Origin: Dehalococcoidia bacterium
GTDB taxonomy: Bacteria > Chloroflexota > Dehalococcoidia > Lucifugimonadales > UBA2985
DNA: 64,000 nucleotides
Assembly (NCBI GenBank): GCA_965218945.1
Contig: OZ244718.1
Location: 3,005,700 to 3,069,699, forward strand
Direction of reading: 5' to 3'
The notes under the pieces are model-generated. The model saw only the letters and a program-made list of their open reading frames with translations. It made no database searches and was not told the origin of the DNA. A program made the translations under genes and the position numbers. How positions within the stretch are numbered: the first letter of the stretch is position 1; every line of letters starts with the position of its first letter. This document shows, piece after piece, positions 1 to 64,000 of this stretch.

Positions 1-159
1 TCTGCATCAGCTTGATGGGCAGCAGCGCCAGCCTGACGGGAAGATAAAGCAGTTGGAGCAGGAAGCCCATCATCTACATGCGCCACGCGGAAACAGGACT
101 CCCGGCCCGAGACTCATCTCAGAAGGCGGCAGCAGACACCCGCGCAGGACAATGAGTTC

Positions 160-462
160 CTAAGGGGTTCCCTGCATCTGTTCCTTCAACGCCTCGATGG
201 CCTCGTGGCAGCCGAACAACGTGGACAGCTTGCCGTTGACCCGGGCGCGATGCTTGGAAATCAGCCCCTTCTTGTGCAGAGACCAGAAGGACCAGCTAAG
301 AGCGGACGGCTTCATACGGGGAAAGAGGCGTAGCAGACCCTGGTCGTTATACTCGAACACCTCGTCCTGACGCTTGATAAGCTCTTCAAGAATCATGGAC
401 TGCAGAGGCGGAAGGTCCTCCTCTGCGGGTCCCGTTGAAGTCATTATCTGAGAGATTTTCAT
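160..462 (-). CDS. hypothetical small protein
   Basis: 100-aa ORF with no motif I can recognise. It lies beside the R-M pair. Whether it is coding at all is uncertain. Confidence 0.3.
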   Translation of the reverse strand: MKISQIMTSTGPAEEDLPPLQSMILEELIKRQDEVFEYNDQGLLRLFPRMKPSALSWSFWSLHKKGLISKHRARVNGKLSTLFGCHEAIEALKEQMQGTP

Positions 463-810
463 TGCTTACCTCAATAATAGCACTCACAAGATGCTATCAG
501 ACTTGTCAAGCGCTTATCAAGGCAGGGAAGCGCGCATGGAGGACAGCATATGTAGGGGGATCCGCGAATTGCGCCTGCACCGGTATTCCGAGCGTAGCGA
601 GGAACCTAAAACGACACACCGGCACAAAGATAGGTAGTTGTATATGGTTTTAACCACCGTGCCTAAAATCAACCCTCCGCGCTCTTGCCTTTGATGGGTC
701 TAACAAAGTCTTTGATGATGTTCTCAAAAGTGTCCGGGATTCACTCTGGAGTACGGCGCGGAGGCCGGCTCCGCGATTTCCTATGTTGCTCCTGTCTCAG
801 CATATTGCCA

Positions 811-1548
811 CTACCCGTGGACGCCGTTTATCAGGGTGCGGAGGTTGGCCGCCAATGCATCAGCATTGAACCAGTTAGGGTCGTTCTCCATTTGCACCGT
901 CGGGGTCCTAGGGATTACGCCATTATCATCGGCTATCGTTACCGGTAAGCACAGTCGCCAGTCATCGTATGCCTTCCGTGTTAACTCACTCTCACTGTCA
1001 ACTCCATAGAAGTTCATCAGCCACTCAATGGCGGCTGGATTGTCAACCAGCGGTAAGCCTGCTTGCAGCGCACGTCCCCGGAACAGGGAATTGGACACGT
1101 TGCACAGTAATAGGTCAAATTCTCCCACTAAGTACCTGTCATTGGTCGTACTCTGCAACCCGAGATTGGAGCGGGATTTGTGGCACTTGACGGTGAAATG
1201 TGGCCCCGGGCGTCGTGAAGTTACCAGTTTAAAACTACCCCGAACAGCATTCTTTGTCTCAGCTTTCAATCTAGTGCCAGTTCTGCGAAATGTAATACTT
1301 ACATCTTCGTCGATAGTGCCTGGTTGTGGATTGAGATTCAGTTTCTCAACAATCCAATCCCGCGGGTCGAGCACTTGCTTCAAGAACGCCGCTCCAACAT
1401 ATTCCGTGGCCTTCCCGCGTATCATTGGTAGAACCTTCTGGTCTTCAAGTATGTCAAGCAGGTTCTCACGCGGGATATTGTAGGTTTGGCAATACTCCGT
1501 GATGCCATTAAACACTCGGAGAATCTCCTGGTCATTTTCAGACATCAT
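811..1548 (-). CDS. putative type II restriction endonuclease (PD-(D/E)xK-like), partner of the adjacent Dam-family methylase
   Basis: Track ORF 811..1716 trimmed to the ATGATG at 1548/1545. This start overlaps the methylase stop (ATGATGTCTGA), implying translational coupling. Candidate D...ExK signature (IDEDVSITF ... LKAETKNA). Visibly AT-richer than the flanks. Confidence 0.5.
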   Translation of the reverse strand: MMSENDQEILRVFNGITEYCQTYNIPRENLLDILEDQKVLPMIRGKATEYVGAAFLKQVLDPRDWIVEKLNLNPQPGTIDEDVSITFRRTGTRLKAETKNAVRGSFKLVTSRRPGPHFTVKCHKSRSNLGLQSTTNDRYLVGEFDLLLCNVSNSLFRGRALQAGLPLVDNPAAIEWLMNFYGVDSESELTRKAYDDWRLCLPVTIADDNGVIPRTPTVQMENDPNWFNADALAANLRTLINGVHG

Positions 1549-2404
1549 AGTTGCGGATGAAAAGTTCCTGACCCTTGCTCCTGGAACTACGGAATCCGTC
1601 CTCTTTCTTCTTGCCGTTACGCTGGTCATCTGTGCGATTGATTGTGTAATTCCATGCTTGTTGCGTAATTCGTTCTGTCCAACTGTAGAGTTGTCTGACT
1701 CCCGGATGGTCATCATAGGTCAGCAGGAAAGCCAGGCGGTGAGAATTGCGCTCCAAACATACGGCCAGTCTTGAATGGTCGGCCTCTGAAAAGGTGCAGT
1801 TGTAGAACTTCTGCTGATCGGCATTGAAATACGGCGGGTCCAAAAAGACAAAGTATCCGCTCGGCAGCGTTTCTATGACCTCTTCAAAGTCCAGAGAGCG
1901 TAACTCAACACCCTGCAACTTGTCGGAGACGGTACGAAGGTGTGGGGGCCAGTTTTCAGGCCTCATAGAGTATTTATCGCCAAATCCCCAGTAGCAGTTT
2001 TCGGGTCTCATGATTCCACTATACGAGGTTCGATTCAGGTAATACCAACGGAATGCCCTCTCCAAATCTGTACGGGGTTTATATTCTGACTTGTAGTAGG
2101 AGTGAAGGTACTTCGACGCTGGTAGGCCATCCAGCAGGCCAATCAACCCTTCCACATCGTCCCGGATACAGGCCAGCGTGTTAATGACCTCAGAATCCAA
2201 GTCGTTGAGGATTGAATACTCACCCTTTGGCTTGGCAAAGAAAACTGAAGCGCCCCCAGCAAACGGCTCGCAGTAGCCAGTATGTGGAGGAAGCATATCA
2301 AGAATTAGTTTGCGGGCGTAGAATTTGCCCCCAGGGTATCGGAATGGCGAATTGGATTTGAGTGATCTCGGTTTGGGCAACTCCAGCATTGCAGTTTGAA
2401 CCAT
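1538..2404 (-). CDS. DNA N6-adenine methyltransferase, Dam / D12 class
   Basis: N-terminal FRYPGGK, SAM-binding CEPFAGGASVFF and catalytic DPPY (FVFLDPPYF) motifs, as in Dam-family enzymes. Confidence 0.85.
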   Translation of the reverse strand: MVQTAMLELPKPRSLKSNSPFRYPGGKFYARKLILDMLPPHTGYCEPFAGGASVFFAKPKGEYSILNDLDSEVINTLACIRDDVEGLIGLLDGLPASKYLHSYYKSEYKPRTDLERAFRWYYLNRTSYSGIMRPENCYWGFGDKYSMRPENWPPHLRTVSDKLQGVELRSLDFEEVIETLPSGYFVFLDPPYFNADQQKFYNCTFSEADHSRLAVCLERNSHRLAFLLTYDDHPGVRQLYSWTERITQQAWNYTINRTDDQRNGKKKEDGFRSSRSKGQELFIRNYDV

Positions 2405-2511
2405 ATCACCCCCTATTATGCCCCAGCCATTTTGCCGTCCAAGTCAACCAGAATGGTACGAAATCTTGAAACCCAAAAGTGATTGTTACCGTCGTGACCA
2501 GATTGGGTTAC

Positions 2512-2800
2512 CTACACAATAAGGCCCTGATACCTGAGTCTCTTTCCCTCCATTCCCTTAACCAAGCCGCGAACTTGGTCAATTGTATCAACAGAGCGGT
2601 TGTTCTGTCTACCTGCAAACTCAGTTGTGCACCTGTGCAGATGCTTTGTGTTCACCTCGTGATAGACGCTGGCTATTCCTTGCTTGAGCGTGGTCTATAG
2701 GGCCTCAACCCCGTTCGTGCCGGTTTATCCCTTGACCTACTCGCCGGCGCCGTGCTTGACCGACCGTGTTCCATTTGGATAATTCTCGTACGCCGTGTAA
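2512..2800 (-). pseudogene. IS1595-family transposase C-terminal remnant (degraded)
   Basis: Own minus-strand translation gives ...VKHGAGE*VKG*TGTNGVEAL*TTLKQGIASVYHEVNTKHLHRCTTEFAGRQNNRSVDTIDQVRGLVKGMEGKRLRYQGLIV*. This matches the conserved IS1595/ISXO2-like C-terminus (H..V.H..GEYV.G..HTN.IE.FW..LKRGI.G.YH.VS.KHL.RY..EF..R.N.R) but carries three in-frame stops and has no N-terminal part. Confidence 0.6.
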
Positions 2801-2840
2801 TTCACCTCCGCTCATGTCCTTCGACAAGCTCAGAGGTGGA

Positions 2841-3656
2841 CTACTGACGCTCCTCGTCGTTCAGGTTCTCTTCCAGACGTTGAAGGGCAGCCCGAGTGGC
2901 GCGCAACTCCCGTAGCAAGTCCTCCCTGGACGCCGGGCTTTCCAGCTCACGCATCCGCTCCGCCTTGGCTTCGTCCAGGTTGTTAATGATGATGGCGATG
3001 AACAGGTTTATCACCACGAAGGTGCCGACGACGACAAAGCTGACGAAGTACACCCACGCCCACGAGTGCTCCTCCATGGCGGTGTACATGACCTTGGTCC
3101 AGCCCTCCAGCGTAATGATGTTGAACAGCGTCAGCACTGAAATGCCCAGATTGCGCCAGTTCTCCGGGTCGTGCTCGTGGAAGAGGTAGTAGCCCATGAC
3201 GGCGTAGATGTAGACCACAATGCTCATAAGCATGATTACGTGGCCCACGCTGGGGATGGACCGCACCAGCGCCGAAACTATGAGCCGCAGCTCGCGGACG
3301 GCCGAAATGAGTCTCAGTACACGCAGCAAGCGGGCGAGACGGGCGATCATGGCAAACTGGCCGGTGGAGGGGATCAGCGCGAACACTATCACCGAAAAGT
3401 CGAAGACGTTCCATCCGTCCCGGAAGTACCTATGCGGCCGCGGCGCCAGCGCCGTCATCTTGAGCAACGCTTCGACAATGAACACGCCCAGCGCCGCGTT
3501 GTTACCCAGGTGCAGCCAGTCGCCGTAGGTCTCCTCAATTTTTGGAGACGTACCCAGTCCCAGCAGCGCGCCGTTGGCCAGTATAACCGCGATGATAAAG
3601 TACTCGAACCAGGCGGATTCAACCAGCCTCTGAGACGAATGCACCAGGCGATTCAT
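2841..3656 (-). CDS. voltage-gated ion channel, single 6-TM domain (BacNav/NaChBac-like)
   Basis: S4 helix with Arg at every third position (RLARLLRVLRLISAVRELRLIV). Pore signature FNIITLEGWTKVMY. C-terminal charged coiled-coil tail. Confidence 0.85.
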   Translation of the reverse strand: MNRLVHSSQRLVESAWFEYFIIAVILANGALLGLGTSPKIEETYGDWLHLGNNAALGVFIVEALLKMTALAPRPHRYFRDGWNVFDFSVIVFALIPSTGQFAMIARLARLLRVLRLISAVRELRLIVSALVRSIPSVGHVIMLMSIVVYIYAVMGYYLFHEHDPENWRNLGISVLTLFNIITLEGWTKVMYTAMEEHSWAWVYFVSFVVVGTFVVINLFIAIIINNLDEAKAERMRELESPASREDLLRELRATRAALQRLEENLNDEERQ

Positions 3657-3701
3657 TGTGGCGTAAAGAATAGGCGCGGCAAGCGGGAGCCTCGGGGGAA
3701 G

Positions 3702-4085
3702 CTAGGACTCCGCCAAGACCTCGGCGTCTTGAATGTACTGGAGGGTTTCGCGTATGCGGCGCTCTATCGTCTCCATAGGTTCACATATGCCGAGAGAGAA
3801 GCAGTCGCCGTGCAACAGACTTTGCCTGGAGTAGTAACAACCCACCAGAGACCGGGCCCTTTCGTCGGCGTTGGCCAGCCTCTCCAGTCCAATTCTGGTA
3901 TCGGTAGACCTCTCCGGCTCTTCGCCGGTACGAGCCAGTATCAGCGCGTCCGTTGCCCGTTTGGCGGCGCACCACGCTTTTTCGGCTGCGTCCCGCACAT
4001 CGCCTTGAGCCAGACGGTCAAGGGCTTCCGTATGCACCTGGCGAGCGTCCGCAAATATCCTGGCTACGTCGGCGGTCGTTGTCAT
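3702..4085 (-). CDS. PaREP1/HEPN-like helical protein (uncertain)
   Basis: 127 aa. AEKAWCAAKRATDALILA ... LHGDCF pattern is reminiscent of the PaREP1 family. The ATG lies 3 nt after the cysteine synthase stop, so it is probably co-transcribed. Confidence 0.35.
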   Translation of the reverse strand: MTTTADVARIFADARQVHTEALDRLAQGDVRDAAEKAWCAAKRATDALILARTGEEPERSTDTRIGLERLANADERARSLVGCYYSRQSLLHGDCFSLGICEPMETIERRIRETLQYIQDAEVLAES

Positions 4086-4088
4086 GGC

Positions 4089-5024
4089 CTACCACCAGAT
4101 CCTGTTTTCCACTGTACCCATTAGCTCGTCGAAGTCCTTGGTCCAGAGGGACGTGCTGAGGTATTTCCAGCCGCCATCGGCCAGCAGGCAGACTATGTTC
4201 CCGCTCTCCATACGCTCGGCCAGCCGCATGGCGCAGCACACCACCGAGCCGGAGGATACCCCGGCAAATATCCCCTCCTGCTGCATCAGTTGGCGGGTGG
4301 TGCGAAAGGCGTCCCGGCTTTCGATCATTATCCGGCTGTCCAGCAGCGACAGATCCAGGATGGGCGGGATAAAGCCCTCCTCCAGGCTCCTGAGGCCCTG
4401 GATCACATCGTCCGGGTGAGGGACCACCGCCACAATCTTTATGTTGGAATCGTACTCCTTGAGGCGTCTGCCCACGCCCATCAGCGTGCCTCCGGTGCCC
4501 AGGCCGGCCACGAAAGTATCCACCTCCGGAAGGTCTCGAAGAATCTCCTGGCCCGTGGTTTCGTAGTGGGCCAGGGGGTTGGCCTGGTTGCCGTACTGGT
4601 AGAGCATGTAGTAGTTGGGGTCGTTGGCCGCCATCTCCTGGGCTACCACAATGGAACCGTTGCTTCCCTTGGCGCCATCGCTGTACACGATCTCCGCTCC
4701 GTATGCCTCCAGCAACTGCGTTCGCTCCGGGCCCACGTTCTCCGGCATGACGACCTTCACCCGGTAGCCCTTCCTCTTTGCGACAAAGGCGAGGGCTATG
4801 CCGGTGTTGCCGCTGGTAGGCTCCAGAATGGTCTTGTCGTGGGTCAGCTTGCCCTCGGCCTCGGCCCGCTCAATCATGTACCTGGCGATGCGGTCCTTGA
4901 GACTCCCCGTAGGGTTGGCCCCCTCCAGCTTGGCGAAGATGTGGACGCTCTCCTTGGGACTCATCCTCGTCAACTCCACGAGAGGCGTGTTCCCTATGGT
5001 ATCGAGGATGTCTCTCCCGGTCAT
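4089..5024 (-). CDS. cysteine synthase (PLP-dependent, CysK/CysM family)
   Basis: GNTPLVEL ... KLEGANPTGSLKDRIA (PLP lysine) ... TSGNTGIALA motifs. Track ORF (to 5111) trimmed to MTGRDILD at 5024. Confidence 0.85.
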   Translation of the reverse strand: MTGRDILDTIGNTPLVELTRMSPKESVHIFAKLEGANPTGSLKDRIARYMIERAEAEGKLTHDKTILEPTSGNTGIALAFVAKRKGYRVKVVMPENVGPERTQLLEAYGAEIVYSDGAKGSNGSIVVAQEMAANDPNYYMLYQYGNQANPLAHYETTGQEILRDLPEVDTFVAGLGTGGTLMGVGRRLKEYDSNIKIVAVVPHPDDVIQGLRSLEEGFIPPILDLSLLDSRIMIESRDAFRTTRQLMQQEGIFAGVSSGSVVCCAMRLAERMESGNIVCLLADGGWKYLSTSLWTKDFDELMGTVENRIWW

Positions 5025-5061
5025 GACTGCATGTCCAACACTTCCAGCGAGCGAAAGTGAG

Positions 5062-5895
5062 CTAGCCCTGGATGGCGGTAACGGGCTCCTGCAGGCCGCA
5101 GAAGGCCACATAGTCTATGAGCTCGTGGATGGTTGGATTGTCGCCGCACAGTGGGCACTGGCTGTTGCGCCGCAGCTTCACGGAGCGAAAGTCCATGCTG
5201 AGGGCGTCGATGATGAGCAGGCGACCCGCCAGAGGCTCGCCGGCGCCTATTATCAGCTTGATTGTCTCTACGGCCTGGATGCTGCCCACCATGCCCGGCA
5301 GAGCTCCCAGCACACCGGCCTCGGCGCAGCTGGGCACCGCGCCGGGAGGCGGGGGAGCCGGGAAGAGGCAGCGATAGCACCCCTGCCCGGGCAAGAACAC
5401 GCTGGCCTGGCCGTCGAAGAGAAGGATGCTGCCGTCCACCAGCGGCTTGCCTGACAGGTATGAGGCATCGTTCACCAGGTAGCGGGCGGGGAAGTTGTCC
5501 GCCCCGTTCACTATGATGTCGTACTGGGGGATGATGTCCATCGCGTTCTCCGAGGTGAGCGGCTCCTCGTGGATGACCACGTTCACGTCGGAGTTGTAGT
5601 TGTTAAGGGTCTCCAGGGCCGACTCCACCTTCGGTCTCCCAACGTCGCCCTCCTGGTGAAGGATCTGGCGCTGGAGGTTGCTCAGGTCCACAGTATCGAA
5701 GTCAACGATTCCAAGTGTGCCCACGCCCGCGAGAGTCAGGTACACCGCGACGGGTGAGCCGAGACCGCCTGCGCCAACTATGAGCACCTTGGCGTCGATA
5801 AGACTCCGCTGCCCCTTGCTTCCCACCTGGGGCATTATGATGTGCCGGCTGTATCGCTTGACCTGCTGCGGTGTTAGCGCCTGTGTCTGAGCCAT
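5062..5895 (-). CDS. ThiF/MoeB-family adenylyltransferase (E1-like)
   Basis: RYSRHI, Rossmann VLIVGAGGLGSPVAVYL, DFDTVDLSNLQRQ and two CxxC pairs (CYRC ... CPLC). No rhodanese domain. Confidence 0.8.
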   Translation of the reverse strand: MAQTQALTPQQVKRYSRHIIMPQVGSKGQRSLIDAKVLIVGAGGLGSPVAVYLTLAGVGTLGIVDFDTVDLSNLQRQILHQEGDVGRPKVESALETLNNYNSDVNVVIHEEPLTSENAMDIIPQYDIIVNGADNFPARYLVNDASYLSGKPLVDGSILLFDGQASVFLPGQGCYRCLFPAPPPPGAVPSCAEAGVLGALPGMVGSIQAVETIKLIIGAGEPLAGRLLIIDALSMDFRSVKLRRNSQCPLCGDNPTIHELIDYVAFCGLQEPVTAIQG

Positions 5896-6039
5896 GACTT
5901 GTAATTCCTCCTAAGCTGTCGTGGGCATCCATTATACCCCACGGGCTACCAGTAATATAAAGACCCCGCTCTCCACGCTCGGCCATGGCCGAGGGGTATA
6001 TCCAAACGGGGCCTGCGCCTTTCCGATATTGTGACGGGG

Positions 6040-6477
6040 CTAGATGTGATACATCCCCCGGCTTTGCAGTCTCTCCTGACGACTGGCCAGGTCGGCAATG
6101 GTGGTGGCGTTGAGCACGCCCTGCACCGCGTCCTCCACCGACCGCCAGACCTCCCGCTGAGCGCAGATTTTCGAGAGGTTACACCCATCGGGCTCGTCAA
6201 TGCAGTCCAGCGGGGCTGCCGTGCCTTCGAGACCGGCCATAACCATTCCCAAGCTTATCTCGTGCGGGGCCTTGGCCAGAACGTGGCCCCCCTGAGGCCC
6301 CCTGCGGCTGCGTATAAACCCAAACTTGCCTAGCGTCGCTAGAAGCTGGTCCAGATAGGGCTCGGGAATGCTCTGGCGCTCCGCTATCTCCACCGTCTGA
6401 ACGGACCCACTCCCGTAGCGCTGCGCCAACTCAACCAGCGCACGCACTCCGTAATCTACCTTCATGGGTACCTTCAT
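6040..6477 (-). CDS. Rrf2-family transcriptional regulator
   Basis: Typical Rrf2 N-terminus (KVDYGVRALVELA ... VQTVEIAERQSIPEPYLDQLL..L...G.I.S.RGP.GG). Confidence 0.85.
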   Translation of the reverse strand: MKVPMKVDYGVRALVELAQRYGSGSVQTVEIAERQSIPEPYLDQLLATLGKFGFIRSRRGPQGGHVLAKAPHEISLGMVMAGLEGTAAPLDCIDEPDGCNLSKICAQREVWRSVEDAVQGVLNATTIADLASRQERLQSRGMYHI

Positions 6478-6511
6478 GCCCCTCCTCCTCCTCTAGTCTA
6501 TCCGTCCGACG

Positions 6512-6540
6512 ATTATAGCATGACCCCTGTACAGCTTCAA
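6512..6540 (-). promoter_or_regulatory. sigma70-type promoter for the Rrf2 operon
   Basis: The minus strand reads TTGAAG, a 17-nt spacer, then TATAAT. This is followed by a GAGGAGGAGGAGG RBS and the ATG at 6477. Confidence 0.5.
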
Positions 6541-6590
6541 GCGCAATCTATCTTGGGTAGCGTCTCAGTTTGGGATATCCTATTTTGGTG

Positions 6591-7823
6591 TCAGATTTCA
6601 CGGCCGCCCAGCAATCGCGAAAGTTCTGTCGTAGCCGGATGTCGAGCATATGCCGCGGATGGCATATGCTCGTACTTTTCTAGTAATTCCGACTCGGAGA
6701 AATTCTGCGGCCAGTTGAGGTCGGCAGTGACCCGGCCGCCGCTGATTATGATAGCCGATAGCTCCATCAGCCCAAGTATGTCTCTCAAAAGAGCGCGGTC
6801 AGGGAATTTGAGGTTTCTGTAATACATGCTAACCCGACTCGCCAATTCATTCAGTCTCATGGAGTCGGTGTCCAGTAGTACGCTTATGATCTGTAGCTGA
6901 CGCTCCGCCAATGCTCGGCGGCGTGGACTTCGTAGCCGCCCGAACAGCGATTGGGCGACCTCCCTATAGAGTATCCTCTTGCTGTGAGTAACGATCTCTG
7001 TAGCAAGTGCATCACACCTCTCTGTGACTGCCGGCAAGGCAAATCTCAGGAAAGGCGTGAGATTGTGTCCGTTGCTTCGGGATTCGTACAACGCCGCCAA
7101 GTATTCATCTTGGTGTTCGTAATAGTAGTTGGACAGGCTGACCATGACCATATCATTAACTCCGGCTTGTCTTAACATGAACGCTTCCAGTGCGCGTGCG
7201 CTACGCCCGTTGCCATCACCGAAAGGGTGCATAGCGCCAATATGGTAGTGGGCAGCCATCGCCTGTATGATACGGTCATGCTTTGGAAACTCTCTGGCAA
7301 TGGCTTGCACAAGACCCTCGAATGCCCCGGCTAGTTCAAGCCCTCCTTCCGTGCCTCGACAGCGTGGACGGCCAAAGGTGACGTTCGCTCCGTCGCGACG
7401 AAGCGCGCCAGGCTCGCAGTGATCATCATCACAACCTTTGACGATGCGTTGGTGGATACCAAATGCCAACTCAGCCGTAACTGGCATATCTGTGGGAAGA
7501 GAACGAAGCCAGCGGTAAGTATCTGAGGCTGCTCGCAACTGTCGCTGCGAATGAGTAAGTCCGGCAAGTGCGGGTGTATCAGAGGCGAGAGCTTCTTCCT
7601 GCTCTCGCTGAGTGAACTCAGCGCCTTCAATGCGCGAGGTGCCGAGCGCTTCCAACCTTAGCTGCTCCTCATGGACCTGTTCAATCCATTGCGACAGGTA
7701 AGGGAGACGCTTCAGTACGCCGGCAGCGGTCTTAGCTTCGATTAGCAAACCTGATATGATTGCGCTGTCATAATGTATCCACTGCTGTGGGACGGTGTAA
7801 TGACTGACATAGGTAGATGTCAT
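6591..7823 (-). CDS. Fic/DOC family protein
   Basis: Canonical Fic motif HPFGDGNGRSARA. AT-richer than neighbouring genes. Confidence 0.85.
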   Translation of the reverse strand: MTSTYVSHYTVPQQWIHYDSAIISGLLIEAKTAAGVLKRLPYLSQWIEQVHEEQLRLEALGTSRIEGAEFTQREQEEALASDTPALAGLTHSQRQLRAASDTYRWLRSLPTDMPVTAELAFGIHQRIVKGCDDDHCEPGALRRDGANVTFGRPRCRGTEGGLELAGAFEGLVQAIAREFPKHDRIIQAMAAHYHIGAMHPFGDGNGRSARALEAFMLRQAGVNDMVMVSLSNYYYEHQDEYLAALYESRSNGHNLTPFLRFALPAVTERCDALATEIVTHSKRILYREVAQSLFGRLRSPRRRALAERQLQIISVLLDTDSMRLNELASRVSMYYRNLKFPDRALLRDILGLMELSAIIISGGRVTADLNWPQNFSESELLEKYEHMPSAAYARHPATTELSRLLGGREI

Positions 7824-7940
7824 GCGAGCCTCATTTTTAGCTTATTTCAAGGTTCCACGCATGAAATGATATAGAGTCCTCTATTCCATTTCAACTCCAT
7901 TTCCGTTTCGTTTCCAGATTTGGCCGATTGACTGGTGGGG

Positions 7941-7969
7941 TTGTGTATTTTGCACGAGCCTCATATTAT
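7941..7969 (+). promoter_or_regulatory. possible promoter for rplY
   Basis: TTGTGT, a 17-nt spacer, then TATTAT, about 40 nt upstream of the AAGGAGAG RBS and the ATG at 8012. Confidence 0.4.
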
Positions 7970-8011
7970 AGCTAGGCAATTTCAACAGCCATAAAGCTGC
8001 AAGGAGAGTCC

Positions 8012-8650
8012 ATGGACGCCATATCACTCGAAGCTACACCCAGGGACGTGCTGGGCAAGAAGGTAAGCAACCTGAGGCGCGCCGGCATGACCCCGATCCA
8101 CCTGTACGGGAAGGGAATAGACTCCAGAGCGCTGCAGGCCGACTCCGTGACCGTCAACAAGGTCGTAAGCCAGGTGGGACAGAACATCCCCCTGCAACTG
8201 AAGGTCAGCGACACCAACGAGCAGGCCCTGGTCTTCGTGCGGGAGGTGCAGCGTCACGCTGTCACCAACCAGATACTTCACATTGACTTCTACCGGGTGG
8301 ATGCCACCGAACGGCTACGGGGAGAGATACCCGTGGTCCTGACTGGGGAGGCCCCCGCTGTGCGAGTGCACAGGGGCATACTGATGCAGACCCTGCACAC
8401 CCTCGCTGTAGAGTGCCTGCCCATGGACACGCCAGAGCGGATTGAGGTGGACATCTCCCTCCTTGAGGCCCTGGACCAGGGCATTCGGGTCTCAGACCTT
8501 GCCACTGACCCGGCCATCACAATCCTGACAGACCCCGAAGAGCTGATAGTCCGGGTAAACGCTCCGCGAGTGGCCGAAGACGGGGCCGCGGGACAGCCCG
8601 GGGATGCTGCGGGCGCGCCTGCCGGGGAGGCGCGGGAGGATTCGGACTGA
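8012..8650 (+). CDS. rplY: 50S ribosomal protein L25 / general stress protein Ctc
   Basis: N-terminal L25 fold signature (R...GKK....RR.G..P...YG) plus the Ctc-type C-terminal domain and an acidic tail. Confidence 0.85.
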   Translation: MDAISLEATPRDVLGKKVSNLRRAGMTPIHLYGKGIDSRALQADSVTVNKVVSQVGQNIPLQLKVSDTNEQALVFVREVQRHAVTNQILHIDFYRVDATERLRGEIPVVLTGEAPAVRVHRGILMQTLHTLAVECLPMDTPERIEVDISLLEALDQGIRVSDLATDPAITILTDPEELIVRVNAPRVAEDGAAGQPGDAAGAPAGEAREDSD

Positions 8651-8746
8651 CTTTCGGCGGGGCCCTCCGGTTAACGCGGTTACGCCGGACAGGATAGAAG
8701 TCGTCCCCTACGACGAGGGGTGGCCCTGTGCCTGACACGGGGGTGA

Positions 8747-9565
8747 GGATTCTGTTGCATTTCGCGGGGTATGCTACTCATGAGTCCGCTACTCCCCCTC
8801 GTCTACTCGTGCATCGCCAGGGTAGACTACCGACCTTTTAGGGTTATCTGGCCGTAACGTCAACAGAGCCTCTGTGGAGTTCATGGCCTTCAAGACAGCT
8901 AACAGTTTTCGTCGTTGAGCTGGCGTACACAATACGAGGTTCTTTATGAGCTCGTCTATTGCTTCATCAGCTTGGCTTTGAGGTTTACTCAATGACTGGA
9001 AATTGACCCCTGCGCCCGGTCCATCTGTTCGCATGTAAAATGGTCTCCACTGTATCTCTTCCGACCTGTAAGAGTGAGATGGGCGCAAGTCGTATATATC
9101 CTGTTCGCTACGAATAGGCACCTGTATGACTTCAATTCCGCCTTCCGTCAAGTGACGGAGCTTGGGTGCTGGCGTAGGATGTGTCACTACAACCTCAATC
9201 ACCCGAATGACCTTCAAGTCCGCGTCCCTCAACGCCAGATCAGGAACGTAGCCCCTAACGGCGTCAAGTCCATCAGGTACCGTAATGTGTTCCACGCCAT
9301 CCAGAACATCGCCCGACAGCGACCCGTCCAGCTGGGGTAGCTGCACTTTCTCATCTTTCTTGCGACGCCCACCCTTAGTCCGATCACCCCTCTCTTCGCG
9401 CCCATCGTTTCGCGTCTTCAACATATCCCATATCACGCCCACGGCGTACTCGTGGAGTAAACTTACTCGATGCTCTTCGGTGCCGACATTTTTGTTCCAG
9501 TCCATATCGCTACCACCTTTCTTTTGATACGTTTCCCCTAACTACCCCGCGAATGCAACAGAACC
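8747..9565. mobile_element. 819-bp IS-like element: 23-25 nt terminal inverted repeats, 7-bp flanking direct repeat, one ORF
   Basis: Left end GGATTCTGTTGCATTTCGCGGGGTA (8747-8771). Right end TACCCCGCGAATGCAACAGAACC (9543-9565), its reverse complement apart from two 1-nt indels. GGGGTGA lies immediately outside both ends (8740-8746 and 9566-9572). Confidence 0.55.
8789..9505 (-). CDS. hypothetical protein carried by the TIR-bounded element (possible PD-(D/E)xK-like nuclease)
   Basis: 238-aa ORF that fills the element. YVPDLAL ... VIEVVVTH resembles nuclease-fold motifs, but the family is not recognised. Contains a Lys/Arg-rich insert. Confidence 0.45.
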   Translation of the reverse strand: MDWNKNVGTEEHRVSLLHEYAVGVIWDMLKTRNDGREERGDRTKGGRRKKDEKVQLPQLDGSLSGDVLDGVEHITVPDGLDAVRGYVPDLALRDADLKVIRVIEVVVTHPTPAPKLRHLTEGGIEVIQVPIRSEQDIYDLRPSHSYRSEEIQWRPFYMRTDGPGAGVNFQSLSKPQSQADEAIDELIKNLVLCTPAQRRKLLAVLKAMNSTEALLTLRPDNPKRSVVYPGDARVDEGE

Positions 9566-9621
9566 GGGGTGAGCGGAATCTCGAAGGCTCCCATTTAAGG
9601 CGACGCGTAAACCCCGGCAGC

Positions 9622-10563
9622 CTATGAGGGCAGCGTAGACCCCAGGAAGCCCTCGTGGCCCTTCAGGAAGTCGGCAGCGTCAACCGCTCGACGCCCCTCC
9701 AACTGGACGCGCTTGAGGCCCAGGACGCCTTCCCCCGCAGCCACTCCCACCGGCGCCAGGCCGTCTTTCTCCAGTAGCAGCGCCTTCCCCGGGGCGCCAA
9801 CGCCGGTACCGGGCAGCGGCACAGCCTCCAGCACCTTCAGCAGCCTGCCCTCCCAGCGTGTGTATGAGCCGGGCCAGGGGTGGTAAGCCCGCACCTGCCG
9901 CCATATGCTCTCCGCCGGCAGCGCCCATCGGATTTCGCCGTCCTCCTTGGTCAGCCTGGGGGCGTATGTGGCCCGGGCTTCCTCCTGGGGCTGGGAGACC
10001 ATATCGCCCTGCAGGAAGCGGGGTAGACTGTCGACCAGCAGCTTCGCTCCCCTGCGAAAGAGCCTGTCCGTGAGAGTCTCCGTTGTGTCCTCCGGGAGGA
10101 TTGGCTCCTCTTCCTGAGCGATTACCGGCCCGGAGTCCATCCCCTCGTCCAGCAGCATGATGCTCACCCCGGCCGTCTCGTCTCCCTCCAGGATGGTGAA
10201 CGCCACCGGCGACGGCCCGCGATGTCTCGGAAGAAGCGACGGGTGGACGTTCACGCATCCTCCCGGAGACATCCCGATCACCTCCGGCGGAAGGATCCTG
10301 CCGTAGGCGGCTATGGCTATCAGGTCCGGGGCCAGAGCGGCCAGTTGGCTGTGGGCGTCAGGGTTTCTCAGAGAGGTGGGCTGGAGCACATTCAGGCCGC
10401 GCTCAATGGCAAAGGTCTTCACCGGCGAGGCCTCCATGCTCCTGCCTCTCCCTGCGGGTCTGTCGGGCTGTGTGTAGACGCCGACCAGGTCATATCCGCT
10501 CGCAAGAAGCTCCTCCAGCGGAGGGATTGCAAAGGCAGGAGTTCCCATATAAACCACTCTCAT
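9622..10563 (-). CDS. fmt: methionyl-tRNA formyltransferase
   Basis: MRVVYMGTPAFAIPPLEEL ... VYTQPDRPAGRG ... NVHPSLLPRHRG. Track ORF (410 aa) trimmed to the conserved start at 10563. Confidence 0.9.
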   Translation of the reverse strand: MRVVYMGTPAFAIPPLEELLASGYDLVGVYTQPDRPAGRGRSMEASPVKTFAIERGLNVLQPTSLRNPDAHSQLAALAPDLIAIAAYGRILPPEVIGMSPGGCVNVHPSLLPRHRGPSPVAFTILEGDETAGVSIMLLDEGMDSGPVIAQEEEPILPEDTTETLTDRLFRRGAKLLVDSLPRFLQGDMVSQPQEEARATYAPRLTKEDGEIRWALPAESIWRQVRAYHPWPGSYTRWEGRLLKVLEAVPLPGTGVGAPGKALLLEKDGLAPVGVAAGEGVLGLKRVQLEGRRAVDAADFLKGHEGFLGSTLPS

Positions 10564-10872
10564 AGACGCCCCCTGCCTGGGATTATAGAGTGGTGGAGAA
10601 GTCAAAACAACAGCCCGAAAAACTGCTCGAAAATTGGAGAAAAATTCCCGCCAAATTCCTCGCTCAACCCCTTGCAGGCCGTAGTCGAAAGGCCTGATAT
10701 AGTTGTCTTCAGCCAATTTCCGTCCGTCCGAACCAGCTCGGAGTTGGTCTTCACCTAGCCTGAACGCCAGGCTCTTTATTAGCGCCATCGGCGCTATGTA
10801 TCCGCCGACGGGTTTGCCCACGCGAGCCCGCCGGCCACTAACCCGATACACCAAGGGAGCGGCGCGTTCAGT

Positions 10873-12249
10873 ATGAAATTTCAGACCTCTGCGCAGGCAT
10901 GGGAAGCGGTGCTATCCAGCCTGGAACTACAGGTTAGCCGGCCCATCTTCAGGACGTGGTTGAAGGACACAGTCGGTTTGTCTCTGGAGGACAACCGGAT
11001 AGTCGTCGGGACGCCGTCCGCGTTTGTGGCGGAATGGCTTGAGAAACGTATGTCTTCCCTCATTGAGAGCGCGTTGTCCCAGGTCATGGGCCAGCGGACG
11101 GAGGCGCGCTTTCAGATTCTGACCGAGCAGCCACCGCCGGCACACGCCAGGCCGGTCTCCGCGCACAGCCCGGCGCCCAGCGCGCCGCCTGCTAACGACC
11201 GGCCTCTAGGCAGCGCCAACGGACGACCCAGGCTCAACCAGAAGTACACCCTCAGCTCCTTTGTGGTGGGGGCCTCCAACCAGTTGGCCTACGCCGCTGC
11301 GCTGGCCGTCTCCTCTCGACCGGGGGAAGCGTATAACCCACTCTTCCTCTATGCCGGAGTCGGCCTTGGCAAGACGCACCTTCTCCAGGCGATCGGCCAT
11401 GCCTATGCCACCAAGGGCATGAGCTACCTGTACGTCAGCTCCGAACAGTTCACCAATGACTTCGTCACTTCGATTCAAGCCAAACGTACACGGGAGTTTC
11501 GCGAGAAGTACCACAGCGCCGATGTACTCCTGGTGGATGACATCCAGTTCCTGCGCGGCAGGGAGGCCACCCAGGAGGGGTTTTTCCACACTTTCAACGA
11601 TCTCCACAACACAAACCGCCAGATTGTCATCGCCAGCGACAGACCGTCGTCGGCGCTCCTGCCCCTGGAGGACCGCCTCAGGTCCAGGTTCGAGTGGGGT
11701 CTCAGCGCAGACATCCAGACCCCTGACCAGGAGACGCGCATCGCCATTCTGCAGGCCAAAGCGGGAAGCCAAGGCGCAAATATCCCCCAAGAGGTACATG
11801 AGCTAATCGCTGAGAGCTTCCCCGCCAACATCAGGGAGCTGGAGGGCGCTCTCAACAGGGTCTGTGCCTACGCCGACTTCACAGGAAGAGCGCCCGATCT
11901 CGACCTAGCATATGAGGCTCTAGAGAGTCTCCTACCGCAAAGCACTTCCTCCATCCCCACGCCGGATATGGTTCTGGCAAGCGTCTGCGCCTTCTACAGC
12001 GTCACTAACGACGCTCTGTGCAGCAGACGCCGCGACAAAGCCGTCAGCCAGGCCAGACAGGTAGCAGTCTACCTCCTCAGAGAAGTCGCCTTGAAGAACC
12101 TCCGCGAGATAGGAAGCCTTCTGGGTCACCGGGATCACGCTACCATCCGGTACGCATGGATGAGGATATGCGAGGCTAGAGAGACGGATGCGGTCTTGAA
12201 AGCAGACATATCAGCCATCCTGGACAGTATCACCGCTTCAAGCAGCTAA
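10873..12249 (+). CDS. dnaA: chromosomal replication initiator protein DnaA
   Basis: Domain I (W..vl..l), AAA+ Walker A GVGLGKTHLLQAIG, Walker B LLVDDIQFL and a domain IV DNA-binding C-terminus. Confidence 0.95.
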   Translation: MKFQTSAQAWEAVLSSLELQVSRPIFRTWLKDTVGLSLEDNRIVVGTPSAFVAEWLEKRMSSLIESALSQVMGQRTEARFQILTEQPPPAHARPVSAHSPAPSAPPANDRPLGSANGRPRLNQKYTLSSFVVGASNQLAYAAALAVSSRPGEAYNPLFLYAGVGLGKTHLLQAIGHAYATKGMSYLYVSSEQFTNDFVTSIQAKRTREFREKYHSADVLLVDDIQFLRGREATQEGFFHTFNDLHNTNRQIVIASDRPSSALLPLEDRLRSRFEWGLSADIQTPDQETRIAILQAKAGSQGANIPQEVHELIAESFPANIRELEGALNRVCAYADFTGRAPDLDLAYEALESLLPQSTSSIPTPDMVLASVCAFYSVTNDALCSRRRDKAVSQARQVAVYLLREVALKNLREIGSLLGHRDHATIRYAWMRICEARETDAVLKADISAILDSITASSS

Positions 12250-12340
12250 CAGCTGGACCGTATAGCGAATACCCTGTCTTTCCACACAGTTTTCCAAATC
12301 GGCTACTATCATTACCATTATCCCTTATAATCTAACTAGT

Positions 12341-13606
12341 ATGTTTGATAGAGCAAGTATAGTAGTTAAAGCAGGAAATGGAGGCCCGGGAGCAATAAGC
12401 CTCCGAAGGGAGAAGTTTGTTCCCAAAGGAGGTCCCGATGGTGGCGACGGTGGAAGAGGCGGCGCTGTTGTCCTGAGGGTTCATGAAGGGGAGCATATGC
12501 TGCGGGCCTTCCGGTACAAGAGGCGATTTGTAGCCGACGATGGTGGGTCTGGGGGACCTAACGATCGGAGTGGGCGGAATGGAGAAGATTACGTGGTAGA
12601 CGTCCCTCAGGGAACGCGGGTCTATGCTGTTGGAGAGGGGGGAGATAAGCAGGTACTAGCTGACTTGGTGGATATGAATGCTGTCTGGATAGCTACGCAA
12701 GGTGGACAGGGTGGTAGGGGTAACGCCAAGTTTGCGTACTCCCAGAATAGGGTTCCGATCTTGGCCGAAGCCGGGGAGGTCACGGAGGAAGTGGAGTTGG
12801 AGCTAGAGTTGCAGCTCCTTGCTGATGTGGCTGTGATTGGAGTCCCAAATGCGGGGAAGTCCTCCTTTCTCCAGGCCTGCTCTCGAGCGCGGCCTGACAT
12901 CGCTGGATACCCCTTCACCACACTGGAGCCGGTGCTGGGGTTTGTGGTGAGACGAGGACAGGAGTTTGTGGTTGTAGAGATACCCGGACTTCTTGAAGGC
13001 GCTCACGCCGGAGTCGGTCTGGGGGACGATTTCCTCCGGCATATGGGAAGAACCAGAGCGGTCATACACCTCCTGGACGGGGCCTCTGAGAATCCACTAA
13101 CAGACTACCGCAACGTTCGAGAGGAGATGGCGCTTTACGACGCTGCTCTTGCGCAGAAACCGGAGGTGGTCGCTCTGAACAAGCTGGACCTGCCTGAGAT
13201 GCAGGAGCGCAAAGCACAGGTGCTCGTAGACCTCCGTGGTATTGGCGTCGATGCCTACTGCATCTCGGCGGCTACACATGAGGGAGTCGACGCGGTGCTG
13301 GATGGCGCGCTGAAGATGCTCTCGGAACAGCCCGTGGCGTCCCAGCCAGTGGAGCAGCCAGTCCCTGTCCTCACTCCCAAGCCGCGGCGTAACAGGCCCT
13401 TTGTGGAGAGGGACGGGGAGGTATTCGTGCTCCGCTCGCCGCTTGCCGAACGTCTGGTGAGGCGCGTCGATCTGGGTGACTGGCAGGTGCAGATCCAGCT
13501 GTGGCAGGAGTTCCGTCGCAAGGGAATCGTCCGGGCGATGGAGAAGGCTGGCGCAAGGTCCGGATCGGTGGTCAGGATAGGCCAACACGAGCTGGAGTGG
13601 AAGTAG
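12341..13606 (+). CDS. obg: GTPase Obg/CgtA
   Basis: Gly-rich Obg fold (GGPDGGDGGRGG), G1 GVPNAGKSS, and a C-terminal OCT-like domain. Confidence 0.95.
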   Translation: MFDRASIVVKAGNGGPGAISLRREKFVPKGGPDGGDGGRGGAVVLRVHEGEHMLRAFRYKRRFVADDGGSGGPNDRSGRNGEDYVVDVPQGTRVYAVGEGGDKQVLADLVDMNAVWIATQGGQGGRGNAKFAYSQNRVPILAEAGEVTEEVELELELQLLADVAVIGVPNAGKSSFLQACSRARPDIAGYPFTTLEPVLGFVVRRGQEFVVVEIPGLLEGAHAGVGLGDDFLRHMGRTRAVIHLLDGASENPLTDYRNVREEMALYDAALAQKPEVVALNKLDLPEMQERKAQVLVDLRGIGVDAYCISAATHEGVDAVLDGALKMLSEQPVASQPVEQPVPVLTPKPRRNRPFVERDGEVFVLRSPLAERLVRRVDLGDWQVQIQLWQEFRRKGIVRAMEKAGARSGSVVRIGQHELEWK

Positions 13607-13607
13607 T

Positions 13608-14225
13608 ATGCGGCTCGGCATCCTGGGCGGGACCTTCGACCCTGTGCACATAGGGCACCTCATAATTGCTCAGGAGGCCGCCGCTGTGCTTGGTTTGGAC
13701 GAGGTGTGGTTCCTTCCCACGGGTCGGCCCTGGATGAAGGAGGGGAGCGCGGTCACGGATTCCGGCCACCGCGGGGCTATGCTGAGGCTGGCTCTGGAGT
13801 GCAGCGCCGGCTTCAAGGTGTCAACGGCGGAGGTGGACCGGCCGGGGCTTTCCTACACCGTCGATACCCTGACAGCCCTGCTGGAAGGCGAGGCTATGGG
13901 CGCATCGCTGTTCTTCATCCTGGGCATGGACTCCCTAGAGACGCTGCACCAGTGGAAAGAGCCTCACCGCCTTTTCGACATGTGTACCCTGGTGGCGGTG
14001 TCCAGGCCGGGCCACGTGGACTTTGACAGGGCATCCTTGGACGGCATACGCCCCAACGCCGCGGAGGAAGTGGTCTTCCTTGAGGGACCTGACATAGGTA
14101 TAAGCGGGGCAGAGATACGCCGGCGGGTGCAGCAGGGCCTGCCGATAACCTACTGGGCGCCCCCGGCAGTGGCCCAGTACATCCGCGAACACGGACTCTA
14201 TCAGGAGGCTGACATTGAGCAATGA
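13608..14225 (+). CDS. nadD: nicotinate-nucleotide adenylyltransferase
   Basis: GILGGTFDPVHIGHL (HxGH) motif. Typical NadD length. Confidence 0.9.
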   Translation: MRLGILGGTFDPVHIGHLIIAQEAAAVLGLDEVWFLPTGRPWMKEGSAVTDSGHRGAMLRLALECSAGFKVSTAEVDRPGLSYTVDTLTALLEGEAMGASLFFILGMDSLETLHQWKEPHRLFDMCTLVAVSRPGHVDFDRASLDGIRPNAAEEVVFLEGPDIGISGAEIRRRVQQGLPITYWAPPAVAQYIREHGLYQEADIEQ

Positions 14226-14778
14226 GATTTCTCAGAGGGTTCTCGAGCTTTCCGAGCAGGTGGGGGCTCTGAAGTACGGCGACTTCACCCTGTCTTCCGG
14301 GGCGAAGAGCAGCTACTACTTCGACGGTCGGCTTATCAGTCTGCACCCGGAGGGCGCCTATCTGCTGGGTAAGGCGTTCCTGGAGAGTCTCCAAGGTTCC
14401 GGTGTAGCCGCGGTGGGAGGCCCGGCAATGGCGGCCATTCCTATAGTCACTGCCGTCGCTCTGGTGAGCCAGCTGGAGGGCAGTCCCCTGGAGGCTTTCT
14501 TCGTGCGGGGCGAGGCCAAGGACCACGGCACCGGCAAGCAGGTGGAGGGCAGGCTGCAGGACGGCAGCCGCGTGGCGATCCTGGACGACGTTTGCACGTC
14601 GGGGGGTTCGCTGTTCACCGCGATAGAGGCGGTGGAGGAAGCGGGCTGCAAGGTGGAGAGGGTGCTGGCGATACTGGACCGCCGCCAGGGTGGAGGTGAG
14701 GAATTGCGTAAGAGAGGCTACGATTTCCGTGTGCTGCTGGAGGCGGACGCGGAGGGCAGGGTCAGGGTGGTGTCGTAA
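14215..14778 (+). CDS. pyrE: orotate phosphoribosyltransferase
   Basis: GDFTLSSGAKSSYYFD and the PRPP-binding VAILDDVCTSGGS motif. TTG start. Confidence 0.85.
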   Translation: MSNEISQRVLELSEQVGALKYGDFTLSSGAKSSYYFDGRLISLHPEGAYLLGKAFLESLQGSGVAAVGGPAMAAIPIVTAVALVSQLEGSPLEAFFVRGEAKDHGTGKQVEGRLQDGSRVAILDDVCTSGGSLFTAIEAVEEAGCKVERVLAILDRRQGGGEELRKRGYDFRVLLEADAEGRVRVVS

Positions 14779-14797
14779 CGGGAAGCTCTTCGCAGGC

Positions 14798-14826
14798 TTG
14801 ACAATTTCAGAGTCGCGAAGTAGTTT
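14798..14826 (+). promoter_or_regulatory. possible sigma70-type promoter for the MaoC-like gene
   Basis: TTGACA, a 17-nt spacer, then TAGTTT, about 40 nt upstream of the GGAGGG RBS. Confidence 0.45.
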
Positions 14827-14867
14827 AAGGTCATCACCAGAGAGGGCAGAGTCCCCAGAATTGGAGG

Positions 14868-15965
14868 GTGGCTATGGCAACCGAGCACACTTGGGAAGAC
14901 CTGGAAAACGCGGTCGGTCAGGATTTCTCCGACGGAGAGATACGCTGGGCGCTTGAACCTGTTGAGTGGACGTCCATCCGTCGCTACTGCGAGGCGATAG
15001 AGTCGGACTTTCCGCTCTTCCATAACGCTGACGAGGCAAAGAATCACGGCTACGAGGGTATCATCTGTCCCGCCAGCCATATCCAGAACCACACCGGTCA
15101 GGGCCTGTGGCGGCCCGGCGACCCCACGCGCTGGCCCGTGTCCGAGCGCAACTTCGTCGCCGCCGGCGTGTCCCAGGGCGTGAACAGACCCCTGCCATCC
15201 CCCAAGACCACGGCGGGTTTTGCCACGGACCGGGAGGTGGAGTACATCAAGCCGGTCCACGTGGGCGACCACCTGGGGTCCCGCGGCAGGAAGCTCCTGT
15301 CAGTGGTCGTGCGAGAGACCAGCGTGGGGTACGGCGCATTTAACATCACCGAGAGCGAGTGGGTGAACCAGAGGGGTGAGGTTGTGGCCCTGTCCCGCAG
15401 CGGCGGCTACCAGTACAACCCCCATCCGGAGGGCTACGCCCCCAACCTGCCTGGCGGCGGCGGCACCGCTCGCCAGGTCGAGGAGAGGCCTCCTTTCGAG
15501 GCGCCGGAGGCAAGGGCGAGCTACGTGGACTGGGGCAAGCAGCGCCACTACGAGGACGTGAACGTCGGCGACCTCACTGAGCCTGTGACCTTCCACATGA
15601 CCGTGCAGCGCCTTGTATACGAGGCGGGCGGCAACCGCGACTTCGCCCCCATCCATCACAACGACGAGATCGCCCGGGCCGGCCGCGCGCCTGCCATGTA
15701 CGCCAACAACGGCTTCATCCAGGGCATGTGGGAACGGGCGTACCGGGAGTTCTTCGGCGTAGAGGGATGGATCCAGAAGGTGGGCCCATTCCGAATGCGC
15801 ATATTCAACGTCGTGGGCGAGCCGTCGGTGGTGCGGGCAAAGGTGGCCAAGAAGTGGCAGGAGGACGGCAAGAACTACGTTGAGCTGGAGATGTGGAGCG
15901 AGACCCCCAAGGGCACCAGCGTGGGCCCCGGGCCCGTGGTGGGCACCCTGCCGTCCAGAGGGTAG
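14868..15965 (+). CDS. MaoC-like (double hot-dog) acyl dehydratase
   Basis: An N-terminal MaoC_dehydrat_N-like segment (RRYCEAIESDFPLFHN) plus a C-terminal MaoC hot-dog (FAPIHHNDEIARAGRAPAMYANNGF). The start may instead be the ATG at 14874. Confidence 0.65.
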   Translation: MAMATEHTWEDLENAVGQDFSDGEIRWALEPVEWTSIRRYCEAIESDFPLFHNADEAKNHGYEGIICPASHIQNHTGQGLWRPGDPTRWPVSERNFVAAGVSQGVNRPLPSPKTTAGFATDREVEYIKPVHVGDHLGSRGRKLLSVVVRETSVGYGAFNITESEWVNQRGEVVALSRSGGYQYNPHPEGYAPNLPGGGGTARQVEERPPFEAPEARASYVDWGKQRHYEDVNVGDLTEPVTFHMTVQRLVYEAGGNRDFAPIHHNDEIARAGRAPAMYANNGFIQGMWERAYREFFGVEGWIQKVGPFRMRIFNVVGEPSVVRAKVAKKWQEDGKNYVELEMWSETPKGTSVGPGPVVGTLPSRG

Positions 15966-16144
15966 ACGGATAAACCCCTCTAGAGGGCTGGGAGGGCTGT
16001 ATAGCACAAGTAGGCGCCCCCAAAAAAGTCCTTGACAAACACCTTTTTGTCTTGCGACAATAAGATTGCGGATAGCTTACTCGTTAACTCGTGGGCTAGG
16101 CGGGTTTCCTGAAACATGGAGGCCCGGCCTGGCCCACAACATTT

Positions 16145-16831
16145 TCACCTGTTGACGTATTGGTTGGTGGTTAAATCTCGTGAGTTCACAAAGGAAAGCT
16201 CACGAGGCGGTGTAGAGCCGCCAACCACGCCCACAAAGGCGTTGGCTATGTGGTGCACGACCTGCAGGCCCTCTACGTAAATCGATGCGGCGTGGGTTAT
16301 GTGAATGGGCGTCGGTATATTCCTGTTACCGGCGATATACTGCCACAGGTTCTCGATTTGTTCCCTGGTTAGCTCTATACGATCGAGAACAAGGTCGTAT
16401 TGCCTGGACTGCAGCTTGTACTGCTGAAAGTGGTGCTCAAGCAACCGGCGGAGTATATAATTCCGGAATCTAACGGGATCCGGCGGTCTCTTTTCCCCTA
16501 GCTTCAGATAGCTCCCAGTGTAATTTAGTTTGTCTACGTAAACCATAGACGCCCATATATTCTTGCCTCCTTCGGACATGGCTCGAATCGGGTCAAGGAG
16601 CTTTGTGAATTCTTCCCTCTCGGCGGGGATTTTTAACTCCCTACTCAGTCCGGAGTAATACCTGAAAGCAGCCACGTGCTTGTTCAGGTCGCGAAACGAG
16701 TCGTCGCATAGATGTAACGCGGCGGCCACATAGAAGCTGGTACTTGTCAGCCGACCAGAGATTGGATCATGTGTGAATGCCGCGTCGCCAGATTCATCTA
16801 CGAATATGTAGTCATGACGCGGTATCAGAAT
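16145..16831 (-). CDS. DUF3800-like protein (start codon unresolved)
   Basis: The frame stays open upstream of the track start (GTG at 16729). It encodes ...ILIPRHDYIFVDESGD..., the hallmark DUF3800 N-terminal motif (YIFIDESG). No ATG/GTG/TTG lies upstream, only ATT/CTG, so this is either a non-canonical start or a decaying gene. Confidence 0.5.
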   Translation of the reverse strand: MLIPRHDYIFVDESGDAAFTHDPISGRLTSTSFYVAAALHLCDDSFRDLNKHVAAFRYYSGLSRELKIPAEREEFTKLLDPIRAMSEGGKNIWASMVYVDKLNYTGSYLKLGEKRPPDPVRFRNYILRRLLEHHFQQYKLQSRQYDLVLDRIELTREQIENLWQYIAGNRNIPTPIHITHAASIYVEGLQVVHHIANAFVGVVGGSTPPRELSFVNSRDLTTNQYVNR

Positions 16832-16884
16832 GCTTTCACGTAAAGAAGAGAACAGGAGCGCCTAGCAATTAGCTATCCTGGACC

Positions 16885-17196
16885 CTATCCCCACTGAATG
16901 CCGCCCAGGGGAAGGCGGGCCTGGAGTCGGTAGAGCATAGCGTTGGGGTTCTCGCTGTAGAGCCTGGCGAGGTGGTCCATGCGCCCCTGCAGCTTAGACT
17001 CGTCGCCCACCCACTGCTCGGACCACACAAGCTGCGGGTTACGGCCCGCGGTGGAAGGGAACTCCCCCTGGTAGTGCTCCCGGACCTGGCGTTCCAGGTT
17101 GTCCGTCAGCCCCAGGTAGAAGTCCCCTCCGTCCAGTGTCAGAAGGTACACGTACCGGCTCGCGGTCTGCGTCGTTCCGGCGTCGTGATCGCTCAC
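16885..17196 (-). CDS. GIY-YIG nuclease domain protein
   Basis: YVYLLTL....FYLGLTDNLERQVREH matches the GIY-YIG core. 103 aa. Confidence 0.7.
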   Translation of the reverse strand: MSDHDAGTTQTASRYVYLLTLDGGDFYLGLTDNLERQVREHYQGEFPSTAGRNPQLVWSEQWVGDESKLQGRMDHLARLYSENPNAMLYRLQARLPLGGIQWG

Positions 17197-17216
17197 TTCA
17201 ACCCCCTGTGAGAGGC

Positions 17217-19535
17217 CTATCCCGCGGCCTTCTCCTCCAGGGCTTCAAGGATAGCCCCGGGAGACATCGGCAGCCTGTCCATCCTGACCCCTATAGCGCC
17301 GTGGATGGCGTTGGCCATGGCGGCCAGGGGCGGGATGAGCACCGTCTCGCCCACGCCGCGTATCCCGAAGGGGTGGCGGGCGTTGGGCACCTCTATGATT
17401 TCGCAGTCGATCATGGGCAGGTCCAGGCTGGTGGGCATTCGATAGTCCAGGAAGCTGGAGTTGGCCATAGTGCCGTCCTCCGTCATGTAGTACTCCTCAT
17501 TGAGGGCCCAACCGATGCCCTGGAGCGCCCCGCCCTGCATCTGCCCCTCCACGTAGCTGGGGTGGGCCGCCTTGCCGGCGTCGATGAAGGTCGTGTAGCG
17601 AAGGATGTCCACCTTGCCCGTCTCCGGGTCCACCTCAACGTCCACAATGTGGCCGGCGAGCTGTGCGCCCACGCCGCCCTGCTTGTCCTGGCCGGAGCAG
17701 GTCACCGGGCCGCCGGTGTCCATCAGCTTGGCCGCAAGCTGCTTGAAGGTGAACCTGTCCTCCGTGTTCTTCTTGCAGATGAACTCGCCGTCCATGAAGT
17801 CCACGTCCTCCGGCTGAACCTCCCACAGCAGAGCTGCCCGGGCGCTCATCTGCCTGATGACCTCCTGGGCCGTATTGATGGCTGCGCGGCCGGTGTCGAA
17901 GGCGATCCGGCTGCCGCCGGTCCCGCCCGTCCATCCAACGGCGTCCGTGTCCACAACGATTGGATTCACGTCTTCTGCCGAGATGCCCAGCACCTCGGCG
18001 GCCTGCATTGCCACCGCAGTGCGGGTCCCGCCGATGTCGACTGAGCCTGTGAGGAGGTTGATGGTGCCGTTGGCGTTGACGTTGATTGTGGCTGAGGAGC
18101 CGCTTCCGCCGCCGTTCAGCCGGTAGCCCACGGCGACGCCGCGGCCGCGGTTGGGGCCTTCCAGAGGAGCGTTGTAGTGGGGATGGGCCTTCATCGCCTG
18201 CTCAACCTCCTCGCAGCCGAAGCGCAGGTGAGGCACGCCGCTGGGGGCCCTGTCGCCCTCATGGACGGAGTTCTTGATGCGGAACTCCAGGGGGTCCATT
18301 CCCAGCTTCTCGGCCAGCTCGTCGATGACCGGCTCCACCGCAAAGGCCGCCTGGGGTTGCCCGGGCGCGCGGTAGGCCGCCGTCTTCTGCTTGTTGACCA
18401 CAACGTCGTAGCCGTCCACCTGCAGGTTGTCTATCTTGTAGGGGCCCAGGCCGCTCATTGCGCCGCCGCCGACGGGCGAGCCGGGGAAAGCGCCGGACTC
18501 GAACGCCAGGTAAAGCTCGGCCGCCGTGATCTTTCCACTCTTGTCAGCGCCTATCTTGCAGCGCATGAAGCTGCCCGACGTGGGCCCTGTGCCCTCAAAG
18601 ACCTCCTTGCGGGTCATGGAGATCTTCACCGGATTTCCGGACTTCTTGGAGAGCAGCGCAACAACCGGGTCCAGGTAGGTGATGGTCTTGCCTCCGAAGC
18701 CTCCGCCAATCTCCATTGGAACCACCTTGATCATGGACGGTGGCAGGTCAAGTATCGCCGCCGTCGAGTCTCGTATGGTGAAGGATCCCTGGGTGCTGGT
18801 CCAGATGGTCAGGTGGCCGTCGGCAGACCAGTGACCCGTGGACGTGTGAGGCTCAATGTAGCCCTGATGAACGGGCTGGGTGGTAAACTCCCGCTCCACG
18901 ATGACGTCGGCCTCCTTGAAACCCTGCTCAAGGTCGCCCCGCTTGAACTGGATGTGTCCCGCCACGTTGCTCTTGACTCCCGTGTTCTCGCCCGGGCCGA
19001 ACCGCTCGACGCGGAACACGGTGGTCAGGCTGTCGTGGAGAAGGGGAGCGTCCTCTGCAAGGGAGTCCTTCACGTTCAGGATGGGCTTGAGCACCTCGTA
19101 CTCAACCTCGATAAGCTCAATGGCCTCCTCAGCGATGTGGGCGTCGGTGGCGGCCACGGCCGCAATTGCATGGCCCTTGTACATGGCCTTCTTGGTGGCC
19201 AGAATGTTCTCCGCCAGGAGCCTTACATTGCCCTGGGTCTCCGTGAAGTCCAGGACCCTGTTCTCAATCACCGGTAAGTCCTTGGACGTGAGCACGGCCT
19301 TCACGCCCGGCAGGGCTTCGGCCTTGCTGGTGTCTATTGACAGGATGTGGGCATGGGCGTGGGGGCTGCGGAGTATCTTGCCGTGCAGCATCCCGGGCAT
19401 ATTGATGTCGGCGCCGTACTTGGCGCGGCCCGTGACCTTGTCCAGAGCGTCGTGACGAATGGGCCTGCTGCCCACAACATTGAACTGGTCGGAACCAGAG
19501 CTCTCTCTACCGGCTGTAATAGTCATGGAGACCAC
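17217..19535 (-). CDS. xanthine dehydrogenase/CO dehydrogenase-family molybdopterin-binding large subunit
   Basis: 772 aa. N-terminal a/b-hammerhead signature (R.DALDKVTGRAKYGADI..PGMLHGKILRSPHAHA.I..ID). No adjacent FeS or FAD subunit genes in the window. Confidence 0.85.
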   Translation of the reverse strand: MVSMTITAGRESSGSDQFNVVGSRPIRHDALDKVTGRAKYGADINMPGMLHGKILRSPHAHAHILSIDTSKAEALPGVKAVLTSKDLPVIENRVLDFTETQGNVRLLAENILATKKAMYKGHAIAAVAATDAHIAEEAIELIEVEYEVLKPILNVKDSLAEDAPLLHDSLTTVFRVERFGPGENTGVKSNVAGHIQFKRGDLEQGFKEADVIVEREFTTQPVHQGYIEPHTSTGHWSADGHLTIWTSTQGSFTIRDSTAAILDLPPSMIKVVPMEIGGGFGGKTITYLDPVVALLSKKSGNPVKISMTRKEVFEGTGPTSGSFMRCKIGADKSGKITAAELYLAFESGAFPGSPVGGGAMSGLGPYKIDNLQVDGYDVVVNKQKTAAYRAPGQPQAAFAVEPVIDELAEKLGMDPLEFRIKNSVHEGDRAPSGVPHLRFGCEEVEQAMKAHPHYNAPLEGPNRGRGVAVGYRLNGGGSGSSATINVNANGTINLLTGSVDIGGTRTAVAMQAAEVLGISAEDVNPIVVDTDAVGWTGGTGGSRIAFDTGRAAINTAQEVIRQMSARAALLWEVQPEDVDFMDGEFICKKNTEDRFTFKQLAAKLMDTGGPVTCSGQDKQGGVGAQLAGHIVDVEVDPETGKVDILRYTTFIDAGKAAHPSYVEGQMQGGALQGIGWALNEEYYMTEDGTMANSSFLDYRMPTSLDLPMIDCEIIEVPNARHPFGIRGVGETVLIPPLAAMANAIHGAIGVRMDRLPMSPGAILEALEEKAAG

Positions 19536-19736
19536 CTCCTAGGCAAAAATTTCTGTCTCAGACCCGCGGGGATACCCCGCGCCTGATTTCAGCACCACCA
19601 GCCTATTATCTAAGCGCGCTCGTGTCAAGGATTGGAATTCTCCTGCCTCATACTACCTCTTATAACTTGGTAAATATTGCTTGACAGCTAGGGTCTATGA
19701 TAGTAGCCTTATGGGAGAAGAAAAGGAGGTATTTGC

Positions 19737-20810
19737 ATGAAGCCTATCTCTATGACAAGCCGACTATTAGCTGGGTCTCTAAGACGCCAGCTTTGGGTGC
19801 TAGCACTATTAACCATTGGCGTTCTCTTGCTGGCCGCCTGTTCCGGAGCCGAAGGGCCGCAGGGACCTGCTGGGCAGGATGGTGGGGTCGGGCAGACGGG
19901 TCCTCAGGGAGCCGTAGGACCGGCAGGATCTCAAGGGGATGCAGGCCCAGCGGGACCGGCGGGTAACCAGGGTCCACAGGGTCCACAGGGCGACAAGGGC
20001 GACCCGGGCGGACCCGTGGGACCGGAGGGACCGCAGGGAGCCCAGGGTGAACAGGGTAACACTGGTGAGCAGGGACCGCAGGGAGCCCAGGGTGACCGAG
20101 GATCTCAGGGTGAACCCGGCATACCAGGCGGACCTCCGGGACCGCTGGGACCCCAGGGGCCAGTTGGACCTCAGGGACCCATCGGAGCACGCGGCGTGAA
20201 GGGCGACACCGGCCCGCTGGGACCCCAGGGAATCCAGGGCAACCAGGGTGAACAGGGACCCCAGGGCGACTTGGGACCCCAGGGACCTCCGGGACCCCAG
20301 GGTGACCGAGGACCCCAGGGACCTCTGGGACCCCAGGGTGACCGAGGACCCCAGGGACCTCTGGGACCCCAGGGTGACCGAGGACCCCAGGGTGACATAG
20401 GACCCCAGGGCCCCACGGGACCCCAGGGTGAGCAGGGACCGTCAGGACAGCGCGGCGCTCCTGGACCGCAGGGCATAGCCGGACCTCACGGACCCCAGGG
20501 AAGGCCCGGAAACCCGGGTGTAAGTAACCTGCAGATAGTCAGATTGGATGGTGATTCTGACAGCGGGGACAAGACGGGACTCAAGGCGGCGGTCGTTCTC
20601 TGTGAGAAAGGCGGTGAGGACCTGTTCGCCATCGGCGGCGGATACAAGCTCGAAGGCTCAACCGATAACGTGAGCGTAACGGTATCTCGCCCGGACGGGC
20701 TGGCCGGTGAAGTGCCCGCCGGGTGGAGAGTGGAAGCCGTGGAGACCGGCCCAGGGCAGACGGGCAGCTGGTCCATCACTGCCTATGCGGTGTGCGCCAA
20801 CGTCAACTAG
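19737..20810 (+). CDS. collagen-like (Gly-X-Y) repeat lipoprotein with globular C-terminal domain
   Basis: Signal peptide with lipobox LLAAC. About 230 aa of uninterrupted GXY triplets. About 95-aa non-repetitive C-terminus. Strong AAAGGAGG RBS. Confidence 0.85.
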
Positions 20811-20852
20811 AGACGAGTAGGGCGCAGGCGGTGACTAACCGCAGAAGACGAA

Positions 20853-20891
20853 GAGGGGGGCAGGCGCTAGCCTGCCCCCCTCTCTATTTTT
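20853..20891 (+). terminator. rho-independent terminator of the collagen-like gene
   Basis: Perfect 13-bp GC-rich stem (GAGGGGGGCAGGC / GCCTGCCCCCCTC), a 4-nt loop, then TCTATTTTT. Confidence 0.75.
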
Positions 20892-20952
20892 GGCCTGTCC
20901 CCTCATTAAGTGGGGGGCAAGCGGCCAAGGGCATGACGCATCAACCGTCGCT

Positions 20953-21166
20953 CCCGTGAAAAGAGACCTTTGCATAACTCTGGTATCTTCCCCAAAGATG
21001 CGCGTTTCACTGTCATTCTGAGCGGAGCGCAGCGGAGTGAAGAATCCAAAGCCTTTGCCTGCAAAGCTACGTTGTCCTGAATGTAACGCCTTGGAGTCCC
21101 GTTTTCACGGGAATGACGGGAGTATGGGGCTGCGGCACAAGTTACGCAAAGGTCTCTGAAAACGGG
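20953..21166. repeat. MITE-like element with ~27-nt imperfect terminal inverted repeats
   Basis: CCCGTGAAAAGAGACCTTTGCATAACT (20953-20979) pairs with AGTTACGCAAAGGTCTCTGAAAACGGG (21140-21166). Inside is a TGTCATTCTGAG...GAAGAATCC motif shared with the 22.5-23.0 kb repeats. Small ...AATGAC hairpins follow up to 21260. Confidence 0.5.
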
Positions 21167-21265
21167 AGCCCACGCCTCCACCTTCCCCCTGGATTCCTGC
21201 CTCCGCAGGAATGACGAATCTCCCCTACTGGATACCCGTTGACACGGGCATGACGAAACCGCGGC

Positions 21266-21820
21266 CTACTGCAGCGCCTTCTGATTCTCTATTTCGGCCC
21301 GCAGCGCCTCCGCGTCAAACCCCAATCCTATCGCCTGATCAACGTCCTGTTGGGCAGCCGCGTCGTCTCCGAGGCGGGTGTAAGCCTTGGCCCTGTTGAC
21401 GTAGAACTCGCCTACCTGCGGCAAGCGGTCGATGGCTTCGGTGTAGTCGTCAATGGCAAGCTGGTATTCGCCCAGCAGGAAGTAGGTGATTCCCCTGGTG
21501 TTGTACGCGCCCACGTGCCCCGAATCGAACCGTATTGCCTCGCTCAGGTCCTGGAGCGCCCGCTCGTACTCACCCAGCCTGCCGTAGGAGCCGCCCCTGC
21601 GAAAGTAGTAGTCGGCATCGACGGGATTGATCTCAAGCGCCTGGTCGTACTGCGCTATCGCCTCCTCGACCTGCCCCTGTTTCTCCAGCTCCACGCCCGC
21701 GTTGAAGTGCGTCTCCGCCCTCTCCGCAGCGCCTTCGCAGGCCGAGGACGCCAGGGCGGCAACCACCAGCGCGGCCGCGGCCAGCAGAGTCGGTTTCACT
21801 ATGCGGGGAATCCTGAACAC
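21266..21820 (-). CDS. TPR-repeat (lipo)protein
   Basis: Four or five TPR units (A...Y..AL...P....YY.RG..Y..LG.Y..A). Hydrophobic signal ending SSAC. GTG start chosen at 21820. The longer track ORF (to 22129) is a low-complexity extension. Confidence 0.65.
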   Translation of the reverse strand: MFRIPRIVKPTLLAAAALVVAALASSACEGAAERAETHFNAGVELEKQGQVEEAIAQYDQALEINPVDADYYFRRGGSYGRLGEYERALQDLSEAIRFDSGHVGAYNTRGITYFLLGEYQLAIDDYTEAIDRLPQVGEFYVNRAKAYTRLGDDAAAQQDVDQAIGLGFDAEALRAEIENQKALQ

Positions 21821-21958
21821 CCCGGAATTGTACCACCGCAGCGGCCTCCCGCGCCCCCTCGACACGCAAGAGTCGGTGGGGTAGACTGGCGCAAAGAACG
21901 GCAGGATGGAGCGTATGGGCACAGAGCGCCCGGCGCCGCGTTCCTGAAGGGAGGCCCC

Positions 21959-22477
21959 ATGTTCGATGTAAAGGACCGACGCGACCTCGTTGAGAAGCTG
22001 GAGGAGAACCGGCAGGCCCTGCTGGAGGTCGTCGCCACCCTGGACGAGAAGCAAGCCGAGACTCCGCAGAAGGCCGGGGACCGGTCCCCCAAGGGTCAGC
22101 TGCTGCACCTGGCGGAGGCGGAGCACCACTACGTGTGGGAGTGGGCGCGCCGCTCACGGGACGAGGACTCCCCAGACCTGGCAGGGCTCCCGGACCCGGG
22201 CGCAACCGGAGAGGCTCCGCTATTCGATCACGCCAACGAAATCCCCTTGGCCCAGCTGCTGGAGCGAATGGAGCAGGAGCGCCAACTGACGGTCCGGTTC
22301 ATCGCCGAGACAGCGGACTCGGAGATGGAGCGCGCGGGACGCAATACTCCCTTTGGGGAGCTGAGTGTCCACCAGTTCCTGAAGTCCCTGTACAGGCACG
22401 ACCGGATGCACCAGGACGAGGTGCTGGGGCGGGAGTCCACCTACGTGGTGACCACCCAGGAGGGACGGCGGCTGTAG
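21959..22477 (+). CDS. DinB-family protein
   Basis: 172 aa after a GAAGGGAGG RBS. Four-helix DinB-like pattern (HL...E..Y ... SLYRHDRMHQDE). The track ORF 21350..22477 is a chimera whose 5' part is antisense to the TPR gene. Confidence 0.65.
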   Translation: MFDVKDRRDLVEKLEENRQALLEVVATLDEKQAETPQKAGDRSPKGQLLHLAEAEHHYVWEWARRSRDEDSPDLAGLPDPGATGEAPLFDHANEIPLAQLLERMEQERQLTVRFIAETADSEMERAGRNTPFGELSVHQFLKSLYRHDRMHQDEVLGRESTYVVTTQEGRRL

Positions 22478-22541
22478 ACGGAGGGGTAAGGGGCCGGTAA
22501 TCTGTTATGCCCGTGTCGAAGGGCATCCAGGGGAGCGCGTC

Positions 22542-23010
22542 TGTCATTCTGAGGAGTGAAGCGACGAAGAATCCCAGGCCGTTGCGCGACTGCTGCGTTT
22601 GCATCCTGACAGACGAGGCCCACAGTCGGCACGTGGAATCAGGGAGTCGTATGTGTGTAGACCTGAGCGCTGAGTGGTCGGAGGCTCTGGATTCTTCACT
22701 GCGTTCAGAATGACAGGCGCGCGCGGCGTCTGTCATTCTGAGGAGTAAAGCGACGAAGAATCCCAGGCTGTCCTTGAACGCTGCGGTTGCATCCTGCCAA
22801 ACGAAACTCACAATCTGCACATGGAATCGGAGAGTCGTATGTGTGTAGACCTGAGCGCTGAGTGGTCGGAGGCTCTGGATTCTTCACTGCGTTCAGAATG
22901 ACAGGAGGGCGAGCGGCGACTGTCATTCTGAGGAGTGAAGCGACGAAGAATCCCAGGCCGTTGCGCGACTGCTGCGTTTGCATTCTGACAAACGAGGCCC
23001 ACAGGCTGGC
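22542..23010. repeat. tandem array (2.5 copies) of a ~174-bp MITE-like unit bounded by inverted TGTCATTCTGA...GAAGAATCC arms
   Basis: Units at 22542-22715, 22731-22903 and 22921-~23010 (truncated). The right halves of units 1 and 2 are identical. The left halves of units 1 and 3 are near-identical. Confidence 0.7.
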
Positions 23011-23039
23011 TGCACGGGAGCGGCGGTTATGCGCCGAGC

Positions 23040-24167
23040 CTACAGCGCGGCGGCTATCCTGTCCCAGTGGAACCGGGCATCCCCGAAGAGGGCCTGGTTA
23101 ACCTTGGCCTTCTTGTGGTACAGGTGGATGTCCATCTCTTTGGTGAAGGATATTCCCCCGTGGCACTGGTGCGCCAGGTATGTGACCCTGCCGTAGGCGT
23201 CGCTGATCCAAGCCTTGGCCTTCGAGACCTCCGGGGCGGAGAAATCTCCCTGGGACACAAGCCCGGCGGCCTGGTAGGTGAGGTATCGTGAGGTGTCGAT
23301 GTCTGTGAGCATATTGGCGCAGTGGTGCTGGATGGCCTGGAAGCTGCCGATGGACCGACCAAAGGCGGGACGGGCGTTGACGTAGCTCACCGCGAGCTCC
23401 ATAGCGGCTTGAGCGCCGCCCACGGACTCCGCGCACTTGCCAATAGCGCCCCACACTATGAGCTTCTCCACCAGGGGCCACCCCCCGTCGAGGGGGCCCA
23501 GCAGGTTGTCGGCAGACACCTGAACGTTGTCGAACACCACCTCAGCCTGCTTGTCGATTCCCATCACCCTCAGCGGGGTGACGGTGACGCCGGGGGTGTC
23601 GGCGTCCACTATGAGGAGCGAAACGCCGTCCCTGGGATCGGGGTTGTCGGAGGAGCGTGCTGCAACGATGAACGAGCCGGCGGCCTGGCCGTCGGACACG
23701 AACATCTTGACGCCGTTGATCGCGTAGCCGTCGCCGGACGGGGCGCATCGAACTGCGATGTCGCCGGCCTCATACTGTCCACTTGCCTCCGTCAGCGCCA
23801 GTGCCATGATGAGCTCACCCATCGCAATCCGTTCCAAGTATGCGTCCTTCTGCTTGTCCGTGCCGGCGTCCAGAATGGCCTGTCCGCACAGCACTACGGT
23901 GGAGAAGTAGGGGCCTGGGAGAATGGCCCGCCCCATCTCCTCCAGCAGCATTGCCATGTCCAGAAAGCTGAACTCAGCGCCCCCGTACTGCTCCGGGAAG
24001 GTGAGTCCCAGCCAGCCCAACTCGGCCATCTTCTGCCAAAGCTCGGGCGAGTATCCCTTTTCGTCGGTCTCCATTGCCCGCACCAGGGACTTGGGGCATT
24101 CGGCCTCCAGGAACTCCCTGGCCAGTGGGCTGAGCATCTGCTGCTCTTCTGAAAAGGCTAGATCCAT
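23040..24167 (-). CDS. acyl-CoA dehydrogenase
   Basis: 375 aa with the ACAD N/M/C domain pattern (LAELGWLG ... TE...GSD ... G.QCHGG.G). Confidence 0.9.
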   Translation of the reverse strand: MDLAFSEEQQMLSPLAREFLEAECPKSLVRAMETDEKGYSPELWQKMAELGWLGLTFPEQYGGAEFSFLDMAMLLEEMGRAILPGPYFSTVVLCGQAILDAGTDKQKDAYLERIAMGELIMALALTEASGQYEAGDIAVRCAPSGDGYAINGVKMFVSDGQAAGSFIVAARSSDNPDPRDGVSLLIVDADTPGVTVTPLRVMGIDKQAEVVFDNVQVSADNLLGPLDGGWPLVEKLIVWGAIGKCAESVGGAQAAMELAVSYVNARPAFGRSIGSFQAIQHHCANMLTDIDTSRYLTYQAAGLVSQGDFSAPEVSKAKAWISDAYGRVTYLAHQCHGGISFTKEMDIHLYHKKAKVNQALFGDARFHWDRIAAAL

Positions 24168-24194
24168 ATGACTATCCCTCTTCCGTTTCGCTCT

Positions 24195-25382
24195 CTACTC
24201 CCGGGGCATCCCCAAGCCCCGCTGGGCAATGATGGTGCGTTGCATCTCCGACGTGCCCAGATGGAGGGTGGCTGCCACGGAGCTTACGAAGGCCTCCCCC
24301 AGTCTGCCCATAAGTGGAGCGGCCCTGGAGCCCGGCTCCAGGGAGCCGTAGAGGCCCAGGACCTGTGTAGCGTCGGCGGTGAACTGCCGCCACATCTCGC
24401 TGCTCAGGAGCCTGCTCATGGACGCCTCATGGCTGGAGTCCAGGCCCTCCTTCTGAAGCCAGGCCACCCGGTACGCGGCCACGCGGCAGGCCTCGATGCC
24501 CATCGCCATCTCACCCAGCTTGCTTTGCACGTGGGGTAGGTCGAAGAGGGTCTTGTCGCCGCTCGCAGTTTCCCTGGTATAGGCTGCGAGGTCGTCCAGG
24601 AGGGCGCGGGCGCGGCCGACCATCTCTATGCCGACGCGCTGCCGGTTCAGAATGCTCACGGCTACATACCATCCCATGCCGCGCTCTCCGACCATGCACT
24701 CCGCGGGCACCTCAAGGTCGTCGAAGAACACCTCGTTCAGCATCCCGCTCCTGCCATCCACCTCGTCCAGGGCGCGGAGAGTGATCTTGGGGGAGTTCAT
24801 ATCTATCACAAAGCAGCTTACGTCACGGTGTCTGGGAGCGTCCGGGTTGGTGCGGGCCAGTATGTGGATCCAGTCCGCTCTGGCCGCGCCGCCCACGTAG
24901 TCCTTCTGGCCGCTGACGATGTAGTGGTCGCCGTCCTGGACGGCCGTGGTGCGGACGGAGGCCAGGTCAGAGCCTCCACCCGGCTCAGTGTACCCCTGGC
25001 ACCAGAAAGTGTCTGCGCTGGCAATGGACGGCAGGTGGCTGCTCTTCAGCTGCTCCGACCCATGCTCGATAATGGCCGGGCCAATCAGGTTCGGGCCGTC
25101 GTCAAAGGAGATGGACTCCGGGACGCCCCAGTAGGCCATCTCCTCCCGGAAGAGCATGTGAAGGACGGGTGAGCAGTCCTGGCCGCCGTGCTCCGAGGGC
25201 CAGTGCATCGTAGTCCAGCCCCTCTGGGCCACCTTCCTGCGCGCCTCCAGCACCGCGGGCCAGAGGTCGTCCTTGTAAACGACTCTGTCCTGCCAGCGTA
25301 TCTCCGGGGGGATCTCGGCGAGGATGAACTCGCGGACCTCGTCCCGGAAGGCTGATTCCTCGGCGCTAAGGCGAAAATCCAC
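24195..25382 (-). CDS. acyl-CoA dehydrogenase
   Basis: 395 aa with ACAD motifs (YTEPGGGSDLAS ... ). Adjacent to and co-directional with the 23040..24167 paralogue. Confidence 0.9.
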   Translation of the reverse strand: MDFRLSAEESAFRDEVREFILAEIPPEIRWQDRVVYKDDLWPAVLEARRKVAQRGWTTMHWPSEHGGQDCSPVLHMLFREEMAYWGVPESISFDDGPNLIGPAIIEHGSEQLKSSHLPSIASADTFWCQGYTEPGGGSDLASVRTTAVQDGDHYIVSGQKDYVGGAARADWIHILARTNPDAPRHRDVSCFVIDMNSPKITLRALDEVDGRSGMLNEVFFDDLEVPAECMVGERGMGWYVAVSILNRQRVGIEMVGRARALLDDLAAYTRETASGDKTLFDLPHVQSKLGEMAMGIEACRVAAYRVAWLQKEGLDSSHEASMSRLLSSEMWRQFTADATQVLGLYGSLEPGSRAAPLMGRLGEAFVSSVAATLHLGTSEMQRTIIAQRGLGMPRE

Positions 25383-25432
25383 TCAGGTTACTCCTTTGGA
25401 GTTGGGTGTCGGCTCACGAAGGCCGGCTTGGG

Positions 25433-26026
25433 CTAGGGCCTCCACCATGTGTTGCGGTCCGACAGGGAGATCTCCATCACTACCACATCCTGGTAGCCTC
25501 CGTAGTAATCCATGATGCGGGCCGGAAGGGTGGCCACCCTCTCGAATCCCATGCGCTCGGCGAAGCTGATGGCGGCTTCCTCTCGGCGTGGCACCAGGTC
25601 TAAGTACACCTTGTACAGGTTCAGCTCCTTGGCTATGTCCAAGAGCTCTCTGATGACGTGGGCTCCCAGTCCCCTCTGCCTGAATCTCGGGTCTACAACT
25701 ATCCTCAACTCTCCGATGTGTCGCCGGGAGAAGGCGCGGGTCCGGTGGAGTGTAGCATCGGAGACGATCTCGCCGTCCACAATAGCCTCAATGGCGATAA
25801 CGCGCTCGTGGTTTATGTTGTGGGTCCACTCCCGGGTCACGTCGACATCAGTAACTTCGTCCTTCAGGTAGTAGAGGTCCTCCTCAGGTATTCGACTGAA
25901 GAAGTCGTGCAGCGCCTGGTGGTCACTCTCTACCAGAGGCCTCAGTTCGACCTCAGTGCCGTCGTCAAGGTTGAACTTCTTTGGAAATCCCTCAAAAGCG
26001 GGTACGTTCCTGGATTGTGCTGCCAT
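25433..26026 (-). CDS. GNAT-family N-acetyltransferase
   Basis: Acetyl-CoA binding motif A (RIVVDPRFRQRGLGAHVIREL). Confidence 0.8.
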   Translation of the reverse strand: MAAQSRNVPAFEGFPKKFNLDDGTEVELRPLVESDHQALHDFFSRIPEEDLYYLKDEVTDVDVTREWTHNINHERVIAIEAIVDGEIVSDATLHRTRAFSRRHIGELRIVVDPRFRQRGLGAHVIRELLDIAKELNLYKVYLDLVPRREEAAISFAERMGFERVATLPARIMDYYGGYQDVVVMEISLSDRNTWWRP

Positions 26027-26164
26027 AATCCTCTCCTTTACAATACTGTTTTCTTTCGATTACTCTCGCGCCGCTCAAAGGCGCTAACCTTTAGACCTAA
26101 AAACCCCAACGGGGATTCTAATACACTGCGGGTCGAGAAGATAGCCTTCTTAACGATTCCCTGT

Positions 26165-26470
26165 TTAGTGCTCTCCCTCTATAATCCAGATGGTGGTCTC
26201 CTGCGGCTCCAGTAGCAACTCCCCAATCTCGCTCAGCACAGACATCCTCTCCGGGTTGTTGTCGTAGGCCCTCCATGCGCCGAGGCTTATCCAGGTGCTT
26301 ATCACCAGACAAGCGCCGGGCTGGTCCACCGAGAAGAGGGTCTCGCCGGAGATGTAGCCCGGACTTCTGAGGGCCAGCCTGCGCAAATCTCTCAGCTTCT
26401 CCTGCAGAGCGGAGCGGTCTTCGTCCCTCACCACGCGCTTCATCAAGACTCTGACGGTCATGGCGGGCAC
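26165..26470 (-). CDS. antibiotic-biosynthesis-monooxygenase (ABM)-like small protein
   Basis: 101 aa with a ferredoxin-like ABM pattern (... GYISGETL ... ISTW.S..AW.A). Confidence 0.55.
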   Translation of the reverse strand: MPAMTVRVLMKRVVRDEDRSALQEKLRDLRRLALRSPGYISGETLFSVDQPGACLVISTWISLGAWRAYDNNPERMSVLSEIGELLLEPQETTIWIIEGEH

Positions 26471-27003
26471 CTCGCCTTGGGTTTCCGTGCTAACCCTTCG
26501 TTGGACTATCGGGGCGCAGCCTGCTCAGGCAAGCGCAGGAGTCTCGTGCAAGTCGCTGCCTTGCCGGGCGAATCCGGCTATGGCTGGACTTGCGGCTCAA
26601 ACGCCTCTACTTGAATTTTAAGCTACATAGCTACACCAAGGCAAGGATTGGGGTGGTCTGATAAGGCATCAGCTTGTAGCTGAACGGCCGCGCTGTCCTA
26701 TTTCTAGAGGGTACAGGGAATTTATTGATTGAGACACTATCTCGCGCTCTGCATCTCCTTACTTGGCACACTGTTTGCCCCACTATTTGACAGCTTTTGC
26801 AGGCGCTATTCGTATCTGCATTATACGGATCTACGCGACATGCGTTCATTATTTGGCAGCCTGTTTGACAACAAACTTGTCACCATTGAGAACCCTTCCC
26901 CGCTCATGTGCACTGACAAGCTTACCTCCGAACCAAGTGCGATGGACAGGCCATTAGGAAATGGTGGCGCGGCCGGCAGTGGTTGGGAGAGAATAAGCCT
27001 TCA

Positions 27004-27032
27004 TTGACACGACTGGGAAGGGGTAGTATATT
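27004..27032 (+). promoter_or_regulatory. sigma70-type promoter of the nuo operon
   Basis: Perfect -35 TTGACA (27004-27009), an exact 17-nt spacer, and -10 TATATT (27027-27032), 66 nt upstream of the nuoA GTG. Confidence 0.65.
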
Positions 27033-27097
27033 CTGGGTGCGGTCATTGATTCTACGGGTAATGGCCCCGTATAGAGTTGTTGCTTTGGGGGCTGTAA

Positions 27098-27469
27098 GTG
27101 GCGCCTGAAGGATTCACAATAAACTACACCGCGGTAGTGGTCACAGCAATTGTGGGCGCCATCGCAATGGGCATCATGTTTGCAGCGTCCTTCGTCTTGT
27201 CCCCAAAGAGGCGGTCCACGCTCAAGGATATGCCCTACGAGTGCGGCATCCCGCCGGAGCCTTACGCTTGGTCCCAGCTCCATATGCGGTACTACATCTT
27301 CGCTATCCTGTTCCTCATATTCGACGTTGAGGCCGTCTTCTTGTTTCCCTGGGCCGTCGTCTTCCTCACAAGCATAGAGGCGGTGTTCTACGAGATGCTC
27401 ATATTCATCGCCATTCTATTCTTCGGAATAGTTTACGGCTGGAGGAAGGGAGTGCTGCAATGGAGGTGA
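27098..27469 (+). CDS. nuoA: NADH-quinone oxidoreductase subunit A
   Basis: GTG start. Three TM helices. PYECGI motif. Confidence 0.9.
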
Positions 27470-27981
27470 CCACCGGAACAGGCAACCAAGAGCCTAGGAG
27501 CCTTCTCAACAGGGCCGCTCCGGGAATTTTGACGGGCAGGTCTGAGGAGCTCATTGCTCTGGCCAGGAAGTCGTCCCTGTGGCCCATGACATTCGGACTG
27601 GCCTGCTGCGCCATAGAGATGATCAGCACATACATGGCCCACCACGACCTGGACCGCTTCGGGATAGTCACCTGGCCTTCGCCACGGCAGTCGGACGTGA
27701 TGATTGTAGCGGGGACGGTGGTGAAGAAGATGGCGGAGCCGATAAAGATTCTCTACGAGCAAATGCCGGAACCCAAGTGGGTGATAGCAATGGGCAGCTG
27801 CGCCACCAACGGGGGGCCGTACTACAGGTCCTACTCCGTGGTCATGGGGGTCGACCACATCGTCCCTGTGGACGTGTACGTGCCCGGTTGCCCCCCAAGG
27901 CCGGAGGCCCTTATGGAGGGCATCTTGAAGCTCCAAGACAAGATCTCGCTGGACGCCAAAGAGCGTGGTCGAAAGGCGTAG
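27460..27981 (+). CDS. nuoB: NADH-quinone oxidoreductase subunit B
   Basis: N2 cluster cysteines [17 protein letters not shown] and CPPRPE. Confidence 0.95.
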
Positions 27982-28477
27982 GCGGGAGCAGGCCACCCAG
28001 GCCCAAGTCACGCTGGACGAGAAGGGCCGCATCCTTGAAGGGCTGCTCCCCGACGCGCTGGGGGAATTTGAGCCGGAGATAGCGGCTTCCTTTGACCTTG
28101 TAGAGGTCACGGTCAAGCCCGATAGCGTCCCATCCGTGTGCTCGATCCTCAAAGAGAACCCGGATCTGGCCTTCGACTTCCTCTTGTGCCTGTGCGTGGT
28201 GGATTACGAGGAGCATCTCCAGGTGGTCTACCATCTGTACAGCACCGTCAAGAAGCACAAGATGGTGCTCAAGGCCAGCGTCCCCACGGAAGATCCCACT
28301 ATTCCCACCATCATATCGGTGTGGCCCGGAGCCGACTGGTTCGAGCGCGAGGGGCACGACCTTTTCGGGGTGGTCTTCGAAGGCCATCCCAACATGACGC
28401 CCCTTCTGCTGTACGAGGGGTTCGAGGGATACCCCGGTCGGAAGAGCTATGATTTCAACGACTACACCGAATGGTAG
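27965..28477 (+). CDS. nuoC: NADH-quinone oxidoreductase subunit C
   Basis: [23 protein letters not shown] signature. Confidence 0.9.
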
Positions 28478-28496
28478 CTAAGGACTTGGTGACGCA

Positions 28497-29609
28497 GTGA
28501 GCACGGAGAACCAACTGGACATGGTCCAGATGATGGTCAACATGGGGCCTCAGCACCCCAGCACTCACGGCGTCTTCCGTATGCTTCTCTGGGTAGACGG
28601 AGAGCGCATTGTGGACGTTGAGCCGCACATTGGGTACCTCCACAGAGGCGCGGAGAAGCTGTGCGAGGGGGAGCTTTACGCCCAGATAGTCACCCTCTTC
28701 GACCGCCTGGACTACATATCCAACTTCAACAACGAGCTGGTCTTCTGCATGGCGACGGAGAAGCTCATGGGCCTGGAGATCCCCGAACGAGCGGAGTACA
28801 TCCGCGTGCTCATGTGCGAGCTGAACCGCGTAGCCAGCCATCTTCTCTTCTTTGGGACAATGGGGCTGGACGTTGGGGCCATGACTCCGGTCATGTACAC
28901 GTTCCGGGACAGGGAGAAGATCCAGTCCCTCTTCGAGGCCGTGAGCGGCGCTCGGATGATGCACAACTACATACGCATAGGAGGCGTCAAGAACGACCTG
29001 CCGGACGACTTCTCCCAGCACATGGCCCGGCTCATCCCGGAGATCAAGCAGGGAATCGATGAGGCGGACAGGCTGCTGAGCTTCAGCGAGATATTCCTGG
29101 CCCGCACCAAGGGCATCGGGGTCATTGACGCGGAGACGGCCATAGCCAACGGGATGAGTGGCCCTTCTCTGAGAGCCACCGGGGTGCCTATGGACGTGCG
29201 AAAGGACGAGCCGTACTCCGTGTACGACCGCTTCGATTTCGGCATCCCCATCGGCGAGAAAGGCGACTGCTGGGACAGGTTCTATGTTCGCGTGGAGGAG
29301 ATGCGGCAGTCCCTCCGCATCATCGAGCAGGCGATGGACCAGATTGAGGCCGGGCCGGTGGCGGTCCCCGTCAGGATTGTACTCCGACCTCCCGAGGGCG
29401 AGGTGTACGTGCGTGCCGAGAACCCCCGGGGCGAGATAGGAGTGTACCTTGTGAGCAAGGGGGCAGACAGGCCCTACCGCGTGAAGGTGCGCCCGCCCTC
29501 TTTCTGCAACCTGATGTCCCTGAAGCACCTGCTCAAGGACTGCTACGTGGCCGACTCCGTGGTGATACTCGGCTCCTTGGACGTGGTGCTCGGAGAGGTG
29601 GACCGGTGA
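28497..29609 (+). CDS. nuoD: NADH-quinone oxidoreductase subunit D
   Basis: NMGPQHPSTHGVFR ... GYLHRG.EK ... LGEVDR. GTG start. Confidence 0.95.
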   Translation: MSTENQLDMVQMMVNMGPQHPSTHGVFRMLLWVDGERIVDVEPHIGYLHRGAEKLCEGELYAQIVTLFDRLDYISNFNNELVFCMATEKLMGLEIPERAEYIRVLMCELNRVASHLLFFGTMGLDVGAMTPVMYTFRDREKIQSLFEAVSGARMMHNYIRIGGVKNDLPDDFSQHMARLIPEIKQGIDEADRLLSFSEIFLARTKGIGVIDAETAIANGMSGPSLRATGVPMDVRKDEPYSVYDRFDFGIPIGEKGDCWDRFYVRVEEMRQSLRIIEQAMDQIEAGPVAVPVRIVLRPPEGEVYVRAENPRGEIGVYLVSKGADRPYRVKVRPPSFCNLMSLKHLLKDCYVADSVVILGSLDVVLGEVDR

Positions 29610-30724
29610 ACCTCTTGGACGTGGGCATACTGGTCGTGCTCGTCCTGGTGCTGCTGACGGCCCTGTCCGTCGTTGTCCTCTCCCTGACGTGGCTCGAGAG
29701 GAAGTTCCTGGGTCGCATTCAGATGCGGATGGGCCCCACGCGCGTCGGTCCTTTCGGGCTGCTCCAGCCGGTTGCCGACGCCATCAAGCTCATGTCCAAG
29801 GAGGATATACTGCCGGGAGAGGTGAACCGGGCGGTGTACTGGGTGGCTCCTCTAGCCGTGTTTGTGCCCACCTTTATGATATGGGTCACCATCCCCTTTG
29901 CAAGGGACGTGGTCATACGCAACCTGGAGATGGGCCTTTTCTACATTGTAGCTCTTTCGGTGCTGTCCATAGTGGGTCTTGTGTGCGCGGGCTGGGCCTC
30001 CGCAAACAAGTACGCCGTGCTGGGAGGGTTCAGGGCGGCCGCGCAGCTAATAAGCTACGAGATTCCCCTGATACTAGCGGTCCTGGGCGTAGCGATGCTG
30101 GGCCAGACCCTCAACATAGAGGAGGTTGTGGAGAACCAGTCGCCCGTCCCGTACATCCTGATTCAGCCCCTCGGGATGGTGATATTCCTCATCGCCGGAC
30201 TGGCGGAGCTTGGGCGCACCCCCTTCGACATTCATCCGGCGGAGTCGGAGGTTGTGGGCGGCCCCTTCGTGGAGTACAGCGGGGCGCACTGGTCCGTGTT
30301 CTTCCTGGCCGAGTACATCAACACCTTCGCCATCGCTGCCCTGACCGTGCTCCTGTTCCTGGGAGGCTGGCGCATCCCGTTCGTCTCCGACGACCTCACG
30401 GTGGCCGGAGTCGGAGTGTTCCTGGTGAAGACGTACATGGTCATCCTTGTCATATTCTGGATACGCGGCACCTTTCCGCGACTGCGCATCGATCAGCTGA
30501 TGAGCCTGGGATGGAAGGTGCTGGTGCCACTGTCGTTCGTGAACATCATCATAACCGGAGTGTACCTGTTCTACGGCTGGCCCGCCTGGACCCTTACCAT
30601 CATGTCGCTGGGCATTCTGGTCGGGACCGCTTGGGGTCTGAGCAAGCGCATGAAGACGCTTCCTGCGCACGAGAACACGGTGCGTCTGTACACTCCGCCG
30701 CAGGAGGTGGGCGATGCCAGGTGA
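29606..30724 (+). CDS. nuoH: NADH-quinone oxidoreductase subunit H
   Basis: ERKFLGRIQMRMGPTRVGPFGLLQPVADAIKL, with 8 TM helices. Confidence 0.95.
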   Translation: MNLLDVGILVVLVLVLLTALSVVVLSLTWLERKFLGRIQMRMGPTRVGPFGLLQPVADAIKLMSKEDILPGEVNRAVYWVAPLAVFVPTFMIWVTIPFARDVVIRNLEMGLFYIVALSVLSIVGLVCAGWASANKYAVLGGFRAAAQLISYEIPLILAVLGVAMLGQTLNIEEVVENQSPVPYILIQPLGMVIFLIAGLAELGRTPFDIHPAESEVVGGPFVEYSGAHWSVFFLAEYINTFAIAALTVLLFLGGWRIPFVSDDLTVAGVGVFLVKTYMVILVIFWIRGTFPRLRIDQLMSLGWKVLVPLSFVNIIITGVYLFYGWPAWTLTIMSLGILVGTAWGLSKRMKTLPAHENTVRLYTPPQEVGDAR

Positions 30725-30778
30725 TGTCAAAGTTATGCTTGTCGCAGCCGTCTTGCAGTCGTCCGAAGGAGGTAGCAA

Positions 30779-31276
30779 ATGCTTGGCAATCTGAAGGGCC
30801 TTGTGGTGACTCTGACCACCCTGTTCCGCAAGCCGGTGACATACCAGTACCCTGCCGCCCACAAGCCCATTGAGCCGCGCTACATGGGCTTTCCCGTCCT
30901 TACCTGGGACCAGCAGGTGGGCGAGCCGTACTGCACCGGCTGCATGGTGTGCGTACGCTACTGCCCCACGCAGTGCATGTCCGCGGTGATGAAGGACAAT
31001 CCGCTTCACGCCGACGGCCAGAGCTCCCGCCGGAAGATAGTGGACAGCTTCGAGATAAACCTGGGCCGGTGCATCGTGTGCGGGATATGCGTGGACGTGT
31101 GCAACTTCGACGCCATTGAGATGAGCCACGAGCACGAGATGAGCAAATTCGCCCGCAACGACAATCGCACGGACCTTGAAAAACTGCTCGACATGGGCAA
31201 GAGCTACCAGCAGGAGGTTGGCTGGAGACCCAAGAAGGGAGCCGAGGAAGAGGAAGCCGCGGAGACCGAGAGCTAA
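30779..31276 (+). CDS. nuoI: NADH-quinone oxidoreductase subunit I
   Basis: Two 4Fe-4S motifs (CTGCMVCVRYCP, CIVCGICVDVCN). Confidence 0.9.
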   Translation: MLGNLKGLVVTLTTLFRKPVTYQYPAAHKPIEPRYMGFPVLTWDQQVGEPYCTGCMVCVRYCPTQCMSAVMKDNPLHADGQSSRRKIVDSFEINLGRCIVCGICVDVCNFDAIEMSHEHEMSKFARNDNRTDLEKLLDMGKSYQQEVGWRPKKGAEEEEAAETES

Positions 31277-31278
31277 AT

Positions 31279-31767
31279 ATGACAATAGCCGTATTCTACG
31301 TCCTGGCGGCGATCTGCCTGGGAGGCGCCCTGGGAGTGGTGATGACGCGTAACGTAGTGTACGCCGCGTTGCTGCTCCTCCTCTCTCTGTTGGGCGTGGC
31401 TGGTCTATACCTGCTTCTGCTGGCTGAGTTCCTGGCGCTTGTCCAGATACTCATCTACGGAGGCGCTATCACTATAGTCGCGCTTTTCGTCATTATGCTG
31501 ACGCGCCAACAGGAGTTCCGGTCCATGACGGACAACCCCCAGTGGCCGCTGGCGGCGGTTGTTGCGATAGCGGTGTTCGCGGTGCTGTTTGCGGCAATGA
31601 GAGAGGGTAGTCCCTTCGCAAGCGAGCGGGGGTCGCTGGGATTTGCGGAGCTTGGGGACAGCCTCTTTGCGCAGTGGGCCGTTCCCTTCGAGATCGCTTC
31701 TCTGGTGCTGCTGGTTGCCCTGATTGGGGCCATCGTCATCGCGCGGGAAGGCGGTGAAGAGGAGTGA
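31279..31767 (+). CDS. nuoJ: NADH-quinone oxidoreductase subunit J
   Basis: 162 aa, 5 TM helices, YGGAITIV motif, and the expected position in the operon. Confidence 0.85.
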   Translation: MTIAVFYVLAAICLGGALGVVMTRNVVYAALLLLLSLLGVAGLYLLLLAEFLALVQILIYGGAITIVALFVIMLTRQQEFRSMTDNPQWPLAAVVAIAVFAVLFAAMREGSPFASERGSLGFAELGDSLFAQWAVPFEIASLVLLVALIGAIVIAREGGEEE

Positions 31768-32075
31768 CGATCACCCTGCTCCACTTCCAGGTGCTCAGCG
31801 CGGCCCTCTTCTCCATAGGGATATACGGTGTGCTCGCGCGGCGCAGCGCGGTGCTCATTCTGCTGGCCCTTGAGCTTATGCTGAACGCCGTCAACATCAA
31901 CCTGATAGCGTATGCAGCGTACATAGAGGATATCCGGGCTACCGGACAGGTCATCGCAATATTCGTCATTACCGTTGCGGCAGCGGAGGTGGGACTGGCA
32001 ATGGCCATAATCCTGCGTCTGTTCCGCAACCGCGCTTCGGTGGATGTGGATGAGGTGGACATTATGAAATGGTAG
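31764..32075 (+). CDS. nuoK: NADH-quinone oxidoreductase subunit K
   Basis: 103 aa, 3 TM helices, LELMLNAVN and AAAEVGLA motifs. Confidence 0.9.
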   Translation: MTITLLHFQVLSAALFSIGIYGVLARRSAVLILLALELMLNAVNINLIAYAAYIEDIRATGQVIAIFVITVAAAEVGLAMAIILRLFRNRASVDVDEVDIMKW

Positions 32076-32088
32076 GTGCTCTACACCA

Positions 32089-33981
32089 ATGCCGGAGACA
32101 AGCAACTCGATGATTGGGATGGTACCAGCAGCATGGCTGGCGCCTGTATTTTGCTTAGCCGCCTTTACGGTCATTGCGGTTCTTGGCCGGTTCCTCCCGC
32201 GACAGGGGGCGCACCTGTCCGTTCTGGCTATTCTGGCGGGCTTTGGCGTCTTCTGGTACGTTCTAACGGGCTTCCTCTCCTCGGGAGGGGGAACCTACCA
32301 GTTACAATGGTTCACCGTGGGCGATGTCACCCTATCCTGGGGCATCATAGTGGACGAGCTTTCCATTGTTATGCTGGGGCTTGTGACCCTGGTCGCGCTG
32401 GCAGTCCAGGTGTACTCCCTCAGCTACATGAAGGACGAGCCGGCCTTCGGATGGTACTTCGCCGTCCACTCACTGTTCGCCGCCGCCATGCTGACCCTGA
32501 TTCTCGCGGACAACTTCCTTCTCCTGTACATCGCATGGGAGCTGGTGGGCCTCTGCTCCTACCTGTTGATAGGCTTCTGGTATCAGCGCCGCTCTGCGGC
32601 CGAGGCGGCCAAAAAGGCCTTTATCACCACGCGGATTGGCGACGTGGGTCTTCTCATAGGCATCCTGCTGCTGTTCAACGAGACGGGCACTTTCGACATT
32701 GCCACCATAATCCACGTTGCCGAGCAGGGCGCAATAAGCTCCGGCACGCTGACGGCGGCGCTGCTGCTCATCTTCCTGGGCGCAATGGGCAAGTCCGCCC
32801 AGTTCCCGCTGCACGTTTGGCTGCCCGACGCCATGGAGGGTCCGACGCCGGTCAGCGCTCTCATCCACGCAGCGACGATGGTGGTTGCAGGCGTCTTCCT
32901 GGTGGCCCGCATATTCCCCCTCTTCGTCCTCTCGCCCGACGCGATGCTGGTGGTGGCCGTCATTGGCCTCACTACGGCCCTCGTCGCGGCGGCAATGGCC
33001 CTTGTGATGACCGACCTCAAGCGGGTGCTGGCCTACTCCACCATAAGCCACCTGGGATTTATGATGCTGGCCCTGGGAGCGGGCGGATACACCGCCGCTA
33101 TCTTCCACCTCGTGGCCCACGCCTTCGCGAAGGCGCTGCTCTTCCTGGGCGCCGGCAGCGTCACCCACGGCACCGACAAGACGGACATCCGGGACATGGG
33201 CGGCCTGCGAAAGCGAATGCCCCTGACCTTCGTCACCTTCGGCATCGGCGCGCTGGCCCTGGCGGGCATACCGCCCCTGGGCGGGTTCTTCAGCAAGGAC
33301 GAGATCCTGGTGGCAGTGCTGGACGGCAGGCATCCGATATTCTTTGTGCTGGTCCTGGTCGCCGCGCTTATGAGCGCGCTGTACATGGCTCGCGTCTTCT
33401 TCCTGGTGTTCTTCGGAGAGCTTAAACGTGAAAACAACCGCGCTCACGAGTCGCCTCTGCTTATGGTGCTCCCCCTGGCGGTGCTGGCTGTCCTCGCTCT
33501 GACCGCCGGCCTATTGGCGCCTGCCTGGACGTCGGACTACCAGGGGTTTGGCGCGTGGCTCTTCCACGATGAGCCTCACGCCTACAAGGTGAACGTCATG
33601 GTCATGGCGCTGTCCGTAGCGCTGGCCGTGGGCGGCTTCGCCCTGGGCTGGGCGCTCTACGTGAAGGGGTCGCTGTCCCCGGACCGCATACGACAGCAGA
33701 TGTCGGGCCTGCACACGCTGACGGTCAACAAGTTCTACATCGACGAGCTGTACCAGTGGGGCATCGACCGCGTCGTTCTGGTCTTCGCCAACTTCATGGC
33801 CATCTTCGACCGCATTGTGGTGAACGATACGGGGGTGAACGGCACGGGACGCTCGGTGCTCCTGTCGGGATTGCGGCTGCGGTACATAGAGACGGGCAAG
33901 GTGTACAACTACGCCCTCGGGATGGGCGTTGGCGTGGTGGTGATAGCCTTGATATGGTGGCTGGCGTTGCCCTATGTCTGA
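32089..33981 (+). CDS. nuoL: NADH-quinone oxidoreductase subunit L
   Basis: 630-aa antiporter-like subunit (GKSAQFPLHVWLPDAMEGPTPVSALIHAATMV). Confidence 0.95.
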   Translation: MPETSNSMIGMVPAAWLAPVFCLAAFTVIAVLGRFLPRQGAHLSVLAILAGFGVFWYVLTGFLSSGGGTYQLQWFTVGDVTLSWGIIVDELSIVMLGLVTLVALAVQVYSLSYMKDEPAFGWYFAVHSLFAAAMLTLILADNFLLLYIAWELVGLCSYLLIGFWYQRRSAAEAAKKAFITTRIGDVGLLIGILLLFNETGTFDIATIIHVAEQGAISSGTLTAALLLIFLGAMGKSAQFPLHVWLPDAMEGPTPVSALIHAATMVVAGVFLVARIFPLFVLSPDAMLVVAVIGLTTALVAAAMALVMTDLKRVLAYSTISHLGFMMLALGAGGYTAAIFHLVAHAFAKALLFLGAGSVTHGTDKTDIRDMGGLRKRMPLTFVTFGIGALALAGIPPLGGFFSKDEILVAVLDGRHPIFFVLVLVAALMSALYMARVFFLVFFGELKRENNRAHESPLLMVLPLAVLAVLALTAGLLAPAWTSDYQGFGAWLFHDEPHAYKVNVMVMALSVALAVGGFALGWALYVKGSLSPDRIRQQMSGLHTLTVNKFYIDELYQWGIDRVVLVFANFMAIFDRIVVNDTGVNGTGRSVLLSGLRLRYIETGKVYNYALGMGVGVVVIALIWWLALPYV

Positions 33982-33990
33982 CAAATCTAG

Positions 33991-35514
33991 GTGGAGATGA
34001 CCTTGGACTCGCTTGATTCATACGTCCTGTTTGCGCTGGTGGCGATCCCCTTCGCGTGGGGGCTCGCAATTGCCCTCTTGCCGCCGGAGAGCCGTCAGGC
34101 CATCCGGGTCTTGTCGGTGGCGGTGTCCCTGGTTCTCCTGGCCCTGTCCACCTACGTCTTCCTGGGATACGACAAGGAAGCGGCCGGGTACCAGTTTATG
34201 CGGGAGTTCCAGTGGCTTGACTCCCTGGGCATCGCGCTTGCGCTGGGCGTGGATGGCATCTCCGTCCCGATGGTTTTCCTGACCGGCATAGTGACCTTTA
34301 CGGGCGTCCTCATCTCCTGGAACATCTCATCGGACATGCCGCGCCGTATGAAGGACTTCTTCGTCCTCTTCTTCCTGCTGGTGGCCGGCGTCTACGGGGT
34401 GTTCGTCTCGCTGGACCTCTTCTTCCTGTTCTTCTTCTACGAGCTGGCCGTGCTGCCCATGTACCTGCTCATCGGCGTGTGGGGAAGCAGCAGCGACTTC
34501 GGCACGTTCCTGCGACCCAAGGAGTACGGGGCGATGAAGCTCATGCTCTACCTCGTCGCGGGCAGCATACTGGTATGGATTGCGATTCTGGCGGTCTACG
34601 TTGAGAGCGGGATGGGGACTTTCTCCTTCCTGGCGCTGCAGAACGCCACCTTCTCCGAGGGCTTCCAGAAGTTCTTCTTCCTGCTGTTCATGGTGGGCTT
34701 CGGCGTGCTGGCGGGTCTCTGGCCCTTCCACACGTGGTCGCCGGACGGCCACGTGGCCGCGCCGACGGCGGTGAGCATGCTTCACGCCGGCGTGCTGATG
34801 AAGCTGGGCGCATACGGCATCATCCGGCTGGGAATCGACCTGCTGCCGGAGGGCGCGCAGTGGGGGGCGCAGTGGCTCATCATCCTTGGCATTATCAACG
34901 TGGTCTACGGCGCGGTGGCCGCTATGGGACAGCGCGACCTCAAGTACGTTGTGGGCTACTCCAGCGTCAGCCACATGGGATACGTACTGGTGGGATTCGC
35001 CACGCTCAACTCCTTTGGATTGAGCGGCGCTGTGCTCCAGATGTTCTCCCACGGCATTATGACGGCCCTCTTCTTTGCTCTTGTGGGCGCCATCTACGAC
35101 CGCGCGCACGTCCGGGACATCGGCGTCCTTGAGGGCTTGACCAGGCGCATGCCCCTGACCTCGGCCTTCTTTGCAGTTGCCGGCCTGACCTCTCTGGGAC
35201 TGCCCGGGCTGAGCGGGTTTGTGGCTGAGCTGATGGTGTTCATCGGCGCGTTCAGGGACTATCCAATTATCGGAATGCTCGGCATCGTGGGAGCGGCCAT
35301 CACTGCGGTCTACATCCTGCGGCTGCTGGGCAAGGTGTTCTTCGGCCCCATCAGCCCGCAGTGGGTGCGACTTACGGACGCAACGCGCCTCGAAGGGTTC
35401 TCGATGGCCATCCTGGTGGCTTTCCTGGTCGGGGTGGGTCTGTATCCGCGGCCGTGGATGGACCTGATTAACAGCGGCGTGGCTCCTCTGCTGGAAAGGG
35501 TGGTTGGGCTGTAA
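33991..35514 (+). CDS. nuoM: NADH-quinone oxidoreductase subunit M
   Basis: 507-aa antiporter-like subunit (PFHTWSPDGHVAAPTAVSMLHAGVLMKLG). Confidence 0.95.
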   Translation: MEMTLDSLDSYVLFALVAIPFAWGLAIALLPPESRQAIRVLSVAVSLVLLALSTYVFLGYDKEAAGYQFMREFQWLDSLGIALALGVDGISVPMVFLTGIVTFTGVLISWNISSDMPRRMKDFFVLFFLLVAGVYGVFVSLDLFFLFFFYELAVLPMYLLIGVWGSSSDFGTFLRPKEYGAMKLMLYLVAGSILVWIAILAVYVESGMGTFSFLALQNATFSEGFQKFFFLLFMVGFGVLAGLWPFHTWSPDGHVAAPTAVSMLHAGVLMKLGAYGIIRLGIDLLPEGAQWGAQWLIILGIINVVYGAVAAMGQRDLKYVVGYSSVSHMGYVLVGFATLNSFGLSGAVLQMFSHGIMTALFFALVGAIYDRAHVRDIGVLEGLTRRMPLTSAFFAVAGLTSLGLPGLSGFVAELMVFIGAFRDYPIIGMLGIVGAAITAVYILRLLGKVFFGPISPQWVRLTDATRLEGFSMAILVAFLVGVGLYPRPWMDLINSGVAPLLERVVGL

Positions 35515-36947
35515 TGAACTTCATGCTCTTCCTGCCGGAGTTCCTCCTCGCGGGCTTAGCCTTTGGCGTCCTGGGCATAGACCTGTTCCTGCCCAGGGAG
35601 AGGAAGATCTACCTGCCGTGGATAACCCTGGTGGGTCTTGTGGGCGTTTTGGTGGTGTCGCTGACCTACATGTGGGGCAGGGACACCGACCTGTACGACG
35701 GCCTGTTCCTCGTCGACAACTTCTCCCTCTTCTTCAAGGGCTTCTTCCTGGTCCTGGGCGCGCTGGTGGTGCTGATGTCCGTCGACTACGTGAAGAAGAA
35801 CTTGAGCCATCCCGGCGAGTACTACGGCATTCTGCTCTTCTCCATCCTGGGGATGATGCTGATGACTGCCGCGGGGGAGTTGCTCACTGCCTACATCTCC
35901 CTTGAGCTGCTCAGCTTCAGCCTGTACGTGCTGGTCTCCCACGGCAGGAACAACCCCAAGTCCAACGAGGCCGGCATCAAGTACATACTGCTGGGCGCTT
36001 TCGCCTCTGCGCTGCTCCTCTACGGCATCAGCCAGGTGTACGGGATGCTGGGCACGACCCGGTTCTCGGAGATACACGCGGTCCTGGCCTTCGAGCCGTC
36101 GCCCCTCAACCCGGCGTTGCTGGTGGGCCTGGCGCTCATTGTGGCCGGGCTGGGATTCAAGGTGGCCGCCGTGCCCTTCCACATGTGGGCCCCCGACGTC
36201 TACGAAGGCGCGCCTACGCCCATCACGGCGTATCTGGCCGTGGGATCTAAGGCCGCCGCCTTCGCCCTGATACTGAGGCTGTTTTCCCAGGCCTTCCTTC
36301 CGGCCATCGACGACTGGCAGATTATCCTGGTGGTGTTGGCCGCTCTGACCATGACTGTGGGTAACCTGGTGGCCCTGGCCCAGGACAACATCAAGAGAAT
36401 GCTGGCCTACTCCAGCGTAGGCCACGTGGGGTACCTGCTCCTGGGCGTGGCGGCCCTCTCGCCCTTGGCGTCCGACGGGGTTATCTTTCACCTGGCCGGG
36501 TATGGCGTGACCAACCTGGCCGCGTTTCTCTGCGTCATCATCTTCTACAATGCGACCAACCGGGAGGACATAGCCGGCTTCGCGGGCTTGGCGGACAGGG
36601 CGCCCTACCTGGCGATGGCCTTAGCCGTGGCCCTGTTCTCGCTGGCGGGACTGCCGTTCTTCGCCGGCTTCACAACCAAGTTCTACCTGTTCACCGCCGC
36701 CGCCGAGGGTGGTCTGCTGTGGCTGGTGGGGCTGGCCATCGTCAACAGCCTCATCTCCCTCTACTACTACCTGATGGTGATAAAGCAGATGTACATGGTG
36801 CCTGCCGGGGAGAACGCGCCGGTGAAGGTGTCTCTGTTGAGCGGAGGCGTCCTGGGGCTGCTGGTGCTTGGGATTATCGTCCTGGGCGTCTATCCCGGCC
36901 CCCTGGTGGACGCCATACAGGGAGCCACGGCCGCGATACTGCCGTAG
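35514..36947 (+). CDS. nuoN: NADH-quinone oxidoreductase subunit N
   Basis: 477-aa antiporter-like subunit (PFHMWAPDVYEGAPTPITAYLAVGSK). Confidence 0.95.
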   Translation: MNFMLFLPEFLLAGLAFGVLGIDLFLPRERKIYLPWITLVGLVGVLVVSLTYMWGRDTDLYDGLFLVDNFSLFFKGFFLVLGALVVLMSVDYVKKNLSHPGEYYGILLFSILGMMLMTAAGELLTAYISLELLSFSLYVLVSHGRNNPKSNEAGIKYILLGAFASALLLYGISQVYGMLGTTRFSEIHAVLAFEPSPLNPALLVGLALIVAGLGFKVAAVPFHMWAPDVYEGAPTPITAYLAVGSKAAAFALILRLFSQAFLPAIDDWQIILVVLAALTMTVGNLVALAQDNIKRMLAYSSVGHVGYLLLGVAALSPLASDGVIFHLAGYGVTNLAAFLCVIIFYNATNREDIAGFAGLADRAPYLAMALAVALFSLAGLPFFAGFTTKFYLFTAAAEGGLLWLVGLAIVNSLISLYYYLMVIKQMYMVPAGENAPVKVSLLSGGVLGLLVLGIIVLGVYPGPLVDAIQGATAAILP

Positions 36948-37120
36948 CTATTCCTGGGTTGTGTTGGCAATGACAGTTCCCACCTGAAGTGCCTCTTTTT
37001 CCGCTCATGGTGAGCCTGTCCATACATATTACTCAATCGACACCAAAAACTGCGGTACTCGTGGGTTATAGGATTTGATTCAACCAGGTAGCTCGAGGGG
37101 GTTAAGAGATGGAACTGCCA

Positions 37121-37210
37121 CCTCAACCCTATATAAGCGGTTCGAGTCCACTAAGGTGGGCCTAAGTTGACGGTAGGCAGTACCATCTTTGAGATGAGAA
37201 TCGGCCTGTG
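37121..37210 (+). repeat. island-boundary repeat copy 1 (contains a tRNA T-arm-like GGTTCGAGTCC relic)
   Basis: CCTCAACCCTATATAAGCGGTTCGAGTCCACTAAGGTGGGCCTAAGTTGACGGTAGGCAGTACCATCTTTGAGATGAGAATCGGCC. It aligns by eye with 44176-44260 and 61507-61590. It lies in a convergent intergenic gap (nuoN / cap2-like). Confidence 0.55.
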
Positions 37211-37375
37211 AACCGGGTGAATGGCCTCAGTCATTCTTTATGATGCGGCAGGGCTGAAGAGCGCCAGTAGCCCTTTGACGGTCCTCTGCTGGTCGATATC
37301 TTCTTGCCATGATGAATCTTCTTCGATGTTCAACTCGCTAGTCGCCGTTTGCAGGGTGATATCTCCTGCGTCCAC

Positions 37376-38923
37376 TCACTGCCCCAAGACAATCTTTCCA
37401 ATATGATGGAACGGCGGTTCAGGAATGGGCTGGTATACATCAATCACCTCATCGGCAAATTCGAACCGGCCAGTCAGGACGTCGATTGCCGCTTGAGCTA
37501 TGAGGGAAGAGCAGGCCGAGACTGCGGAGGGAGGGGCGTTGTTGACGGGGGCCGAGCAACCCAGCTGAGGAGAAGCGAAGTCCTCGCTTTCGGTACCAGC
37601 TGGTATGACTGGATAACGTAGGGAGTCCTCCCGTAGGTGAATCGGCGTGTCAGCGGGCACCACCTGCCGTTGCATCCGGCCAATGAAACCGCCTCGATAG
37701 AGCGCTCCCGAGACCAGCGGCTTTTCCATCTCCGCTGCCACCATGGCCAGTGAGGCAAGTAGCGCCTCGTTGCCCGTCGCGTCTAGGACGATGTCGGCGT
37801 CCTCTATGCGCTCTCGGATTGCGCCGGGCGTCCCGGGACCTTCCTGGAAACAGGTCACCTCCGTCCAGGGAGCGTGATCTGCAATCACCGCCTGGACCGC
37901 CTTTACCTTGGTGGTGCCCACCCGCCCATGGCCGGCGACGTGTCTCACCACATTCCCTGGCAAGAGCACGTCGGGGTCCACCAACGCCAATGAACCGAGC
38001 CCGCTTTCGGCTAGCAACGTTGCGGTGTGGCCGCCCAAGGCCCCCGCACCGAACAGAGTCGCTTTCCTGGTAAGCAACGTTGCCGAGTCTGGTCCCGCCC
38101 GGAGAATGAGGCTCTTGTCATCCTTTGGTCCTGGCTGCACTGCGATTGCCTCCACTTTGTCATCTACTCCTTTGCATACCATCACTAGCAGGTCGGTCCG
38201 ACCACGACGGTCCCAGCAGAACAGGATGAGATCCACGCCGCCGCTGACAACCAATGGGTCAGGTCTGCGCCGTTCCATCACCGCCCGCTGCAGTCCTCTA
38301 CGTTGTCCTCGTGATAGGTGGGCCGGAACCTCAGACAAATGACGGGGTGGTGGCGCCGTCAGCTCTCCCGCATGGAACCACAGCCCTTGAAGCTGGCTTC
38401 CTGTCGGCGGGTGCCCAGGCTCGATTTCTAGCCGGAACGGGTCGGGGTTCACAACCCCATAGAATTCACCCCAGCCTCGCTCGTGAACGGCAAGGGCACC
38501 GAGGTCGAAGGTGGCAACGAGGGCATCCTTGGGCCAGAAATTCAGCCATGCATCTTGATCGAGAAGGTCGTCCTCCCATCCACTTGTGGCGTTCTCGCAC
38601 CATTTCTCGATCCTGGAGTACAGACCATCGAGGGTGGCCCACTCCAAGCTAGGGTCTCCCTCGCGCCACATACACACCAAGCCCGAGCGCATCGAGTGGT
38701 TCGTGTTAAGGCCCTGCACGAAGAGACCAGGTGGACGGAAGGGCCATCCCGGAGCAATGACTATGTCCATCGTCTTCGCGTCGGTCAGCGGCCCGAAGGC
38801 CGGATGAATCTCGCCCGTCCAGCGTGGCGGGTCAGAGTCAGTGACCAGCCGGAAGCCAGCGGACGTCAGCTCCGAGGTGAACTGTTTCAGCGATTCAAGA
38901 TGGAAGTGTTGATCGGTGATCAT
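37376..38923 (-). CDS. cap2: Cap2-like E2/E1 fusion protein (CBASS type II accessory)
   Basis: N-terminal UBC-like segment (WPFRPPGLFV ... NHSMRSGLVCMW). C-terminal ThiF-type E1 (TLFGAGALGGHTATLLAESGLGSLALVDPDVLLPGNVVRH). Starts 3 nt after the CD-NTase stop. Confidence 0.8.
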   Translation of the reverse strand: MITDQHFHLESLKQFTSELTSAGFRLVTDSDPPRWTGEIHPAFGPLTDAKTMDIVIAPGWPFRPPGLFVQGLNTNHSMRSGLVCMWREGDPSLEWATLDGLYSRIEKWCENATSGWEDDLLDQDAWLNFWPKDALVATFDLGALAVHERGWGEFYGVVNPDPFRLEIEPGHPPTGSQLQGLWFHAGELTAPPPRHLSEVPAHLSRGQRRGLQRAVMERRRPDPLVVSGGVDLILFCWDRRGRTDLLVMVCKGVDDKVEAIAVQPGPKDDKSLILRAGPDSATLLTRKATLFGAGALGGHTATLLAESGLGSLALVDPDVLLPGNVVRHVAGHGRVGTTKVKAVQAVIADHAPWTEVTCFQEGPGTPGAIRERIEDADIVLDATGNEALLASLAMVAAEMEKPLVSGALYRGGFIGRMQRQVVPADTPIHLREDSLRYPVIPAGTESEDFASPQLGCSAPVNNAPPSAVSACSSLIAQAAIDVLTGRFEFADEVIDVYQPIPEPPFHHIGKIVLGQ

Positions 38924-38925
38924 CG

Positions 38926-39939
38926 CTATCCAAACCTACGGGCCTCATTCGGACGCCGGGCCACTGGTATGCCAGCGGCGGGGGCTACATATCTGGCTGC
39001 CTTGCTGCCGGGAGCCTTAGACGAGTTGCCCGCACCGACGCCGCTGGTGGAGCCTCTCCCAAAGCTCTCACCGAACAGTTTCTTCCAGGTATTGGCGGCC
39101 GCTTCGTTTGAAGGATCAGCCTTGGCCGTCTTTGCCGTCTGGGCATGGGAGTTGACTCTGGCCCGGAAGTTGGCGTACTTGGCCTGGTCCCAGTGTCGAT
39201 TGAAGTTCTCAGTTGGCAGAACGGGATTCTGGATCATCGGCATTACGGGATTGCGCTGGAGGATATCGTCCATTCTCGTCAGCACGGTCACCAGGGTGCC
39301 GGAGACTGTGCCGACGGCCTCCGTCCCCTCATCGGACGGCCTGATGGTGGCGCCAGCAAGGGTGGTCAGCAGAATGGACTTGGCGGTGTAGTTGTTCTTG
39401 TGGTCCCGCAGGTACTTGAGCAGCCTCACGACCCGCTTCAAGTTGCCGCCGGTAATCCGGTTCTTCTCGTTGAACCAGTCCCTGTACCCCGTACCGTCTG
39501 TCGGCTCGAATTTGTTATCGGCCCGATTGCAGACGTAGTGTCTGCCCTGAGAGGTCACCCGAGGAACGACGTCGAGGTGGAAGTCGCCGGCGTAGTCGAT
39601 GGTGACGCACCGTGTCTTGAGCCTGAGCTTGTCGGCATAGTTGTGATTCTGCTTGAGGGCGTTGTATATCGCGTTTACGTAGTCTTTGGCCTGCCAGTTG
39701 GGATTGGGGTTCATCACGATCTGGATGTCGGCATCGTACTCGTCGTTCTTGTCGACAGGCTTGATGAGGGTGCCCAGTGCGTATGAACCTTGCCGCTCCA
39801 TCTTCTGATAGCCGGTCAGGTTGTCTCTAAGGTGACTGTCTACAGCGCGCACACTGGTATTCAGTCGGTCGAGTCTGCTCTGGTTGAGATTGACCTCGTC
39901 CCTGAGAAGGTCTTGGAACTGCTGATTGTTCTTGGTCAT
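38926..39939 (-). CDS. CD-NTase / SMODS-family cyclic oligonucleotide synthase
   Basis: Pol-beta NTase signature QGSYALGT ... DEYDADIQIV. Start set at the ATG at 39939 behind an AAGGAGA RBS. Low-complexity C-terminal tail ending ...RRFG (terminal Gly). Confidence 0.75.
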   Translation of the reverse strand: MTKNNQQFQDLLRDEVNLNQSRLDRLNTSVRAVDSHLRDNLTGYQKMERQGSYALGTLIKPVDKNDEYDADIQIVMNPNPNWQAKDYVNAIYNALKQNHNYADKLRLKTRCVTIDYAGDFHLDVVPRVTSQGRHYVCNRADNKFEPTDGTGYRDWFNEKNRITGGNLKRVVRLLKYLRDHKNNYTAKSILLTTLAGATIRPSDEGTEAVGTVSGTLVTVLTRMDDILQRNPVMPMIQNPVLPTENFNRHWDQAKYANFRARVNSHAQTAKTAKADPSNEAAANTWKKLFGESFGRGSTSGVGAGNSSKAPGSKAARYVAPAAGIPVARRPNEARRFG

Positions 39940-40023
39940 CCGCGTCTCCTTGTGAAGTAGTGTTTTCGTCATCAGCGCCCCGGCCAGCCTCCGTACACGT
40001 ACGCAGACCATGCCGGAGTCATG

Positions 40024-40974
40024 TCACTCTGTTCTCTTCAAGTACTTCTTGACCTCCTCGCTGCGGAGTGTGAAGTCCCTGGTTGCAAGAGACATCAGTT
40101 CGTCCAGGTGCTTCACGTCGTCTAGGTCCCAATCATTGATAACGGGATCCAGACGCAGGTAGCTGCCTGGAAGAAACAGCTTCGCCATATTCTCCGAGGC
40201 CTGAGATTGCAGCCCGAGAACATAGGAGATCAGCTTCTGCCGGCGCCAGCCGGTAAGGAACCCCCAACTCCTGCTTCGGGAGTAGAGGTTGAGGGAGTGT
40301 CCAGTTCCGATAGATAGGATGCGCACCTGATCAACCGGCGTCCTGAACTTAGATACGGCCTCTGTCAGAGCTATGATCGAAGGATTGTTCGCCCACAGGC
40401 CGCCGTCTGCGAGTAGCAGATCGCCGACGAGAACAGGGTCAAAAAATGTAGGAGCTGCGCACGACGAGAGGATGGCGTCGCTCAAAAGCACCTGTGAATC
40501 CCTGACGTACGGCGCTTGGAGGTCCTCGAGGTACCTGGACTTGAACACATGGACTCCGCCGGTGGATATGTCGGAGCCGGTTATCATCAGCGGCTTCGAT
40601 ATCTGTCCCAGCGTGATGTTGGGTACGGACTCCCTTACGACCTGCTCGAGCGGCAGCCTTGAGTACTTGCTTCGAAATAAGAATGCGCCGATGCGCTTCT
40701 TTCCGAAGACCCTAGGGGCCTTCTCCTTGAAGAGCCTGACTATCTCGGCCATCGGGATGCCGACAGCCGCGGCTCCCCCTATGATCGACCCCGTGCTGGT
40801 GCCGACGATGAGGTCGAAGCACTCTCCGACCGGGGTCTGGAGCTCCTTTTCGATGTTGCCGAGCATCTGGGCGGGATAGATTCCTCTAGCCCCACCCCCG
40901 TCTAGGGCTAGGATGTGAAAAGCGGCTCCCTGATCCTTGGGTCTCTCCGTTCGTCCTTCTCTGCTAAACGGCAT
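40024..40974 (-). CDS. capV: patatin-like phospholipase (CapV-like CBASS effector)
   Basis: LDGGGARG oxyanion hole, GTSTGS (GxSxG) nucleophile and a LADGG catalytic Asp motif. ATG at 40974 behind a GGGAGA RBS (the track starts at a TTG at 40998). Confidence 0.85.
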   Translation of the reverse strand: MPFSREGRTERPKDQGAAFHILALDGGGARGIYPAQMLGNIEKELQTPVGECFDLIVGTSTGSIIGGAAAVGIPMAEIVRLFKEKAPRVFGKKRIGAFLFRSKYSRLPLEQVVRESVPNITLGQISKPLMITGSDISTGGVHVFKSRYLEDLQAPYVRDSQVLLSDAILSSCAAPTFFDPVLVGDLLLADGGLWANNPSIIALTEAVSKFRTPVDQVRILSIGTGHSLNLYSRSRSWGFLTGWRRQKLISYVLGLQSQASENMAKLFLPGSYLRLDPVINDWDLDDVKHLDELMSLATRDFTLRSEEVKKYLKRTE

Positions 40975-41076
40975 ATCGGTCTCCCGCGAGCTGCGCAATA
41001 CCGTGGTGCTCGACTGCTTCCTGTTGGGCGTTGTCCGGTTCCTTGTCTTGCCTCCGCAAGAGCAGTATGCGGCTCT

Positions 41077-41523
41077 TTACTTACGCCACTTCCCTGACGA
41101 CAAACCGCGCCATACGCGTCGGAGCCATGAGCGAGGGGTCTGACCGCGTGACGGCGAGCCAAGCATGCGAGCCCGCTCAGCACCCTCATAATCCGTGCGA
41201 CGCCCCGGATCGATCGGATACGACCAGACGACCTCGTTGTTTCGTATGAAATAGTGGCTGTTGCAATCGGAAGTGGTCCAGATTGACCCACCCGTAGGGC
41301 CTTTCAGCGAGACCGACTTGCCATCGAAGTAAACGTGCCATCGGCTGGGGTGGAGGGATAGCACCGCCAGTTCGCCACAGCCGCACGGACATCGCAGGTT
41401 AACGGTCCGATGCTTGTGGCTGACCCACAGCTCGCCATCTTTGATTGAGTCGAACGGGGGCATTACCTCTACGAAGATAGGGCGGAGCTTCACCGCGGGC
41501 AACTCATGCAAATCATTGCGCAT
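41077..41523 (-). CDS. DUF6527-like Cys-rich protein
   Basis: ELWVSHKHRTVNLRCPCGCGELAVLSL.PSRW.V.FDGKSVSL.......W...C.SHYFIRNNEVVW matches my recollection of DUF6527 (C-C-GC ... SHYWI.NN.V.W). The ATG at 41523 overlaps the E1 stop by 11 nt. It has an unusually long basic C-terminal tail. Confidence 0.6.
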   Translation of the reverse strand: MRNDLHELPAVKLRPIFVEVMPPFDSIKDGELWVSHKHRTVNLRCPCGCGELAVLSLHPSRWHVYFDGKSVSLKGPTGGSIWTTSDCNSHYFIRNNEVVWSYPIDPGRRTDYEGAERARMLGSPSRGQTPRSWLRRVWRGLSSGKWRK

Positions 41524-42700
41524 AGGAGATGCGCCCCTTCTCGAGCCGGAACTTCTGGAAGAATGAACGGGGCTCTGAAACATACTGCCCAGTGCGGCGG
41601 CGCCACTCCATGACGGCAAACGTCGCAGCCGCCGCGTTCACCTCCGGCAGTTGGACATTGCGATACCCGGGGGCACCACCATGCAGTCTGGCGTTCGGTA
41701 TGGCATCCTTCCAAGCATCAGAACCTGCATCATATGCACTTGTCGTCACGGAGCCTCTAACAGCACAGGCCTCGAGCGTTATACTCACGCCCGAATCGAT
41801 GAACGGCACCGCCGCCTCAGAGAGAGAGCAGTAGACGACATCCTGACGCGGCGAATCGCCCTCAGTGAGTTGGTCAATACACACGAAGGCATAGTCGATG
41901 GGATGATCCGACAGAAACTCAGCGAACATTGACGGGCTGTCTACTCGAACAGGATGCGGATGGATGCCGTCCCGGAAGGCCGCATACTTGGAATAATAGT
42001 AATCGACCTTGAACAGTGATCCCGCGCGAACGAGATCAATCTCCTCGGCGGTAGGCGCACCAGGGGCTCGCATGAGGGTGTGCCAGTCTACGCAATCAGA
42101 ATCCAGTAGATGGATTTCCGACACGGGCGTTTTGGCTATGAGATCAAGAAGGTAGGCGCCCGTTCCGCCCAAGCCGATAATCGCAATGCGCTGACCGCGG
42201 ATGCGGTCCTGGACTGGCGCGATGGCGGCCCGTGCCTCAAACGTGTTGGGTACGTGGAAGGGATCGGGCGTCCCGGCAGAAGCAGTCTCGGTGTGTCCGG
42301 CCGCCCACGCCGCCCCGACGATCTGCTTCGCATAGCGATGGACAACGTCGCTCGCCGACCTATCGTCTTCCGGGCTTTCCTGGCTGCCCTTGTGGATGGA
42401 GATGTTTGACCAGGTCTTGCCGTCACCTCCGACGCGGTTCCCAATAGGGGTCCCATCCGCATGGTACACGAGCCCGTCGAGCTCTGCGGCAGTGGTGATC
42501 TGCACCGCGTGGACCGCGTCGCCTATCCGACCATCCGGCTTCCCGCTGGAGGGGTCGTAGGACTTCCTGATGGTGCAAGTGCCAACGACCCCCTCCTTAA
42601 GGCGACAAGGAACCCCGACGGCCAGGACAATGTCAGGTTCGACCCTGACCTCAAACCCGACCTGCTCACCGAACGCGGTGAGGCGGTCTTTAGGAGACAT
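41513..42700 (-). CDS. ThiF-family E1-like adenylyltransferase with ~190-aa N-terminal extension (possible E2-like domain)
   Basis: Rossmann IAIIGLGGTGAYLLDLIAKT and LLDSDCVDWHTLMR. Start set at MSPKDRL (42700), which overlaps the Ubl stop by 11 nt. The N-terminal domain is not assignable by eye. Confidence 0.7.
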   Translation of the reverse strand: MSPKDRLTAFGEQVGFEVRVEPDIVLAVGVPCRLKEGVVGTCTIRKSYDPSSGKPDGRIGDAVHAVQITTAAELDGLVYHADGTPIGNRVGGDGKTWSNISIHKGSQESPEDDRSASDVVHRYAKQIVGAAWAAGHTETASAGTPDPFHVPNTFEARAAIAPVQDRIRGQRIAIIGLGGTGAYLLDLIAKTPVSEIHLLDSDCVDWHTLMRAPGAPTAEEIDLVRAGSLFKVDYYYSKYAAFRDGIHPHPVRVDSPSMFAEFLSDHPIDYAFVCIDQLTEGDSPRQDVVYCSLSEAAVPFIDSGVSITLEACAVRGSVTTSAYDAGSDAWKDAIPNARLHGGAPGYRNVQLPEVNAAAATFAVMEWRRRTGQYVSEPRSFFQKFRLEKGRISYAQ

Positions 42701-42938
42701 GCTCCGGGTCCACCGAGAAGCTAGTGCCGTCCTTGACCCTAACGTCCTTGCCCGGCAGGAGAACACCGTCCTCACCTTTCGAGTCGTCTTCGTAGTCAAT
42801 GCCGGGCGTGCCGATGATGTGCTTGTTCTCCGGCTCATGTAGCTGGTTCCATATCTTCACGATCTCCTCATAGGTCACGAGACCGCTTGGAACCTTGTAC
42901 TCTCGACCGCTCACGTAGATCTCCGTATCGCCATTCAT
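42690..42938 (-). CDS. ubiquitin-like beta-grasp protein (multiubiquitin-domain-like, single domain)
   Basis: 82 aa. EIYVSGREYKVPSGLVTYEEIVKIW ... DGVLLPGKDVRVKDGTSFSV fits the Multi_ubiq pattern. Very strong RBS (AAGGAAGGAGG). C-terminus is ...DPEHVS, not Gly. Confidence 0.6.
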   Translation of the reverse strand: MNGDTEIYVSGREYKVPSGLVTYEEIVKIWNQLHEPENKHIIGTPGIDYEDDSKGEDGVLLPGKDVRVKDGTSFSVDPEHVS

Positions 42939-42972
42939 GGGTATACCTCCTTCCTTGTTGTCCCACTAGATA

Positions 42973-43002
42973 TTGACAGTACCAACTCCGGTACTCCAAT
43001 AT
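42973..43002 (+). promoter_or_regulatory. divergent promoter region with palindromic candidate operator
   Basis: TTGACA (42973-42978), an 18-nt spacer, then CAATAT (42997-43002). The spacer is the perfect palindrome AGTACC-N6-GGTACT (42978-42995). On the opposite strand, TATATT lies just upstream of the same palindrome. Confidence 0.45.
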
Positions 43003-43077
43003 ACAGGGTATGAGCCGGTCGGCTCCCTTGTCAAGCCTTCAGTGGCACATTGTACCGTTTACCGCACAGGAGGCGAG

Positions 43078-43557
43078 ATGAACACAGGTAAGCTTGAACT
43101 CAGCGACCTAGGCCGCTTGGTTCTTGCCGAGCGAAGCCGTAGAGAGATGAGCCTCCGGGAGGCGGCTCTTGCCATAGGAATCCCCTTCAACACCTTGGCG
43201 CGCGTAGAGAAGGGGCACGTCCCCGACCTCCCTAAGTTCAAGAGACTCGTCGAATGGTGCGGCGCGGACATCACGCAATTCTTTGAAGCTCAGGAGAAGG
43301 CGGCGGCGACTACGGACATCATTGCCGAGCACCTTCGCTCGGACAGCAATCTACCCTCTGGCGCAGCCGATCAGATTGCAGGAATCGTCAGCGAGCTCTA
43401 CCAGGCGCTGGCGCGGCCCCAAGAAATCGTCGCAGTGCATCTGCGGGCCGCAAAGACGTTCCGCCCGGACGCTGCTCGCGTCATAGGCGTGTTACTCAGC
43501 GATATGAATGAAGCACTCATAGAGGAGCTTGCCGATGGCGCTGCGGAGAGGGTTTAA
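43078..43557 (+). CDS. XRE-family HTH regulator (CapH-like)
   Basis: HTH SLREAALAIGIPFNTLARVEKG. ATG at 43078 behind a CAGGAGG RBS. About 90-aa C-terminal non-HTH domain. Confidence 0.75.
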   Translation: MNTGKLELSDLGRLVLAERSRREMSLREAALAIGIPFNTLARVEKGHVPDLPKFKRLVEWCGADITQFFEAQEKAAATTDIIAEHLRSDSNLPSGAADQIAGIVSELYQALARPQEIVAVHLRAAKTFRPDAARVIGVLLSDMNEALIEELADGAAERV

Positions 43558-44089
43558 GTCCGAAGCCGAGAGAATAGCTAGGGGTGTGCAGGTGGACTTG
43601 GGAATCAGCGCGGCTCAGTCGGTCACTCCCGAAATGCTCGCCGATCTGCTGGGCATCGAGGTCCGAGCGGGGGACGAGTTGATACCACGCAAGAGGTTCG
43701 CCGAACTCGAAAAGGTGCAACCCGGCGCCTTCTCAGCGTGTACGTTTCGACCTTCGGCCGATCGCGTGGTCGTCGTATACAATCCTCTCTCGGCAGAATC
43801 GCGCCGGAGGAGCGATCTGGCACATGAACTTGCGCATACCCTTCTTGAGCACGAGCTGAGCCGGGTCGAGAAGCTCGGCGAAGTCACCTTCCTGTCTTGT
43901 GATTCGACTCAGGAGGAAGAGGCTACCTGGTTGTCCGGTTGTCTCCTTCTACCCCGTGCACTGCTACTGGTGGAAGTCCGTAAGGGATCTGGTGCGAGGG
44001 AGATTGCAAAGAGGTGCGGCGTCAGCGAAAAGATGGCTCAGTACAGATTGAATGTCACTGGTGTAACTAGGCAGAACCGAGCAGGTTAA
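43535..44089 (+). CDS. ImmA/IrrE-family zinc metallopeptidase (CapP-like)
   Basis: HExxH (AHELAHTLLEH) followed by EEEATWLSGCLLLP, typical of ImmA/IrrE. Overlaps the end of the HTH gene. Confidence 0.75.
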   Translation: MALRRGFKSEAERIARGVQVDLGISAAQSVTPEMLADLLGIEVRAGDELIPRKRFAELEKVQPGAFSACTFRPSADRVVVVYNPLSAESRRRSDLAHELAHTLLEHELSRVEKLGEVTFLSCDSTQEEEATWLSGCLLLPRALLLVEVRKGSGAREIAKRCGVSEKMAQYRLNVTGVTRQNRAG

Positions 44090-44175
44090 CGAAGGAGCGG
44101 CGCGCGCGGCGGTGAGGTGGAGCCGGAGAGCCTCACTACGTTGTGATACTCGTGAGATGCGGCAGTCGGCCTCCG

Positions 44176-44260
44176 CTCTTCAACCCTAGCGGCTAGGCGT
44201 TACCGAGGCAGCGGAGGACGGTAGGCGGAACCATCTTTGAAATGCGGCTAGCCCTTTGAG
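44176..44260 (+). repeat. island-boundary repeat copy 2 (internal)
   Basis: CTTCAACCCTAGCGG...GACGGTAGGCGGAACCATCTTTGAAATGCGGCTAGCCCTTTGAG. It shares both ends of copy 1 but lacks the T-arm-like segment. It lies in a convergent gap (ImmA-like / abiEii). Confidence 0.5.
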
Positions 44261-44283
44261 TCTGCCCCCTCCCTCAAATCATG

Positions 44284-45162
44284 CTATGCGCCGCCTGGAC
44301 TAACCAGCTGCGCCACCTGAGGCCGCAGATCGCTGATCACAGTCTGGAATATAGGCAAGTCCGGCATGAGCGGGCCGAGCGACTGCTCCCAAGTCTCTTC
44401 GACGAAAGCAAGCATGCGGTCATGGAAGAATTTGTCCGGTCCTGCGAAGAAGACACCCCGGACGGCGCACTTCTCACGCAGCAGCGAGTCGAAGCCTGCC
44501 AGGTTCATTTGGTCTCTGTAGGCGTCAAGCACCCGCCAGAGGTCGTAGTAGTCGCGGGCGCGTGAGCGGCTCCAACCTCTCCGCTCGAACATTTCCGCTT
44601 GTTGCAGGAGCGCTCGCAGCTTTTCGGCAACAATCTCTTCGAGGGAATACACCTTCACTTCTGCGTTGAGCGGCTCGCCGTACTCGTGGATGACCTGCCG
44701 CAGCTCGGCAGGCAGCAGGACTCTCTCATCCATCGTTACCTCGACCATGACACGGGTCTGCAGGCGGCTGTGCCACGGAAACCTCGCTCGGATGGCGAAT
44801 GCTTCCTGACCGCCTGGATGGAGTTCCCTCTCCGTGTAACGCTCACAAGTGATCTCCACAGGAGCGTATTCGTCCAGAAGTCGCACGGCGGTTCCGCACA
44901 CTTCCCTTATCAACCCCTCTATCTCGTTGCCAGTCGGAATCCCTTTCAGCGTTGAGAAGTCCAAGTCCTCAGAGAAGCGGTAGTCACCGAAGTAGCACTT
45001 TCGGAGGGCTGTGCCTCCCTTGAAGACCAGTGTGTCGCGGAGCACGGGCGTCCGGCTAACGCCAGCCAAGATCCAGGACAGCAGGTAGTCGCGTTCAAGA
45101 GCCTCCCAGGGGATGCCGAGGCGTCGGCGTGCTTCCTGTAGGCGCGTGCGGAGTGGTCTCAT
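44284..45162 (-). CDS. abiEii: AbiEii/AbiGii-family nucleotidyltransferase toxin (type IV TA)
   Basis: LVFKGGTALRKCYFGDYRFSEDLDFS signature of DUF1814/AbiEii. Confidence 0.8.
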   Translation of the reverse strand: MRPLRTRLQEARRRLGIPWEALERDYLLSWILAGVSRTPVLRDTLVFKGGTALRKCYFGDYRFSEDLDFSTLKGIPTGNEIEGLIREVCGTAVRLLDEYAPVEITCERYTERELHPGGQEAFAIRARFPWHSRLQTRVMVEVTMDERVLLPAELRQVIHEYGEPLNAEVKVYSLEEIVAEKLRALLQQAEMFERRGWSRSRARDYYDLWRVLDAYRDQMNLAGFDSLLREKCAVRGVFFAGPDKFFHDRMLAFVEETWEQSLGPLMPDLPIFQTVISDLRPQVAQLVSPGGA

Positions 45163-45998
45163 GCCTCAACCATCCTTGGCAGGTTTTCCTGCACCATCCA
45201 ACGGCCATTGCATGGCCCCTTGCGAGGCCCAGTAGAATCAAGCTTGCGGTAGCCCTTGATCGGCAGCGCCGCCAGCTCCTCCAACTCGAACGGGAGAACC
45301 CCTTGGGCTTCGAGCGCCCACCCCAAGCGCTTGGCTGTGGTCACGCCCAGCCTGATGGCGTACTCTGTGATGCGTTCGATGTTCAGTCGAGCCATCGCGA
45401 CTTGGAAGGCGTAGAGCACCTCCCCGAACCCCCCACAGTGCTGGGGCATGGAGAGGCAGTCCAGCAACGTGCGCTCCAAGTCAGACATGGGCACACGGGC
45501 TTCGCCGACCCACAGGTTCTCACTTCCGAAGAAGCGGTCGGGCTTGACCTGGATGAACCGGTACGTTGTATCCCCGACGACGAAGCCGCCTCCGGCCCTC
45601 TCCTTCCCTTCCTTCCTCGGACGTGGAACCCAGGCATCCGTCGTCGTGAGGACGAAAACATCCCTCGGTATCTGCTCCGTCAACCCATGATGGTGCAGGG
45701 CCGACCAGTGGGAAATCATGGCTGGGTCCACCAAGGCCGTGGCTATCTCGAATTCGTGGGCGTCCGCAACCCCAGGGACCGTGGGAGAGAGCGCATAGAG
45801 TCCTCGCCGGAGGGGGACGATCCAGTCGTTCTTACGGAGGTGGTACAGCGCTTCGGTGAGGTAGGAGTCCTTCAGACCTACACGCGGCGCGAGCTCCCTG
45901 GCCCGCTCCGTCGTGAAGATGCGGTCTCCCTCATAGGCGAGCAGCCGGACCAGTTCGATGCCGACCAGAGATTGCTTGGGCTTTGTGCTAACCGTCAT
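45159..45998 (-). CDS. abiEi: AbiEi-family antitoxin/transcriptional regulator
   Basis: N-terminal wHTH. 4-nt overlap with abiEii. Start set at MTVSTKP (45998). Confidence 0.7.
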   Translation of the reverse strand: MTVSTKPKQSLVGIELVRLLAYEGDRIFTTERARELAPRVGLKDSYLTEALYHLRKNDWIVPLRRGLYALSPTVPGVADAHEFEIATALVDPAMISHWSALHHHGLTEQIPRDVFVLTTTDAWVPRPRKEGKERAGGGFVVGDTTYRFIQVKPDRFFGSENLWVGEARVPMSDLERTLLDCLSMPQHCGGFGEVLYAFQVAMARLNIERITEYAIRLGVTTAKRLGWALEAQGVLPFELEELAALPIKGYRKLDSTGPRKGPCNGRWMVQENLPRMVEA

Positions 45999-46039
45999 TG
46001 TACGTATCCCAGGGTTACATCTGGGTGAGAAGCAACTGC

Positions 46040-46068
46040 TTGCAAATTTACAGCGAAACTTGGATAAT
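46040..46068 (+). promoter_or_regulatory. sigma70-type promoter for the methyltransferase cluster
   Basis: TTGCAA, a 17-nt spacer, then GATAAT, 45 nt upstream of the ATG at 46113 (RBS GAGGGAGAG). Confidence 0.5.
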
Positions 46069-46112
46069 GTCAAAGATGCTGTGTTCCTGAGCTAACTATT
46101 GAGGGAGAGTCG

Positions 46113-49100
46113 ATGACCTCACCTACCGCCAATCAGACATCCGCATACCTCGAAGCCACATTCGGCCTTGGGCGCGACTGGACGTCGCAGGCAGGGCAGT
46201 CTGCAACGGTCTGGGAGACGCCTGCTTACCATCTTCTGTGGTTCAATGATGCAGCGAGCGATGTGGAACTACGGAGACTGTGGGAGGCACGGAAAGGCCG
46301 TCAAGCCTATCCGGTTGTCTTGCTGGCCCCATCAGACGACGCAAACAAACTGCGGGTAGCTGGGCCGCAGGATGCCCGGCCCATTCGGGAGTTGCCAGTC
46401 AGCCGAGTCCTCGACCTATTGGAGACGAGCCGCAGTCTGGCGGCCCGTGAAGCGGCATCGTTCCTGGCCAGGGAGTTCAGCCGTCTTGAGGAGGCAGTGG
46501 TTCCCGGGCTGCGGGTCAAGGACCTCCTCACCCCTCATTTCATGCGGGAGCGCCTGCGCCGGCCCATCAACGAGCAGCGATTGTCCGGCGCCGTCGATGG
46601 TATCGCTTCTATCGGCAGCATTGCATGGCGCTCACTGTTCCAAGGCATGGGCTACCAGGTGGAGCAGCTTCCCCAGCGCGGTTACTTGCTGAGGCACGAC
46701 AATGCGCCGGTTGCTGTGGTGCATCCTCACCGGGACGCCTCCCAGTTCAGCAGCCTCACGGACAACGGAGAACTGCCCGAGGGAATGGTGCTGGCGGACT
46801 GCGGGCAGCACGGGGCGCATTGGGGCATCCTGGCGGCGGAGGGCCGCTACCGGCTATTTCAGCGACGGCCTCCGGTAGGACCGGCGACGGGTCAGCACGT
46901 GGAGTTAGACCTAAGAGAGTTGGAGCGGAGCGACCGCTTCTATCTGGGTCTACTTGCCCCAGAGTCATTGAAGGAAAAGGGATGGCTGACCGATTGGGTC
47001 GGTGAGGCGAAGGACTTTGGTGAAGAGCTGCGGAAGGGGCTCGAGGAGCGGCTCATCAAGGACGCGCTGCCCAACATTGCGCGTGGGCTGGGTGAGTATC
47101 TTGAATCGCAGGGCGCAGATATGCGTGACCGGGAGCAACTCCGGCAGATAGAGGAGGCGGCGCTGACGCTGGTATTCCGGTTCATGTTCCTGTTGCACAC
47201 CGAGGCTCGCGGTTATCTCCCCATCGGCTCGGCGGCCTACCGGCCCCACAGCGCACGCCAGCTTGCCGAGGACTCCCGGCTGGCGCTGTCGTCGCTCAGC
47301 CGGAGGGCTACCCAGCGGTGGGACCGACTTCGGACACTGGTACGGATGGTGCGCACCGGAGATCGCTCGGCCGGAGTGCCCGCCTACAACGGCAGCCTCT
47401 TCGCTGCCGATGGCTTCCCTGGCAGCGCATTGCTGGAACGGGCCGAAATCGCCGACGTCCACCTCGCTCCTGCACTCGCGGCGATCGCCTACGAGACGGA
47501 CAAACCCGACGCTCCTGGACTGGATTACGCCGGCCTGCAAATCGGCCACCTGGGCGCCATCTATGAGGCCCTTCTCACCCTGAGGCTCACCCGCGCCCCC
47601 GAAGACCTGGCCTACGATTCCAGGCAGGATATGTTCCGCCCCGTCCGCGCCGGGGAGCAGCCGGAGGTGACCAGGGCTCAGCTCTACTACCAAGCCGAGA
47701 CGGGCGGACGAAAGGCCGGAGGCGTGTTCTACACGCGGCATGAGTTCGTGGATCACCTACTCAACCATTCGCTGCTGCCCGCCCTCGACGACCATCTGGC
47801 CGAGGTCAAGAAGGTCGCCCAGCAGGACTCCACCGAGGCGACGCGGCGGCTGTTCGACTTCTCGGTAGTGGACCCGGCGATGGGCAGCGCCCACTTCCTT
47901 ACGGCGGCCTTGGACATGATTGCTGACCGCATCGAGATCTTCCTCGCCGAAGTCGGCGGCCTGCCCGGTATTGCCCAGCTACTGAAGGAGTTGAGCCAGG
48001 ACAATGGGACGGTCTCTCAGCAGCCGGAGGACGGCGACCTGCTGCGGCGGCTCATACTCAAACGCTGCATCTACGGCGTAGACCTCTCCCCGATGGCGGT
48101 GGAGGTCGCTAACGTCACGCTCTGGCTGGCGTCCTTCGTTCCCGGCTTGGCCCTCTCCTATCTGGGCAGCAACCTCAAGTGCGGCGATGCCCTCATCGGC
48201 GTGGCCGATCCGTCCGTGGTCGGCGCCAGCGACAGCCCTCTCTTCACAGGCCAGACCGTGCGGAACGCCATGGACCACGCCGCCGCGCTCCAGCGGGAGC
48301 AGGCCGCTATCCCTGACCGGACGCCGGAAGAGGTCAAGCAGTCAGAGGAATTGGGAACCCGTCGGGAGGAAGCCACCGCAGGTCTGAGAGCGGCCTTCGA
48401 CCTGTGGGCGGCGGAACCACTTGGATTGACCGTCGAAAACAAGTTCATCGCGAAGAACGGAGATCTCCAAGAGCGTGTTGGTTCCCGTCATATACTGGAG
48501 AACAACGCGGCCGCTATTGTAGAGCGGCGTGAGACCCCAGATGTATCCGAAGTTGTAGCCAATGCCTCCGCCATCGCCGCCCAGTACCGCTTCTTCCACT
48601 GGCCCCTGGAGTTCCCCAACGTCTTCCACAGGGAGCATCCTGGCTTCGACGTGGTGGTCGGCAATCCACCGTGGAACGAGATAACCGTCGAGGAACTCGC
48701 CTTCTATGCGCTGCGCGAGCCTGGACTGCGGGGATGGTCGAATCTGGCTGACAGAAGAAGGCGCATCGCCGAGCTTGATGTGGAGAATCCTGGCTGGCGG
48801 GGGGAGCTTGAGGTACAGCAGGAACAAATGGCGACACTGCGGCAGTTCTTCTGGAAGAGCGGAGAGTATCACCTTTGGAGCGTGGGCGACCGGGACCTGT
48901 ACCAGCTCTTTTGCGAACGCTATGACCATTTAATCCGCCAGGAAGGGCGATTAGGTGTGGTGCTTCCTAGGAATGCATTCTTGGCGGAAGGGGCCAAACG
49001 ATTCAGACAGTGGCTCTTTACTCGCAACAGCCTGCGGCGTCTCGACCTCCTGCTAAATAACCGAAGTTGGGCGTTCACTATTCATCCGCAATATACGATT

Positions 49101-50138
49101 GCGCTGTTGACTGGCCAACGCCACACTCCAACCGGTCAGGCCGCCTTTCAAGTCACCGGTCCGTCAGCGAGCCTTGACGAGTTTCAGGCATCCGCTCAAG
49201 GCGATGGTATTACCATCCCTACGTCCTCCCTGGGTAGTGCCTATGTAGTGCCTCTCATGCCAAGCCAAGTGCACGCCGACGTGCTCGCCAAGCTGCGGCG
49301 CGGCATCCAGTTTGACGCTCTTCAAAATCCCGAAAGTCAAGAAATTTCAAGAGGGCGCGCTGCTGCGTCTCATGCAATTCCGTATAGGGAGCTAGATGAG
49401 ACGCAGCAGCGCGCCCTCTTCTCACATTCCCAAGGCGTTCCCGTATGGAAGGGTCGTTCGTTCAATCAGTACGCACCACATGGCAGTGAGCCAGCCGGAT
49501 ACGCCAAGTGGGATGAGGTCTTTTCCTTCGCACAGCAGAAGCGGATGCGATCTCCCGTCTTTAAGCGGATTTTTTCCAAAGAGGTCCTAGCCGATCCCAA
49601 GACCCATCCGATGAACCACTGCCGCATTGCCTTCCGAGACGTTACACGAAGCACTGACTCCCGCACCGTAAGAGCCTGCTTAGTGCCACCGCGAGTGCCT
49701 TTGACGAACAGCGCACCATACTTGGTGTTTGCGGGGTGGCTGCCACTATCTCAAGCGAGTTTACTTGGCGTACTGAACAGCACACCTTTTGACTGGCTGG
49801 CTCGCAGATATGTCGAGATTCATCTCAATTTCTATGTTCTCAACAGCCTTACCTTTCCTCCACCGGCCAACACTCCCTGGCAGCGCATCGGTAGGTTGGC
49901 TGCCCGATTGTCCTGCACGGACGAGCGGTTCGCTGAATTCGCTGCTGAGGTAGGGGTGGAGTGCGGGGTGTTGACCGAGGCTCGGCACAACGACATGCGG
50001 GCAGAGATAGATGCCCTCGTCGCACGCGCTTACGGTTTGACCGAGGACGAGTTGCGCTTCATCTTCACCGACTTCACGGAGAACGCGGTCAGCCCCGCCT
50101 ACCGGCGGCAGGTTCTGGAGAAGCTCGAGGGCCTGTAG
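46113..50138 (+). CDS. large (1341 aa) gamma-class N6-adenine DNA methyltransferase, Eco57I/PglX/type IIG-like
   Basis: Motif I VVDPAMGSAHFL, YGVDLSPMAVEVANVTLWL and motif IV VVVGNPPW. About 550-aa N-terminal region of unknown function. About 470-aa C-terminal TRD-like region (LNSTPFDWLARRYV..HLNFYVLNSL.FPPP). Confidence 0.8.
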   Translation: MTSPTANQTSAYLEATFGLGRDWTSQAGQSATVWETPAYHLLWFNDAASDVELRRLWEARKGRQAYPVVLLAPSDDANKLRVAGPQDARPIRELPVSRVLDLLETSRSLAAREAASFLAREFSRLEEAVVPGLRVKDLLTPHFMRERLRRPINEQRLSGAVDGIASIGSIAWRSLFQGMGYQVEQLPQRGYLLRHDNAPVAVVHPHRDASQFSSLTDNGELPEGMVLADCGQHGAHWGILAAEGRYRLFQRRPPVGPATGQHVELDLRELERSDRFYLGLLAPESLKEKGWLTDWVGEAKDFGEELRKGLEERLIKDALPNIARGLGEYLESQGADMRDREQLRQIEEAALTLVFRFMFLLHTEARGYLPIGSAAYRPHSARQLAEDSRLALSSLSRRATQRWDRLRTLVRMVRTGDRSAGVPAYNGSLFAADGFPGSALLERAEIADVHLAPALAAIAYETDKPDAPGLDYAGLQIGHLGAIYEALLTLRLTRAPEDLAYDSRQDMFRPVRAGEQPEVTRAQLYYQAETGGRKAGGVFYTRHEFVDHLLNHSLLPALDDHLAEVKKVAQQDSTEATRRLFDFSVVDPAMGSAHFLTAALDMIADRIEIFLAEVGGLPGIAQLLKELSQDNGTVSQQPEDGDLLRRLILKRCIYGVDLSPMAVEVANVTLWLASFVPGLALSYLGSNLKCGDALIGVADPSVVGASDSPLFTGQTVRNAMDHAAALQREQAAIPDRTPEEVKQSEELGTRREEATAGLRAAFDLWAAEPLGLTVENKFIAKNGDLQERVGSRHILENNAAAIVERRETPDVSEVVANASAIAAQYRFFHWPLEFPNVFHREHPGFDVVVGNPPWNEITVEELAFYALREPGLRGWSNLADRRRRIAELDVENPGWRGELEVQQEQMATLRQFFWKSGEYHLWSVGDRDLYQLFCERYDHLIRQEGRLGVVLPRNAFLAEGAKRFRQWLFTRNSLRRLDLLLNNRSWAFTIHPQYTIALLTGQRHTPTGQAAFQVTGPSASLDEFQASAQGDGITIPTSSLGSAYVVPLMPSQVHADVLAKLRRGIQFDALQNPESQEISRGRAAASHAIPYRELDETQQRALFSHSQGVPVWKGRSFNQYAPHGSEPAGYAKWDEVFSFAQQKRMRSPVFKRIFSKEVLADPKTHPMNHCRIAFRDVTRSTDSRTVRACLVPPRVPLTNSAPYLVFAGWLPLSQASLLGVLNSTPFDWLARRYVEIHLNFYVLNSLTFPPPANTPWQRIGRLAARLSCTDERFAEFAAEVGVECGVLTEARHNDMRAEIDALVARAYGLTEDELRFIFTDFTENAVSPAYRRQVLEKLEGL

Positions 50139-50163
50139 GGTGTAGCCGAGAGGCAAAACGATA

Positions 50164-50904
50164 GTGTTGCTAATGAGCGAGCTTGCAAGGGGAGTTGATC
50201 ACTCCATCGGCAACATACGGAGGAGCGTAAAGGCATACGTCTTCGATGGAGATGACTCGGCATATCGCGTTGTGGCCGTAGAGTTGAGGAAACTGCTTCT
50301 GGATACCAATGCAGCCGCATCATTTGCTCCTAAAGTCAAGAAAGGGAAGAATAAGCGGAGTCTCTTTGAATTGCATTACGGCAGTGGCAAGAACATACTT
50401 GTGCGATCCTTCATACCAGAGCAAGAGGACAAGGAGAGCCCCGAATCCAACGACTATGTCGCGGTTTCGCCAAACATTTACCCGAACCGAACCGACATAC
50501 TCTGGACAGCGACGCATGGCGGCAGGCTAGTTAACCTCATTGCTTGGTTGGATGAACCCTTCGTCCACAACAACAGTGGAGCCGTGATGAAGGTTCGAAC
50601 AGTCTTGCATTACATAGCGGGCAGAGAGGGAGCTCACATCATAAGCTCAAAGGGGAGAGATGAGAGAGAAGACGTCAGGATTGCGTTCTCTGCCAGTCCA
50701 GTCGCAACTGAAGACGTGCCGTCCCTTGAATTCGTCGAGCACTGGGAACAATTCGTCATAGATGCAGGGATGAGATTGCTCGATGCGAGGAGGGCAGCAA
50801 ACGGACATCCTCTAATAGCGCACGGCGTCTCTGTACCAGAGAGGCAGGTCACAACAACGAGACTTGAGAAGATTAGACCGGGTATACGAAAACTGAGGTC
50901 CTGA
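50164..50904 (+). CDS. hypothetical protein (no recognisable motif), embedded in the methyltransferase/helicase cluster
   Basis: 246-aa ORF, co-directional, with 26-nt gaps to both neighbours. Visibly AT-richer than its neighbours. Confidence 0.5.
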   Translation: MLLMSELARGVDHSIGNIRRSVKAYVFDGDDSAYRVVAVELRKLLLDTNAAASFAPKVKKGKNKRSLFELHYGSGKNILVRSFIPEQEDKESPESNDYVAVSPNIYPNRTDILWTATHGGRLVNLIAWLDEPFVHNNSGAVMKVRTVLHYIAGREGAHIISSKGRDEREDVRIAFSASPVATEDVPSLEFVEHWEQFVIDAGMRLLDARRAANGHPLIAHGVSVPERQVTTTRLEKIRPGIRKLRS

Positions 50905-50930
50905 GCAAGCAGCAGGGGGGAGGACTTTAC

Positions 50931-53900
50931 TTGACTCAAGGCTCCTATGAACTGGTGGACAACGTTGACTACGGCAACCACCAGCAAGCCTTGGCGTGGC
51001 TGGCGGAGCACTACGCGGGGCCGCTGAATGTGGCGACAGGTTACGTCGGCCTGGAGGGGCTGGACGCACTGGCCAGGATTGCGGCAGACCGAAGCGCGGG
51101 CGGACGGCTCCTCATCGGAGCCGCGCCGTCGTCAGAGGACTTGATGGGTCCGGTAGGAGAGACGGTAGCTGACCGCTTCGAGCAATCGGTGTTGGCCCTG
51201 CGCCGCCAGCGTGACTTCTCAGCGTTCCCTGCCGCACGGCGAGCCGTCCTTGAGCGGGTGACCCGCTTCTTCGAGTCCGACGATGTTGCGGTGCGGCGGT
51301 ACGTTCGGCGCTTCCTCCACGGCAAAGCCTACATTATCGGTGAGTTGAGCGAATCTGGGTCCCCGGTAGGACCAGGAACATCTCTGGTTAGTTCTGCCAA
51401 CCTTACGCAGGGCGGCCTTGTCGCCAATCTCGAACTGGGCATGGTGCATTACCAGCCCAACGTCGTTGGCATGGCATTGGGCTGGTACCAGCGGCTGTGG
51501 GACGACGCCCAGGACTTTCGCGAGGAACTGTTGGAGCTATTGCGTCCGCCGTCCCTGGAGAGCGATCCCCAGACTGTGTTCCTACGTGCGCTGCTCGAAC
51601 TCTACGAGGGTGAGTTGGACGACGATGTATCTCTCCCTGACCTGCACGCCCTCACCGCTTTCCAGCGGGACGGGTTGGCGCGAGCCAAGCGGATTCTGGA
51701 TCGCTACGGCGGCGTCCTCTACGCCGACGGCGTGGGCATGGGCAAGACGGAGATAGGCATCCAATTCATCAGGGAACACACTCGGGACCTCGGACAGCAC
51801 GTGTTGGTCATATCCCCGGCGCAGCTTCGCGACCGCCTCTGGCAGCAGCGCCTCAGCGAAGCGAACCTGCCAGGAACCGTGGTGTCCTACCAGCAGTTGG
51901 CCCAGGACCGGCAACTGTCCTCCGACGGAGGGCAAAGGGTCCTACCAGTGAACAAGGACGTGTACCGGTTTGTCATCATCGACGAAGCCCACGCGTACCG
52001 CAACGTAGACAACACCTGGTATGCGGCGCTGGACCGGCTTATGGGAGGAACGCCGAAGAAGTTGCTGCTCCTGACCGCGACCCCGGTCAACAACTCCCTA
52101 TGGGACCTGCACAACCTCTTCCTGCTGTTCGGCCGGCACGATGGGGCCTTCAACGCCGAACCACTGCGGATTCCCAGCCTGCGGAAGTTCTTCGCCGAGT
52201 CCGGCGCATCCAAATCCGAGAACCTATCGGAGGCAAAGCTGTTCCCGTTGATAGACGCCCTGACTGTCCGACGGGACCGGGCCTTCATCAAGGAGCGGTA
52301 TCGCAACGAGCGATTCGCCGACGGGACGTTGGTAAAGTTCCCTGTCCCGGAGTTGGAAGAGCGCCGCTATGACCTGGACAGCGCGCACCCCGGCATCGTG
52401 CAGTTCATCTACGACAGACTAGACCCTGAGAAGAGAGACAGCCTGAAGATGACGCGGTACCGACCGTCAGCCTATAGAGTGGACAGGGAAGGCGAGTCGG
52501 CGTCGGAAGAGGCGCTGGCAGGGCTGATGCAATCGCAGCTGCTGAAGCGCTTCGAGTCGTCCTGGTACTCGGCCCTGCAGACGGTGACCAGGATGAGGAA
52601 CGGCAACGACGTGATGCTTCGGGTCATCTCGGAGCGGGGAGTCGTGCCGCCGCCGGACGTGATCAGAGACCTTGTCGGCGATGTAGGCCAAGACGACACT
52701 TTCCTTGCCACCGACATCATCGACGACGCGCTGGCTGGGTCGGAGGGTGGCGTCCCCACCGACATGTTCAACGACCAGTTCTTGGCCGACTTGGAGAATG
52801 ACAGGGACATTCTCGCGGAAATGGCGGAGCTGTTGGCGAGATTGGAGAACGGCACGGACCCCAAGCTGGACGCCCTCCAAGACGTAATGACCGCAACGCC
52901 GTCGAAAAAGGTCGCCGTCTTCACCGCATTCCAGGACACGGCAGCCTACCTAAAGCAGTGCATAGAACGTCAACCGGCCCTGCTGGGGGGTCGCGAATGG
53001 ACTGTGGCCGTCGGCTCAGACACCAGCGCCGACGCCCGCACCAGGGAACTCGAACGATTCTGCCCGGAGTCGGTGACCGGCGAGCAGGGCTTCGTCCCGG
53101 AGGGGGGTGAGGTCGATGTCATCCTTAGCACCGACATCCTTTCCGAGGGGCAGAACTTACAGCAGGCCCAGGCTGTGCTGTCTTTCGACATGCCCTGGAA
53201 TCCGCAGCGAGTGGTGCAGCGCAACGGTCGCATCATCCGCCTGCGCAGCCCCCACGACACAGCCTACCTCTATACCTTGCTTCCCAAGCAGGGCGACCTG
53301 GATCGGCTGCTAAAGTTGGAGGCCAAGCTCCAGTCAAAGATCATGGCGGCGAACGCCTCGGTGGGCATGGAAACCCCGGTACTGGCCGACGTGGAGACGG
53401 AATCCCAGGTGTATGCTGACCTGACCACCTTCGCCGAACGTCTCGCCAGTGGGGACGCCACTCTGCTGGACGAGCGGGAGAGCGGCGGGGAGACCGGCTC
53501 GGCATTCGCCGGCGAGCTCTTCCGCTCATATCTCCGCCGCGCTGCGGAGGAGGGCGAGATTGCCAGGCTCAGGGACCTGCCTTGGGGCATAGGCGCCGCT
53601 TTCGTGCAGCGTTTGCCGACACTGGCCGAACCGGCGGTATTCTTCGCCTGTCGAACGCGCAGAGATGAGCGCTACTGGCGCATCGTGGGGCAATCTGGAG
53701 AGATCCTGCACAGGGAAGACCTGCCGATGTTGCGGCTGATAGACCCGCACGAGCAGCCCGGCTGTCCCCTCCCCGACAGTCTGGACTTGGAGCGTCTGTT
53801 TACCATAGCCGCCGCCGACATGTGCGCGGTGCACAATGCGCTGTTAGACCCAGAAACCCGATTCGCATCCTTGCCCGCCAGCCAGCGTTGGGCGCTGGAC

Positions 53901-54173
53901 GTACTGCGCTCGCCGGATGCCCCCGCCGGGGAGGAGTACGACGAGGCTGACCAGGCCCTCTCAGTCGGCAGGAACAACTTGGTGCGGCGCGAGCTATCGG
54001 AGTTGCGCCGGGAGTACGAAGGAGGGGGTATGAGCGCGACAGATGGCGCTCGGCGCATCGTCGAAGTCGTAGCGCGGTTCGGCCTGCGCCCGGTCGAGGC
54101 CCCGCAGGCCCCCGAACCCATCACCGAGGATGATCTGGGAGTGGTTTGCTATCAGGTGGTGTTGCCGGCGTGA
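50931..54173 (+). CDS. PLD(HKD)-nuclease / SNF2-family helicase fusion
   Basis: HKD motif FLHGKAYIIG ... SLVSSANLTQGG. SNF2 motifs YADGVGMGKTE, FVIIDEAHAYRN and LLLTATPVNNSLWDL. Helicase-C motifs LSTDILSEGQNLQ and VQRNGRIIRLRS. TTG start behind a GGGGGGAGGA RBS. Confidence 0.85.
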   Translation: MTQGSYELVDNVDYGNHQQALAWLAEHYAGPLNVATGYVGLEGLDALARIAADRSAGGRLLIGAAPSSEDLMGPVGETVADRFEQSVLALRRQRDFSAFPAARRAVLERVTRFFESDDVAVRRYVRRFLHGKAYIIGELSESGSPVGPGTSLVSSANLTQGGLVANLELGMVHYQPNVVGMALGWYQRLWDDAQDFREELLELLRPPSLESDPQTVFLRALLELYEGELDDDVSLPDLHALTAFQRDGLARAKRILDRYGGVLYADGVGMGKTEIGIQFIREHTRDLGQHVLVISPAQLRDRLWQQRLSEANLPGTVVSYQQLAQDRQLSSDGGQRVLPVNKDVYRFVIIDEAHAYRNVDNTWYAALDRLMGGTPKKLLLLTATPVNNSLWDLHNLFLLFGRHDGAFNAEPLRIPSLRKFFAESGASKSENLSEAKLFPLIDALTVRRDRAFIKERYRNERFADGTLVKFPVPELEERRYDLDSAHPGIVQFIYDRLDPEKRDSLKMTRYRPSAYRVDREGESASEEALAGLMQSQLLKRFESSWYSALQTVTRMRNGNDVMLRVISERGVVPPPDVIRDLVGDVGQDDTFLATDIIDDALAGSEGGVPTDMFNDQFLADLENDRDILAEMAELLARLENGTDPKLDALQDVMTATPSKKVAVFTAFQDTAAYLKQCIERQPALLGGREWTVAVGSDTSADARTRELERFCPESVTGEQGFVPEGGEVDVILSTDILSEGQNLQQAQAVLSFDMPWNPQRVVQRNGRIIRLRSPHDTAYLYTLLPKQGDLDRLLKLEAKLQSKIMAANASVGMETPVLADVETESQVYADLTTFAERLASGDATLLDERESGGETGSAFAGELFRSYLRRAAEEGEIARLRDLPWGIGAAFVQRLPTLAEPAVFFACRTRRDERYWRIVGQSGEILHREDLPMLRLIDPHEQPGCPLPDSLDLERLFTIAAADMCAVHNALLDPETRFASLPASQRWALDVLRSPDAPAGEEYDEADQALSVGRNNLVRRELSELRREYEGGGMSATDGARRIVEVVARFGLRPVEAPQAPEPITEDDLGVVCYQVVLPA

Positions 54174-54269
54174 CTTATTAGCCACTTGGTTCTCGGGTGG
54201 TGACTATGGTATTGCTGGCCGTAGTGCGCCCCTTGATTCCAATCGTTTCTTAGCCTACTCTGAGGTATT

Positions 54270-55271
54270 ATGGCCAGCAAAGAACCTACCTACACCATTG
54301 ATGCCCAAGGTGTAGCCATAGAGCTACAACCCCGCGCAACAGAGGACATCCGAAAGCTCGTGGGCGGCCTTGTTGAGGCTGCCGATAGGATAGGTTGTCC
54401 GTACAAGCTGCACAGCGTCCTACTGACCAGTCAGTTTCAGGACGATGTGAACCGGCTACTTCGGGAGCGCTCAGGGCTTACGGGGTATGTAGCCGCCCGT
54501 AGTAATGCACATGCCATTGGCAAGACCCTGTGGACTCGTTCCCTCGATGGGGACATCGGTTTTTCGGTGGTCATCGACGCCACTCAGATTGGCTCTTGGA
54601 GCCTCAACAATGCCCGGTGTTTGACCACGGTCTTGCATGAACTAACTCATGTTCTCTACGAGACGCGCCATCTCAAGAGACTGGGCGAGACGGAGTACAC
54701 GGCGGTCGGTGACACGAGGGAACGGCTATTGGACCGTTCGGCTTCGTTGCTCATTGACGAATTTGATGTGGACCGCACAGTTGATGCTTTGGTGAAAGGC
54801 TTAGCGAAAAAGGACGACGGCAGTGCGTGGTCGCTCCGAGAATTGGAGGAGGCTCAGAATGTGGACTGGCCCCGATCATTAGTCAATGGACTTTCAGGAA
54901 TGCCTCAAGTAGTAGATGAAAAGGTCTGGCGATTCCGCACTCGGAGGATGGGCATCGACGACCTTGTTGCTCAATTGATCCCCTTTGTCAACGATCTCCT
55001 AACCCTTCTCAGCCATACAGCCGCCATATACTTGGCAACCGAGGGGTGGCCCGAAATTCTCGGTCGCATTAGGCAGACCGCGGCATATCGGCGCTTTCTC
55101 AGTGAGCACCTAGACACTATTCTCAGCCAACTCGATAGTACGCAGGTGCTATTCCCGACCGCTGTTGAGACGGTGGCCAGTAGCATAGAGGGCATATTCC
55201 GCAATTGCGGTCTGAGTCTTCAGACGGTGGATGAAGGGGTATACATCGGCGTTCAGGCACCGGCGCAGTAG
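54270..55271 (+). CDS. hypothetical protein with HExxH motif (putative zinc metallopeptidase-like)
   Basis: 333 aa. Single HExxH (TTVLHELTHVLYE). No other family recognised. Confidence 0.45.
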   Translation: MASKEPTYTIDAQGVAIELQPRATEDIRKLVGGLVEAADRIGCPYKLHSVLLTSQFQDDVNRLLRERSGLTGYVAARSNAHAIGKTLWTRSLDGDIGFSVVIDATQIGSWSLNNARCLTTVLHELTHVLYETRHLKRLGETEYTAVGDTRERLLDRSASLLIDEFDVDRTVDALVKGLAKKDDGSAWSLRELEEAQNVDWPRSLVNGLSGMPQVVDEKVWRFRTRRMGIDDLVAQLIPFVNDLLTLLSHTAAIYLATEGWPEILGRIRQTAAYRRFLSEHLDTILSQLDSTQVLFPTAVETVASSIEGIFRNCGLSLQTVDEGVYIGVQAPAQ

Positions 55272-55694
55272 CTTCGTCTCTCTATTGCTTTCGTGGCAGG
55301 CTGTCCCAATTCCAAGTATGGCCACGACAAGGGTACCACTCGCTCACCCCACGAGTTTTTCGATACAGGGTGTGACACCTCGAACGCCCTGTCAAAAGCA
55401 AGCCTTGTCGGGGGACAAGCCTAGGTCCAGCCACAGGCCTCCCTTACGCGCCACCGATGAATCGAAGATCAGCGCTGACCTGATATGGTCACCCTGCGCT
55501 CTGCCGTTCCGAAGCACCTCGACTGGTTCTAATCAAGGCTTTCCCCTCGCTCCTACCACAAAACCGCACCCAAAACAAGGGCTTGCAATGCCTTACCTTC
55601 GACGAATTTCCCGTTTAAAATGGGATGTTGGGCTATTGCTGGCAGGAGCAGTCGATTGATCGTCGCGGAGCCAAGAACACAACCATTGAACGGC

Positions 55695-57671
55695 ATGACA
55701 CAGGCCGGACCGGGCCTCGAGATGGCGGTCCGGGACTACGTGCGCGCCTACGCGTGGCTGCATGGACGGAGGAAGACAGCCGAGGACCTCGGCGTGTCCC
55801 GCCACACCTTGTGGCGATTCCTCGAACGGGGCCACGCAGGGCGAGCCGTGCCCTCCGCCGTCCTGAGCTCCGTCGGCGGGAGCGTGCGGGCGATTGAAGC
55901 GGCCACGTACGAGGTCATCATCGACCTGGAGGGCCTGCGGCCGGACCCTGCCCTGCGTTCCCTACGCCAGGGTCTTGAGGAGGCGCTCCTGCTGCTGTGC
56001 GCCACGCCCCTGGCCACCGTGGACGAGTTGTCCCGCTTCGGGCGACTTCCAACCTCCACGCTCCGCGACCGGTTGAAGAAGCTGACCGAGCGGGGCCTCG
56101 TGGACTCCGTGGCGCACCATCTGGGCGTCCTGGGGGCTCGCCCGCAGCGCCGGTACTTCCCCACCGAGAAAGGCGTCACCGTAGCTGGCGCAGCCACGAA
56201 GGGCCGAGCGCACATGCTGCAATCCTACCCGGTGTCCAAGCAGTGGTTCCGGCTGCTGGCCGAGCGGCTGGACGCCGTGGCCGTGCTCCACCGCGTCGCC
56301 GCCATGACCGCCGACGCAGACCCGCACAACGATCCCGTGCGCGTGGACCACCATCGCAACGGCCCCTACGACATGCTGCTCACCCTCTCCGGGGGGCGCA
56401 CCATTGGCCTGATTCGCCAGGGACCGGCGCTGCCCACCTCCAGACTCCGCTACCGCCTCAGGAGCATCGAGCGGCTGGACAGCAGCGACAGCCCCTTCGT
56501 CACCCTGGTGCTGACCCATGCAGACCAGGCCACCCGCAGGGCCATCCGCTCCCTGGGCGACCCGTCGGAGCATCGGAGGACGTTCGTTGCGACGGAAGGG
56601 GAGCTTCTTGCCGGAGACCACACGGGAGTCGTCTGGCAGCAGTGCGGGAGCGGTCTGGGCGAGGCCGTGCGCATCGACGCCGACGCATCCCTGGTGGGTA
56701 TCCTGGCCTTGGCGGAGCGCCTGCTGGACTCCTCCTACTCCTTCCTGGGCAAAAGCCCGAAGCCAAATCCCAGCGACCTCTATCCCTCCGGCGTGCAGGC
56801 CGCCATGCCGGAACCCACTGAGCAGCTCACATCAACCCTCCCTGTGCAGCTGACCCGCGCCGAGAAGGACGCCCTCGACCTGCTGGCCGCCTGGCCCCTG
56901 TGCACCCGTGAGCAGCTGGCGGGACTGATGGGCGGCGTCACCCTGCGCCGGGTGAACCAGGTGCTTCGTTCTCTGACCCAGCACGGCCTAGTGCGAGCGG
57001 ACGAGCCTCTGCACATGCTCACCGATGAGGGGCTGACTTACCTTGCCCGCAGGGACCGGGCCGCCGTGGGGCTGACCCTCGACCGGTGGAGCGCCGAGCC
57101 TCTCTACCTGAACGCCGACATCTACGCCGGGACCGCCGTGCGAGCCCTGGCCTCTCAGATGCGCCACCACGCCGGCGTCATCGACTTCGCCGCCGCCCTG
57201 TCGACCGAGGTCGCCCGCTCCCCGGACCACGACCTGTTCGACCTGCTGCCCACGTCCCGTTCCAGCATCGGCTACCGCTACGACTGGACTACCTACGTCA
57301 TCCATCCCGACGCCTCCTTCACCCTGGAATACAAAGGCCGTTGGCGTCCCTACCTGCTGGAGTTCGAGAGACGGGCCACGACACCGAAGCGCGCCCGTGT
57401 CCGCCTGAAGTCCTATCGACGCTACTTCCAGAGCGGCTGGGCTGAGCGAGACCACGAGGGACGCCTGCCCCGGGTGCTCTTCGTCTTCGAGTCCCCGGAC
57501 AACGAGAATACCTTCCTGGATGTCGCCGACACGGTGGAGGGAGTCCCCATCATCACGTCCAACACAAAGACCCTTGCGAAACGGGGCATCCTGGGCGACG
57601 CATGGATACTTCCGCCCCCGCATTCCCTCGACAGGAGGCCGTTATCCCTGTTGCATCAGGTGCAACAATGA
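55695..57671 (+). CDS. replication-relaxation family protein with two MarR-like wHTH segments
   Basis: wHTH-like LSRFGRLPTSTLRDRLKKLTERGLV and TREQLAGLMGGVTLRRVNQVLRSLTQHGLV. C-terminal IHPDASF...YLLEFERRATT, typical of Replic_Relax proteins. Confidence 0.6.
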   Translation: MTQAGPGLEMAVRDYVRAYAWLHGRRKTAEDLGVSRHTLWRFLERGHAGRAVPSAVLSSVGGSVRAIEAATYEVIIDLEGLRPDPALRSLRQGLEEALLLLCATPLATVDELSRFGRLPTSTLRDRLKKLTERGLVDSVAHHLGVLGARPQRRYFPTEKGVTVAGAATKGRAHMLQSYPVSKQWFRLLAERLDAVAVLHRVAAMTADADPHNDPVRVDHHRNGPYDMLLTLSGGRTIGLIRQGPALPTSRLRYRLRSIERLDSSDSPFVTLVLTHADQATRRAIRSLGDPSEHRRTFVATEGELLAGDHTGVVWQQCGSGLGEAVRIDADASLVGILALAERLLDSSYSFLGKSPKPNPSDLYPSGVQAAMPEPTEQLTSTLPVQLTRAEKDALDLLAAWPLCTREQLAGLMGGVTLRRVNQVLRSLTQHGLVRADEPLHMLTDEGLTYLARRDRAAVGLTLDRWSAEPLYLNADIYAGTAVRALASQMRHHAGVIDFAAALSTEVARSPDHDLFDLLPTSRSSIGYRYDWTTYVIHPDASFTLEYKGRWRPYLLEFERRATTPKRARVRLKSYRRYFQSGWAERDHEGRLPRVLFVFESPDNENTFLDVADTVEGVPIITSNTKTLAKRGILGDAWILPPPHSLDRRPLSLLHQVQQ

Positions 57672-58058
57672 CCGCCCCAGCCGTTCCGACCACTTCCTGT
57701 AGGGGGTGTCCCAGCATGGCTGCTGGGACCATTGTCCTCCCACTTGCAACCGCTCTTGCACCTTCCGCCCTCCCGATTACAAATTGGTGCAGAATTGACA
57801 CGTCAGGGGAGGCCCCGTCCACCACACATTCCTACCGCCTCTCAGCTTTGGCTCGTAGCTACATCCGCCTCACCAACGACCCAACGAACATCTCCTCGAG
57901 GGTCACAGAAGCATGTTGCATTACCGGCGCCAGTCCGTTCCTACGACTTCCTATAGGGGGACAGAGGGGCATTCCTCTACTTACGGTGTTAGCCCCCAAC
58001 AGGTCGAAACGTGACAATTGTTGCAGCGCCCGGCGGGGGGTTGAAGATCGGTTGCCGG

Positions 58059-58088
58059 TTGGCATATAGTAAGACACTGTGCTATAAT
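58059..58088 (+). promoter_or_regulatory. sigma70-type promoter (extended -10) for the RHH gene
   Basis: TTGGCA, an 18-nt spacer, then TGCTATAAT (TGn-extended -10, TATAAT at 58083-58088). Confidence 0.6.
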
Positions 58089-58107
58089 AGCTATGAAGAG
58101 AGAGGCC

Positions 58108-58341
58108 ATGTCCCCAAAGTTATCTAGGAACACCGAGACGATCACCTTCTCCTTGCCGCCGGAATTGGCCCAACATCTGCGGCAGGTGGTCAAGGAGGAG
58201 GAGCGCACGGTGAGCGAGCTGCTCCGGGAGGCGATCCGCCTGTACATGGATGAGAGGGAGTGGCGCAGACGGGAGCGGCTGGAACGGCTGCGCTCCCGCA
58301 CGACTACCGACCAGGAAGAGACAGGGAGGAGGGACCGATGA
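58108..58341 (+). CDS. ribbon-helix-helix (CopG/Arc-like) protein
   Basis: TITFSLPPELAQHLRQVVKEEERTVSELLREAIRLYM gives a beta-strand plus two helices. ATG at 58108 behind a GAGAGAGG RBS. The stop overlaps a relic recombinase ATG (ATGA). Confidence 0.7.
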   Translation: MSPKLSRNTETITFSLPPELAQHLRQVVKEEERTVSELLREAIRLYMDEREWRRRERLERLRSRTTTDQEETGRRDR

Positions 58342-58382
58342 ACGACCGACTCGAATCTAATGCCGACAGTCCTCTACGCCAG
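58338..58382 (+). pseudogene. relic 5' end of a serine recombinase gene (first ~15 codons only)
   Basis: ATGAACGACCGACTCGAATCTAATGCCGACAGTCCTCTACGCCAG aligns with the first 44 nt of the intact recombinase at 59843. Homology stops just before the codons for the catalytic VSS. Confidence 0.6.
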
Positions 58383-58518
58383 ATAGCCTTTAGGTCAGGC
58401 CCAGCGAAGGGAATCGAATTGGACACCGGGATCCAACCTACCGTTTCATTCGCCTTGTCCCCCGTGGCTGGATTGGTCTGGCGAGATCGGCTACAACAAA
58501 GCCGGAGGCCATAGTGAG

Positions 58519-59550
58519 ATGAATGATGCGTTTCTATTAGGAGCAGGCTTTTCTAAAGCAATCTGCAAAACGATGCCGACAATGACAGAATTGTATGCGC
58601 TCTTAGAACCGCTCATCGACGTCGCAGACGGTTTCAGCAGAGATGCCTACGAATACGCATCTGGTAATGTTGAGACTTTACTCTCCTACTACGCGATTCC
58701 AAGCCCGCATGACGACCCGGTCGAGTGCTTGCGAAAGAGGCGAGTAACCACTCTGTTGGAGATTGGGATAGGCGCGCTACTACAAGCTCGCGAACAGGAG
58801 GGAGCCGGATTGGGACTAAATCCAGCTGGAGCCCAGTTGATCCTGAAATGGCACGAGCGAAGAAGCCACGTCTTGACAACGAACTATGACACCCTGGTAG
58901 AGAGAATCGCTTCTGAGACGGTTTTCACAACAAGTGGGGGAAACAGCTACCCCCTCCGTTACGAAGATCTATATCCGATACCCATTAGCCCCGCCTTAAC
59001 CCGAGACGGAGGTATGGTGTTGGGTTCTTCTTATCCGGACACTTTCACTCTTTATAAACTTCACGGTTCAACTGCTTGGTTTAAGTCGCCCACCGAATCA
59101 ATTTTCGACCCGATCTACGGACTATCGCATGAGCAGTTGGGAAATCCTCGTTACCAGAAGTTCATTGCTGACAAGGGCCGCTTCATAGTCCCACCGGTGT
59201 ACGACAAGTCATCGTTGCTGAACCATGAGAGCATCCGCAACCTGTGGCTGCAGGCCAAGAATCAGGCTCTGCAAAAAGCGGACAACCTGTACATAATCGG
59301 CTATTCGCTTCCAGAAACAGACGCAGCTATGCAAATCCTTTTGTGGGAAGGAACACGAACTGGCCAGAATACAAATGGTAGCAAGAAGGCTCTTTACGTC
59401 GTTGATTTGGATGAAGGCGTTGGTCAGCATTACATAGAAAAGCTGGGCAAATACTATGACGTGAACGTTTGTTACGCAGGCAGCCAAAATGCGTTTGATG
59501 ATTTTGTTGGGGAATACGTAAATAAGGGGGGAGATGATCAGGTAAGGTAG
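58519..59550 (+). CDS. SIR2-like (SIR2_2 family) protein
   Basis: N-terminal FLLGAGFS, LTTNYDTLVE and YKLHGS motifs. AT-richer than its surroundings. No partner gene such as TIR or HerA is adjacent. Confidence 0.75.
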   Translation: MNDAFLLGAGFSKAICKTMPTMTELYALLEPLIDVADGFSRDAYEYASGNVETLLSYYAIPSPHDDPVECLRKRRVTTLLEIGIGALLQAREQEGAGLGLNPAGAQLILKWHERRSHVLTTNYDTLVERIASETVFTTSGGNSYPLRYEDLYPIPISPALTRDGGMVLGSSYPDTFTLYKLHGSTAWFKSPTESIFDPIYGLSHEQLGNPRYQKFIADKGRFIVPPVYDKSSLLNHESIRNLWLQAKNQALQKADNLYIIGYSLPETDAAMQILLWEGTRTGQNTNGSKKALYVVDLDEGVGQHYIEKLGKYYDVNVCYAGSQNAFDDFVGEYVNKGGDDQVR

Positions 59551-59669
59551 GCGTTTCCCTACTGATCATTCCGAGGCGTCCCGCGATGATTTCTAGCGGA
59601 TAGGACTTATGCAGCTGGCTATGGGATTTCAATCGATAGAGATGTGTGGCCACCACCGGACGGATATAG

Positions 59670-59843
59670 TCGCTCAGGACATTAACCTTGGCCAACTCCG
59701 ATTTCAACACCGCCCTCAAGTTGCTCCAAGCCCGGGCCATCCGCCTGTTTATGGAGGAACGGGAGTGGCGCAGACGGGAGCGGCTGGAACGGCTGCGCTC
59801 CCGCCCGACTACTGACCAGGATGACACAGGGAGGAGAGACTGA
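59670..59843 (+). pseudogene. N-terminally truncated RHH gene paralogue
   Basis: In-frame translation ...TALKLLQARAIRLFMEEREWRRRERLERLRSRPTTDQDDTGRRD* parallels the C-terminal half of the 58108 RHH protein. It has no start codon or beta-strand region. Confidence 0.55.
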
Positions 59844-61474
59844 TGAATGACCGACTCGATCTGATACCGGCGGCCCTCTACGCCAGGGTTTCCAGCGACC
59901 GCCAGGACGTGGACCTGTCCGTGGCCGCCCAGCTGCGGGCGCTCAGGGACTACGCAGAGAAGAACGGCTACCACGTCGCCCGCGAGTACGTGGACGAGGC
60001 CGAGAGCGGGCGCATCGCCGACCGGCCCCAGTTCCAGAAGATGCTGGACGAGGCCGCTAAGCCCGAGGCTCCCTTCAAGGAGATCTTGGTCTGGAAGTTC
60101 AGCCGCTTCACCAGGAAGCGGGAGCACGCCGTCGCCTTCAAGTCCATGCTCCGCAGGCGGGGCATTCGCGTGGTCTCCATCACCGAGCATGCCGACGATT
60201 CCCCCACCGGCAAGCTCATGGAGGCCATCATCGAGTCGGTGGACGAATTCTACAGCGAGAATCTGGCGCAGGAAGTTGTCAGGGGGATGCGTGAGTCTGC
60301 TTCTCGGGGCTTCTGGGTCGCCAGCAGGGTTCCCTACGGCTTCAGCAAGGTCATGGTACAGGACGGGGCCAAGAAGCGCCCCAGCCTCGAACCCGATCCT
60401 GCCACCGCGCCCGTTGTGGAGCGCATCTTCGGGATGGCCGAGGCGGGCAGGGGAATCCTGAACATCACCCGCACCCTCAACGACGAGGGCATCGCCAACC
60501 CCACCGGCAGGCTCTGGTCCAAGAACGGCATCCACATCATCCTCAAGAACGAGGCTTACACCGGAACATTGGTCTGGGGCGTCGACGCCAAGGACAAGGC
60601 AGACCCGGTGCGGGTGGAGAAGGCATTCCCCGCCATCGTCTCCAAGGCAAAGTTCCGCCGGGTGAACCGGAAGCTGCGCTCCCGCGCTCCAAAGCGGAGC
60701 CACCCCCGCCGGGTCGGGAGCTCCTACCTCCTCAGCGGCTTGATCAAGTGCAAAGTGTGCAACCGGGCGCTCTCCGGCCAGGACGCCAAGAGTGGCAGGT
60801 TCTCCTACTACGTCTGCCAGTCGGTGTTGAAGCGTGGCAGCGGGGCCTGCGACGCCCCCAGACTCAACGCCCGGCGCTTCGAGAAGTTGGTGGTCGGCAA
60901 GATTCGGGAGAACGTGCTCACCGAGTCCAACATCCAGGAGTTGGTGAAGCTGGTGGACGAGGAGATGGACGGGGTGGCCAAGGAGCAGAGGCAGAAGCTG
61001 GAGACCATTGAGGCGGAGTTGGTGGACGTGAAGCGCAAGTTGGGACGGCTCTACGACCTGGCGGAGACCACCGACCTGGACGTCGACGACTTCAAGCCCA
61101 GGATACGCGAGCACCGGGAGCGGCAGGAGAAACTGGAGGCTACGGCGGAGGAGGCGAGGGCGATGCTCTCCCAGCGCAGAGAGGTCCTGGACGACGTGGA
61201 GACCATCACGGCCTACGCCCTAGACATGAGCATGTTCCTGAACGAGAGCGAGTTGACGGAGCGCAGGGCCTTCATCGAGAGCTTCGTGAAGGAGATCGTC
61301 GTCATGCCCGACAACGCCGTGGTGCGCTACACGATTCCGATGCCCGACGACAGCCCCATACCCGGGAGAGACGTCGAGGAGATGGCGCTGAACGGCTCGG
61401 TTCTGTCTACCGTCAAGTTTGGTGGGCCAAAGCATACCGAACTGCGAACTTTTCGGTGGGTCGTGTCAATATAG
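59843..61474 (+). CDS. large serine recombinase
   Basis: Catalytic ALYARVSSDRQ, a resolvase N-domain, a recombinase domain, a zinc-ribbon (CKVCNRALSG ... YYVCQ ... GACD) and a coiled-coil region. Confidence 0.9.
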   Translation: MNDRLDLIPAALYARVSSDRQDVDLSVAAQLRALRDYAEKNGYHVAREYVDEAESGRIADRPQFQKMLDEAAKPEAPFKEILVWKFSRFTRKREHAVAFKSMLRRRGIRVVSITEHADDSPTGKLMEAIIESVDEFYSENLAQEVVRGMRESASRGFWVASRVPYGFSKVMVQDGAKKRPSLEPDPATAPVVERIFGMAEAGRGILNITRTLNDEGIANPTGRLWSKNGIHIILKNEAYTGTLVWGVDAKDKADPVRVEKAFPAIVSKAKFRRVNRKLRSRAPKRSHPRRVGSSYLLSGLIKCKVCNRALSGQDAKSGRFSYYVCQSVLKRGSGACDAPRLNARRFEKLVVGKIRENVLTESNIQELVKLVDEEMDGVAKEQRQKLETIEAELVDVKRKLGRLYDLAETTDLDVDDFKPRIREHRERQEKLEATAEEARAMLSQRREVLDDVETITAYALDMSMFLNESELTERRAFIESFVKEIVVMPDNAVVRYTIPMPDDSPIPGRDVEEMALNGSVLSTVKFGGPKHTELRTFRWVVSI

Positions 61475-61506
61475 ACGGAGCTCTTAAGAATCGTGAGAGA
61501 TTCTTC

Positions 61507-61590
61507 ACGGTTCGAATCTAGTCGGGTGCGCCAAGGCTGACTGAATGCAGTACCGTGTTTGAGCTTAGTGTGGATATCGGCCTTGAGAGT
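61507..61590 (+). repeat. island-boundary repeat copy 3 (contains a degenerate tRNA 3'-end-like GGTTCGAATC...GCGCCA)
   Basis: ACGGTTCGAATCTAGTCGGGTGCGCCAAGGCTGACTGAATGCAGTACCGTGTTTGAGCTTAGTGTGGATATCGGCCTTGAGAG aligns with copy 1 along its whole length. It lies in a convergent gap (recombinase / SNF2 helicase). Confidence 0.5.
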
Positions 61591-61702
61591 GGGTTGCGGT
61601 CGGGCGATCAGACACGCTAATGCCAATTCGCTGACGACCTACACGCCGTGACAGTAGATCAGGGGAGCCTGCTTTTCTAAGTCCGGTGATTCTGAAATAG
61701 TT

Positions 61703-64000
61703 TTACCTAAGGTCATCTGTATCTCTCGCAGCTACGACATCGACAGCGGCCAGCAATACAACGTCGTTTGGATGGCGCAACGTTGTGCATCGGGCAGCAA
61801 GCTCGTCTTCAGCGCACTCAAGTAGCAGTTTCAACAATTCCCGTCGCTCTTGTGGGCTTGTCGCTGGAATATCCCCAGGGGTCATTGCTGGTTCGGTGAA
61901 CATGCTGGCGAAAAACTGTGGATTGACATGGGGAACGTTTGAGCCGGTTGGAAGGAAGATTGGTACTAGTGCCTCCCACCTTGGGATACCCTGATCGTTC
62001 TGCCAGCGGATTCGAACGAGGCCTAATGTGCCGTCCTCTCTTCCTTGGATACAGGCATATTCTCCCTTGAACTCCGGTGACTTGGCTTTCTCAATCAGAT
62101 CTGTGAAGAATACACTAGCAAAATCCATTGGAACTAAATTGGGGACTCGCACTGCCAATTGCCTGTCAATTGTGACGCGAACGACAGTTGCGCGTTCAGG
62201 AAACTCAGAATGTCTCCCACGCATTTCCGCTGGCAATTCCAATTCAAGTACCCGCCCACCGTACATTCTGGACCGGATCGAAATGCCAACCATTGGAAGA
62301 ATGCCTTCCAGAAAAGATAACACCTCTTCCTGGCCAAATGAGTAGAGCGCTGCCCCTGCGTCTGGATCGTAACCCTCGACTTTCGAGAATAGCGCTTCTT
62401 GTTGAGACTTAGCTTCCATGGCTCGCATTATAGCCTCGTCAACTTCTTGTTCAGAGTGGTGCAGGTCCATGGTCTTGTTCCTAGCCAAAATCGAAGCAAC
62501 ATCCACGCGCTCTAGCAATTCCCCAATGATCTCCGTCTCGATGCCCTCTACGTATTCGGCACTAACGCTTGCCATGTCATTTGCTATGTTGTAAACGCGG
62601 TCAAGCATCATGCTCAGGGTCATGTTATCAAACCCATCTCTGGCCATCAGATTGAAGACTATTACTCGTTCCTGTTGTCCGTATCGATATAGCCGGCCCG
62701 CACGCTGCACGAGGCGGCTAGGATTCCACGGCAGGTCGTAGTTCACGAGAATGTGGCAGTTCTCGTGCAAGTTAATGCCTTCACCTCCAGCTTCCGTAGA
62801 GATCATGAACTGACAACTATCGTTAAATCTGGCGATGTTTTCCCTCTTCACACTCAGTGACATGCTGCCATTGATCTGACTAATGCCTGACTTCGGATAA
62901 CGAATCCTGAGTGCTTCTGCGAGATATTCCTGAGTAGCTCGATATTCTGTAAATATGAGTAGCCGCTTGCCTTCCCTCCGAAGAGGATCAACAATATGCT
63001 CTAGGAATTCCTTTAACTTGAGGTCCTCGCTTCTCACCTGTTTCGCCAGAGCGATCAGGTCTGCGATTTGGTGTTGCTCGTCATCAAAGAACGGATTAGC
63101 TCCTGCAAAGGAACCTGCAATCTGGTCGGCCAAGTCTTCTAAATCATCCTGTTGGTCAGAGCCTTCCTCAACAATCTCATTTATTTCTCCAAATTCAGTC
63201 TCAGTTATGCGATTCGTGCTGGCGTCTCCTAGCAGACGTTCTCTTCTTCGCTCTAAGGCTTTCTCGATTGCGGCGATGCTTGAAGATGCGAGCTTGCGAT
63301 ACGTGGTCATCACGAATCCTATGGCGCGTCCTGTAGTGCCTCCTTCTGCCGCAGCGCTATAGCCAAGCCTTAGATAATCCTGAAGGTACCTGTCGAATTG
63401 CAGAGCCTCGTCCGACATTGGAACGTCCACTAGACTAGTGTCCTGACCACGAAAAATGAAATTGCCATTGGCATCCGTAACTAGGCTTTTGCGATTACGT
63501 AGGACAACCTCTGCCACGACAGAAGGATCGGAGAAGACATACTTAAAGCGCCTAGCCAGATCGGGTCGCAGTAACACTAGCAAATTGACGAACTGAGGTG
63601 TTCTACCCTGGTGTGGTGTTCCAGTGAGAAAGAAAAGTGAGTCAGGCTGCTTTTGCAGCCTTTCCGCCAACTGGTATCGTTGAGTCACGGGTTGATGTTC
63701 AATCTTGCTCAGGTGATGTGCTTCGTCGAAAACAATGACGTCCCAGTCTCCAGACTCTGAGAAGATGGGCCCGTGCACATCTGACTTGGCACGGTCTATG
63801 GAGGCGATTACCCTGTCGAAGCCTGCCCAGTGAGAGGGCTGATGGATGCTGAAGTCTATACCGTAGATTCGATAGTCCTCATTGAATTTATACTTCATTT
63901 CATCCTGCCATTGGCGAACAACCCCGGCGGGACAGACTATCAGTACCCGCCGACCTTGGCGGCGGCGCTTCATAGCTGTAAGCAGAAGTCCGACCTCTAT
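61703..64000 (-). CDS. SNF2-family helicase (N-terminus beyond window edge) with uncharacterised ~250-aa C-terminal domain
   Basis: VIVFDEAHHL (DEAH), FFLTGTPHQG, and helicase-C NLHENCHILVNYDLPWNPSRLVQRAGRLYRYGQ. The frame remains open upstream of the track Met (…IEVGLLLTAMKRRR), so the gene continues past 64000. Confidence 0.8.
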   Translation of the reverse strand: MEVGLLLTAMKRRRQGRRVLIVCPAGVVRQWQDEMKYKFNEDYRIYGIDFSIHQPSHWAGFDRVIASIDRAKSDVHGPIFSESGDWDVIVFDEAHHLSKIEHQPVTQRYQLAERLQKQPDSLFFLTGTPHQGRTPQFVNLLVLLRPDLARRFKYVFSDPSVVAEVVLRNRKSLVTDANGNFIFRGQDTSLVDVPMSDEALQFDRYLQDYLRLGYSAAAEGGTTGRAIGFVMTTYRKLASSSIAAIEKALERRRERLLGDASTNRITETEFGEINEIVEEGSDQQDDLEDLADQIAGSFAGANPFFDDEQHQIADLIALAKQVRSEDLKLKEFLEHIVDPLRREGKRLLIFTEYRATQEYLAEALRIRYPKSGISQINGSMSLSVKRENIARFNDSCQFMISTEAGGEGINLHENCHILVNYDLPWNPSRLVQRAGRLYRYGQQERVIVFNLMARDGFDNMTLSMMLDRVYNIANDMASVSAEYVEGIETEIIGELLERVDVASILARNKTMDLHHSEQEVDEAIMRAMEAKSQQEALFSKVEGYDPDAGAALYSFGQEEVLSFLEGILPMVGISIRSRMYGGRVLELELPAEMRGRHSEFPERATVVRVTIDRQLAVRVPNLVPMDFASVFFTDLIEKAKSPEFKGEYACIQGREDGTLGLVRIRWQNDQGIPRWEALVPIFLPTGSNVPHVNPQFFASMFTEPAMTPGDIPATSPQERRELLKLLLECAEDELAARCTTLRHPNDVVLLAAVDVVAARDTDDLR

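Follow-up and report, generated by a model that had tools for sequence, protein, structure and literature searches.

Between rplY and fmt in a Dehalococcoidia genome, an 819-bp block at 8747-9565 of the 64,000-nt stretch of DNA that we analysed (the window) is a real small mobile DNA element, AT-richer than its surroundings (GC 0.52 within the element vs 0.64-0.70 in the flanks). We place slightly better than even probability on its being a transposase-less mobile insertion cassette (MIC) of the IS6/IS26 type, which carries one passenger gene and is moved in trans. The features of the element are as follows.

8740..8747, no strand: left copy of the target-site duplication, GGGGTGAG, the last base of which is the first base of the left end under a 7-bp reading
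8747..8771, plus strand: left terminal inverted repeat, GGATTCTGTTGCATTTCGCGGGGTA, downstream of the ORF, matching the 24-nt consensus of 19 arms
8789..9505, minus strand: 238-aa ORF, predicted CoiA-like atypical PD-(D/E)XK nuclease with a C-terminal helical domain
8804..9001, minus strand: predicted C-terminal helical domain, residues 169-234, with conserved P195, R198, N221 and P222
9080..9484, minus strand: nuclease core, residues 8-142, predicted as helix, three strands, helix, strand
9543..9565, minus strand: right terminal inverted repeat, reading inward GGTTCTGTTGCATTCGCGGGGTA, upstream of the ORF, an exact match to the consensus
9566..9573, no strand: right copy of the target-site duplication, GGGGTGAG, called from the sequence and from sister elements

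The boundaries read GGGGTGA, GGATTCTGTTGCATTTCGCGGGGTA (8747-8771) ... TACCCCGCGAATGCAACAGAACC (9543-9565), GGGGTGA. A repeat search resolved the inverted repeat into two perfect blocks, 12 and 11 nt long, on either side of an indel. The 819-bp block, inverted ends, single 238-aa ORF and AT-richer interior described in the initial annotation are all confirmed. The same annotation had given the duplication as 7 bp and the difference between the ends as two indels. The direct repeat does abut the ends, and it is better read as 8 bp, because perfect 8-bp duplications flank two sister elements (L007, GAGGTAAC; L009, CACATTAG) and two more (L008 and L012) match at 7/8 positions. The left arm is indeed imperfect, having either one A too many or a G>A substitution together with an additional T; under the 8-bp reading it begins GaTTCTG and differs by one mismatch and one indel, not by two indels. 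We write the reconstructed insert-free site as GCCTGACACGGGGTGAGCGGAATC. Scanning the element for promoter and terminator consensus sequences revealed none.

The same ends bracket eight further small elements (L005-L009, L011, L012 and L016) in other Dehalococcoidia genomes, and the 19 arms yield the consensus GGTTCTGTTGCATT(T)CGCGGGGTAG. The nine elements measure 437-1079 bp and have only the ~24-nt ends in common, except for L007 and L008, which additionally share subterminal modules. Their cargo varies between relatives of the 238-aa ORF, an HNH/Endonuclease_7 protein, a zinc-ribbon protein plus other ORFs, and no ORF at all; the HNH protein (L006) matches Endonuclease_7 above threshold, is unrelated to the 238-aa ORF and lies in the same frame. 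A search for ORF remnants in the ORF-less elements L005 and L011 gave nothing, and a DDE transposase is encoded in none of the nine. We scanned for the exact end in one genome per species (185,579 species) and obtained transposase-less elements only, five of them on one complete chromosome, where one copy (L009) bears the ORF family and no DDE partner was detected. Complete chromosomes with such elements are OZ253466.1, OZ250156.1, OX638292.1 and the 3.15-Mb source of the window. No element was found twice within any one genome, so nothing points to a recent burst. The metagenome scan returned one chance match inside a Bacteroidota SusD gene, and two viral scans, a plasmid search for the end sequence and a phage protein search returned nothing.

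These end pairs also bear on the simplest alternative, that a chance inverted repeat surrounds an ordinary resident gene and that nothing here has moved. The element is single-copy in the window: the 22-nt arm, with 3 mismatches allowed, has no further copy in these 64 kb, and the 11-nt core is confined to the two arms. Against this stand the absence of the arm from all shuffled sequences (0/100), the pairing of the same 24-nt ends with target duplications in other genomes and the missing insert in the closest relative (L022, below). The end pairs elsewhere and the insert-free relative refute the chance reading, to which we leave a vanishingly small probability. Single occurrence everywhere, which the initial annotation had named as evidence against an element, is likewise contradicted by the recurrence of the ends in other genomes, and its view that a transposon has inserted here, marked by inverted ends and a duplicated target, is supported.

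Judged by sequence, the ends are of the IS6/IS26 type, an identity that the initial annotation missed. They match 12/14 positions of the IS6/IS26 end consensus GGTTCTGTTGCAAA, including the conserved G1, G2, G7 and G10 (PMC6807381); the ends of IS257 and IS1216 begin GGTTCTGTTGCAAAGTT. Members of the IS6 family produce 8-bp duplications, as seen here, and are 700-890 bp long (PMC7986276), a range that includes 819 bp. In both cases a single ORF of ~235 aa spans the element, and 238 aa falls within the 213-254 aa that we took as the IS6/IS26 ORF length. The differences are that the consensus has AA at positions 13-14 where the element end has TT, that the conserved end is longer (24 nt) and finishes CGCGGGGTAG where IS6/IS26 has an AAA-rich stretch, that identical copies were never seen together in a single genome, and that the ORF has PD-(D/E)XK topology in place of the DDE transposase with N-terminal H-HTH (DDE_Tnp_IS240) typical of the family. 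Related precedents comprise ISDsp3 of Dehalococcoides sp. BAV1 (NC_009455), an IS6-related element with an 8-bp duplication and 28/36-nt ends, and the IS6-family MITEs MITEBth2 and MITEHarch3 (PMC7986276, PMC6807381). A cargo-carrying transposase-less element of the IS6 type is absent from the two reviews of the family that we consulted; the non-autonomous or cargo-bearing forms listed there are limited to a pair of MITEs and a single IS that has a passenger gene.

The 238-aa ORF is the sole ORF and fills the interior, starting 37 nt inside the right end and stopping 17 nt before the left. It has no match in Pfam, NCBIfam, PHROGs or PADLOC at E values up to 10; a housekeeping family, which would have spoken against a mobile element, did not appear. 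By hhalign its profile aligns with that of Nostoc WP_237997488 (97.6% probability, E 3.8e-12), which carries the NCBI name CoiA family and Pfam CoiA_N; Pfam PF06054 is matched by neither WP_237997488 nor the 238-aa ORF family. The AF2 model (pLDDT 85 overall, >90 across the nuclease core) comprises helix 16-41, strands 73-75, 90-93 and 99-106, helix 113-121 and strand 125-130. The model agrees with the arrangement, taken from the CoiA study cited below, by which we recognized a CoiA-like nuclease: two helices enclose four strands, the second bearing D and the third E. Conservation of these residues, D89 and E104, reaches at least 90% among family members. Profile alignment and model together mark the N-terminal half as a predicted CoiA-like atypical PD-(D/E)XK nuclease, bearing out the initial impression of a PD-(D/E)xK pattern. 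Its predicted core agrees with that of CoiA, including the lack of the canonical lysine, but CoiA of Bacillota has an N-terminal zinc finger and belongs to the competence regulon, whereas the 238-aa ORF sits on a Dehalococcoidia mobile element, has a different C-terminal domain, modelled as a HEAT-repeat-like helical hairpin, and lacks the zinc finger (CoiA_N): Pfam gives no match to it, and the hhalign alignment starts at the first core helix. Sub-threshold VRR_NUC and BsuBI_PstI_RE matches occur in 11/53 family members, and weak fold and profile neighbours include VRR-NUC, T7 endonuclease I-like proteins and Holliday-junction resolvases. CoiA itself acts as a structure-specific endonuclease that resolves D-loops (bioRxiv 10.1101/2024.02.06.579203), and by analogy the 238-aa protein probably cuts branched DNA.

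A divergent IS6 transposase is ruled out: the ORF has no DDE-family match (PF13610, rve), its predicted fold is not RNase H-like, and hhalign against Tnp26, the IS26 DDE transposase, gives a probability of 0.5%, while Tnp26 itself scores 2.4e-48 in the same type of Pfam search. This agrees with the initial remark that the ORF does not look like a DDE transposase. A tblastn search with Tnp26 over the window and all 27 loci (311 kb of DNA) found nothing, and no cognate IS or transposase was found in the window, the 27 loci or the matches of the 185,579-species scan. With a nuclease gene in the place of the transposase, something else probably moves the element.

An autonomous element, in which the nuclease-fold protein would serve as transposase for a novel kind of IS with IS6-like ends and the other elements would be non-autonomous derivatives, would account for the IS-like layout with one ORF filling the element, for the co-travel of the family with the ends over the whole tree and for the lack of a transposase in the window and the loci, as well as of a DDE partner on the five-element chromosome with its one family-bearing copy. 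We nevertheless regard it as quite improbable. We know of no PD-(D/E)XK protein that performs strand transfer alone, and a nuclease-fold transposase would be, to our knowledge, without precedent; an unrelated enzyme would hardly be expected to use, by coincidence, both ends and an 8-bp duplication exactly of the DDE-family type; no family-bearing element was seen in more than a single copy per genome; and many family members lack the ends.

The initial annotation had offered either a very small IS with an atypical transposase or a MITE-like shuttle with a cargo gene, and the shuttle fits best because the same ends bound elements whose cargo is unrelated or missing. The IS6/IS26-type ends and the 8-bp duplication point to a DDE transposase acting in trans. 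An IS6/IS26-family transposase encoded elsewhere, by a resident IS or a since-lost vector, would bind the ends and join them to target DNA whose two strands are cut 8 bp apart; the GGGGTGAG duplication would arise at the 3′ end of grpB, truncated before or after, between rplY and fmt, and the passenger would be a CoiA-like atypical PD-(D/E)XK endonuclease with predicted catalytic D89 and E104 and its own C-terminal helical domain. What we observe are the ends, the duplication, a family of elements that swap cargo, the lack of a DDE domain, the profile match and predicted fold of the nuclease and the polymorphism of the insert; what the mover is and what the nuclease does we infer. MICs mobilised in trans form a recognised class (PMC3913671), and MIC231 of Bacillus cereus and the qnrD mic likewise combine IS-type inverted repeats, a target duplication and a passenger ORF with no transposase gene. 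Our elements resemble MICs and MITEs in sharing ends around contents that differ or are absent, but recurrence of one passenger family over deep divergence, as seen here, has not been reported for MICs. Several observations count against the cassette: the deep association of ORF and ends and the exact IS6-like fill are unusual for a casual passenger; the 185,579-species scan returned only transposase-less elements and no cognate transposase; no element was seen twice in a genome; and TT at end positions 13-14 is unlike AA of the IS6 consensus. In addition, a clean single copy flanked by a duplication needs a resolution step, because IS6-family transposases reportedly make cointegrates and not simple insertions.

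The association of ORF and ends was compared at ten loci of the family, which numbers about 100 clusters at 50% identity. Members from four deep clades (26-40% identity) lie between these ends, which themselves have hardly diverged, and there the ORF starts 26-64 nt from one end and stops 2-17 nt before the other; the nuclease may therefore take part in mobility. The ends are missing at 6/10 family loci, where a search for remnant ends gave alignment scores no better than shuffles. L019 and L020 carry an unrelated 13-nt inverted repeat. If the cassette explanation holds, we lean towards a nuclease that is a passenger, either selfish or of use to the host, and give a smaller but substantial share to its helping the element, for example by processing strand-transfer or cointegrate intermediates of the IS6 type.

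The CoiA-like nuclease could also belong to the transposition machinery of a distinct IS6-ended lineage, as the transposase itself or as a TnsA- or resolvase-like partner. We rate this as possible and clearly less probable than the cassette; such a role would explain why two unrelated nucleases of structure-specific type, one CoiA-like and one HNH/Endonuclease VII-like, occupy the transposase slot over deep divergence. Its partner form, in which a DDE transposase acts in trans and the nuclease would sever either the strands that are not transferred or a branched intermediate (of strand transfer or a cointegrate), turning IS6-type copy-in transposition into duplication-flanked simple insertions, seems unlikely to us. 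In its favour are the deep and repeated association with the ends in four clades of identical geometry, the second unrelated nuclease in the same frame of L006, the structure-specific and D-loop-resolving activity of CoiA, the weak resemblance to VRR-NUC, T7 endonuclease I-like proteins and Holliday-junction resolvases, and the need of IS6-family elements for host recombination to resolve cointegrates (PMC7986276). Nuclease-free elements (L005, L007, L008, L011) likewise show target duplications, however, and six of the ten family loci lack the ends. TnsA is the PD-(D/E)XK subunit of the heteromeric Tn7 transposase. As in the 238-aa protein, its nuclease domain, of restriction-enzyme fold, precedes a C-terminal domain, and both are carried on transposons whose DDE chemistry by itself would yield replicative products. 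Neither by sequence nor in Pfam does the ORF match TnsA, however, and a TnsB-like partner or any second gene is absent from the element; the resemblance to TnsA is functional speculation only.

We compared the site, which lies near dnaA (10873), between strains. The features concerned are these.

8012-8650: rplY, neighbour of the element
8604..8735, plus strand: truncated grpB, 43 codons and then a stop; the full gene has 182-207 aa in relatives
8730..9627, no strand: block without counterpart in L022, comprising the element and 10 nt and 54 nt of flank
9622 onward, minus strand: fmt, neighbour of the element

The closest relative, L022 (97% identical DNA), carries 574 bp of grpB and spacer in place of the block, and grpB is intact at this site in the relatives L022-L024. 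The initial annotation had proposed to look in relatives for an empty rplY-fmt site with a single repeat copy: the insert is absent from L022, but no clean empty site was found, as L022 has grpB opposite the insert and 64 nt of unrelated flank. Two strains (L026, L027) hold the same insert with 3 differences in 834 nt vs 4-12% in the flanks, a roughly tenfold lower divergence. The insert is young and shows presence/absence polymorphism. Every haplotype that bears the element has the same grpB deletion junction, which lies 10 nt away from the duplication; an IS-mediated adjacent deletion of grpB is ruled out because the duplication is intact at that distance from the junction.

The low divergence could also be read as the trace of a homing-type selfish nuclease that spreads from strain to strain at a fixed site by nuclease-induced breaks and repair, the IS6-type ends being a secondary vehicle of some copies. 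At the same site, strains that are ~6% diverged have inserts that differ by only 0.4%, and divergence returns to background 13-25 nt beyond the insert; an end-less homolog repeats the pattern (L002 vs L003, 6 synonymous differences in 639 nt vs 8-15% in the flanks). PD-(D/E)XK and HNH are both known homing-endonuclease folds, and family members sit between housekeeping genes at differing sites in different genomes. Yet a single origin with ordinary homologous recombination explains the divergence equally well, because the haplotypes share the one deletion junction, and the loci in these comparisons were chosen for identical encoded proteins. CoiA-type enzymes are moreover structure-specific and not site-specific, and homing does not make target duplications. 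We judge homing to be improbable, marginally more so than an autonomous nuclease-fold transposase.

Few insertion sequences are as consequential as the IS6/IS26 elements, for which cointegrate formation is considered the sole route of movement. The IS6-ended, transposase-less elements of uncultured Dehalococcoidia described here, with nucleases in the position of the transposase, extend the known forms and host range of the family. They also place in a genomic context, for the first time, an uncharacterised protein family (about 100 clusters) that can now be assigned provisionally to the CoiA-like PD-(D/E)XK nucleases. If the nuclease aids mobility, the conversion of copy-in transposition to simple insertion by a structure-specific nuclease outside Tn7 would become testable.

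We read back positions 8740–9572 of the window, and the sequence agrees with the initial annotation, which had described a short insertion with terminal inverted repeats, a flanking duplication and a single unrecognised ORF. The features of this element (819 bp, 8747–9565) and of its surroundings are as follows.

Features of the element and neighbouring genes (window coordinates)
8747–8771, left arm, GGATTCTGTTGCATTTCGCGGGGTA
9543–9565, right arm, reverse complement of TACCCCGCGAATGCAACAGAACC
8789–9505, − strand, single 238-aa ORF of the element
8012–8650, rplY
8604–8735, + strand, truncated grpB, 43 codons then stop, overlapping the rplY 3′ end
from 9622, − strand, fmt
10873–12249, + strand, dnaA, 1.3 kb from the element

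A repeat search pairs the arms completely save two small irregularities, with perfect blocks of 12 and 11 nt. Allowing 3 mismatches, no arm occurs elsewhere in the 64-kb window or in shuffles (0/100), and a chance inverted repeat is excluded. The flanking repeat is preferably read as the 8 bp GGGGTGAG (8740–8747 and 9566–9573) because sister elements support this length; the left arm then carries one mismatch and one indel. The GC content is 0.52 in the interior versus 0.64–0.70 in the flanks, and no Rfam family reaches threshold in the entire 64-kb window. Pfam marks on syntenic genes of relatives confirm rplY, fmt and dnaA; given the distance to dnaA, the insertion adjoins the presumed replication-origin region. 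A 410-aa ORF (6591–7823, − strand) has syntenic counterparts with a Fic domain (PF02661) and stands beside rplY in every relative examined.

Both the ends and the 8-bp duplication are of IS6/IS26 type. The ends match the IS6/IS26 consensus at 12 of 14 positions, with all four G's kept (PMC6807381), and those of IS257 and IS1216 start with GGTTCTGTTGCAAAGTT (PMC4856351, PMC2920175). IS6-family members generate 8-bp duplications, measure 700–890 bp and carry one transposase of 213–254 aa that spans the element (PMC7986276), a geometry shared by the window element with its 819 bp and 238 codons. The ORF itself is ruled out as an IS26-type transposase: the IS26 transposase, Tnp26, scored 0.5% in hhalign when compared with a profile built from 53 ORF-family members. 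This query was validated by its DDE_Tnp_IS240 match (2.4e-48); tblastn with it returned nothing in the window or in 27 fetched loci (311 kb in total). Searches of Pfam, NCBIfam, PHROGs and PADLOC with the window ORF gave zero matches at E up to 10.

We assessed the probable identity of the ORF from its relatives and its predicted fold. An exhaustive representative search yielded 100 relatives at E ≤ 1e-3 and 70 at E ≤ 1e-10, full-length members having ~200–250 aa; a word-indexed database returned 4 and then 17, none named and none with a Pfam domain. Near-invariant positions are L17, H18, G85, P88, D89, R101, E104, P195, R198, N221 and P222. The confident AlphaFold2 model (pLDDT 85, pTM 0.79) comprises a core of a long helix (16–41), strands 73–75, 90–93 and 99–106, a helix (113–121) and a strand (125–130), followed by a separate helical domain (169–234) that resembles a HEAT-like helical hairpin. 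The predicted topology is that of a PD-(D/E)XK core, in which D89 opens strand 2 and E104 lies on strand 3. Foldseek gave no significant match to this model; its weak best PDB matches include FAN1 (VRR-NUC), DrdV, Bax1 and YaeQ, and those in BFVD include endonuclease I, VRR-NUC proteins, restriction enzymes, a "competence protein" and a Holliday-junction resolvase. Among 53 members, the commonest sub-threshold Pfam matches were BsuBI_PstI_RE (7) and VRR_NUC (4, best E 7e-4). The clearest link came from a plasmid tblastn search, which found a Nostoc protein named "competence protein CoiA family protein" by NCBI; it contains Pfam CoiA_N and aligns to ORF-family positions 8–142 (97.6% probability, E 3.8e-12). 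CoiA has been described as an atypical PD-(D/E)XK enzyme that carries its D on strand 2 and its E on strand 3 and acts as a structure-specific endonuclease and D-loop resolvase (bioRxiv 10.1101/2024.02.06.579203). Homology and modelled fold thus identify the window protein as a predicted CoiA-like nuclease that differs from CoiA at both termini: it has no N-terminal zinc finger, and its C-terminal domain is its own.

We searched 185,579 species, each represented by a single genome, for the end pattern TTCTGTTGCATT, 0–1 nt, CGCGGGGTA. Eight stretches were recovered, all in Dehalococcoidia metagenome-assembled genomes; a single 2.79-Mb chromosome accounts for five. By approximate matching, all but one form inverted arm pairs; one more pair, beyond the scan, came from the locus of a window-ORF homolog.

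Sister elements, by locus
L005, 515 bp, without ORF
L006, 7001–7751, 751 bp, 222-aa ORF above Pfam thresholds for HNH and Endonuclease_7 (recombination endonuclease VII)
L007, 6596–7273, 678 bp, 98-aa ORF and 64-aa zinc-ribbon ORF
L008, 1353–2431, 1079 bp, 260-aa ORF weakly matching leucine-rich repeats and 61-aa zinc-ribbon ORF
L009, 768 bp, window-ORF homolog, 213 aa
L011, 437 bp, without ORF
L012, 746 bp, window-ORF homolog, 222 aa
L016–L018, 841 bp, window-ORF homolog, 248 aa

Aligning 19 arms gives the consensus GGTTCTGTTGCATT(T)CGCGGGGTAG. Flanking duplications of 8 bp are perfect at L007 (GAGGTAAC) and L009 (CACATTAG) and match at 7/8 bases at L008 and L012. In all-against-all blastn the elements have just their ~24–28-nt ends in common, except that L007 and L008 also share 95-nt 5′ and 190-nt 3′ subterminal modules around differing middle cargo, the 3′ module including the 61–64-aa CxxC...CxxC zinc-ribbon ORF that abuts one end; this architecture suggests cassette-like swapping. 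The elements therefore form a family with interchangeable contents, none with a DDE transposase.

At L016–L018, two transposase genes with rve domains (IS3/IS481-like) flank the homolog, one on either side (4366–6864 in L016); the left end has a 7–8-nt insertion near its tip, and no target duplication can be made out. L010 holds a solo 24-nt end (4644–4667, − strand) inside a frameshifted, by eye TnpB-like region, with a serine-recombinase-like ORF, also by eye, ~1.7 kb away (6398–6988) and no partner arm within the 8-kb locus. The sole metagenome match (L013, 5021–5046) is a chance one inside a Bacteroidota SusD-like gene, without a partner arm.

The best-supported mechanism, to which we give somewhat better than even chances, is that of a mobile insertion cassette (MIC; IS-type ends without a transposase gene) that an IS6/IS26-type DDE transposase mobilises in trans; MICs have precedent (PMC3913671). 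For the IS6 family, ISfinder records no more than two MITEs and a single passenger-carrying IS. This IS is ISDsp3 of Dehalococcoides sp. BAV1, which measures 1456 bp, encodes a 319-aa transposase and has 28/36-nt ends and an 8-bp duplication (PMC7986276, PMC6807381); an IS6-related transposase thus exists in the same bacterial class. Against trans mobilisation, no cognate transposase was found among the end-scan matches, including around the five elements of the complete chromosome, and the association of the nuclease family with the ends is unusually deep. Together with the HNH/Endonuclease VII-like protein of L006, a second nuclease in the transposase slot that is unrelated to the CoiA-like one, both points leave room for other models. 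That the nuclease assists mobility as a helper is still unlikely in our judgement, that it is itself the transposase quite unlikely, and that the gene behaves as a homing-type selfish gene slightly less likely again.

Both ends are present at fixed positions at 4 of 10 distinct ORF-family loci with DNA, the upstream end stopping 26–64 nt short of the ATG and the downstream one beginning 2–17 nt past the stop; no end is detectable at the other six. The four end-bearing members represent four deep clades (pairwise identity 26–40%), across which the ends are nearly identical, and end-less members are interleaved, L019 being 64% identical to end-bearing L016. End-less homologs occupy differing sites between housekeeping genes (dcd/inositol phosphatase, hemL/sodA and others), often close to toxin-antitoxin or GmrSD-type genes.

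GmrSD_N-domain genes (L001 9545–10750, adjoining a HEPN RiboL-PSP gene; L015 1548–2606) lie 2–3.5 kb from end-less homologs in two unrelated contexts, which hints at variable, defence-like neighbourhoods for the free copies. In L019/L020, a perfect 13-nt inverted repeat, TTATAGGGTATGG (4977–4989 and 5738–5750), surrounds a homolog without IS6-type ends. This homolog has the 3′ untranslated stretch CCCTATAAGCAAACG in common with end-bearing L016, and a highly variable segment begins 27 nt beyond its stop.

Three relatives (L022, L023 and L024; Fmt 96%, 83% and 80% identical) have an intact grpB (182–207 aa) in the rplY–fmt interval, so the window lineage lost ~490 bp of this gene. The DNA of L022 matches the window at 97% identity as far as 8729 and at 95% from 9628 on; in between, L022 has 574 bp of grpB and spacer versus 898 bp in the window. 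The deletion junction lies 10 nt from the target duplication, and by inspection these 10 nt loosely resemble the grpB stop region, which suggests that the element probably inserted at the grpB 3′ end.

Assemblies L026 and L027 have the same element, site, duplication, imperfect left end and deletion junction. Divergence from the window is ~6% overall (4–12% locally) in their flanks versus 3 differences in 834 nt of element plus duplication, and background-density differences resume 13–25 nt outside this stretch. Likewise, an end-less homolog (L002 versus L003; 5931–6661, hemL–sodA) shows 6 differences in 639 nt, all synonymous, between flanks that differ by 8–15%. Both sets of loci were found via identical proteins, which biases the loci seen, but this selection does not account for the scarcity of synonymous differences. 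Low divergence and presence/absence among strains therefore mark the insertion as recent: it is polymorphic, has spread horizontally and is young compared with the divergence of the strains. Given the shared deletion junction, a single origin with homologous recombination in the flanks suffices for the pattern; homing-like or end-targeted replacement could also produce the low insert divergence. At the upstream boundary in L003, TGCGGGGTAGG, a motif similar to the inner portion of the element's ends, is tandemly duplicated (14–15 nt).

Transposon ends with target duplications, MICs, IS6 MITEs and PD-(D/E)XK nucleases are already known. New are (i) a family of cargo-bearing, transposase-less IS6-type elements in Dehalococcoidia, (ii) a CoiA-like nuclease assignment for a protein family that had lacked annotation and (iii) the recurrent placement of these nucleases in the transposase slot. 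Should the nuclease turn out to act in transposition, the system would be of high interest.

Follow-up and report, generated by a model that had tools for sequence, protein, structure and literature searches.

A Type II Bub operon with a CapH/CapP pair lies head to tail with a Cap3-less CBASS in a Dehalococcoidia defence island

Within the window, i.e. the whole 64,000-nt stretch of the Dehalococcoidia contig OZ244718.1 that was analysed, the 37.1-44.1 kb interval carried two known cassettes head to tail, a CapH/CapP-Type II Bub operon followed by a Cap3-less CBASS. As each cassette was found alone in many other genomes, the composite is a juxtaposition of two described, self-sufficient anti-phage-type cassettes and not a new kind of system. 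In the explanation that we favour and consider reasonably probable, recombination joined the two cassettes and the CBASS is now read from the bubA promoter, with no exchange of substrates indicated. The content and order of the eight genes, first proposed in a sequence-only reading of the window, were confirmed: six minus-strand ORFs and a divergent pair were recovered at the same coordinates, and profile searches (Pfam, PADLOC) backed a family assignment for each gene, with the HTH_3 match of capH just below the cut-off. Both cassettes are surrounded by a larger defence island carried by an integrative element, which also holds AbiE, RM, SIR2 and a helicase/PLD system. The right-hand limit of the shared island was placed at 37136..37140, where homology with the related islands L001 and L083 ends; beyond it lies the nuoM/nuoN operon in the window, and L001 and L083 each run on into a different flank.

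The upstream half is a published Type II Bub operon (formerly '6E.2'/DUF6527; Ye, Gong, Chambers & Corbett, bioRxiv 2024, PMC11601596; Gong et al., PMC11601603), consisting of BubA, BubBD and BubE with a divergent CapH/CapP pair. CapH and CapP are both present in 31% of 544 known Bub operons (PMC11601596), so a Ubl/E1/DUF6527 module behind such a pair is already described. The three genes follow the described order with overlapping frames (11 nt for both bubA/bubBD and bubBD/bubE), and the Ubl, E1 and DUF6527 assignments were all supported by profile searches. BubA (42690..42938, minus strand) is an 82-aa single beta-grasp ubiquitin-like protein (Multi_ubiq, 28.6 bits; cut-off 24.5), whose C-terminus ...SFSVDPEHVS was unchanged across 13 relatives; its last residue is Ser, as in the Type II Bub multiubiquitin proteins of Runella and Rhizobium, which end ...DKS. 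BubBD (41513..42700, minus strand; ThiF, 35.6 bits) had been read as an E1-like protein, which holds for its E1 adenylation domain (about 1​60-395 aa) but not for the protein as a whole, an E2-E1 fusion of about 395 aa with an N-terminal E2-like domain (about 1-135 aa). Its family profile matched Citrobacter BubCD (9.6e-10), and the best Foldseek PDB matches of its AlphaFold2 model (pLDDT 82) were Citrobacter BubCD structures (9eav, 9ea5 and 9ea8; about 1e-12 to 1e-11). The His/Ser/Lys E2-type triad of Type II Bub was recognised in H64 (invariant), S101 (conserved in at least 90%) and a Lys at 103/104, and Y346 lies within a flexible loop (337-348).

BubE (41077..41523, minus strand; DUF6527, 58.3 bits) contained the motif RCPCGCG...GGSIWTTSDCNSH, with the C-x-C-x-C and Ser-x6-Cys-x2-His spacing described for BubE, a reported Ser-His peptidase removing Ubl conjugates (PMC11601596). 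Both the CxCxC...C ligands of its C4 zinc site and the Ser/His dyad are retained, and the earlier statement that the locus encodes no recognisable isopeptidase was thus wrong. As in other Type II Bub operons, this peptidase occurs without a JAB. The window departs from them in having a co-oriented CBASS trio 102 nt past bubE, an arrangement of which no mention was found in the accessible published Bub literature, and in belonging to a subfamily very distant from the E. coli and Citrobacter proteins studied so far. At the sequence level, BubA had no PDB match and the sole match of BubBD was to an unrelated enzyme (8ide), in its ThiF-type domain. The subfamily itself is extremely conserved and widespread in metagenomes (75-90% identity over >100 clusters).

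Divergent from bubA, capP (43529..44089, plus strand) encodes an ImmA/IrrE-type (M78) metallopeptidase, the partner of CapH (Peptidase_M78, 61.6 bits; PADLOC capP, 3.5e-10), with a HELAH motif in its translation. The XRE-type HTH repressor CapH had been correctly recognised as a member of the pair, its HTH_3 match (E = 1.2e-4, 22.5 bits) being slightly below the 23-bit cut-off. The longest ORF spans 42973-43557, but gene calls in near-identical contigs indicate Met36, at about 43078, as the likely start, giving a protein of 159 aa (43078..43557, plus strand). As in CapH/CapP-regulated immune operons (Lau et al., EMBO J 2022; 10.1101/2022.04.27.489752), the HTH and M78 genes are divergent from their presumed target operon, and the intergenic region holds a palindrome. 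This inverted repeat, AGTACC-N6-GGTACT (42978..42995, minus strand), is a putative CapH operator and is overlapped by a candidate bubA promoter (TTGGAG-N17-TCAATA). The repeat block occurs once in the window and is kept in L001, L084 and L085, among loci that are 82-99% identical overall. Unlike in the operons of Lau et al., the pair belongs by descent to the Bub cassette and any control of the CBASS would be second-hand, via read-through: it shared 80-87% identity with pairs of standalone Bub loci (CapH, 80-87%; CapP, 81-84% to the proteins adjoining the Type II Bub operons L084 and L085) and 28-39% with pairs beside CBASS relatives (CapP, only 33-39%).

The downstream half comprised capV (40024..40974, minus strand), encoding a patatin-like phospholipase effector (Patatin, 101.5 bits; PADLOC CBASS phospholipase effector, 2.2e-81), a CD-NTase gene (38926..39939, minus strand; SMODS, 111 bits; PADLOC cyclase, 2e-110) and, after a gap of 2 nt, cap2 (37376..38923, minus strand), encoding an E2-E1 fusion without a JAB domain (ThiF; PADLOC E1-E2 model PDLC00847, positions 2-512 of 523, 2.9e-171). 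The patatin effector, the SMODS CD-NTase with its conserved C-terminal Gly, the Cap2 fusion with invariant cysteines and the gene order are shared with Type II CBASS (capV-dncV-cap2-cap3 operons; Ledvina et al. 2023, Jenson et al. 2023, PMC10097602), unlike which the window lacks Cap3/JAB. This absence, already noted from the sequence, was borne out by a JAMM-motif scan of the window from 30 to 52 kb, which found no JAB gene, and by the 430-nt cap2-nuoN interval, which holds no ORF >78 aa. Cap3 was likewise absent throughout the Chloroflexota-dominated Cap2 clade, in which the capV, CD-NTase and cap2 genes come mostly from Dehalococcoidia, and was seen only in distant actinobacterial outliers (L065, L079). 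The Gly terminus of the CD-NTase (...EARRFG), also correctly read before, was shared by 54 of 59 CD-NTase-like ORFs taken from the loci (five of these are the window itself or repeat copies of one element), and Cys84, Cys109, Cys236, Cys250 and Cys456 of Cap2 were invariant in 16 homologues. Because these residues are so conserved, the CBASS of this clade would appear to be functional without Cap3.

The two cassettes can occur separately and differ in their histories. Among 79 species-level loci with Cap2 homologues, about 50 of them with the full capV-cdn-cap2 trio, no window-type bubA, bubBD or bubE was found out to 10 kb, even with the threshold relaxed to E < 1. The closest CBASS relatives (L102-L105; 85-91% aa identity) lack Bub and carry a divergent regulator pair of their own, and an M78 gene lies directly upstream of 22 of 47 CBASS trios. 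Standalone capP-capH|bubA-bubBD-bubE loci (L084, L085; 80-87% aa identity) and other Type II Bub loci (L086-L100) are without CBASS. The halves were found together only in three near-identical islands of one narrow lineage, in three different flanking contexts. Between the window and L001, DNA identity was 97.7-99.6% in capHP and Bub, 89.5-93.9% in the CBASS and 94-96% in abiE; this fall at the junction, from 98-99.6% to about 90%, indicates separate histories of the cassettes. The composite was nonetheless kept across this divergence of about 10% in the CBASS genes and in the three flanking contexts, a hint that the linkage is perhaps not neutral.

The junction itself is the 102-nt bubE-capV spacer (40975..41076, minus strand), with homology breakpoints on both sides. 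By blastn, homology with L084 spans 44084-41077 and with L085 44078-41055, stopping at or near the bubE stop codon, and homology with the nearest CBASS relative, L102, begins only about 30 nt ahead of the capV ATG. The 5' region that carries TTGACA-N17-TATGCT ahead of capV in L104 and L105 is missing in the window. In agreement with the sequence-only reading, no promoter-like hexamer pair was detected in or near the spacer under a sigma-70 consensus of the E. coli type, to which promoters of Chloroflexota may not conform, and no U-tailed terminator-like site in the spacer or after bubE; the sole structure is a 6-bp hairpin (41077-41058), and the fold of the spacer RNA was no more stable than expected from shuffled sequences (z = -1.06). 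Ahead of the capV ATG there is a Shine-Dalgarno-like motif, GGGAG. Because capV retains only ~30 bp of its relatives' 5' region behind a spacer without promoter or terminator, read-through is likely, and both cassettes probably form one transcript from the CapH/CapP-controlled bubA promoter, which supports the single regulon suggested earlier. The missing hexamer pair and 5' region, the lack of a terminator behind bubE, and the shared orientation over 102 nt with an SD-like motif ahead of capV also make it unlikely that the cassettes are two independent systems with their own promoters and neither regulation nor function in common. A CBASS promoter would then have to lie unrecognised in the spacer or within bubE, and a promoter scan is weak evidence in a non-model phylum. 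Defence systems do cluster, as they do in this very island; AbiEi/AbiEii lies directly behind cap2 in six other loci, other Bub operons are followed by defence-type genes (methylase, DUF499, transposases), and both cassettes are separable.

Under the favoured explanation, CapH would, by analogy with the published Bub system, repress the divergent bubA promoter and be cut by CapP upon DNA damage. BubBD would adenylate the BubA C-terminus and hand BubA to targets via Tyr and Ser oxyester intermediates, and BubE would remove the conjugates as a Ser-His peptidase. Cap2 would prime the CD-NTase by conjugating its Gly C-terminus, and the cyclic nucleotide product would switch on the phospholipase CapV. 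Recombination would have placed the CBASS trio 102 nt downstream of bubE, the trio shedding the regulator pair and promoter region present in its closest relatives, so as to be most probably read through from the bubA promoter as a transcriptional fusion.

Nothing indicates substrate exchange between the two conjugation machineries. We consider it very unlikely that the eight genes form one system in which Bub is an integral accessory of the Cap3-less CBASS, with BubE as the missing deconjugase of CD-NTase conjugates or BubA modulating the CD-NTase or its targets. Such a role would fit a CBASS that is missing Cap3 and has a co-oriented gene for a peptidase, BubE, 102 nt ahead of it, that has lost its relatives' regulator and promoter and sits behind the Bub promoter, and whose adjacency to Bub is retained in three flanking contexts and by two diverged alleles. 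However, nearly 90% of clade loci lack any second E1, JAB or DUF6527 gene to a distance of 10 kb, yet keep the Gly-ended CD-NTase and invariant Cap2 cysteines; the closest relatives of both cassettes are standalone, and the identity step points to separate histories. The chemistries also differ, Bub using oxyester intermediates and here a Ser-ended BubA, Cap2 cysteine thioesters and a Gly-ended substrate (PMC11601596). The earlier proposal of a Ubl module standing in for the Cap3 arm fails at the clade level, as the whole Cap2 clade is Cap3-less and this Bub cassette occurred in 0 of 79 loci.

Some support for a functional link comes from Ubl modules with a peptidase that recur beside the clade in five or more types (L015, L021, L034, L002/L078/L013, L102, L010/L104). 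At the locus L021 (MAG Dehalococcoidia, CBDHFZ010000003.1), eight contiguous genes with 4-nt overlaps make up an independent array of a Type I-like Bub, an SDH protease and a CBASS (Multi_ubiq, Prok-E2_E, JAB-ThiF, DUF6527, SDH protease, patatin, CD-NTase, Cap2). As in the window, the Cap3-less CBASS, whose Cap2 falls in the same clade (63% identity), is directly preceded by a co-oriented Bub-type module. This module is likewise separable, its nearest relative (L108) being standalone without CBASS, which again speaks against an integral role. Unlike the window, L021 has a separate Ubl and E2, a JAB-E1 fusion, an additional ClpP-like SDH protease, a different patatin effector (30% identity), no CapH/CapP pair and still tighter gene packing. 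Within 10 kb of the CBASS, other ubiquitin-like modules were found in about 7 of the 79 species-level GTDB loci, about 10%, and in three of six other ENA (metagenome-assembly) loci examined. From these raw counts, taken without a background rate, the neighbourhood looks like more than a purely random one, and because other Ubl module types recur in about 10% of clade loci, there may be some affinity between Ubl modules and this CBASS clade.

Six co-oriented minus-strand genes and a divergent plus-strand pair made up the array in the ORF table, as the sequence-only reading had described, and searches against Pfam and PADLOC backed each of its family assignments, the HTH of capH being marginal. 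On the minus strand, the array comprised bubA (42938-42690; Multi_ubiq, PF14452, 28.6 bits for a cut-off of 24.5), bubBD (42700-41513; ThiF), bubE (41523-41077; DUF6527, PF20137, 58.3 bits), capV (40974-40024; Patatin, 101.5 bits; PADLOC CBASS phospholipase effector, 2e-81), the CD-NTase gene (39939-38926; SMODS, 111 bits; PADLOC CBASS cyclase, 2e-110) and cap2 (38923-37376), which matched the PADLOC CBASS E1-E2 model PDLC00847 over its full length (2.9e-171). The plus strand carried capH (42973-43557; XRE-type HTH, with HTH_3 at 22.5 bits for a cut-off of 23) and capP (43529-44089; Peptidase_M78, 61.6 bits; PADLOC capP, 3.5e-10). The reported lack of a JAB gene in or beside the array also held on re-annotation: none of the eight array proteins matched Prok-JAB in Pfam, a motif scan found no JAMM motif in the ORFs of window 30-52 kb, and the interval between cap2 and nuoN contained no ORF longer than 78 aa. 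Far from the array, a 277-aa E1/ThiF-like ORF (5062-5895, minus strand) matched the Cap2 E1-domain HMM (4.9e-12); it is probably of the housekeeping MoeB/ThiF type.

By its sequence features, the upstream half of the array is a Type II Bub operon, an already published system. The DUF6527 or '6E' operons were renamed Bub by Ye, Gong, Chambers and Corbett (PMC11601596), and Type II Bub was defined as three genes, encoding BubA (Ubl), BubBD (E2-E1 fusion) and BubE (DUF6527), without a JAB (PMC11601596). The biochemistry, i.e. ATP-dependent BubA conjugation and its reversal by BubE, is known from E. coli and Citrobacter proteins; conjugation proceeds through oxyester intermediates on Tyr (E1) and then Ser (E2), BubA conjugates are stripped by BubE, a Ser-His peptidase carrying a C4 zinc site, and CapH and CapP are carried by 168 of 544 Bub operons (31%) (PMC11601596). 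The earlier statement that the array held no recognisable isopeptidase is therefore out of date, DUF6527 being the BubE peptidase of that study. Phage protection by Bub operons has not yet been demonstrated, according to a later paper (PMC13373217).

The window BubA shared 73-100% identity with 12 BubA ORFs adjoining BubBD homologues, and its C-terminus (...DPEHVS) was invariant among the window and these relatives. Type I BubA is reported to end in Gly, whereas the window protein ends in Ser; since Ser-ended BubA also occurred in the annotated, plasmid-borne Type II Bub operons of Runella slithyformis (...TDKS), named as a BubBD example in PMC11601596, and Rhizobium etli (...SDKS), the Ser end is a family trait rather than a defect. 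Ser-ended Type II BubA (...EHVS, ...TDKS, ...SDKS) was located at window 42690-42704 and in relatives, and at L099:1740-2213, L106:2866-3564 and L107:3322-3981, with the bubA stop overlapping the bubBD start in every Type II case examined.

BubBD is a single protein of ~400 aa, the C-terminal half of which is a Bub-type E1 adenylation domain. Its family profile matched Citrobacter BubCD in the PDB (9.6e-10), while phmmer searches of PDB sequences, with BubA or BubBD as query, recovered neither Bub nor E2 proteins, only generic ThiF and chance low-complexity matches. An AlphaFold2 run with 15 near-identical sequences was discarded (pLDDT 56); with 30 diverse homologues the model reached pLDDT 82, and its best Foldseek matches in the PDB were the Citrobacter BubCD entries 9eav, 9ea5 and 9ea8. 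In the alignment of the 30 diverse homologues, H64 and R211 were invariant, S101 was at least 90% conserved, and a Lys was present at 103/104; H64, S101 and this Lys are candidates for the His, Ser and Lys that replace a catalytic Cys in the E2 domain of BubBD. Y346, taken as the conserved Tyr of the E1 crossover loop, was invariant in 15 close homologues, aligned no more than one column away from the consensus Tyr in distant homologues, lay in a flexible loop (337-348) of the model and was matched to E. coli Y342 by position alone. The N-terminal ~135 residues were modelled as helix, six strands and helix (pLDDT ~90), and the first helix and four strands, as modelled, fit a UBC-like topology; when the profile of this domain was aligned with that of the Cap2 E2 domain using hhalign, no homology was detectable (probability 0.07%). 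In BubE, the pattern CxCxC ... S-x6-C-x2-H, corresponding to the C4 zinc ligands and the Ser/His dyad, was kept in all 15 relatives. The Type II Bub subfamily of the window was unusually conserved, with 75-90% aa identity over >100 clusters, a Gemmatimonadaceae MAG among them.

Concerning the downstream half, the window Cap2 had hundreds of close homologues, and 79 Cap2-homologue loci were recovered on scanning species-representative genomes, mostly in Dehalococcoidia MAGs with a few in Acidimicrobiia, of which ~50 kept the capV-cdn-cap2 trio. The CD-NTase tail (...EA(R/G)(R/G)FG) was Gly-ended in 54 of the 59 CD-NTase-like ORFs from these loci, and Cap2 possessed five invariant cysteines, C84 and C456 among them, from which Cap2 is expected to conjugate the CD-NTase in this clade. 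Prok-JAB was not among the families matched by at least two of the 79 ORFs downstream of Cap2, and no JAB followed Cap2 in the Chloroflexota loci, which makes the absence of Cap3 a property of the clade and not a peculiarity of the window locus. Two distant actinobacterial members, L065 and L079, were the only loci with a JAMM-motif ORF immediately following Cap2, indicating that the scan was able to detect Cap3 where present. The window system shares with canonical four-gene Type II CBASS the CD-NTase with its Gly end, the effector and the Cap2 fusion with its cysteines, but it lacks the Cap3 of that system and is thus a variant rather than a canonical member; a literature search for CBASS said to lack Cap3 returned no match. 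In six loci of the clade, the CBASS trio was preceded at a distance of a few kb by a gene for a ~1000-aa protein with AAA_16/ATPase_2 and TPR regions and a C-terminal SMODS domain 67-76% identical to the window CD-NTase (L003:1491-4472, L032:3584-6532, L035:3548-6496, L039:3576-6524, L040:3462-6494, L059:3258-6338). Several of these proteins end in ...FG, and their make-up resembles that of a STAND-type NTPase fused to a CD-NTase and paired with CBASS.

The two halves proved separable, and the proposal of a conserved Bub-CBASS composite did not survive the comparison. Window-type BubA, BubBD or BubE was found within 10 kb of none of the 79 species-level CBASS loci, even at E < 1, and CBASS accompanied none of ~10 independent Type II Bub loci. 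The BubBD scans returned nine metagenome and four viral loci; in all nine of the former and in three on viral contigs, the Bub cassette had no CBASS beside it. Bub was absent from the closest CBASS relatives (L102-L105), in which each of the three CBASS proteins was 85-91% identical (aa) and capV was immediately preceded by a divergent regulator pair belonging to that locus. Conversely, standalone Bub operons without CBASS were present with CapH/CapP at 80-87% aa in two loci (L084 and L085), and also in a Gemmatimonadaceae MAG (L086-L088). DNA homology between the window and these two CapH/CapP-bearing loci spanned 44084-41077 (L084) and 44078-41055 (L085), i.e. from capP to the bubE stop codon. 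Beyond the window, the composite was found only on two contigs bearing near-identical islands, L001 (Cap2 88%) and L083 (~100%), with the island held in common as far as window 37136-37140 and different flanks beyond.

Between the window and L001, DNA identity was 97.7-99.6% over capP, capH, bubA, bubBD and bubE, 94-96% over abiEii/abiEi on one flank, and 89.5-93.9% over capV, cdn and cap2 on the other. The identity step coincided with the bubE-capV junction, so that the Bub cassette behaves as a recombination unit of its own, and the comparison of window 41077-44089 with L001 suggests that only the Bub cassette was recently replaced or underwent gene conversion. On the L083 contig (506-1332 and 3722-4601), an IS encoding a DDE_3 transposase interrupted the Eco57I-like gene and abiEii was split into two ORFs, which points to decay of the neighbouring genes, Bub and CBASS being intact. 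In one of the closest CBASS relatives (Cap2 86%), co-oriented ORFs of 63 and 161 aa without any family match lay between the divergent CapH/CapP and capV (L103:4207-4886), where the window has its Bub genes.

The best reading of the locus is that two known cassettes were joined by recombination, probably into one CapH/CapP-controlled transcription unit, and that each would work by its own mechanism. A functional composite, in which BubE would stand in for the missing Cap3 or the two conjugation systems would act on each other's targets, draws on the Cap3-less state of the clade and the peptidase assignment of BubE; set beside the separate occurrence of the halves, it appears improbable. The idea that Type II Bub carries variable downstream 'cargo', of which CBASS would be one instance, was rejected, as the downstream neighbours were heterogeneous (unknowns, a methylase, DUF499, transposases, convergent genes) and not consistently co-oriented.

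The 102-nt bubE-capV spacer had been described as free of convincing promoter and terminator signals apart from a weak 6-bp hairpin, and scans bore this out, a 6-bp hairpin at 41077-41058 being the sole feature. Sigma-70 promoter and intrinsic-terminator scans of 36.9-44.3 kb, using a consensus that may not fit Chloroflexota, gave scores no better than shuffles and nothing in the spacer, the RNA fold of which was also no better than that of shuffled sequence (z = -1.06). The spacer consisted of a ~22-nt tail of the Bub lineage, a ~50-nt junction and a ~30-nt CBASS leader with a GGGAG motif, this leader being all that the window keeps of the 5' region of its nearest CBASS relative (L102). Two other close relatives (L104 and L105) had TTGACA-N17-TATGCT shortly before capV, and an M78 (CapP-like) gene was directly upstream of capV in 22 of 47 trios of the clade. 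As bubE is not followed by a terminator, the simplest route to CBASS expression would be read-through from the promoter of bubA. The capH/capP pair is divergent from bubA over a 139-nt intergenic region, in which a conserved AGTACC-N6-GGTACT palindrome lies inside a promoter-like TTGGAG-N17-TCAATA stretch. In such a pair, DNA damage would trigger CapH cleavage and de-repression. The idea that these regulators first controlled the CBASS and that Bub was later placed between the two was rejected on the pair's identity of 80-87% to the pairs of standalone Bub operons vs 28-39% to those of the CBASS relatives.

Next to capP lies an AbiEii toxin/AbiEi antitoxin pair (44284-46073, minus strand). AbiE homologues (56-70% aa) directly followed cap2 in six loci (L019, L023, L024, L034, L035, L064), making AbiE a recurrent neighbour of the CBASS clade. 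The remainder of the island (46113-63973) included several defence and mobility genes, encoding an Eco57I/MmeI-like methylase-type protein (1341 aa), a 246-aa ORF, a PLD-SNF2 helicase (1080 aa), a Replic_Relax/MarR protein, a SIR2_2 protein, a large serine recombinase (59843-61474) and another SNF2 helicase. Such a gene content points to an integrative element that carries a defence island and borders nuoM/nuoN; no tRNA gene was found in the window.

Other ubiquitin-like modules were sought within 10 kb of the CBASS by E1-domain HMM scan, JAMM-motif scan and Pfam, and, as raw counts, occurred in ~7 of the 79 GTDB loci and in three of six other ENA loci examined, nearly 90% of the clade having no such neighbour. 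One Dehalococcoidia MAG (CBDHFZ010000003.1, L021:4486-11551) carried Multi_ubiq (99 aa), Prok-E2_E (130 aa), JAB-ThiF (460 aa), DUF6527 (141 aa) and a ClpP-like SDH protease (312 aa), contiguous and co-oriented with patatin-cdn-cap2 as eight genes with 4-nt overlaps, and is an independent Type I-like Bub-CBASS juxtaposition. The nearest relative of its Bub module (L108, 89%) lacked CBASS and also encoded the SDH protease, which therefore belongs to this Bub variant. Directly before capV, one locus had ORFs of 86 and 153 aa and a JAB-E1 of 508 aa behind divergent capP/capH (L015:4684-11551), and another had capH, capP, JAB, E1 and two small ORFs before capV (L034:4170-11539). Small ORFs with a 501-aa JAB-E1 lay a few kb upstream and divergent in three loci (L002:1-3221, L078:2101-4279, L013), and a divergent Bil-like set (Multi_ubiq, 130 aa, JAB and an IS-disrupted ThiF) was found at L102:259-4695. 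An MBL-like protein with an 801-aa E2-E1-JAB protein was encoded downstream of and co-oriented with cap2 in one case (L010:11909-15471), and divergently, ~1.5 kb upstream of capV, in another (L104:1-4783).

The Cap3-less CBASS clade shows a tendency to sit near Ubl modules, and this recurrence, taken as a raw frequency, is suggestive. Its frequency was comparable to that of AbiE, a far commoner system. That this mostly Dehalococcoidia clade repeatedly captures Ubl conjugation modules because they cooperate is, in our view, a long shot. Under cooperation, the neighbouring peptidase (BubE or JAB) would supply Cap3-type deconjugation in trans or, alternatively, Ubl conjugation would gate CD-NTase priming.

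Overall, the locus is a new architectural variant of known parts, and its novelty is modest. If the parts are independent, it is simply a well-resolved case of how defence islands shuffle cassettes and swap regulators. If they do cooperate, the eight-gene CapH/CapP-controlled unit of the window would be a genuine two-tier conjugation system, and would provide the first biological role for Bub operons, which so far are defined by their biochemistry. A large Type II-like CBASS clade that keeps Cap2 and a Gly-ended CD-NTase, and never Cap3, makes it a question how conjugation is restrained there. As Bub and CBASS appear to share one DNA-damage-controlled transcript at this natural locus, it may serve as a convenient test bed for asking if Bub works by itself, in parallel with other immune systems, or upon them.

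What the first reader, a model, noticed from the sequence alone, without database searches (positions are those of the whole stretch)
41077..42938. Ubl / E1-like / DUF6527 triad tightly coupled by identical 11-nt overlaps; the Ubl lacks a C-terminal glycine
**Seen in sequence.**
- The Ubl stop and the E1 start overlap by 11 nt (GAGCATGTCTCCTAA). The E1 stop and the DUF6527 start also overlap by 11 nt (ATGCGCAATGA). This argues for stoichiometric, translationally coupled expression.
- The Ubl ends in ...SFSVDPEHVS rather than a Gly or Gly-Gly.
- The E1-like protein carries about 190 residues N-terminal to the Rossmann fold. That region contains two Cys (GVPCRL, GTCTIR) and a WSNISIHKGS segment, but no JAMM HxH motif.
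- DUF6527 has a CPCGCG cluster plus C..SH, which looks like a small metal-binding domain.

**Established knowledge.** E1 enzymes adenylate a free C-terminal carboxylate, usually Gly. Multiubiquitin-type operons typically pair an E2-E1 fusion with a JAB and a small metal-binding protein.

**Inference.** One of the following holds:
- the Ubl is processed before activation;
- the chemistry is non-canonical;
- the Ubl acts as an adaptor rather than a conjugated tag.
Basis: partly seen in the sequence, partly recalled or inferred. Interest (0 to 1): 0.75.

Follow-up and report, generated by a model that had tools for sequence, protein, structure and literature searches.

The report
Type II Bub ubiquitin-like conjugation operon
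These three overlapping genes are a bacterial ubiquitin-like protein-tagging system of an already described family (Type II Bub), and the tag's unusual serine end is normal for that family.

Summary
On the minus strand there is an 82-aa beta-grasp Ubl (42938..42690), a 395-aa E2-E1 fusion (42700..41513) and a 148-aa DUF6527 protein (41523..41077). Each junction overlaps by 11 nt, and the Ubl ends ...DPEHVS.

This is a Type II Bub operon (BubA-BubBD-BubE, formerly "6E/DUF6527"), characterised by Ye et al. (bioRxiv 10.1101/2024.11.21.623953). The family residues are present:
- BubBD: adenylation Arg211, crossover-loop Tyr346 and an invariant E2-domain Ser101.
- BubE: a C4 zinc site (C45/C47/C49/C87) and a Ser80-His90 dyad.

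A divergent CapH/CapP-like regulator pair lies upstream.

The missing C-terminal Gly is a family trait. 53 of 56 close and 18 of 19 distant Type II Bub loci have a Ubl ending in Ser with no tail. Wider relatives end in Ser, Ala or Gly. The E. coli BubA that was conjugated in vitro also ends in Ser. Processing and adaptor readings are therefore unlikely, and "non-canonical chemistry" (oxyester relay) is right but already published.

Modestly new points:
- A diverged clade whose E2 domain does not match Pfam DUF6791 and carries two invariant Cys.
- Spread at 60-90% identity across many phyla.
- The Ser terminus is not discussed in the two preprints read.

The parts
42690..42938 (-). bubA: 82-aa Ubl with a single beta-grasp domain. 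Six-residue C-terminal tail D77-P-E-H80-V-S82; the terminal Ser codon is 42693-42695.
   Evidence: Pfam Multi_ubiq 1.7e-6. AF2 model pLDDT 87.8 with beta-beta-alpha-beta-beta-beta-beta order. Best PDB fold hit is 9cd2, the E. coli ZDHYS365 multi-ubiquitin protein, E 4e-4, TM 0.67. 119/120 homologues end in Ser. GGAGG lies 7 nt upstream of the ATG.
42251..42700 (-). bubBD N-terminal E2-like (BubB) domain, residues 1 to about 150. Invariant H64 and S101 (codon 42398-42400); S98 nearly invariant; C32 and C42 conserved only in this clade.
   Evidence: Domain-only hhalign against the E. coli-like DUF6791 domain: probability 88%, E 3e-6. AF2 order is helix, four strands, long loop, helix. S101 177/177, S98 173/177, H64 176/177, C32 and C42 175/177. 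No Pfam hit even at E<=10.
41513..42250 (-). bubBD C-terminal E1 adenylation (BubD) domain. Gly loop G176-G181 (42158-42175), Arg211 (42068-42070), crossover-loop Tyr346 (41663-41665).
   Evidence: 30% identity to E. coli ZDHYS365 BubBD, E 3e-33. Profile-profile probability 100%, E 1e-57. R211 78/78 across both clades and Tyr 77/78. Equivalents R219 and Y342 confirmed in P0289. Top PDB fold hits are Citrobacter BubCD 9ea5/9eav, then UBA5, MccB and MoeB.
41077..41523 (-). bubE: 148-aa DUF6527 protease. C4 zinc site C45/C47/C49 (41377-41391) plus C87; Ser80 (41284-41286) and His90 (41254-41256) dyad; basic Trp-rich C-terminal extension.
   Evidence: Pfam PF20137 7e-16; newer Pfam labels this family 'BubE'. 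E 1e-11 to E. coli BubE. The four Cys and H90 are conserved in 55-56 of 56 sequences. S80-I-W-x4-C-x-S-H matches Citrobacter S92-V-W-x4-C99-x-S-H102 without gaps.
42690..42700 (-). 11-nt overlap of the bubA stop and the bubBD start (ATGTCTCCTAA).
   Evidence: Exactly 11 nt in 45/56 close loci; 26 nt in 17/19 distant loci.
41513..41523 (-). 11-nt overlap of the bubBD stop and the bubE start (ATGCGCAATGA).
   Evidence: The length of this junction varies among relatives.
42939..43077 (.). 139-nt divergent intergenic region between bubA and the HTH gene; presumed promoter and operator region.
   Evidence: Coordinates. No consensus promoter or inverted repeat was found by the simple scans, so the function is inferred from position only.
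43078..43557 (+). CapH-like HTH regulator, 159 aa. The start was corrected from the ORF's TTG at 42973 to the ATG at 43078, which is preceded by AGGAGG.
   Evidence: Pfam HTH_3 and HTH_31. Gene call of 159 aa. Start context. The divergent pair is present in about half of the close loci.
43529..44089 (+). CapP-like Peptidase_M78/IrrE metallopeptidase, partner of CapH.
   Evidence: Pfam Peptidase_M78 8e-17. PADLOC capP 3.5e-10. Ye et al. report CapH+CapP next to many Bub operons.

Best explanation

The proposed mechanism is inferred from the characterised E. coli and Citrobacter systems; nothing has been shown for this locus.

1. **Expression.** The three proteins are made from one transcript. 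The start codons of bubBD and bubE are embedded in the preceding genes, so translation is probably coupled.
2. **Activation.** BubA is used unprocessed. The free carboxylate of its last residue, Ser82, at the end of a six-residue tail (DPEHVS), is adenylated by the E1 domain of a BubBD dimer (Gly loop 176-181, Arg211).
3. **Relay.** The acyl group moves to the crossover-loop Tyr346 as an oxyester. It then moves to a Ser in the fused E2 domain, most likely Ser101 (alternatively Ser98), and finally to a lysine on a target.
4. **Reversal.** BubE is a zinc-stabilised Ser80-His90 protease. It removes BubA from targets and so restrains the pathway. It is not needed for maturation, because there is no C-terminal extension to remove.

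The non-Gly terminus is the family rule: a small residue, mostly Ser.
For: **Gene content and order**
- Ubl, then E2-E1 fusion, then DUF6527, with no JAB. This matches the published definition of Type II Bub.

**Homology to the characterised proteins**
- BubBD: E 3e-33 pairwise and hhalign 100%, E 1e-57.
- BubE: E 1e-11.
- BubA model: best PDB match is the E. coli ZDHYS365 BubA structure 9cd2.
- BubBD model: best matches are Citrobacter BubCD structures.

**Catalytic residues**
- R211 and Y346 are conserved in 177/177 close sequences and 77-78/78 across both clades. They correspond to R219 and Y342 of E. coli BubBD, whose mutation abolished conjugation.
- S101 is 177/177.
- BubE zinc ligands and H90 are conserved in 55-56 of 56 sequences.

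**Ser terminus**
- Without a tail in 53/56 close and 18/19 distant loci.
- S/A/G = 16/9/4 among 50%-identity representatives.
- E. coli BubA, active in vitro, ends ...TDKS.

**Context**
- CapH/CapP neighbours as reported for many Bub operons.
- Defence-island setting.
Against: - No experiment exists for this clade.
- Its N-terminal domain is far from the characterised one. It gives no Pfam DUF6791 hit even at E<=10, and the domain-only profile match is only 88%. The active-site loop is modelled at pLDDT below 50.
- The E2 Ser cannot be assigned with confidence. hhalign places E. coli S106 opposite the non-conserved Q107.
- Two clade-specific invariant cysteines (C32, C42) leave open a different E2 chemistry.
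- The biological role of any Bub operon is unknown. Ye et al. found no phage protection.
- No complex prediction could be run, so the BubA-E1 interface is untested here.
Confidence: 0.85

Rival explanations
1. The Ubl is a pro-protein. A peptidase (BubE or a host enzyme) trims the C-terminus to expose a glycine before E1 activation, as in Type I Bub, Bil and eukaryotic ubiquitin.
For: Type I BubAB is cleaved after a conserved Gly. BubE can cleave a BubA-GFP fusion. One of 120 homologues ends in Gly instead of Ser.
Against: There is nothing to trim. Ser is the last residue, with no extension, in 119/120 homologues and in 71 of 75 loci. The nearest Gly (G71) immediately precedes the last beta-strand (72-76) of the fold, so cleavage there would remove a core strand. 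The tail after that strand is six residues; from my own knowledge this is about the length of ubiquitin's flexible C-terminal tail. Full-length E. coli BubA ending in Ser is conjugated in vitro.
Confidence: 0.03
2. The Ubl is not conjugated. It acts as an adaptor or regulator bound by an E1-like scaffold, and the Cys-less E2-like domain is catalytically dead, as predicted for '6e' operons in 2006.
For: Iyer et al. 2006 judged the E2-like domains of these operons inactive, RWD-like. The N-terminal domain here is very divergent.
Against: Adenylation residues and the crossover-loop Tyr are invariant in 177 sequences, and so is a Ser in the E2 loop. That is hard to explain for a scaffold. The E. 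coli and Citrobacter systems conjugate through these residues. A dedicated Ser-His protease is retained.
Confidence: 0.07
3. The triad works together with the adjacent CBASS genes (patatin, CD-NTase, Cap2; no Cap3) as one composite system. BubE might replace the missing Cap3, or all genes might be under CapH/CapP control.
For: Same strand, a 78-nt gap and no convincing terminator between bubE and the patatin gene. No JAB/Cap3 gene in the CBASS unit. CapH/CapP were first described with CBASS. The CD-NTase ends in Gly.
Against: None of 58 other loci with this Bub clade has CBASS genes next to it. L005 carries only a patatin fragment. The triad alone is the conserved unit. BubBD and Cap2 are only weakly related outside the Rossmann motif.
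Confidence: 0.1

Closest known systems
Type II Bub operon of E. coli ZDHYS365 (BubA-BubBD-BubE; Ye, Gong, Chambers & Corbett, bioRxiv 10.1101/2024.11.21.623953)
   Same: Same three genes in the same order, with no JAB. E2-E1 fusion with the adenylation Arg, the crossover-loop Tyr 2-3 residues before N[IV]Q, and an invariant E2 His and Ser. BubE with a C4 zinc site and a Ser-His dyad. The Ubl ends in Ser six residues after the last strand. The Ubl stop overlaps the BubBD start.
   Different: - BubBD is only 30% identical.
- The N-terminal domain does not hit Pfam DUF6791 and has two invariant Cys.
- The E2 Ser context is ISI[KRH][KR]G rather than FSNKP.
- BubA has one beta-grasp domain rather than three.
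- The tail motif is D-P-x-H-x-S rather than T-[DN]-[KR]-S.
- The gene overlap is 11 nt rather than 26 nt.
Type I Bub operon of Citrobacter sp. RHBSTW-00271 (BubAB, BubCD, BubE; PDB 9ea4, 9ea5, 9eae, 9eav)
   Same: The E1 domain is the best structural match. Tyr-based E1 and Ser-based E2 oxyester relay. BubE motif S-[VI]-W-x4-C-x-S-H.
   Different: Type I has a JAB-E1 fusion and a Ubl-E2 pro-protein that is cleaved after a conserved Gly. Here there is no JAB, no pro-protein and a Ser terminus.
Type II CBASS Cap2 (E2-E1 fusion) acting on the CD-NTase C-terminus
   Same: A fused E2-E1 enzyme in a defence island that activates the C-terminus of a partner protein. A true example lies 78 nt downstream in this window.
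   Different: Per, Type II CBASS and Bil work through Ubl~cysteine thioesters, and those characterised pathways encode a JAB/JAMM peptidase (Cap3 in CBASS). The substrate is the cyclase, not a Ubl. BubBD matches Cap2 models only across the Rossmann motif.
MccB and PaaA, ThiF-like enzymes acting on peptide C-termini
   Same: ThiF-fold adenylation domains; they appear among the structural and sequence hits. From my own knowledge they adenylate non-Gly C-termini (Asn in MccA), which shows that Gly is not a chemical requirement.
   Different: No E2 domain, no Ubl, no conjugation to proteins.

Membership tests
Type II Bub operon (formerly 6E.2 / DUF6527 operon) | Gene set Ubl + E2-E1 fusion + DUF6527 protein in one operon, typically without a JAB/JAMM peptidase | tested here: met
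   Three consecutive overlapping minus-strand genes with Multi_ubiq, ThiF and DUF6527 hits and no JAB hit. Definition.
Type II Bub operon (formerly 6E.2 / DUF6527 operon) | BubA is a beta-grasp (Multi_ubiq) protein | tested here: met
   Pfam 28.6 bits against a cutoff of 24.5. AF2 pLDDT 87.8. Top PDB fold hit is E. coli BubA 9cd2.
Type II Bub operon (formerly 6E.2 / DUF6527 operon) | E1 domain with intact adenylation residues (Arg equivalent to E. coli R219) | tested here: met
   R211 invariant in 78/78 and 177/177; Gly loop invariant. Mapping to R219 via P0289.
Type II Bub operon (formerly 6E.2 / DUF6527 operon) | Invariant crossover-loop tyrosine instead of a conserved catalytic cysteine | tested here: met
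   Y346 (GYRNVQ) 177/177; Tyr present in 77/78 across clades; equals E. coli Y342. The only Cys in the loop region, C312, is not conserved (94/177).
Type II Bub operon (formerly 6E.2 / DUF6527 operon) | N-terminal UBC-like E2 domain with an invariant Ser accompanied by invariant Lys and His | tested here: inconclusive
   Domain-only hhalign 88%, E 3e-6. H64 aligns with E. coli H66. S101 is invariant, followed by K/R/H at +2 and K/R at +3. Against this: no DUF6791 hit, the loop alignment is unreliable, the loop pLDDT is below 50 and no model coordinates were available.
Type II Bub operon (formerly 6E.2 / DUF6527 operon) | BubE with a C4 zinc finger and an invariant Ser-His dyad | tested here: met
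   C45/C47/C49/C87 and H90 conserved in 55-56 of 56. S80 is invariant in the clade and matches Citrobacter S92 without gaps through C99 and H102. MAFFT alone would place T77 there.
Type II Bub operon (formerly 6E.2 / DUF6527 operon) | ATP-dependent Ubl conjugation through oxyester intermediates | not testable with these tools
   Biochemistry exists only for the E. coli and Citrobacter systems.
Type I Bub operon | JAB/JAMM peptidase fused to E1, and a Ubl-E2 pro-protein cleaved after a conserved Gly | tested here: not met
   No JAB hit. The N-terminal domain of the E1 protein is E2-like. The Ubl is a stand-alone 82-aa protein ending in Ser.
Type II CBASS Cap2 | E2-E1 fusion matching Cap2 models, paired with a CD-NTase substrate and a JAB peptidase (Cap3) | tested here: not met
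   BubBD hits PADLOC E1-E2 models at only 16-21 bits, across residues 155-212. The neighbouring 515-aa protein scores 568 bits.
Bil (bacterial ISG15-like) operon | Separate E1 (IAD-AAD-CYS), separate E2, a JAB and a Ubl | tested here: not met
   E2 and E1 are fused, there is no JAB and no conserved catalytic Cys.
ThiS/MoaD-ThiF/MoeB sulfur-carrier pair | Ubl with a C-terminal Gly-Gly and a stand-alone E1-like adenylase, with no E2 or protease partner | tested here: not met
   The terminus is ...HVS, an E2-like domain is fused and BubE is present.

The most novel reading that the evidence does not exclude
This clade may not be a sequence-diverged copy of the E. coli system but a mechanistic variant of Type II Bub. 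Three observations would fit that:
- The invariant tail D-P-x-H-x-[Ser/Ala/Gly], with His at -2, could take part in activation or transfer, or be the BubE recognition element.
- The clade-specific invariant pair C32/C42 in the unrecognisable E2-like domain could supply a different (thiol or metal) step in the relay.
- Near-identical copies in at least eight phyla, some with sponge-associated names, could reflect recent selection for a shared target, for example a common phage.
Probability: 0.15. Interest if true: 0.6.

Novelty: new member of a known kind. Interest (0 to 1): 0.3.

Why it matters
This locus adds little to what is already published. It is a correctly spotted example of a recently characterised bacterial ubiquitination-like pathway.

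Three points are useful:

1. **C-terminal residue.** Type II Bub Ubls end in a small non-Gly residue, mostly Ser, with no cleavable tail. This was shown here across 75 loci. The two preprints I could read do not state it, and it means annotation rules that require a C-terminal Gly will miss these Ubls.
2. **A diverged, widely transferred clade.** Its E2 domain escapes Pfam DUF6791, and PADLOC v2 has no hit to its BubA or BubE. The published catalogue lists none of the six taxon-name prefixes searched (Dehalococc-, Chloroflex-, Gemmatimon-, Acidobacter-, Poribacteria, Caldilinea).
3. **Residues to mutate.** R211, Y346, S101/S98, C32/C42 in BubBD; S80 and H90 in BubE; S82 in BubA.

The biological role of Bub systems remains open, and this locus does not settle it.

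Tried and rejected
- **Y323 rejected.** I first took Y323 as the crossover-loop Tyr, from a six-sequence alignment that included an OCR-derived E. coli sequence. The OCR had read Y342 as V. The database sequence P0289 and 20 distant loci show that the invariant Tyr sits 2-3 residues before N[IV]Q, which is Y346.
- **Global MAFFT unreliable.** Aligning close and distant BubBD or BubE together misaligned the E2 loop and the BubE Ser. I used per-clade alignments, motif spacing and hhalign instead.
- **Pfam on the N-terminal 150 aa.** No hit at E<=10.
- **PDB sequence search with an N-domain profile.** Only chance hits.
- **Literature search on Multi_ubiq / PF14452.** Unproductive. Iyer et al. 2006 describe the '6e' operons but say nothing on the Ser terminus.
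- **Intergenic and bubE-patatin scans.** Promoter, terminator and inverted-repeat scans were uninformative.
- **CBASS coupling.** Considered and judged unlikely because the association is not conserved.
Full report
**1. Observation**

The region holds three consecutive minus-strand genes:

| Gene | Coordinates | Length | Note |
|---|---|---|---|
| Ubl | 42938..42690 | 82 aa | ends ...SFSVDPEHVS |
| E1-like | 42700..41513 | 395 aa | |
| DUF6527 | 41523..41077 | 148 aa | |

- The Ubl stop and the E1 start share 42690-42700 (ATGTCTCCTAA).
- The E1 stop and the DUF6527 start share 41513-41523 (ATGCGCAATGA).
- Both overlaps are 11 nt, but the sequences differ.
- An independent ENA gene call on an identical contig gives the same three products and overlaps.
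- Pfam gives Multi_ubiq, ThiF (residues 162-217 only) and DUF6527, with no JAB.
- The Rossmann loop begins at G176, so the N-terminal extension is about 170 residues rather than about 190.

**2. Identity**

The only papers in the library that mention DUF6527 are two Corbett-lab preprints. They define Bub (bacterial ubiquitination-like) operons, previously called '6E' or 'DUF6527' operons. Type II consists of BubA (Ubl), BubBD (E2-E1 fusion) and BubE (DUF6527), typically without a JAB.

They report the following:
- The family works through oxyester intermediates: an E1 crossover-loop Tyr and an E2 Ser.
- BubE is a Ser-His protease with a C4 zinc finger that removes conjugates.
- Many operons sit next to CapH+CapP or CapW regulators.
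- No phage protection has yet been shown.

The window matches this description:
- BubBD is 30% identical to E. coli ZDHYS365 BubBD over 341 residues, E 3e-33. Profile-profile comparison gives probability 100%, E 1e-57.
- BubE matches E. coli BubE at E 1e-11.
- The AF2 model of the Ubl (pLDDT 87.8) is a beta-grasp. Its best PDB match is the E. coli ZDHYS365 BubA structure 9cd2, followed by other beta-grasp folds.
- The AF2 model of BubBD (pLDDT 81.7) best matches the Citrobacter BubCD structures, then UBA5, MccB and MoeB.
- Upstream and divergent lie an HTH gene (43078..43557; start corrected) and a Peptidase_M78 gene that hits the PADLOC capP model.

**3. Catalytic residues**

I fetched 80 genomic loci with BubBD. 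Loci L001-L059 form a close clade (60-82% identity). Loci L060-L080 are E. coli-like (30-38% identity).

*BubBD*
- R211 is invariant in 78/78 sequences.
- The invariant Tyr lies 2-3 residues before N[IV]Q. This is Y346 here and Y342 in E. coli. I corrected an initial mis-assignment to Y323, which came from an OCR error in the supplement sequence.
- In 177 close-clade sequences, R211, Y346 and S101 are 177/177, H64 is 176/177 and S98 is 173/177.
- In the E. coli-like clade the E2 motif is F-S106-N-K-P with invariant H66. Here it is W-S98-N-I-S101-I-[K/R/H]-[K/R]-G with H64.
- S101 is the better candidate for the nucleophile, because it is strictly invariant and has a basic residue at +2. The assignment is not secure: the loop aligns poorly and is modelled at pLDDT below 50.

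*BubE*
- C45/C47/C49/C87 and H90 are conserved in 55-56 of 56 sequences.
- S80-I-W-T-T-S-D-C87-N-S-H90 matches Citrobacter S92-V-W-L-K-D-G-C99-R-S-H102 without gaps.

**4. The C-terminus, the core of the finding**

- Among the 120 best protein homologues, 119 end in Ser and one in Gly. None has a tail, and the longer ones differ at the N-terminus.
- In the genomic loci, the gene upstream of BubBD ends in Ser in 53 of 56 close and 18 of 19 distant loci. The close clade ends ...VDPEHVS and the distant clade ends ...NVxxT[D/N][K/R]S.
- Among 50%-identity cluster representatives, the full-length relatives end D-P-x-H-x-[S/A/G], with 16 Ser, 9 Ala and 4 Gly.
- The E. coli BubA used in the published in vitro conjugation ends ...YVTQTDKS.
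- The nearest Gly, G71, immediately precedes the last strand (72-76) of the model. Trimming to a Gly would therefore remove a core strand.

The terminus is thus a conserved, small, mostly Ser residue on a six-residue tail, and BubA is most likely activated as translated. In contrast, Type I BubAB is cleaved after a conserved Gly by the JAB domain. Neither preprint mentions the Ser terminus in its text, and Iyer et al. 2006 do not either. This is a small addition to the literature, not a discovery.

**5. Gene overlaps**

- The BubA/BubBD overlap is exactly 11 nt in 45 of 56 close loci and 26 nt in 17 of 19 distant loci. An embedded BubBD start is a conserved family trait and is consistent with translational coupling. 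Coupling itself is an inference.
- The BubBD/BubE junction varies, from a 17-nt overlap to a 9-nt gap in most loci. The matching 11 nt at both junctions is particular to this locus.

**6. How this clade differs**

- The N-terminal domain gives no Pfam hit even at E<=10, whereas E. coli-like BubBDs hit DUF6791 at 3e-50.
- Domain-only hhalign supports homology at 88%, E 3e-6.
- A profile of the domain finds nothing in the PDB by sequence.
- C32 and C42 are conserved in 175/177 clade members and absent from the E. coli-like clade. Their role is unexplained.
- Close copies occur in MAGs labelled Dehalococcoidia, Gemmatimonadaceae, Vicinamibacterales, Latescibacterota, Alphaproteobacteria, Gammaproteobacteria, Binatia and others. 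BubA is 75-90% identical in most of these. Some MAGs carry names such as Poriferihabitaceae and Porisulfidus. This points to horizontal spread. A sponge-associated habitat is my inference from those names.
- The published catalogue lists none of the six taxon-name prefixes searched (Dehalococc-, Chloroflex-, Gemmatimon-, Acidobacter-, Poribacteria, Caldilinea).
- PADLOC v2 gives no hit for BubA or BubE.

**7. Context**

- Downstream on the same strand, after 78 nt, lie a patatin phospholipase, a SMODS CD-NTase and a Cap2-type E1-E2 protein (568 bits). This is a CBASS unit without a Cap3.
- None of the other 58 loci with this Bub clade has CBASS beside it. L005 has only a patatin fragment. I treat the adjacency as island packing rather than functional coupling.
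- Further along are AbiEii/AbiEi, a type IIG/DrmMI-like methylase, an HKD-Snf2 helicase, a SIR2-like protein and a large serine recombinase.

**8. Verdict**

It is a member of a known, recently characterised family. The 'missing glycine' is the family norm. I rate novelty as a new member of a known kind (a diverged clade) and interest as low to moderate.

Noticed in passing
window 37376-40998 (minus strand): A CBASS unit lies 78 nt downstream of bubE: a patatin effector (40998..40024), a SMODS CD-NTase (40011..38926, ending ...RRFG) and a Cap2-type E1-E2 protein (38923..37376, PADLOC 568 bits). No Cap3/JAB gene is present. The island ends at the nuoN-like gene 35514..36947.
   Followed up: partly
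window 44284-61474: The rest of the island is defence and mobility genes: AbiEii/AbiEi (44284..46073), a 1341-aa type IIG / DrmMI-like methylase (46113..50138), an HKD+Snf2 helicase (50931..54173), a Replic_Relax protein (55620..57671), a SIR2-like protein (58519..59550) and a large serine recombinase (59843..61474). No tRNA gene occurs in the window.
   Followed up: partly
loci L001-L059: The same bubA-bubBD-bubE clade occurs in MAGs labelled as at least eight phyla or classes. BubBD is 60-82% identical, and BubA is 75-90% identical in most loci. Some MAGs carry names suggesting sponge association (Poriferihabitaceae, Porisulfidus). This implies recent horizontal transfer.
   Followed up: partly
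L005:5500-8130: This is the nearest relative of the island, with CapH/CapP 96-97% and AbiE 87-92% identical. It has lost bubA: the CapH start lies about 31 nt from the bubBD start. It retains only a 145-residue fragment of the patatin gene. It looks like a decaying copy.
   Followed up: no
window 42575-42607 (BubBD C32, C42): Two cysteines on neighbouring strands of the E2-like domain are conserved in 175/177 clade members and absent from E. coli-like Type II BubBD. Their role is unknown.
   Followed up: partly
protein P0264: An 1823-aa protein from the representative library matches the 82-aa Ubl in 10 separate stretches. It may be a very long array of Multi_ubiq-like beta-grasp domains. P0241 (166 aa) is a tandem two-domain version ending ...SPEHIA.
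   Followed up: no
window 41077-42938: PADLOC-DB v2.0 gives no hit for BubA or BubE, and only weak Rossmann-motif hits for BubBD. Defence-system annotation with that release would miss the operon. A newer Pfam release already labels PF20137 as 'BubE'.
   Followed up: yes
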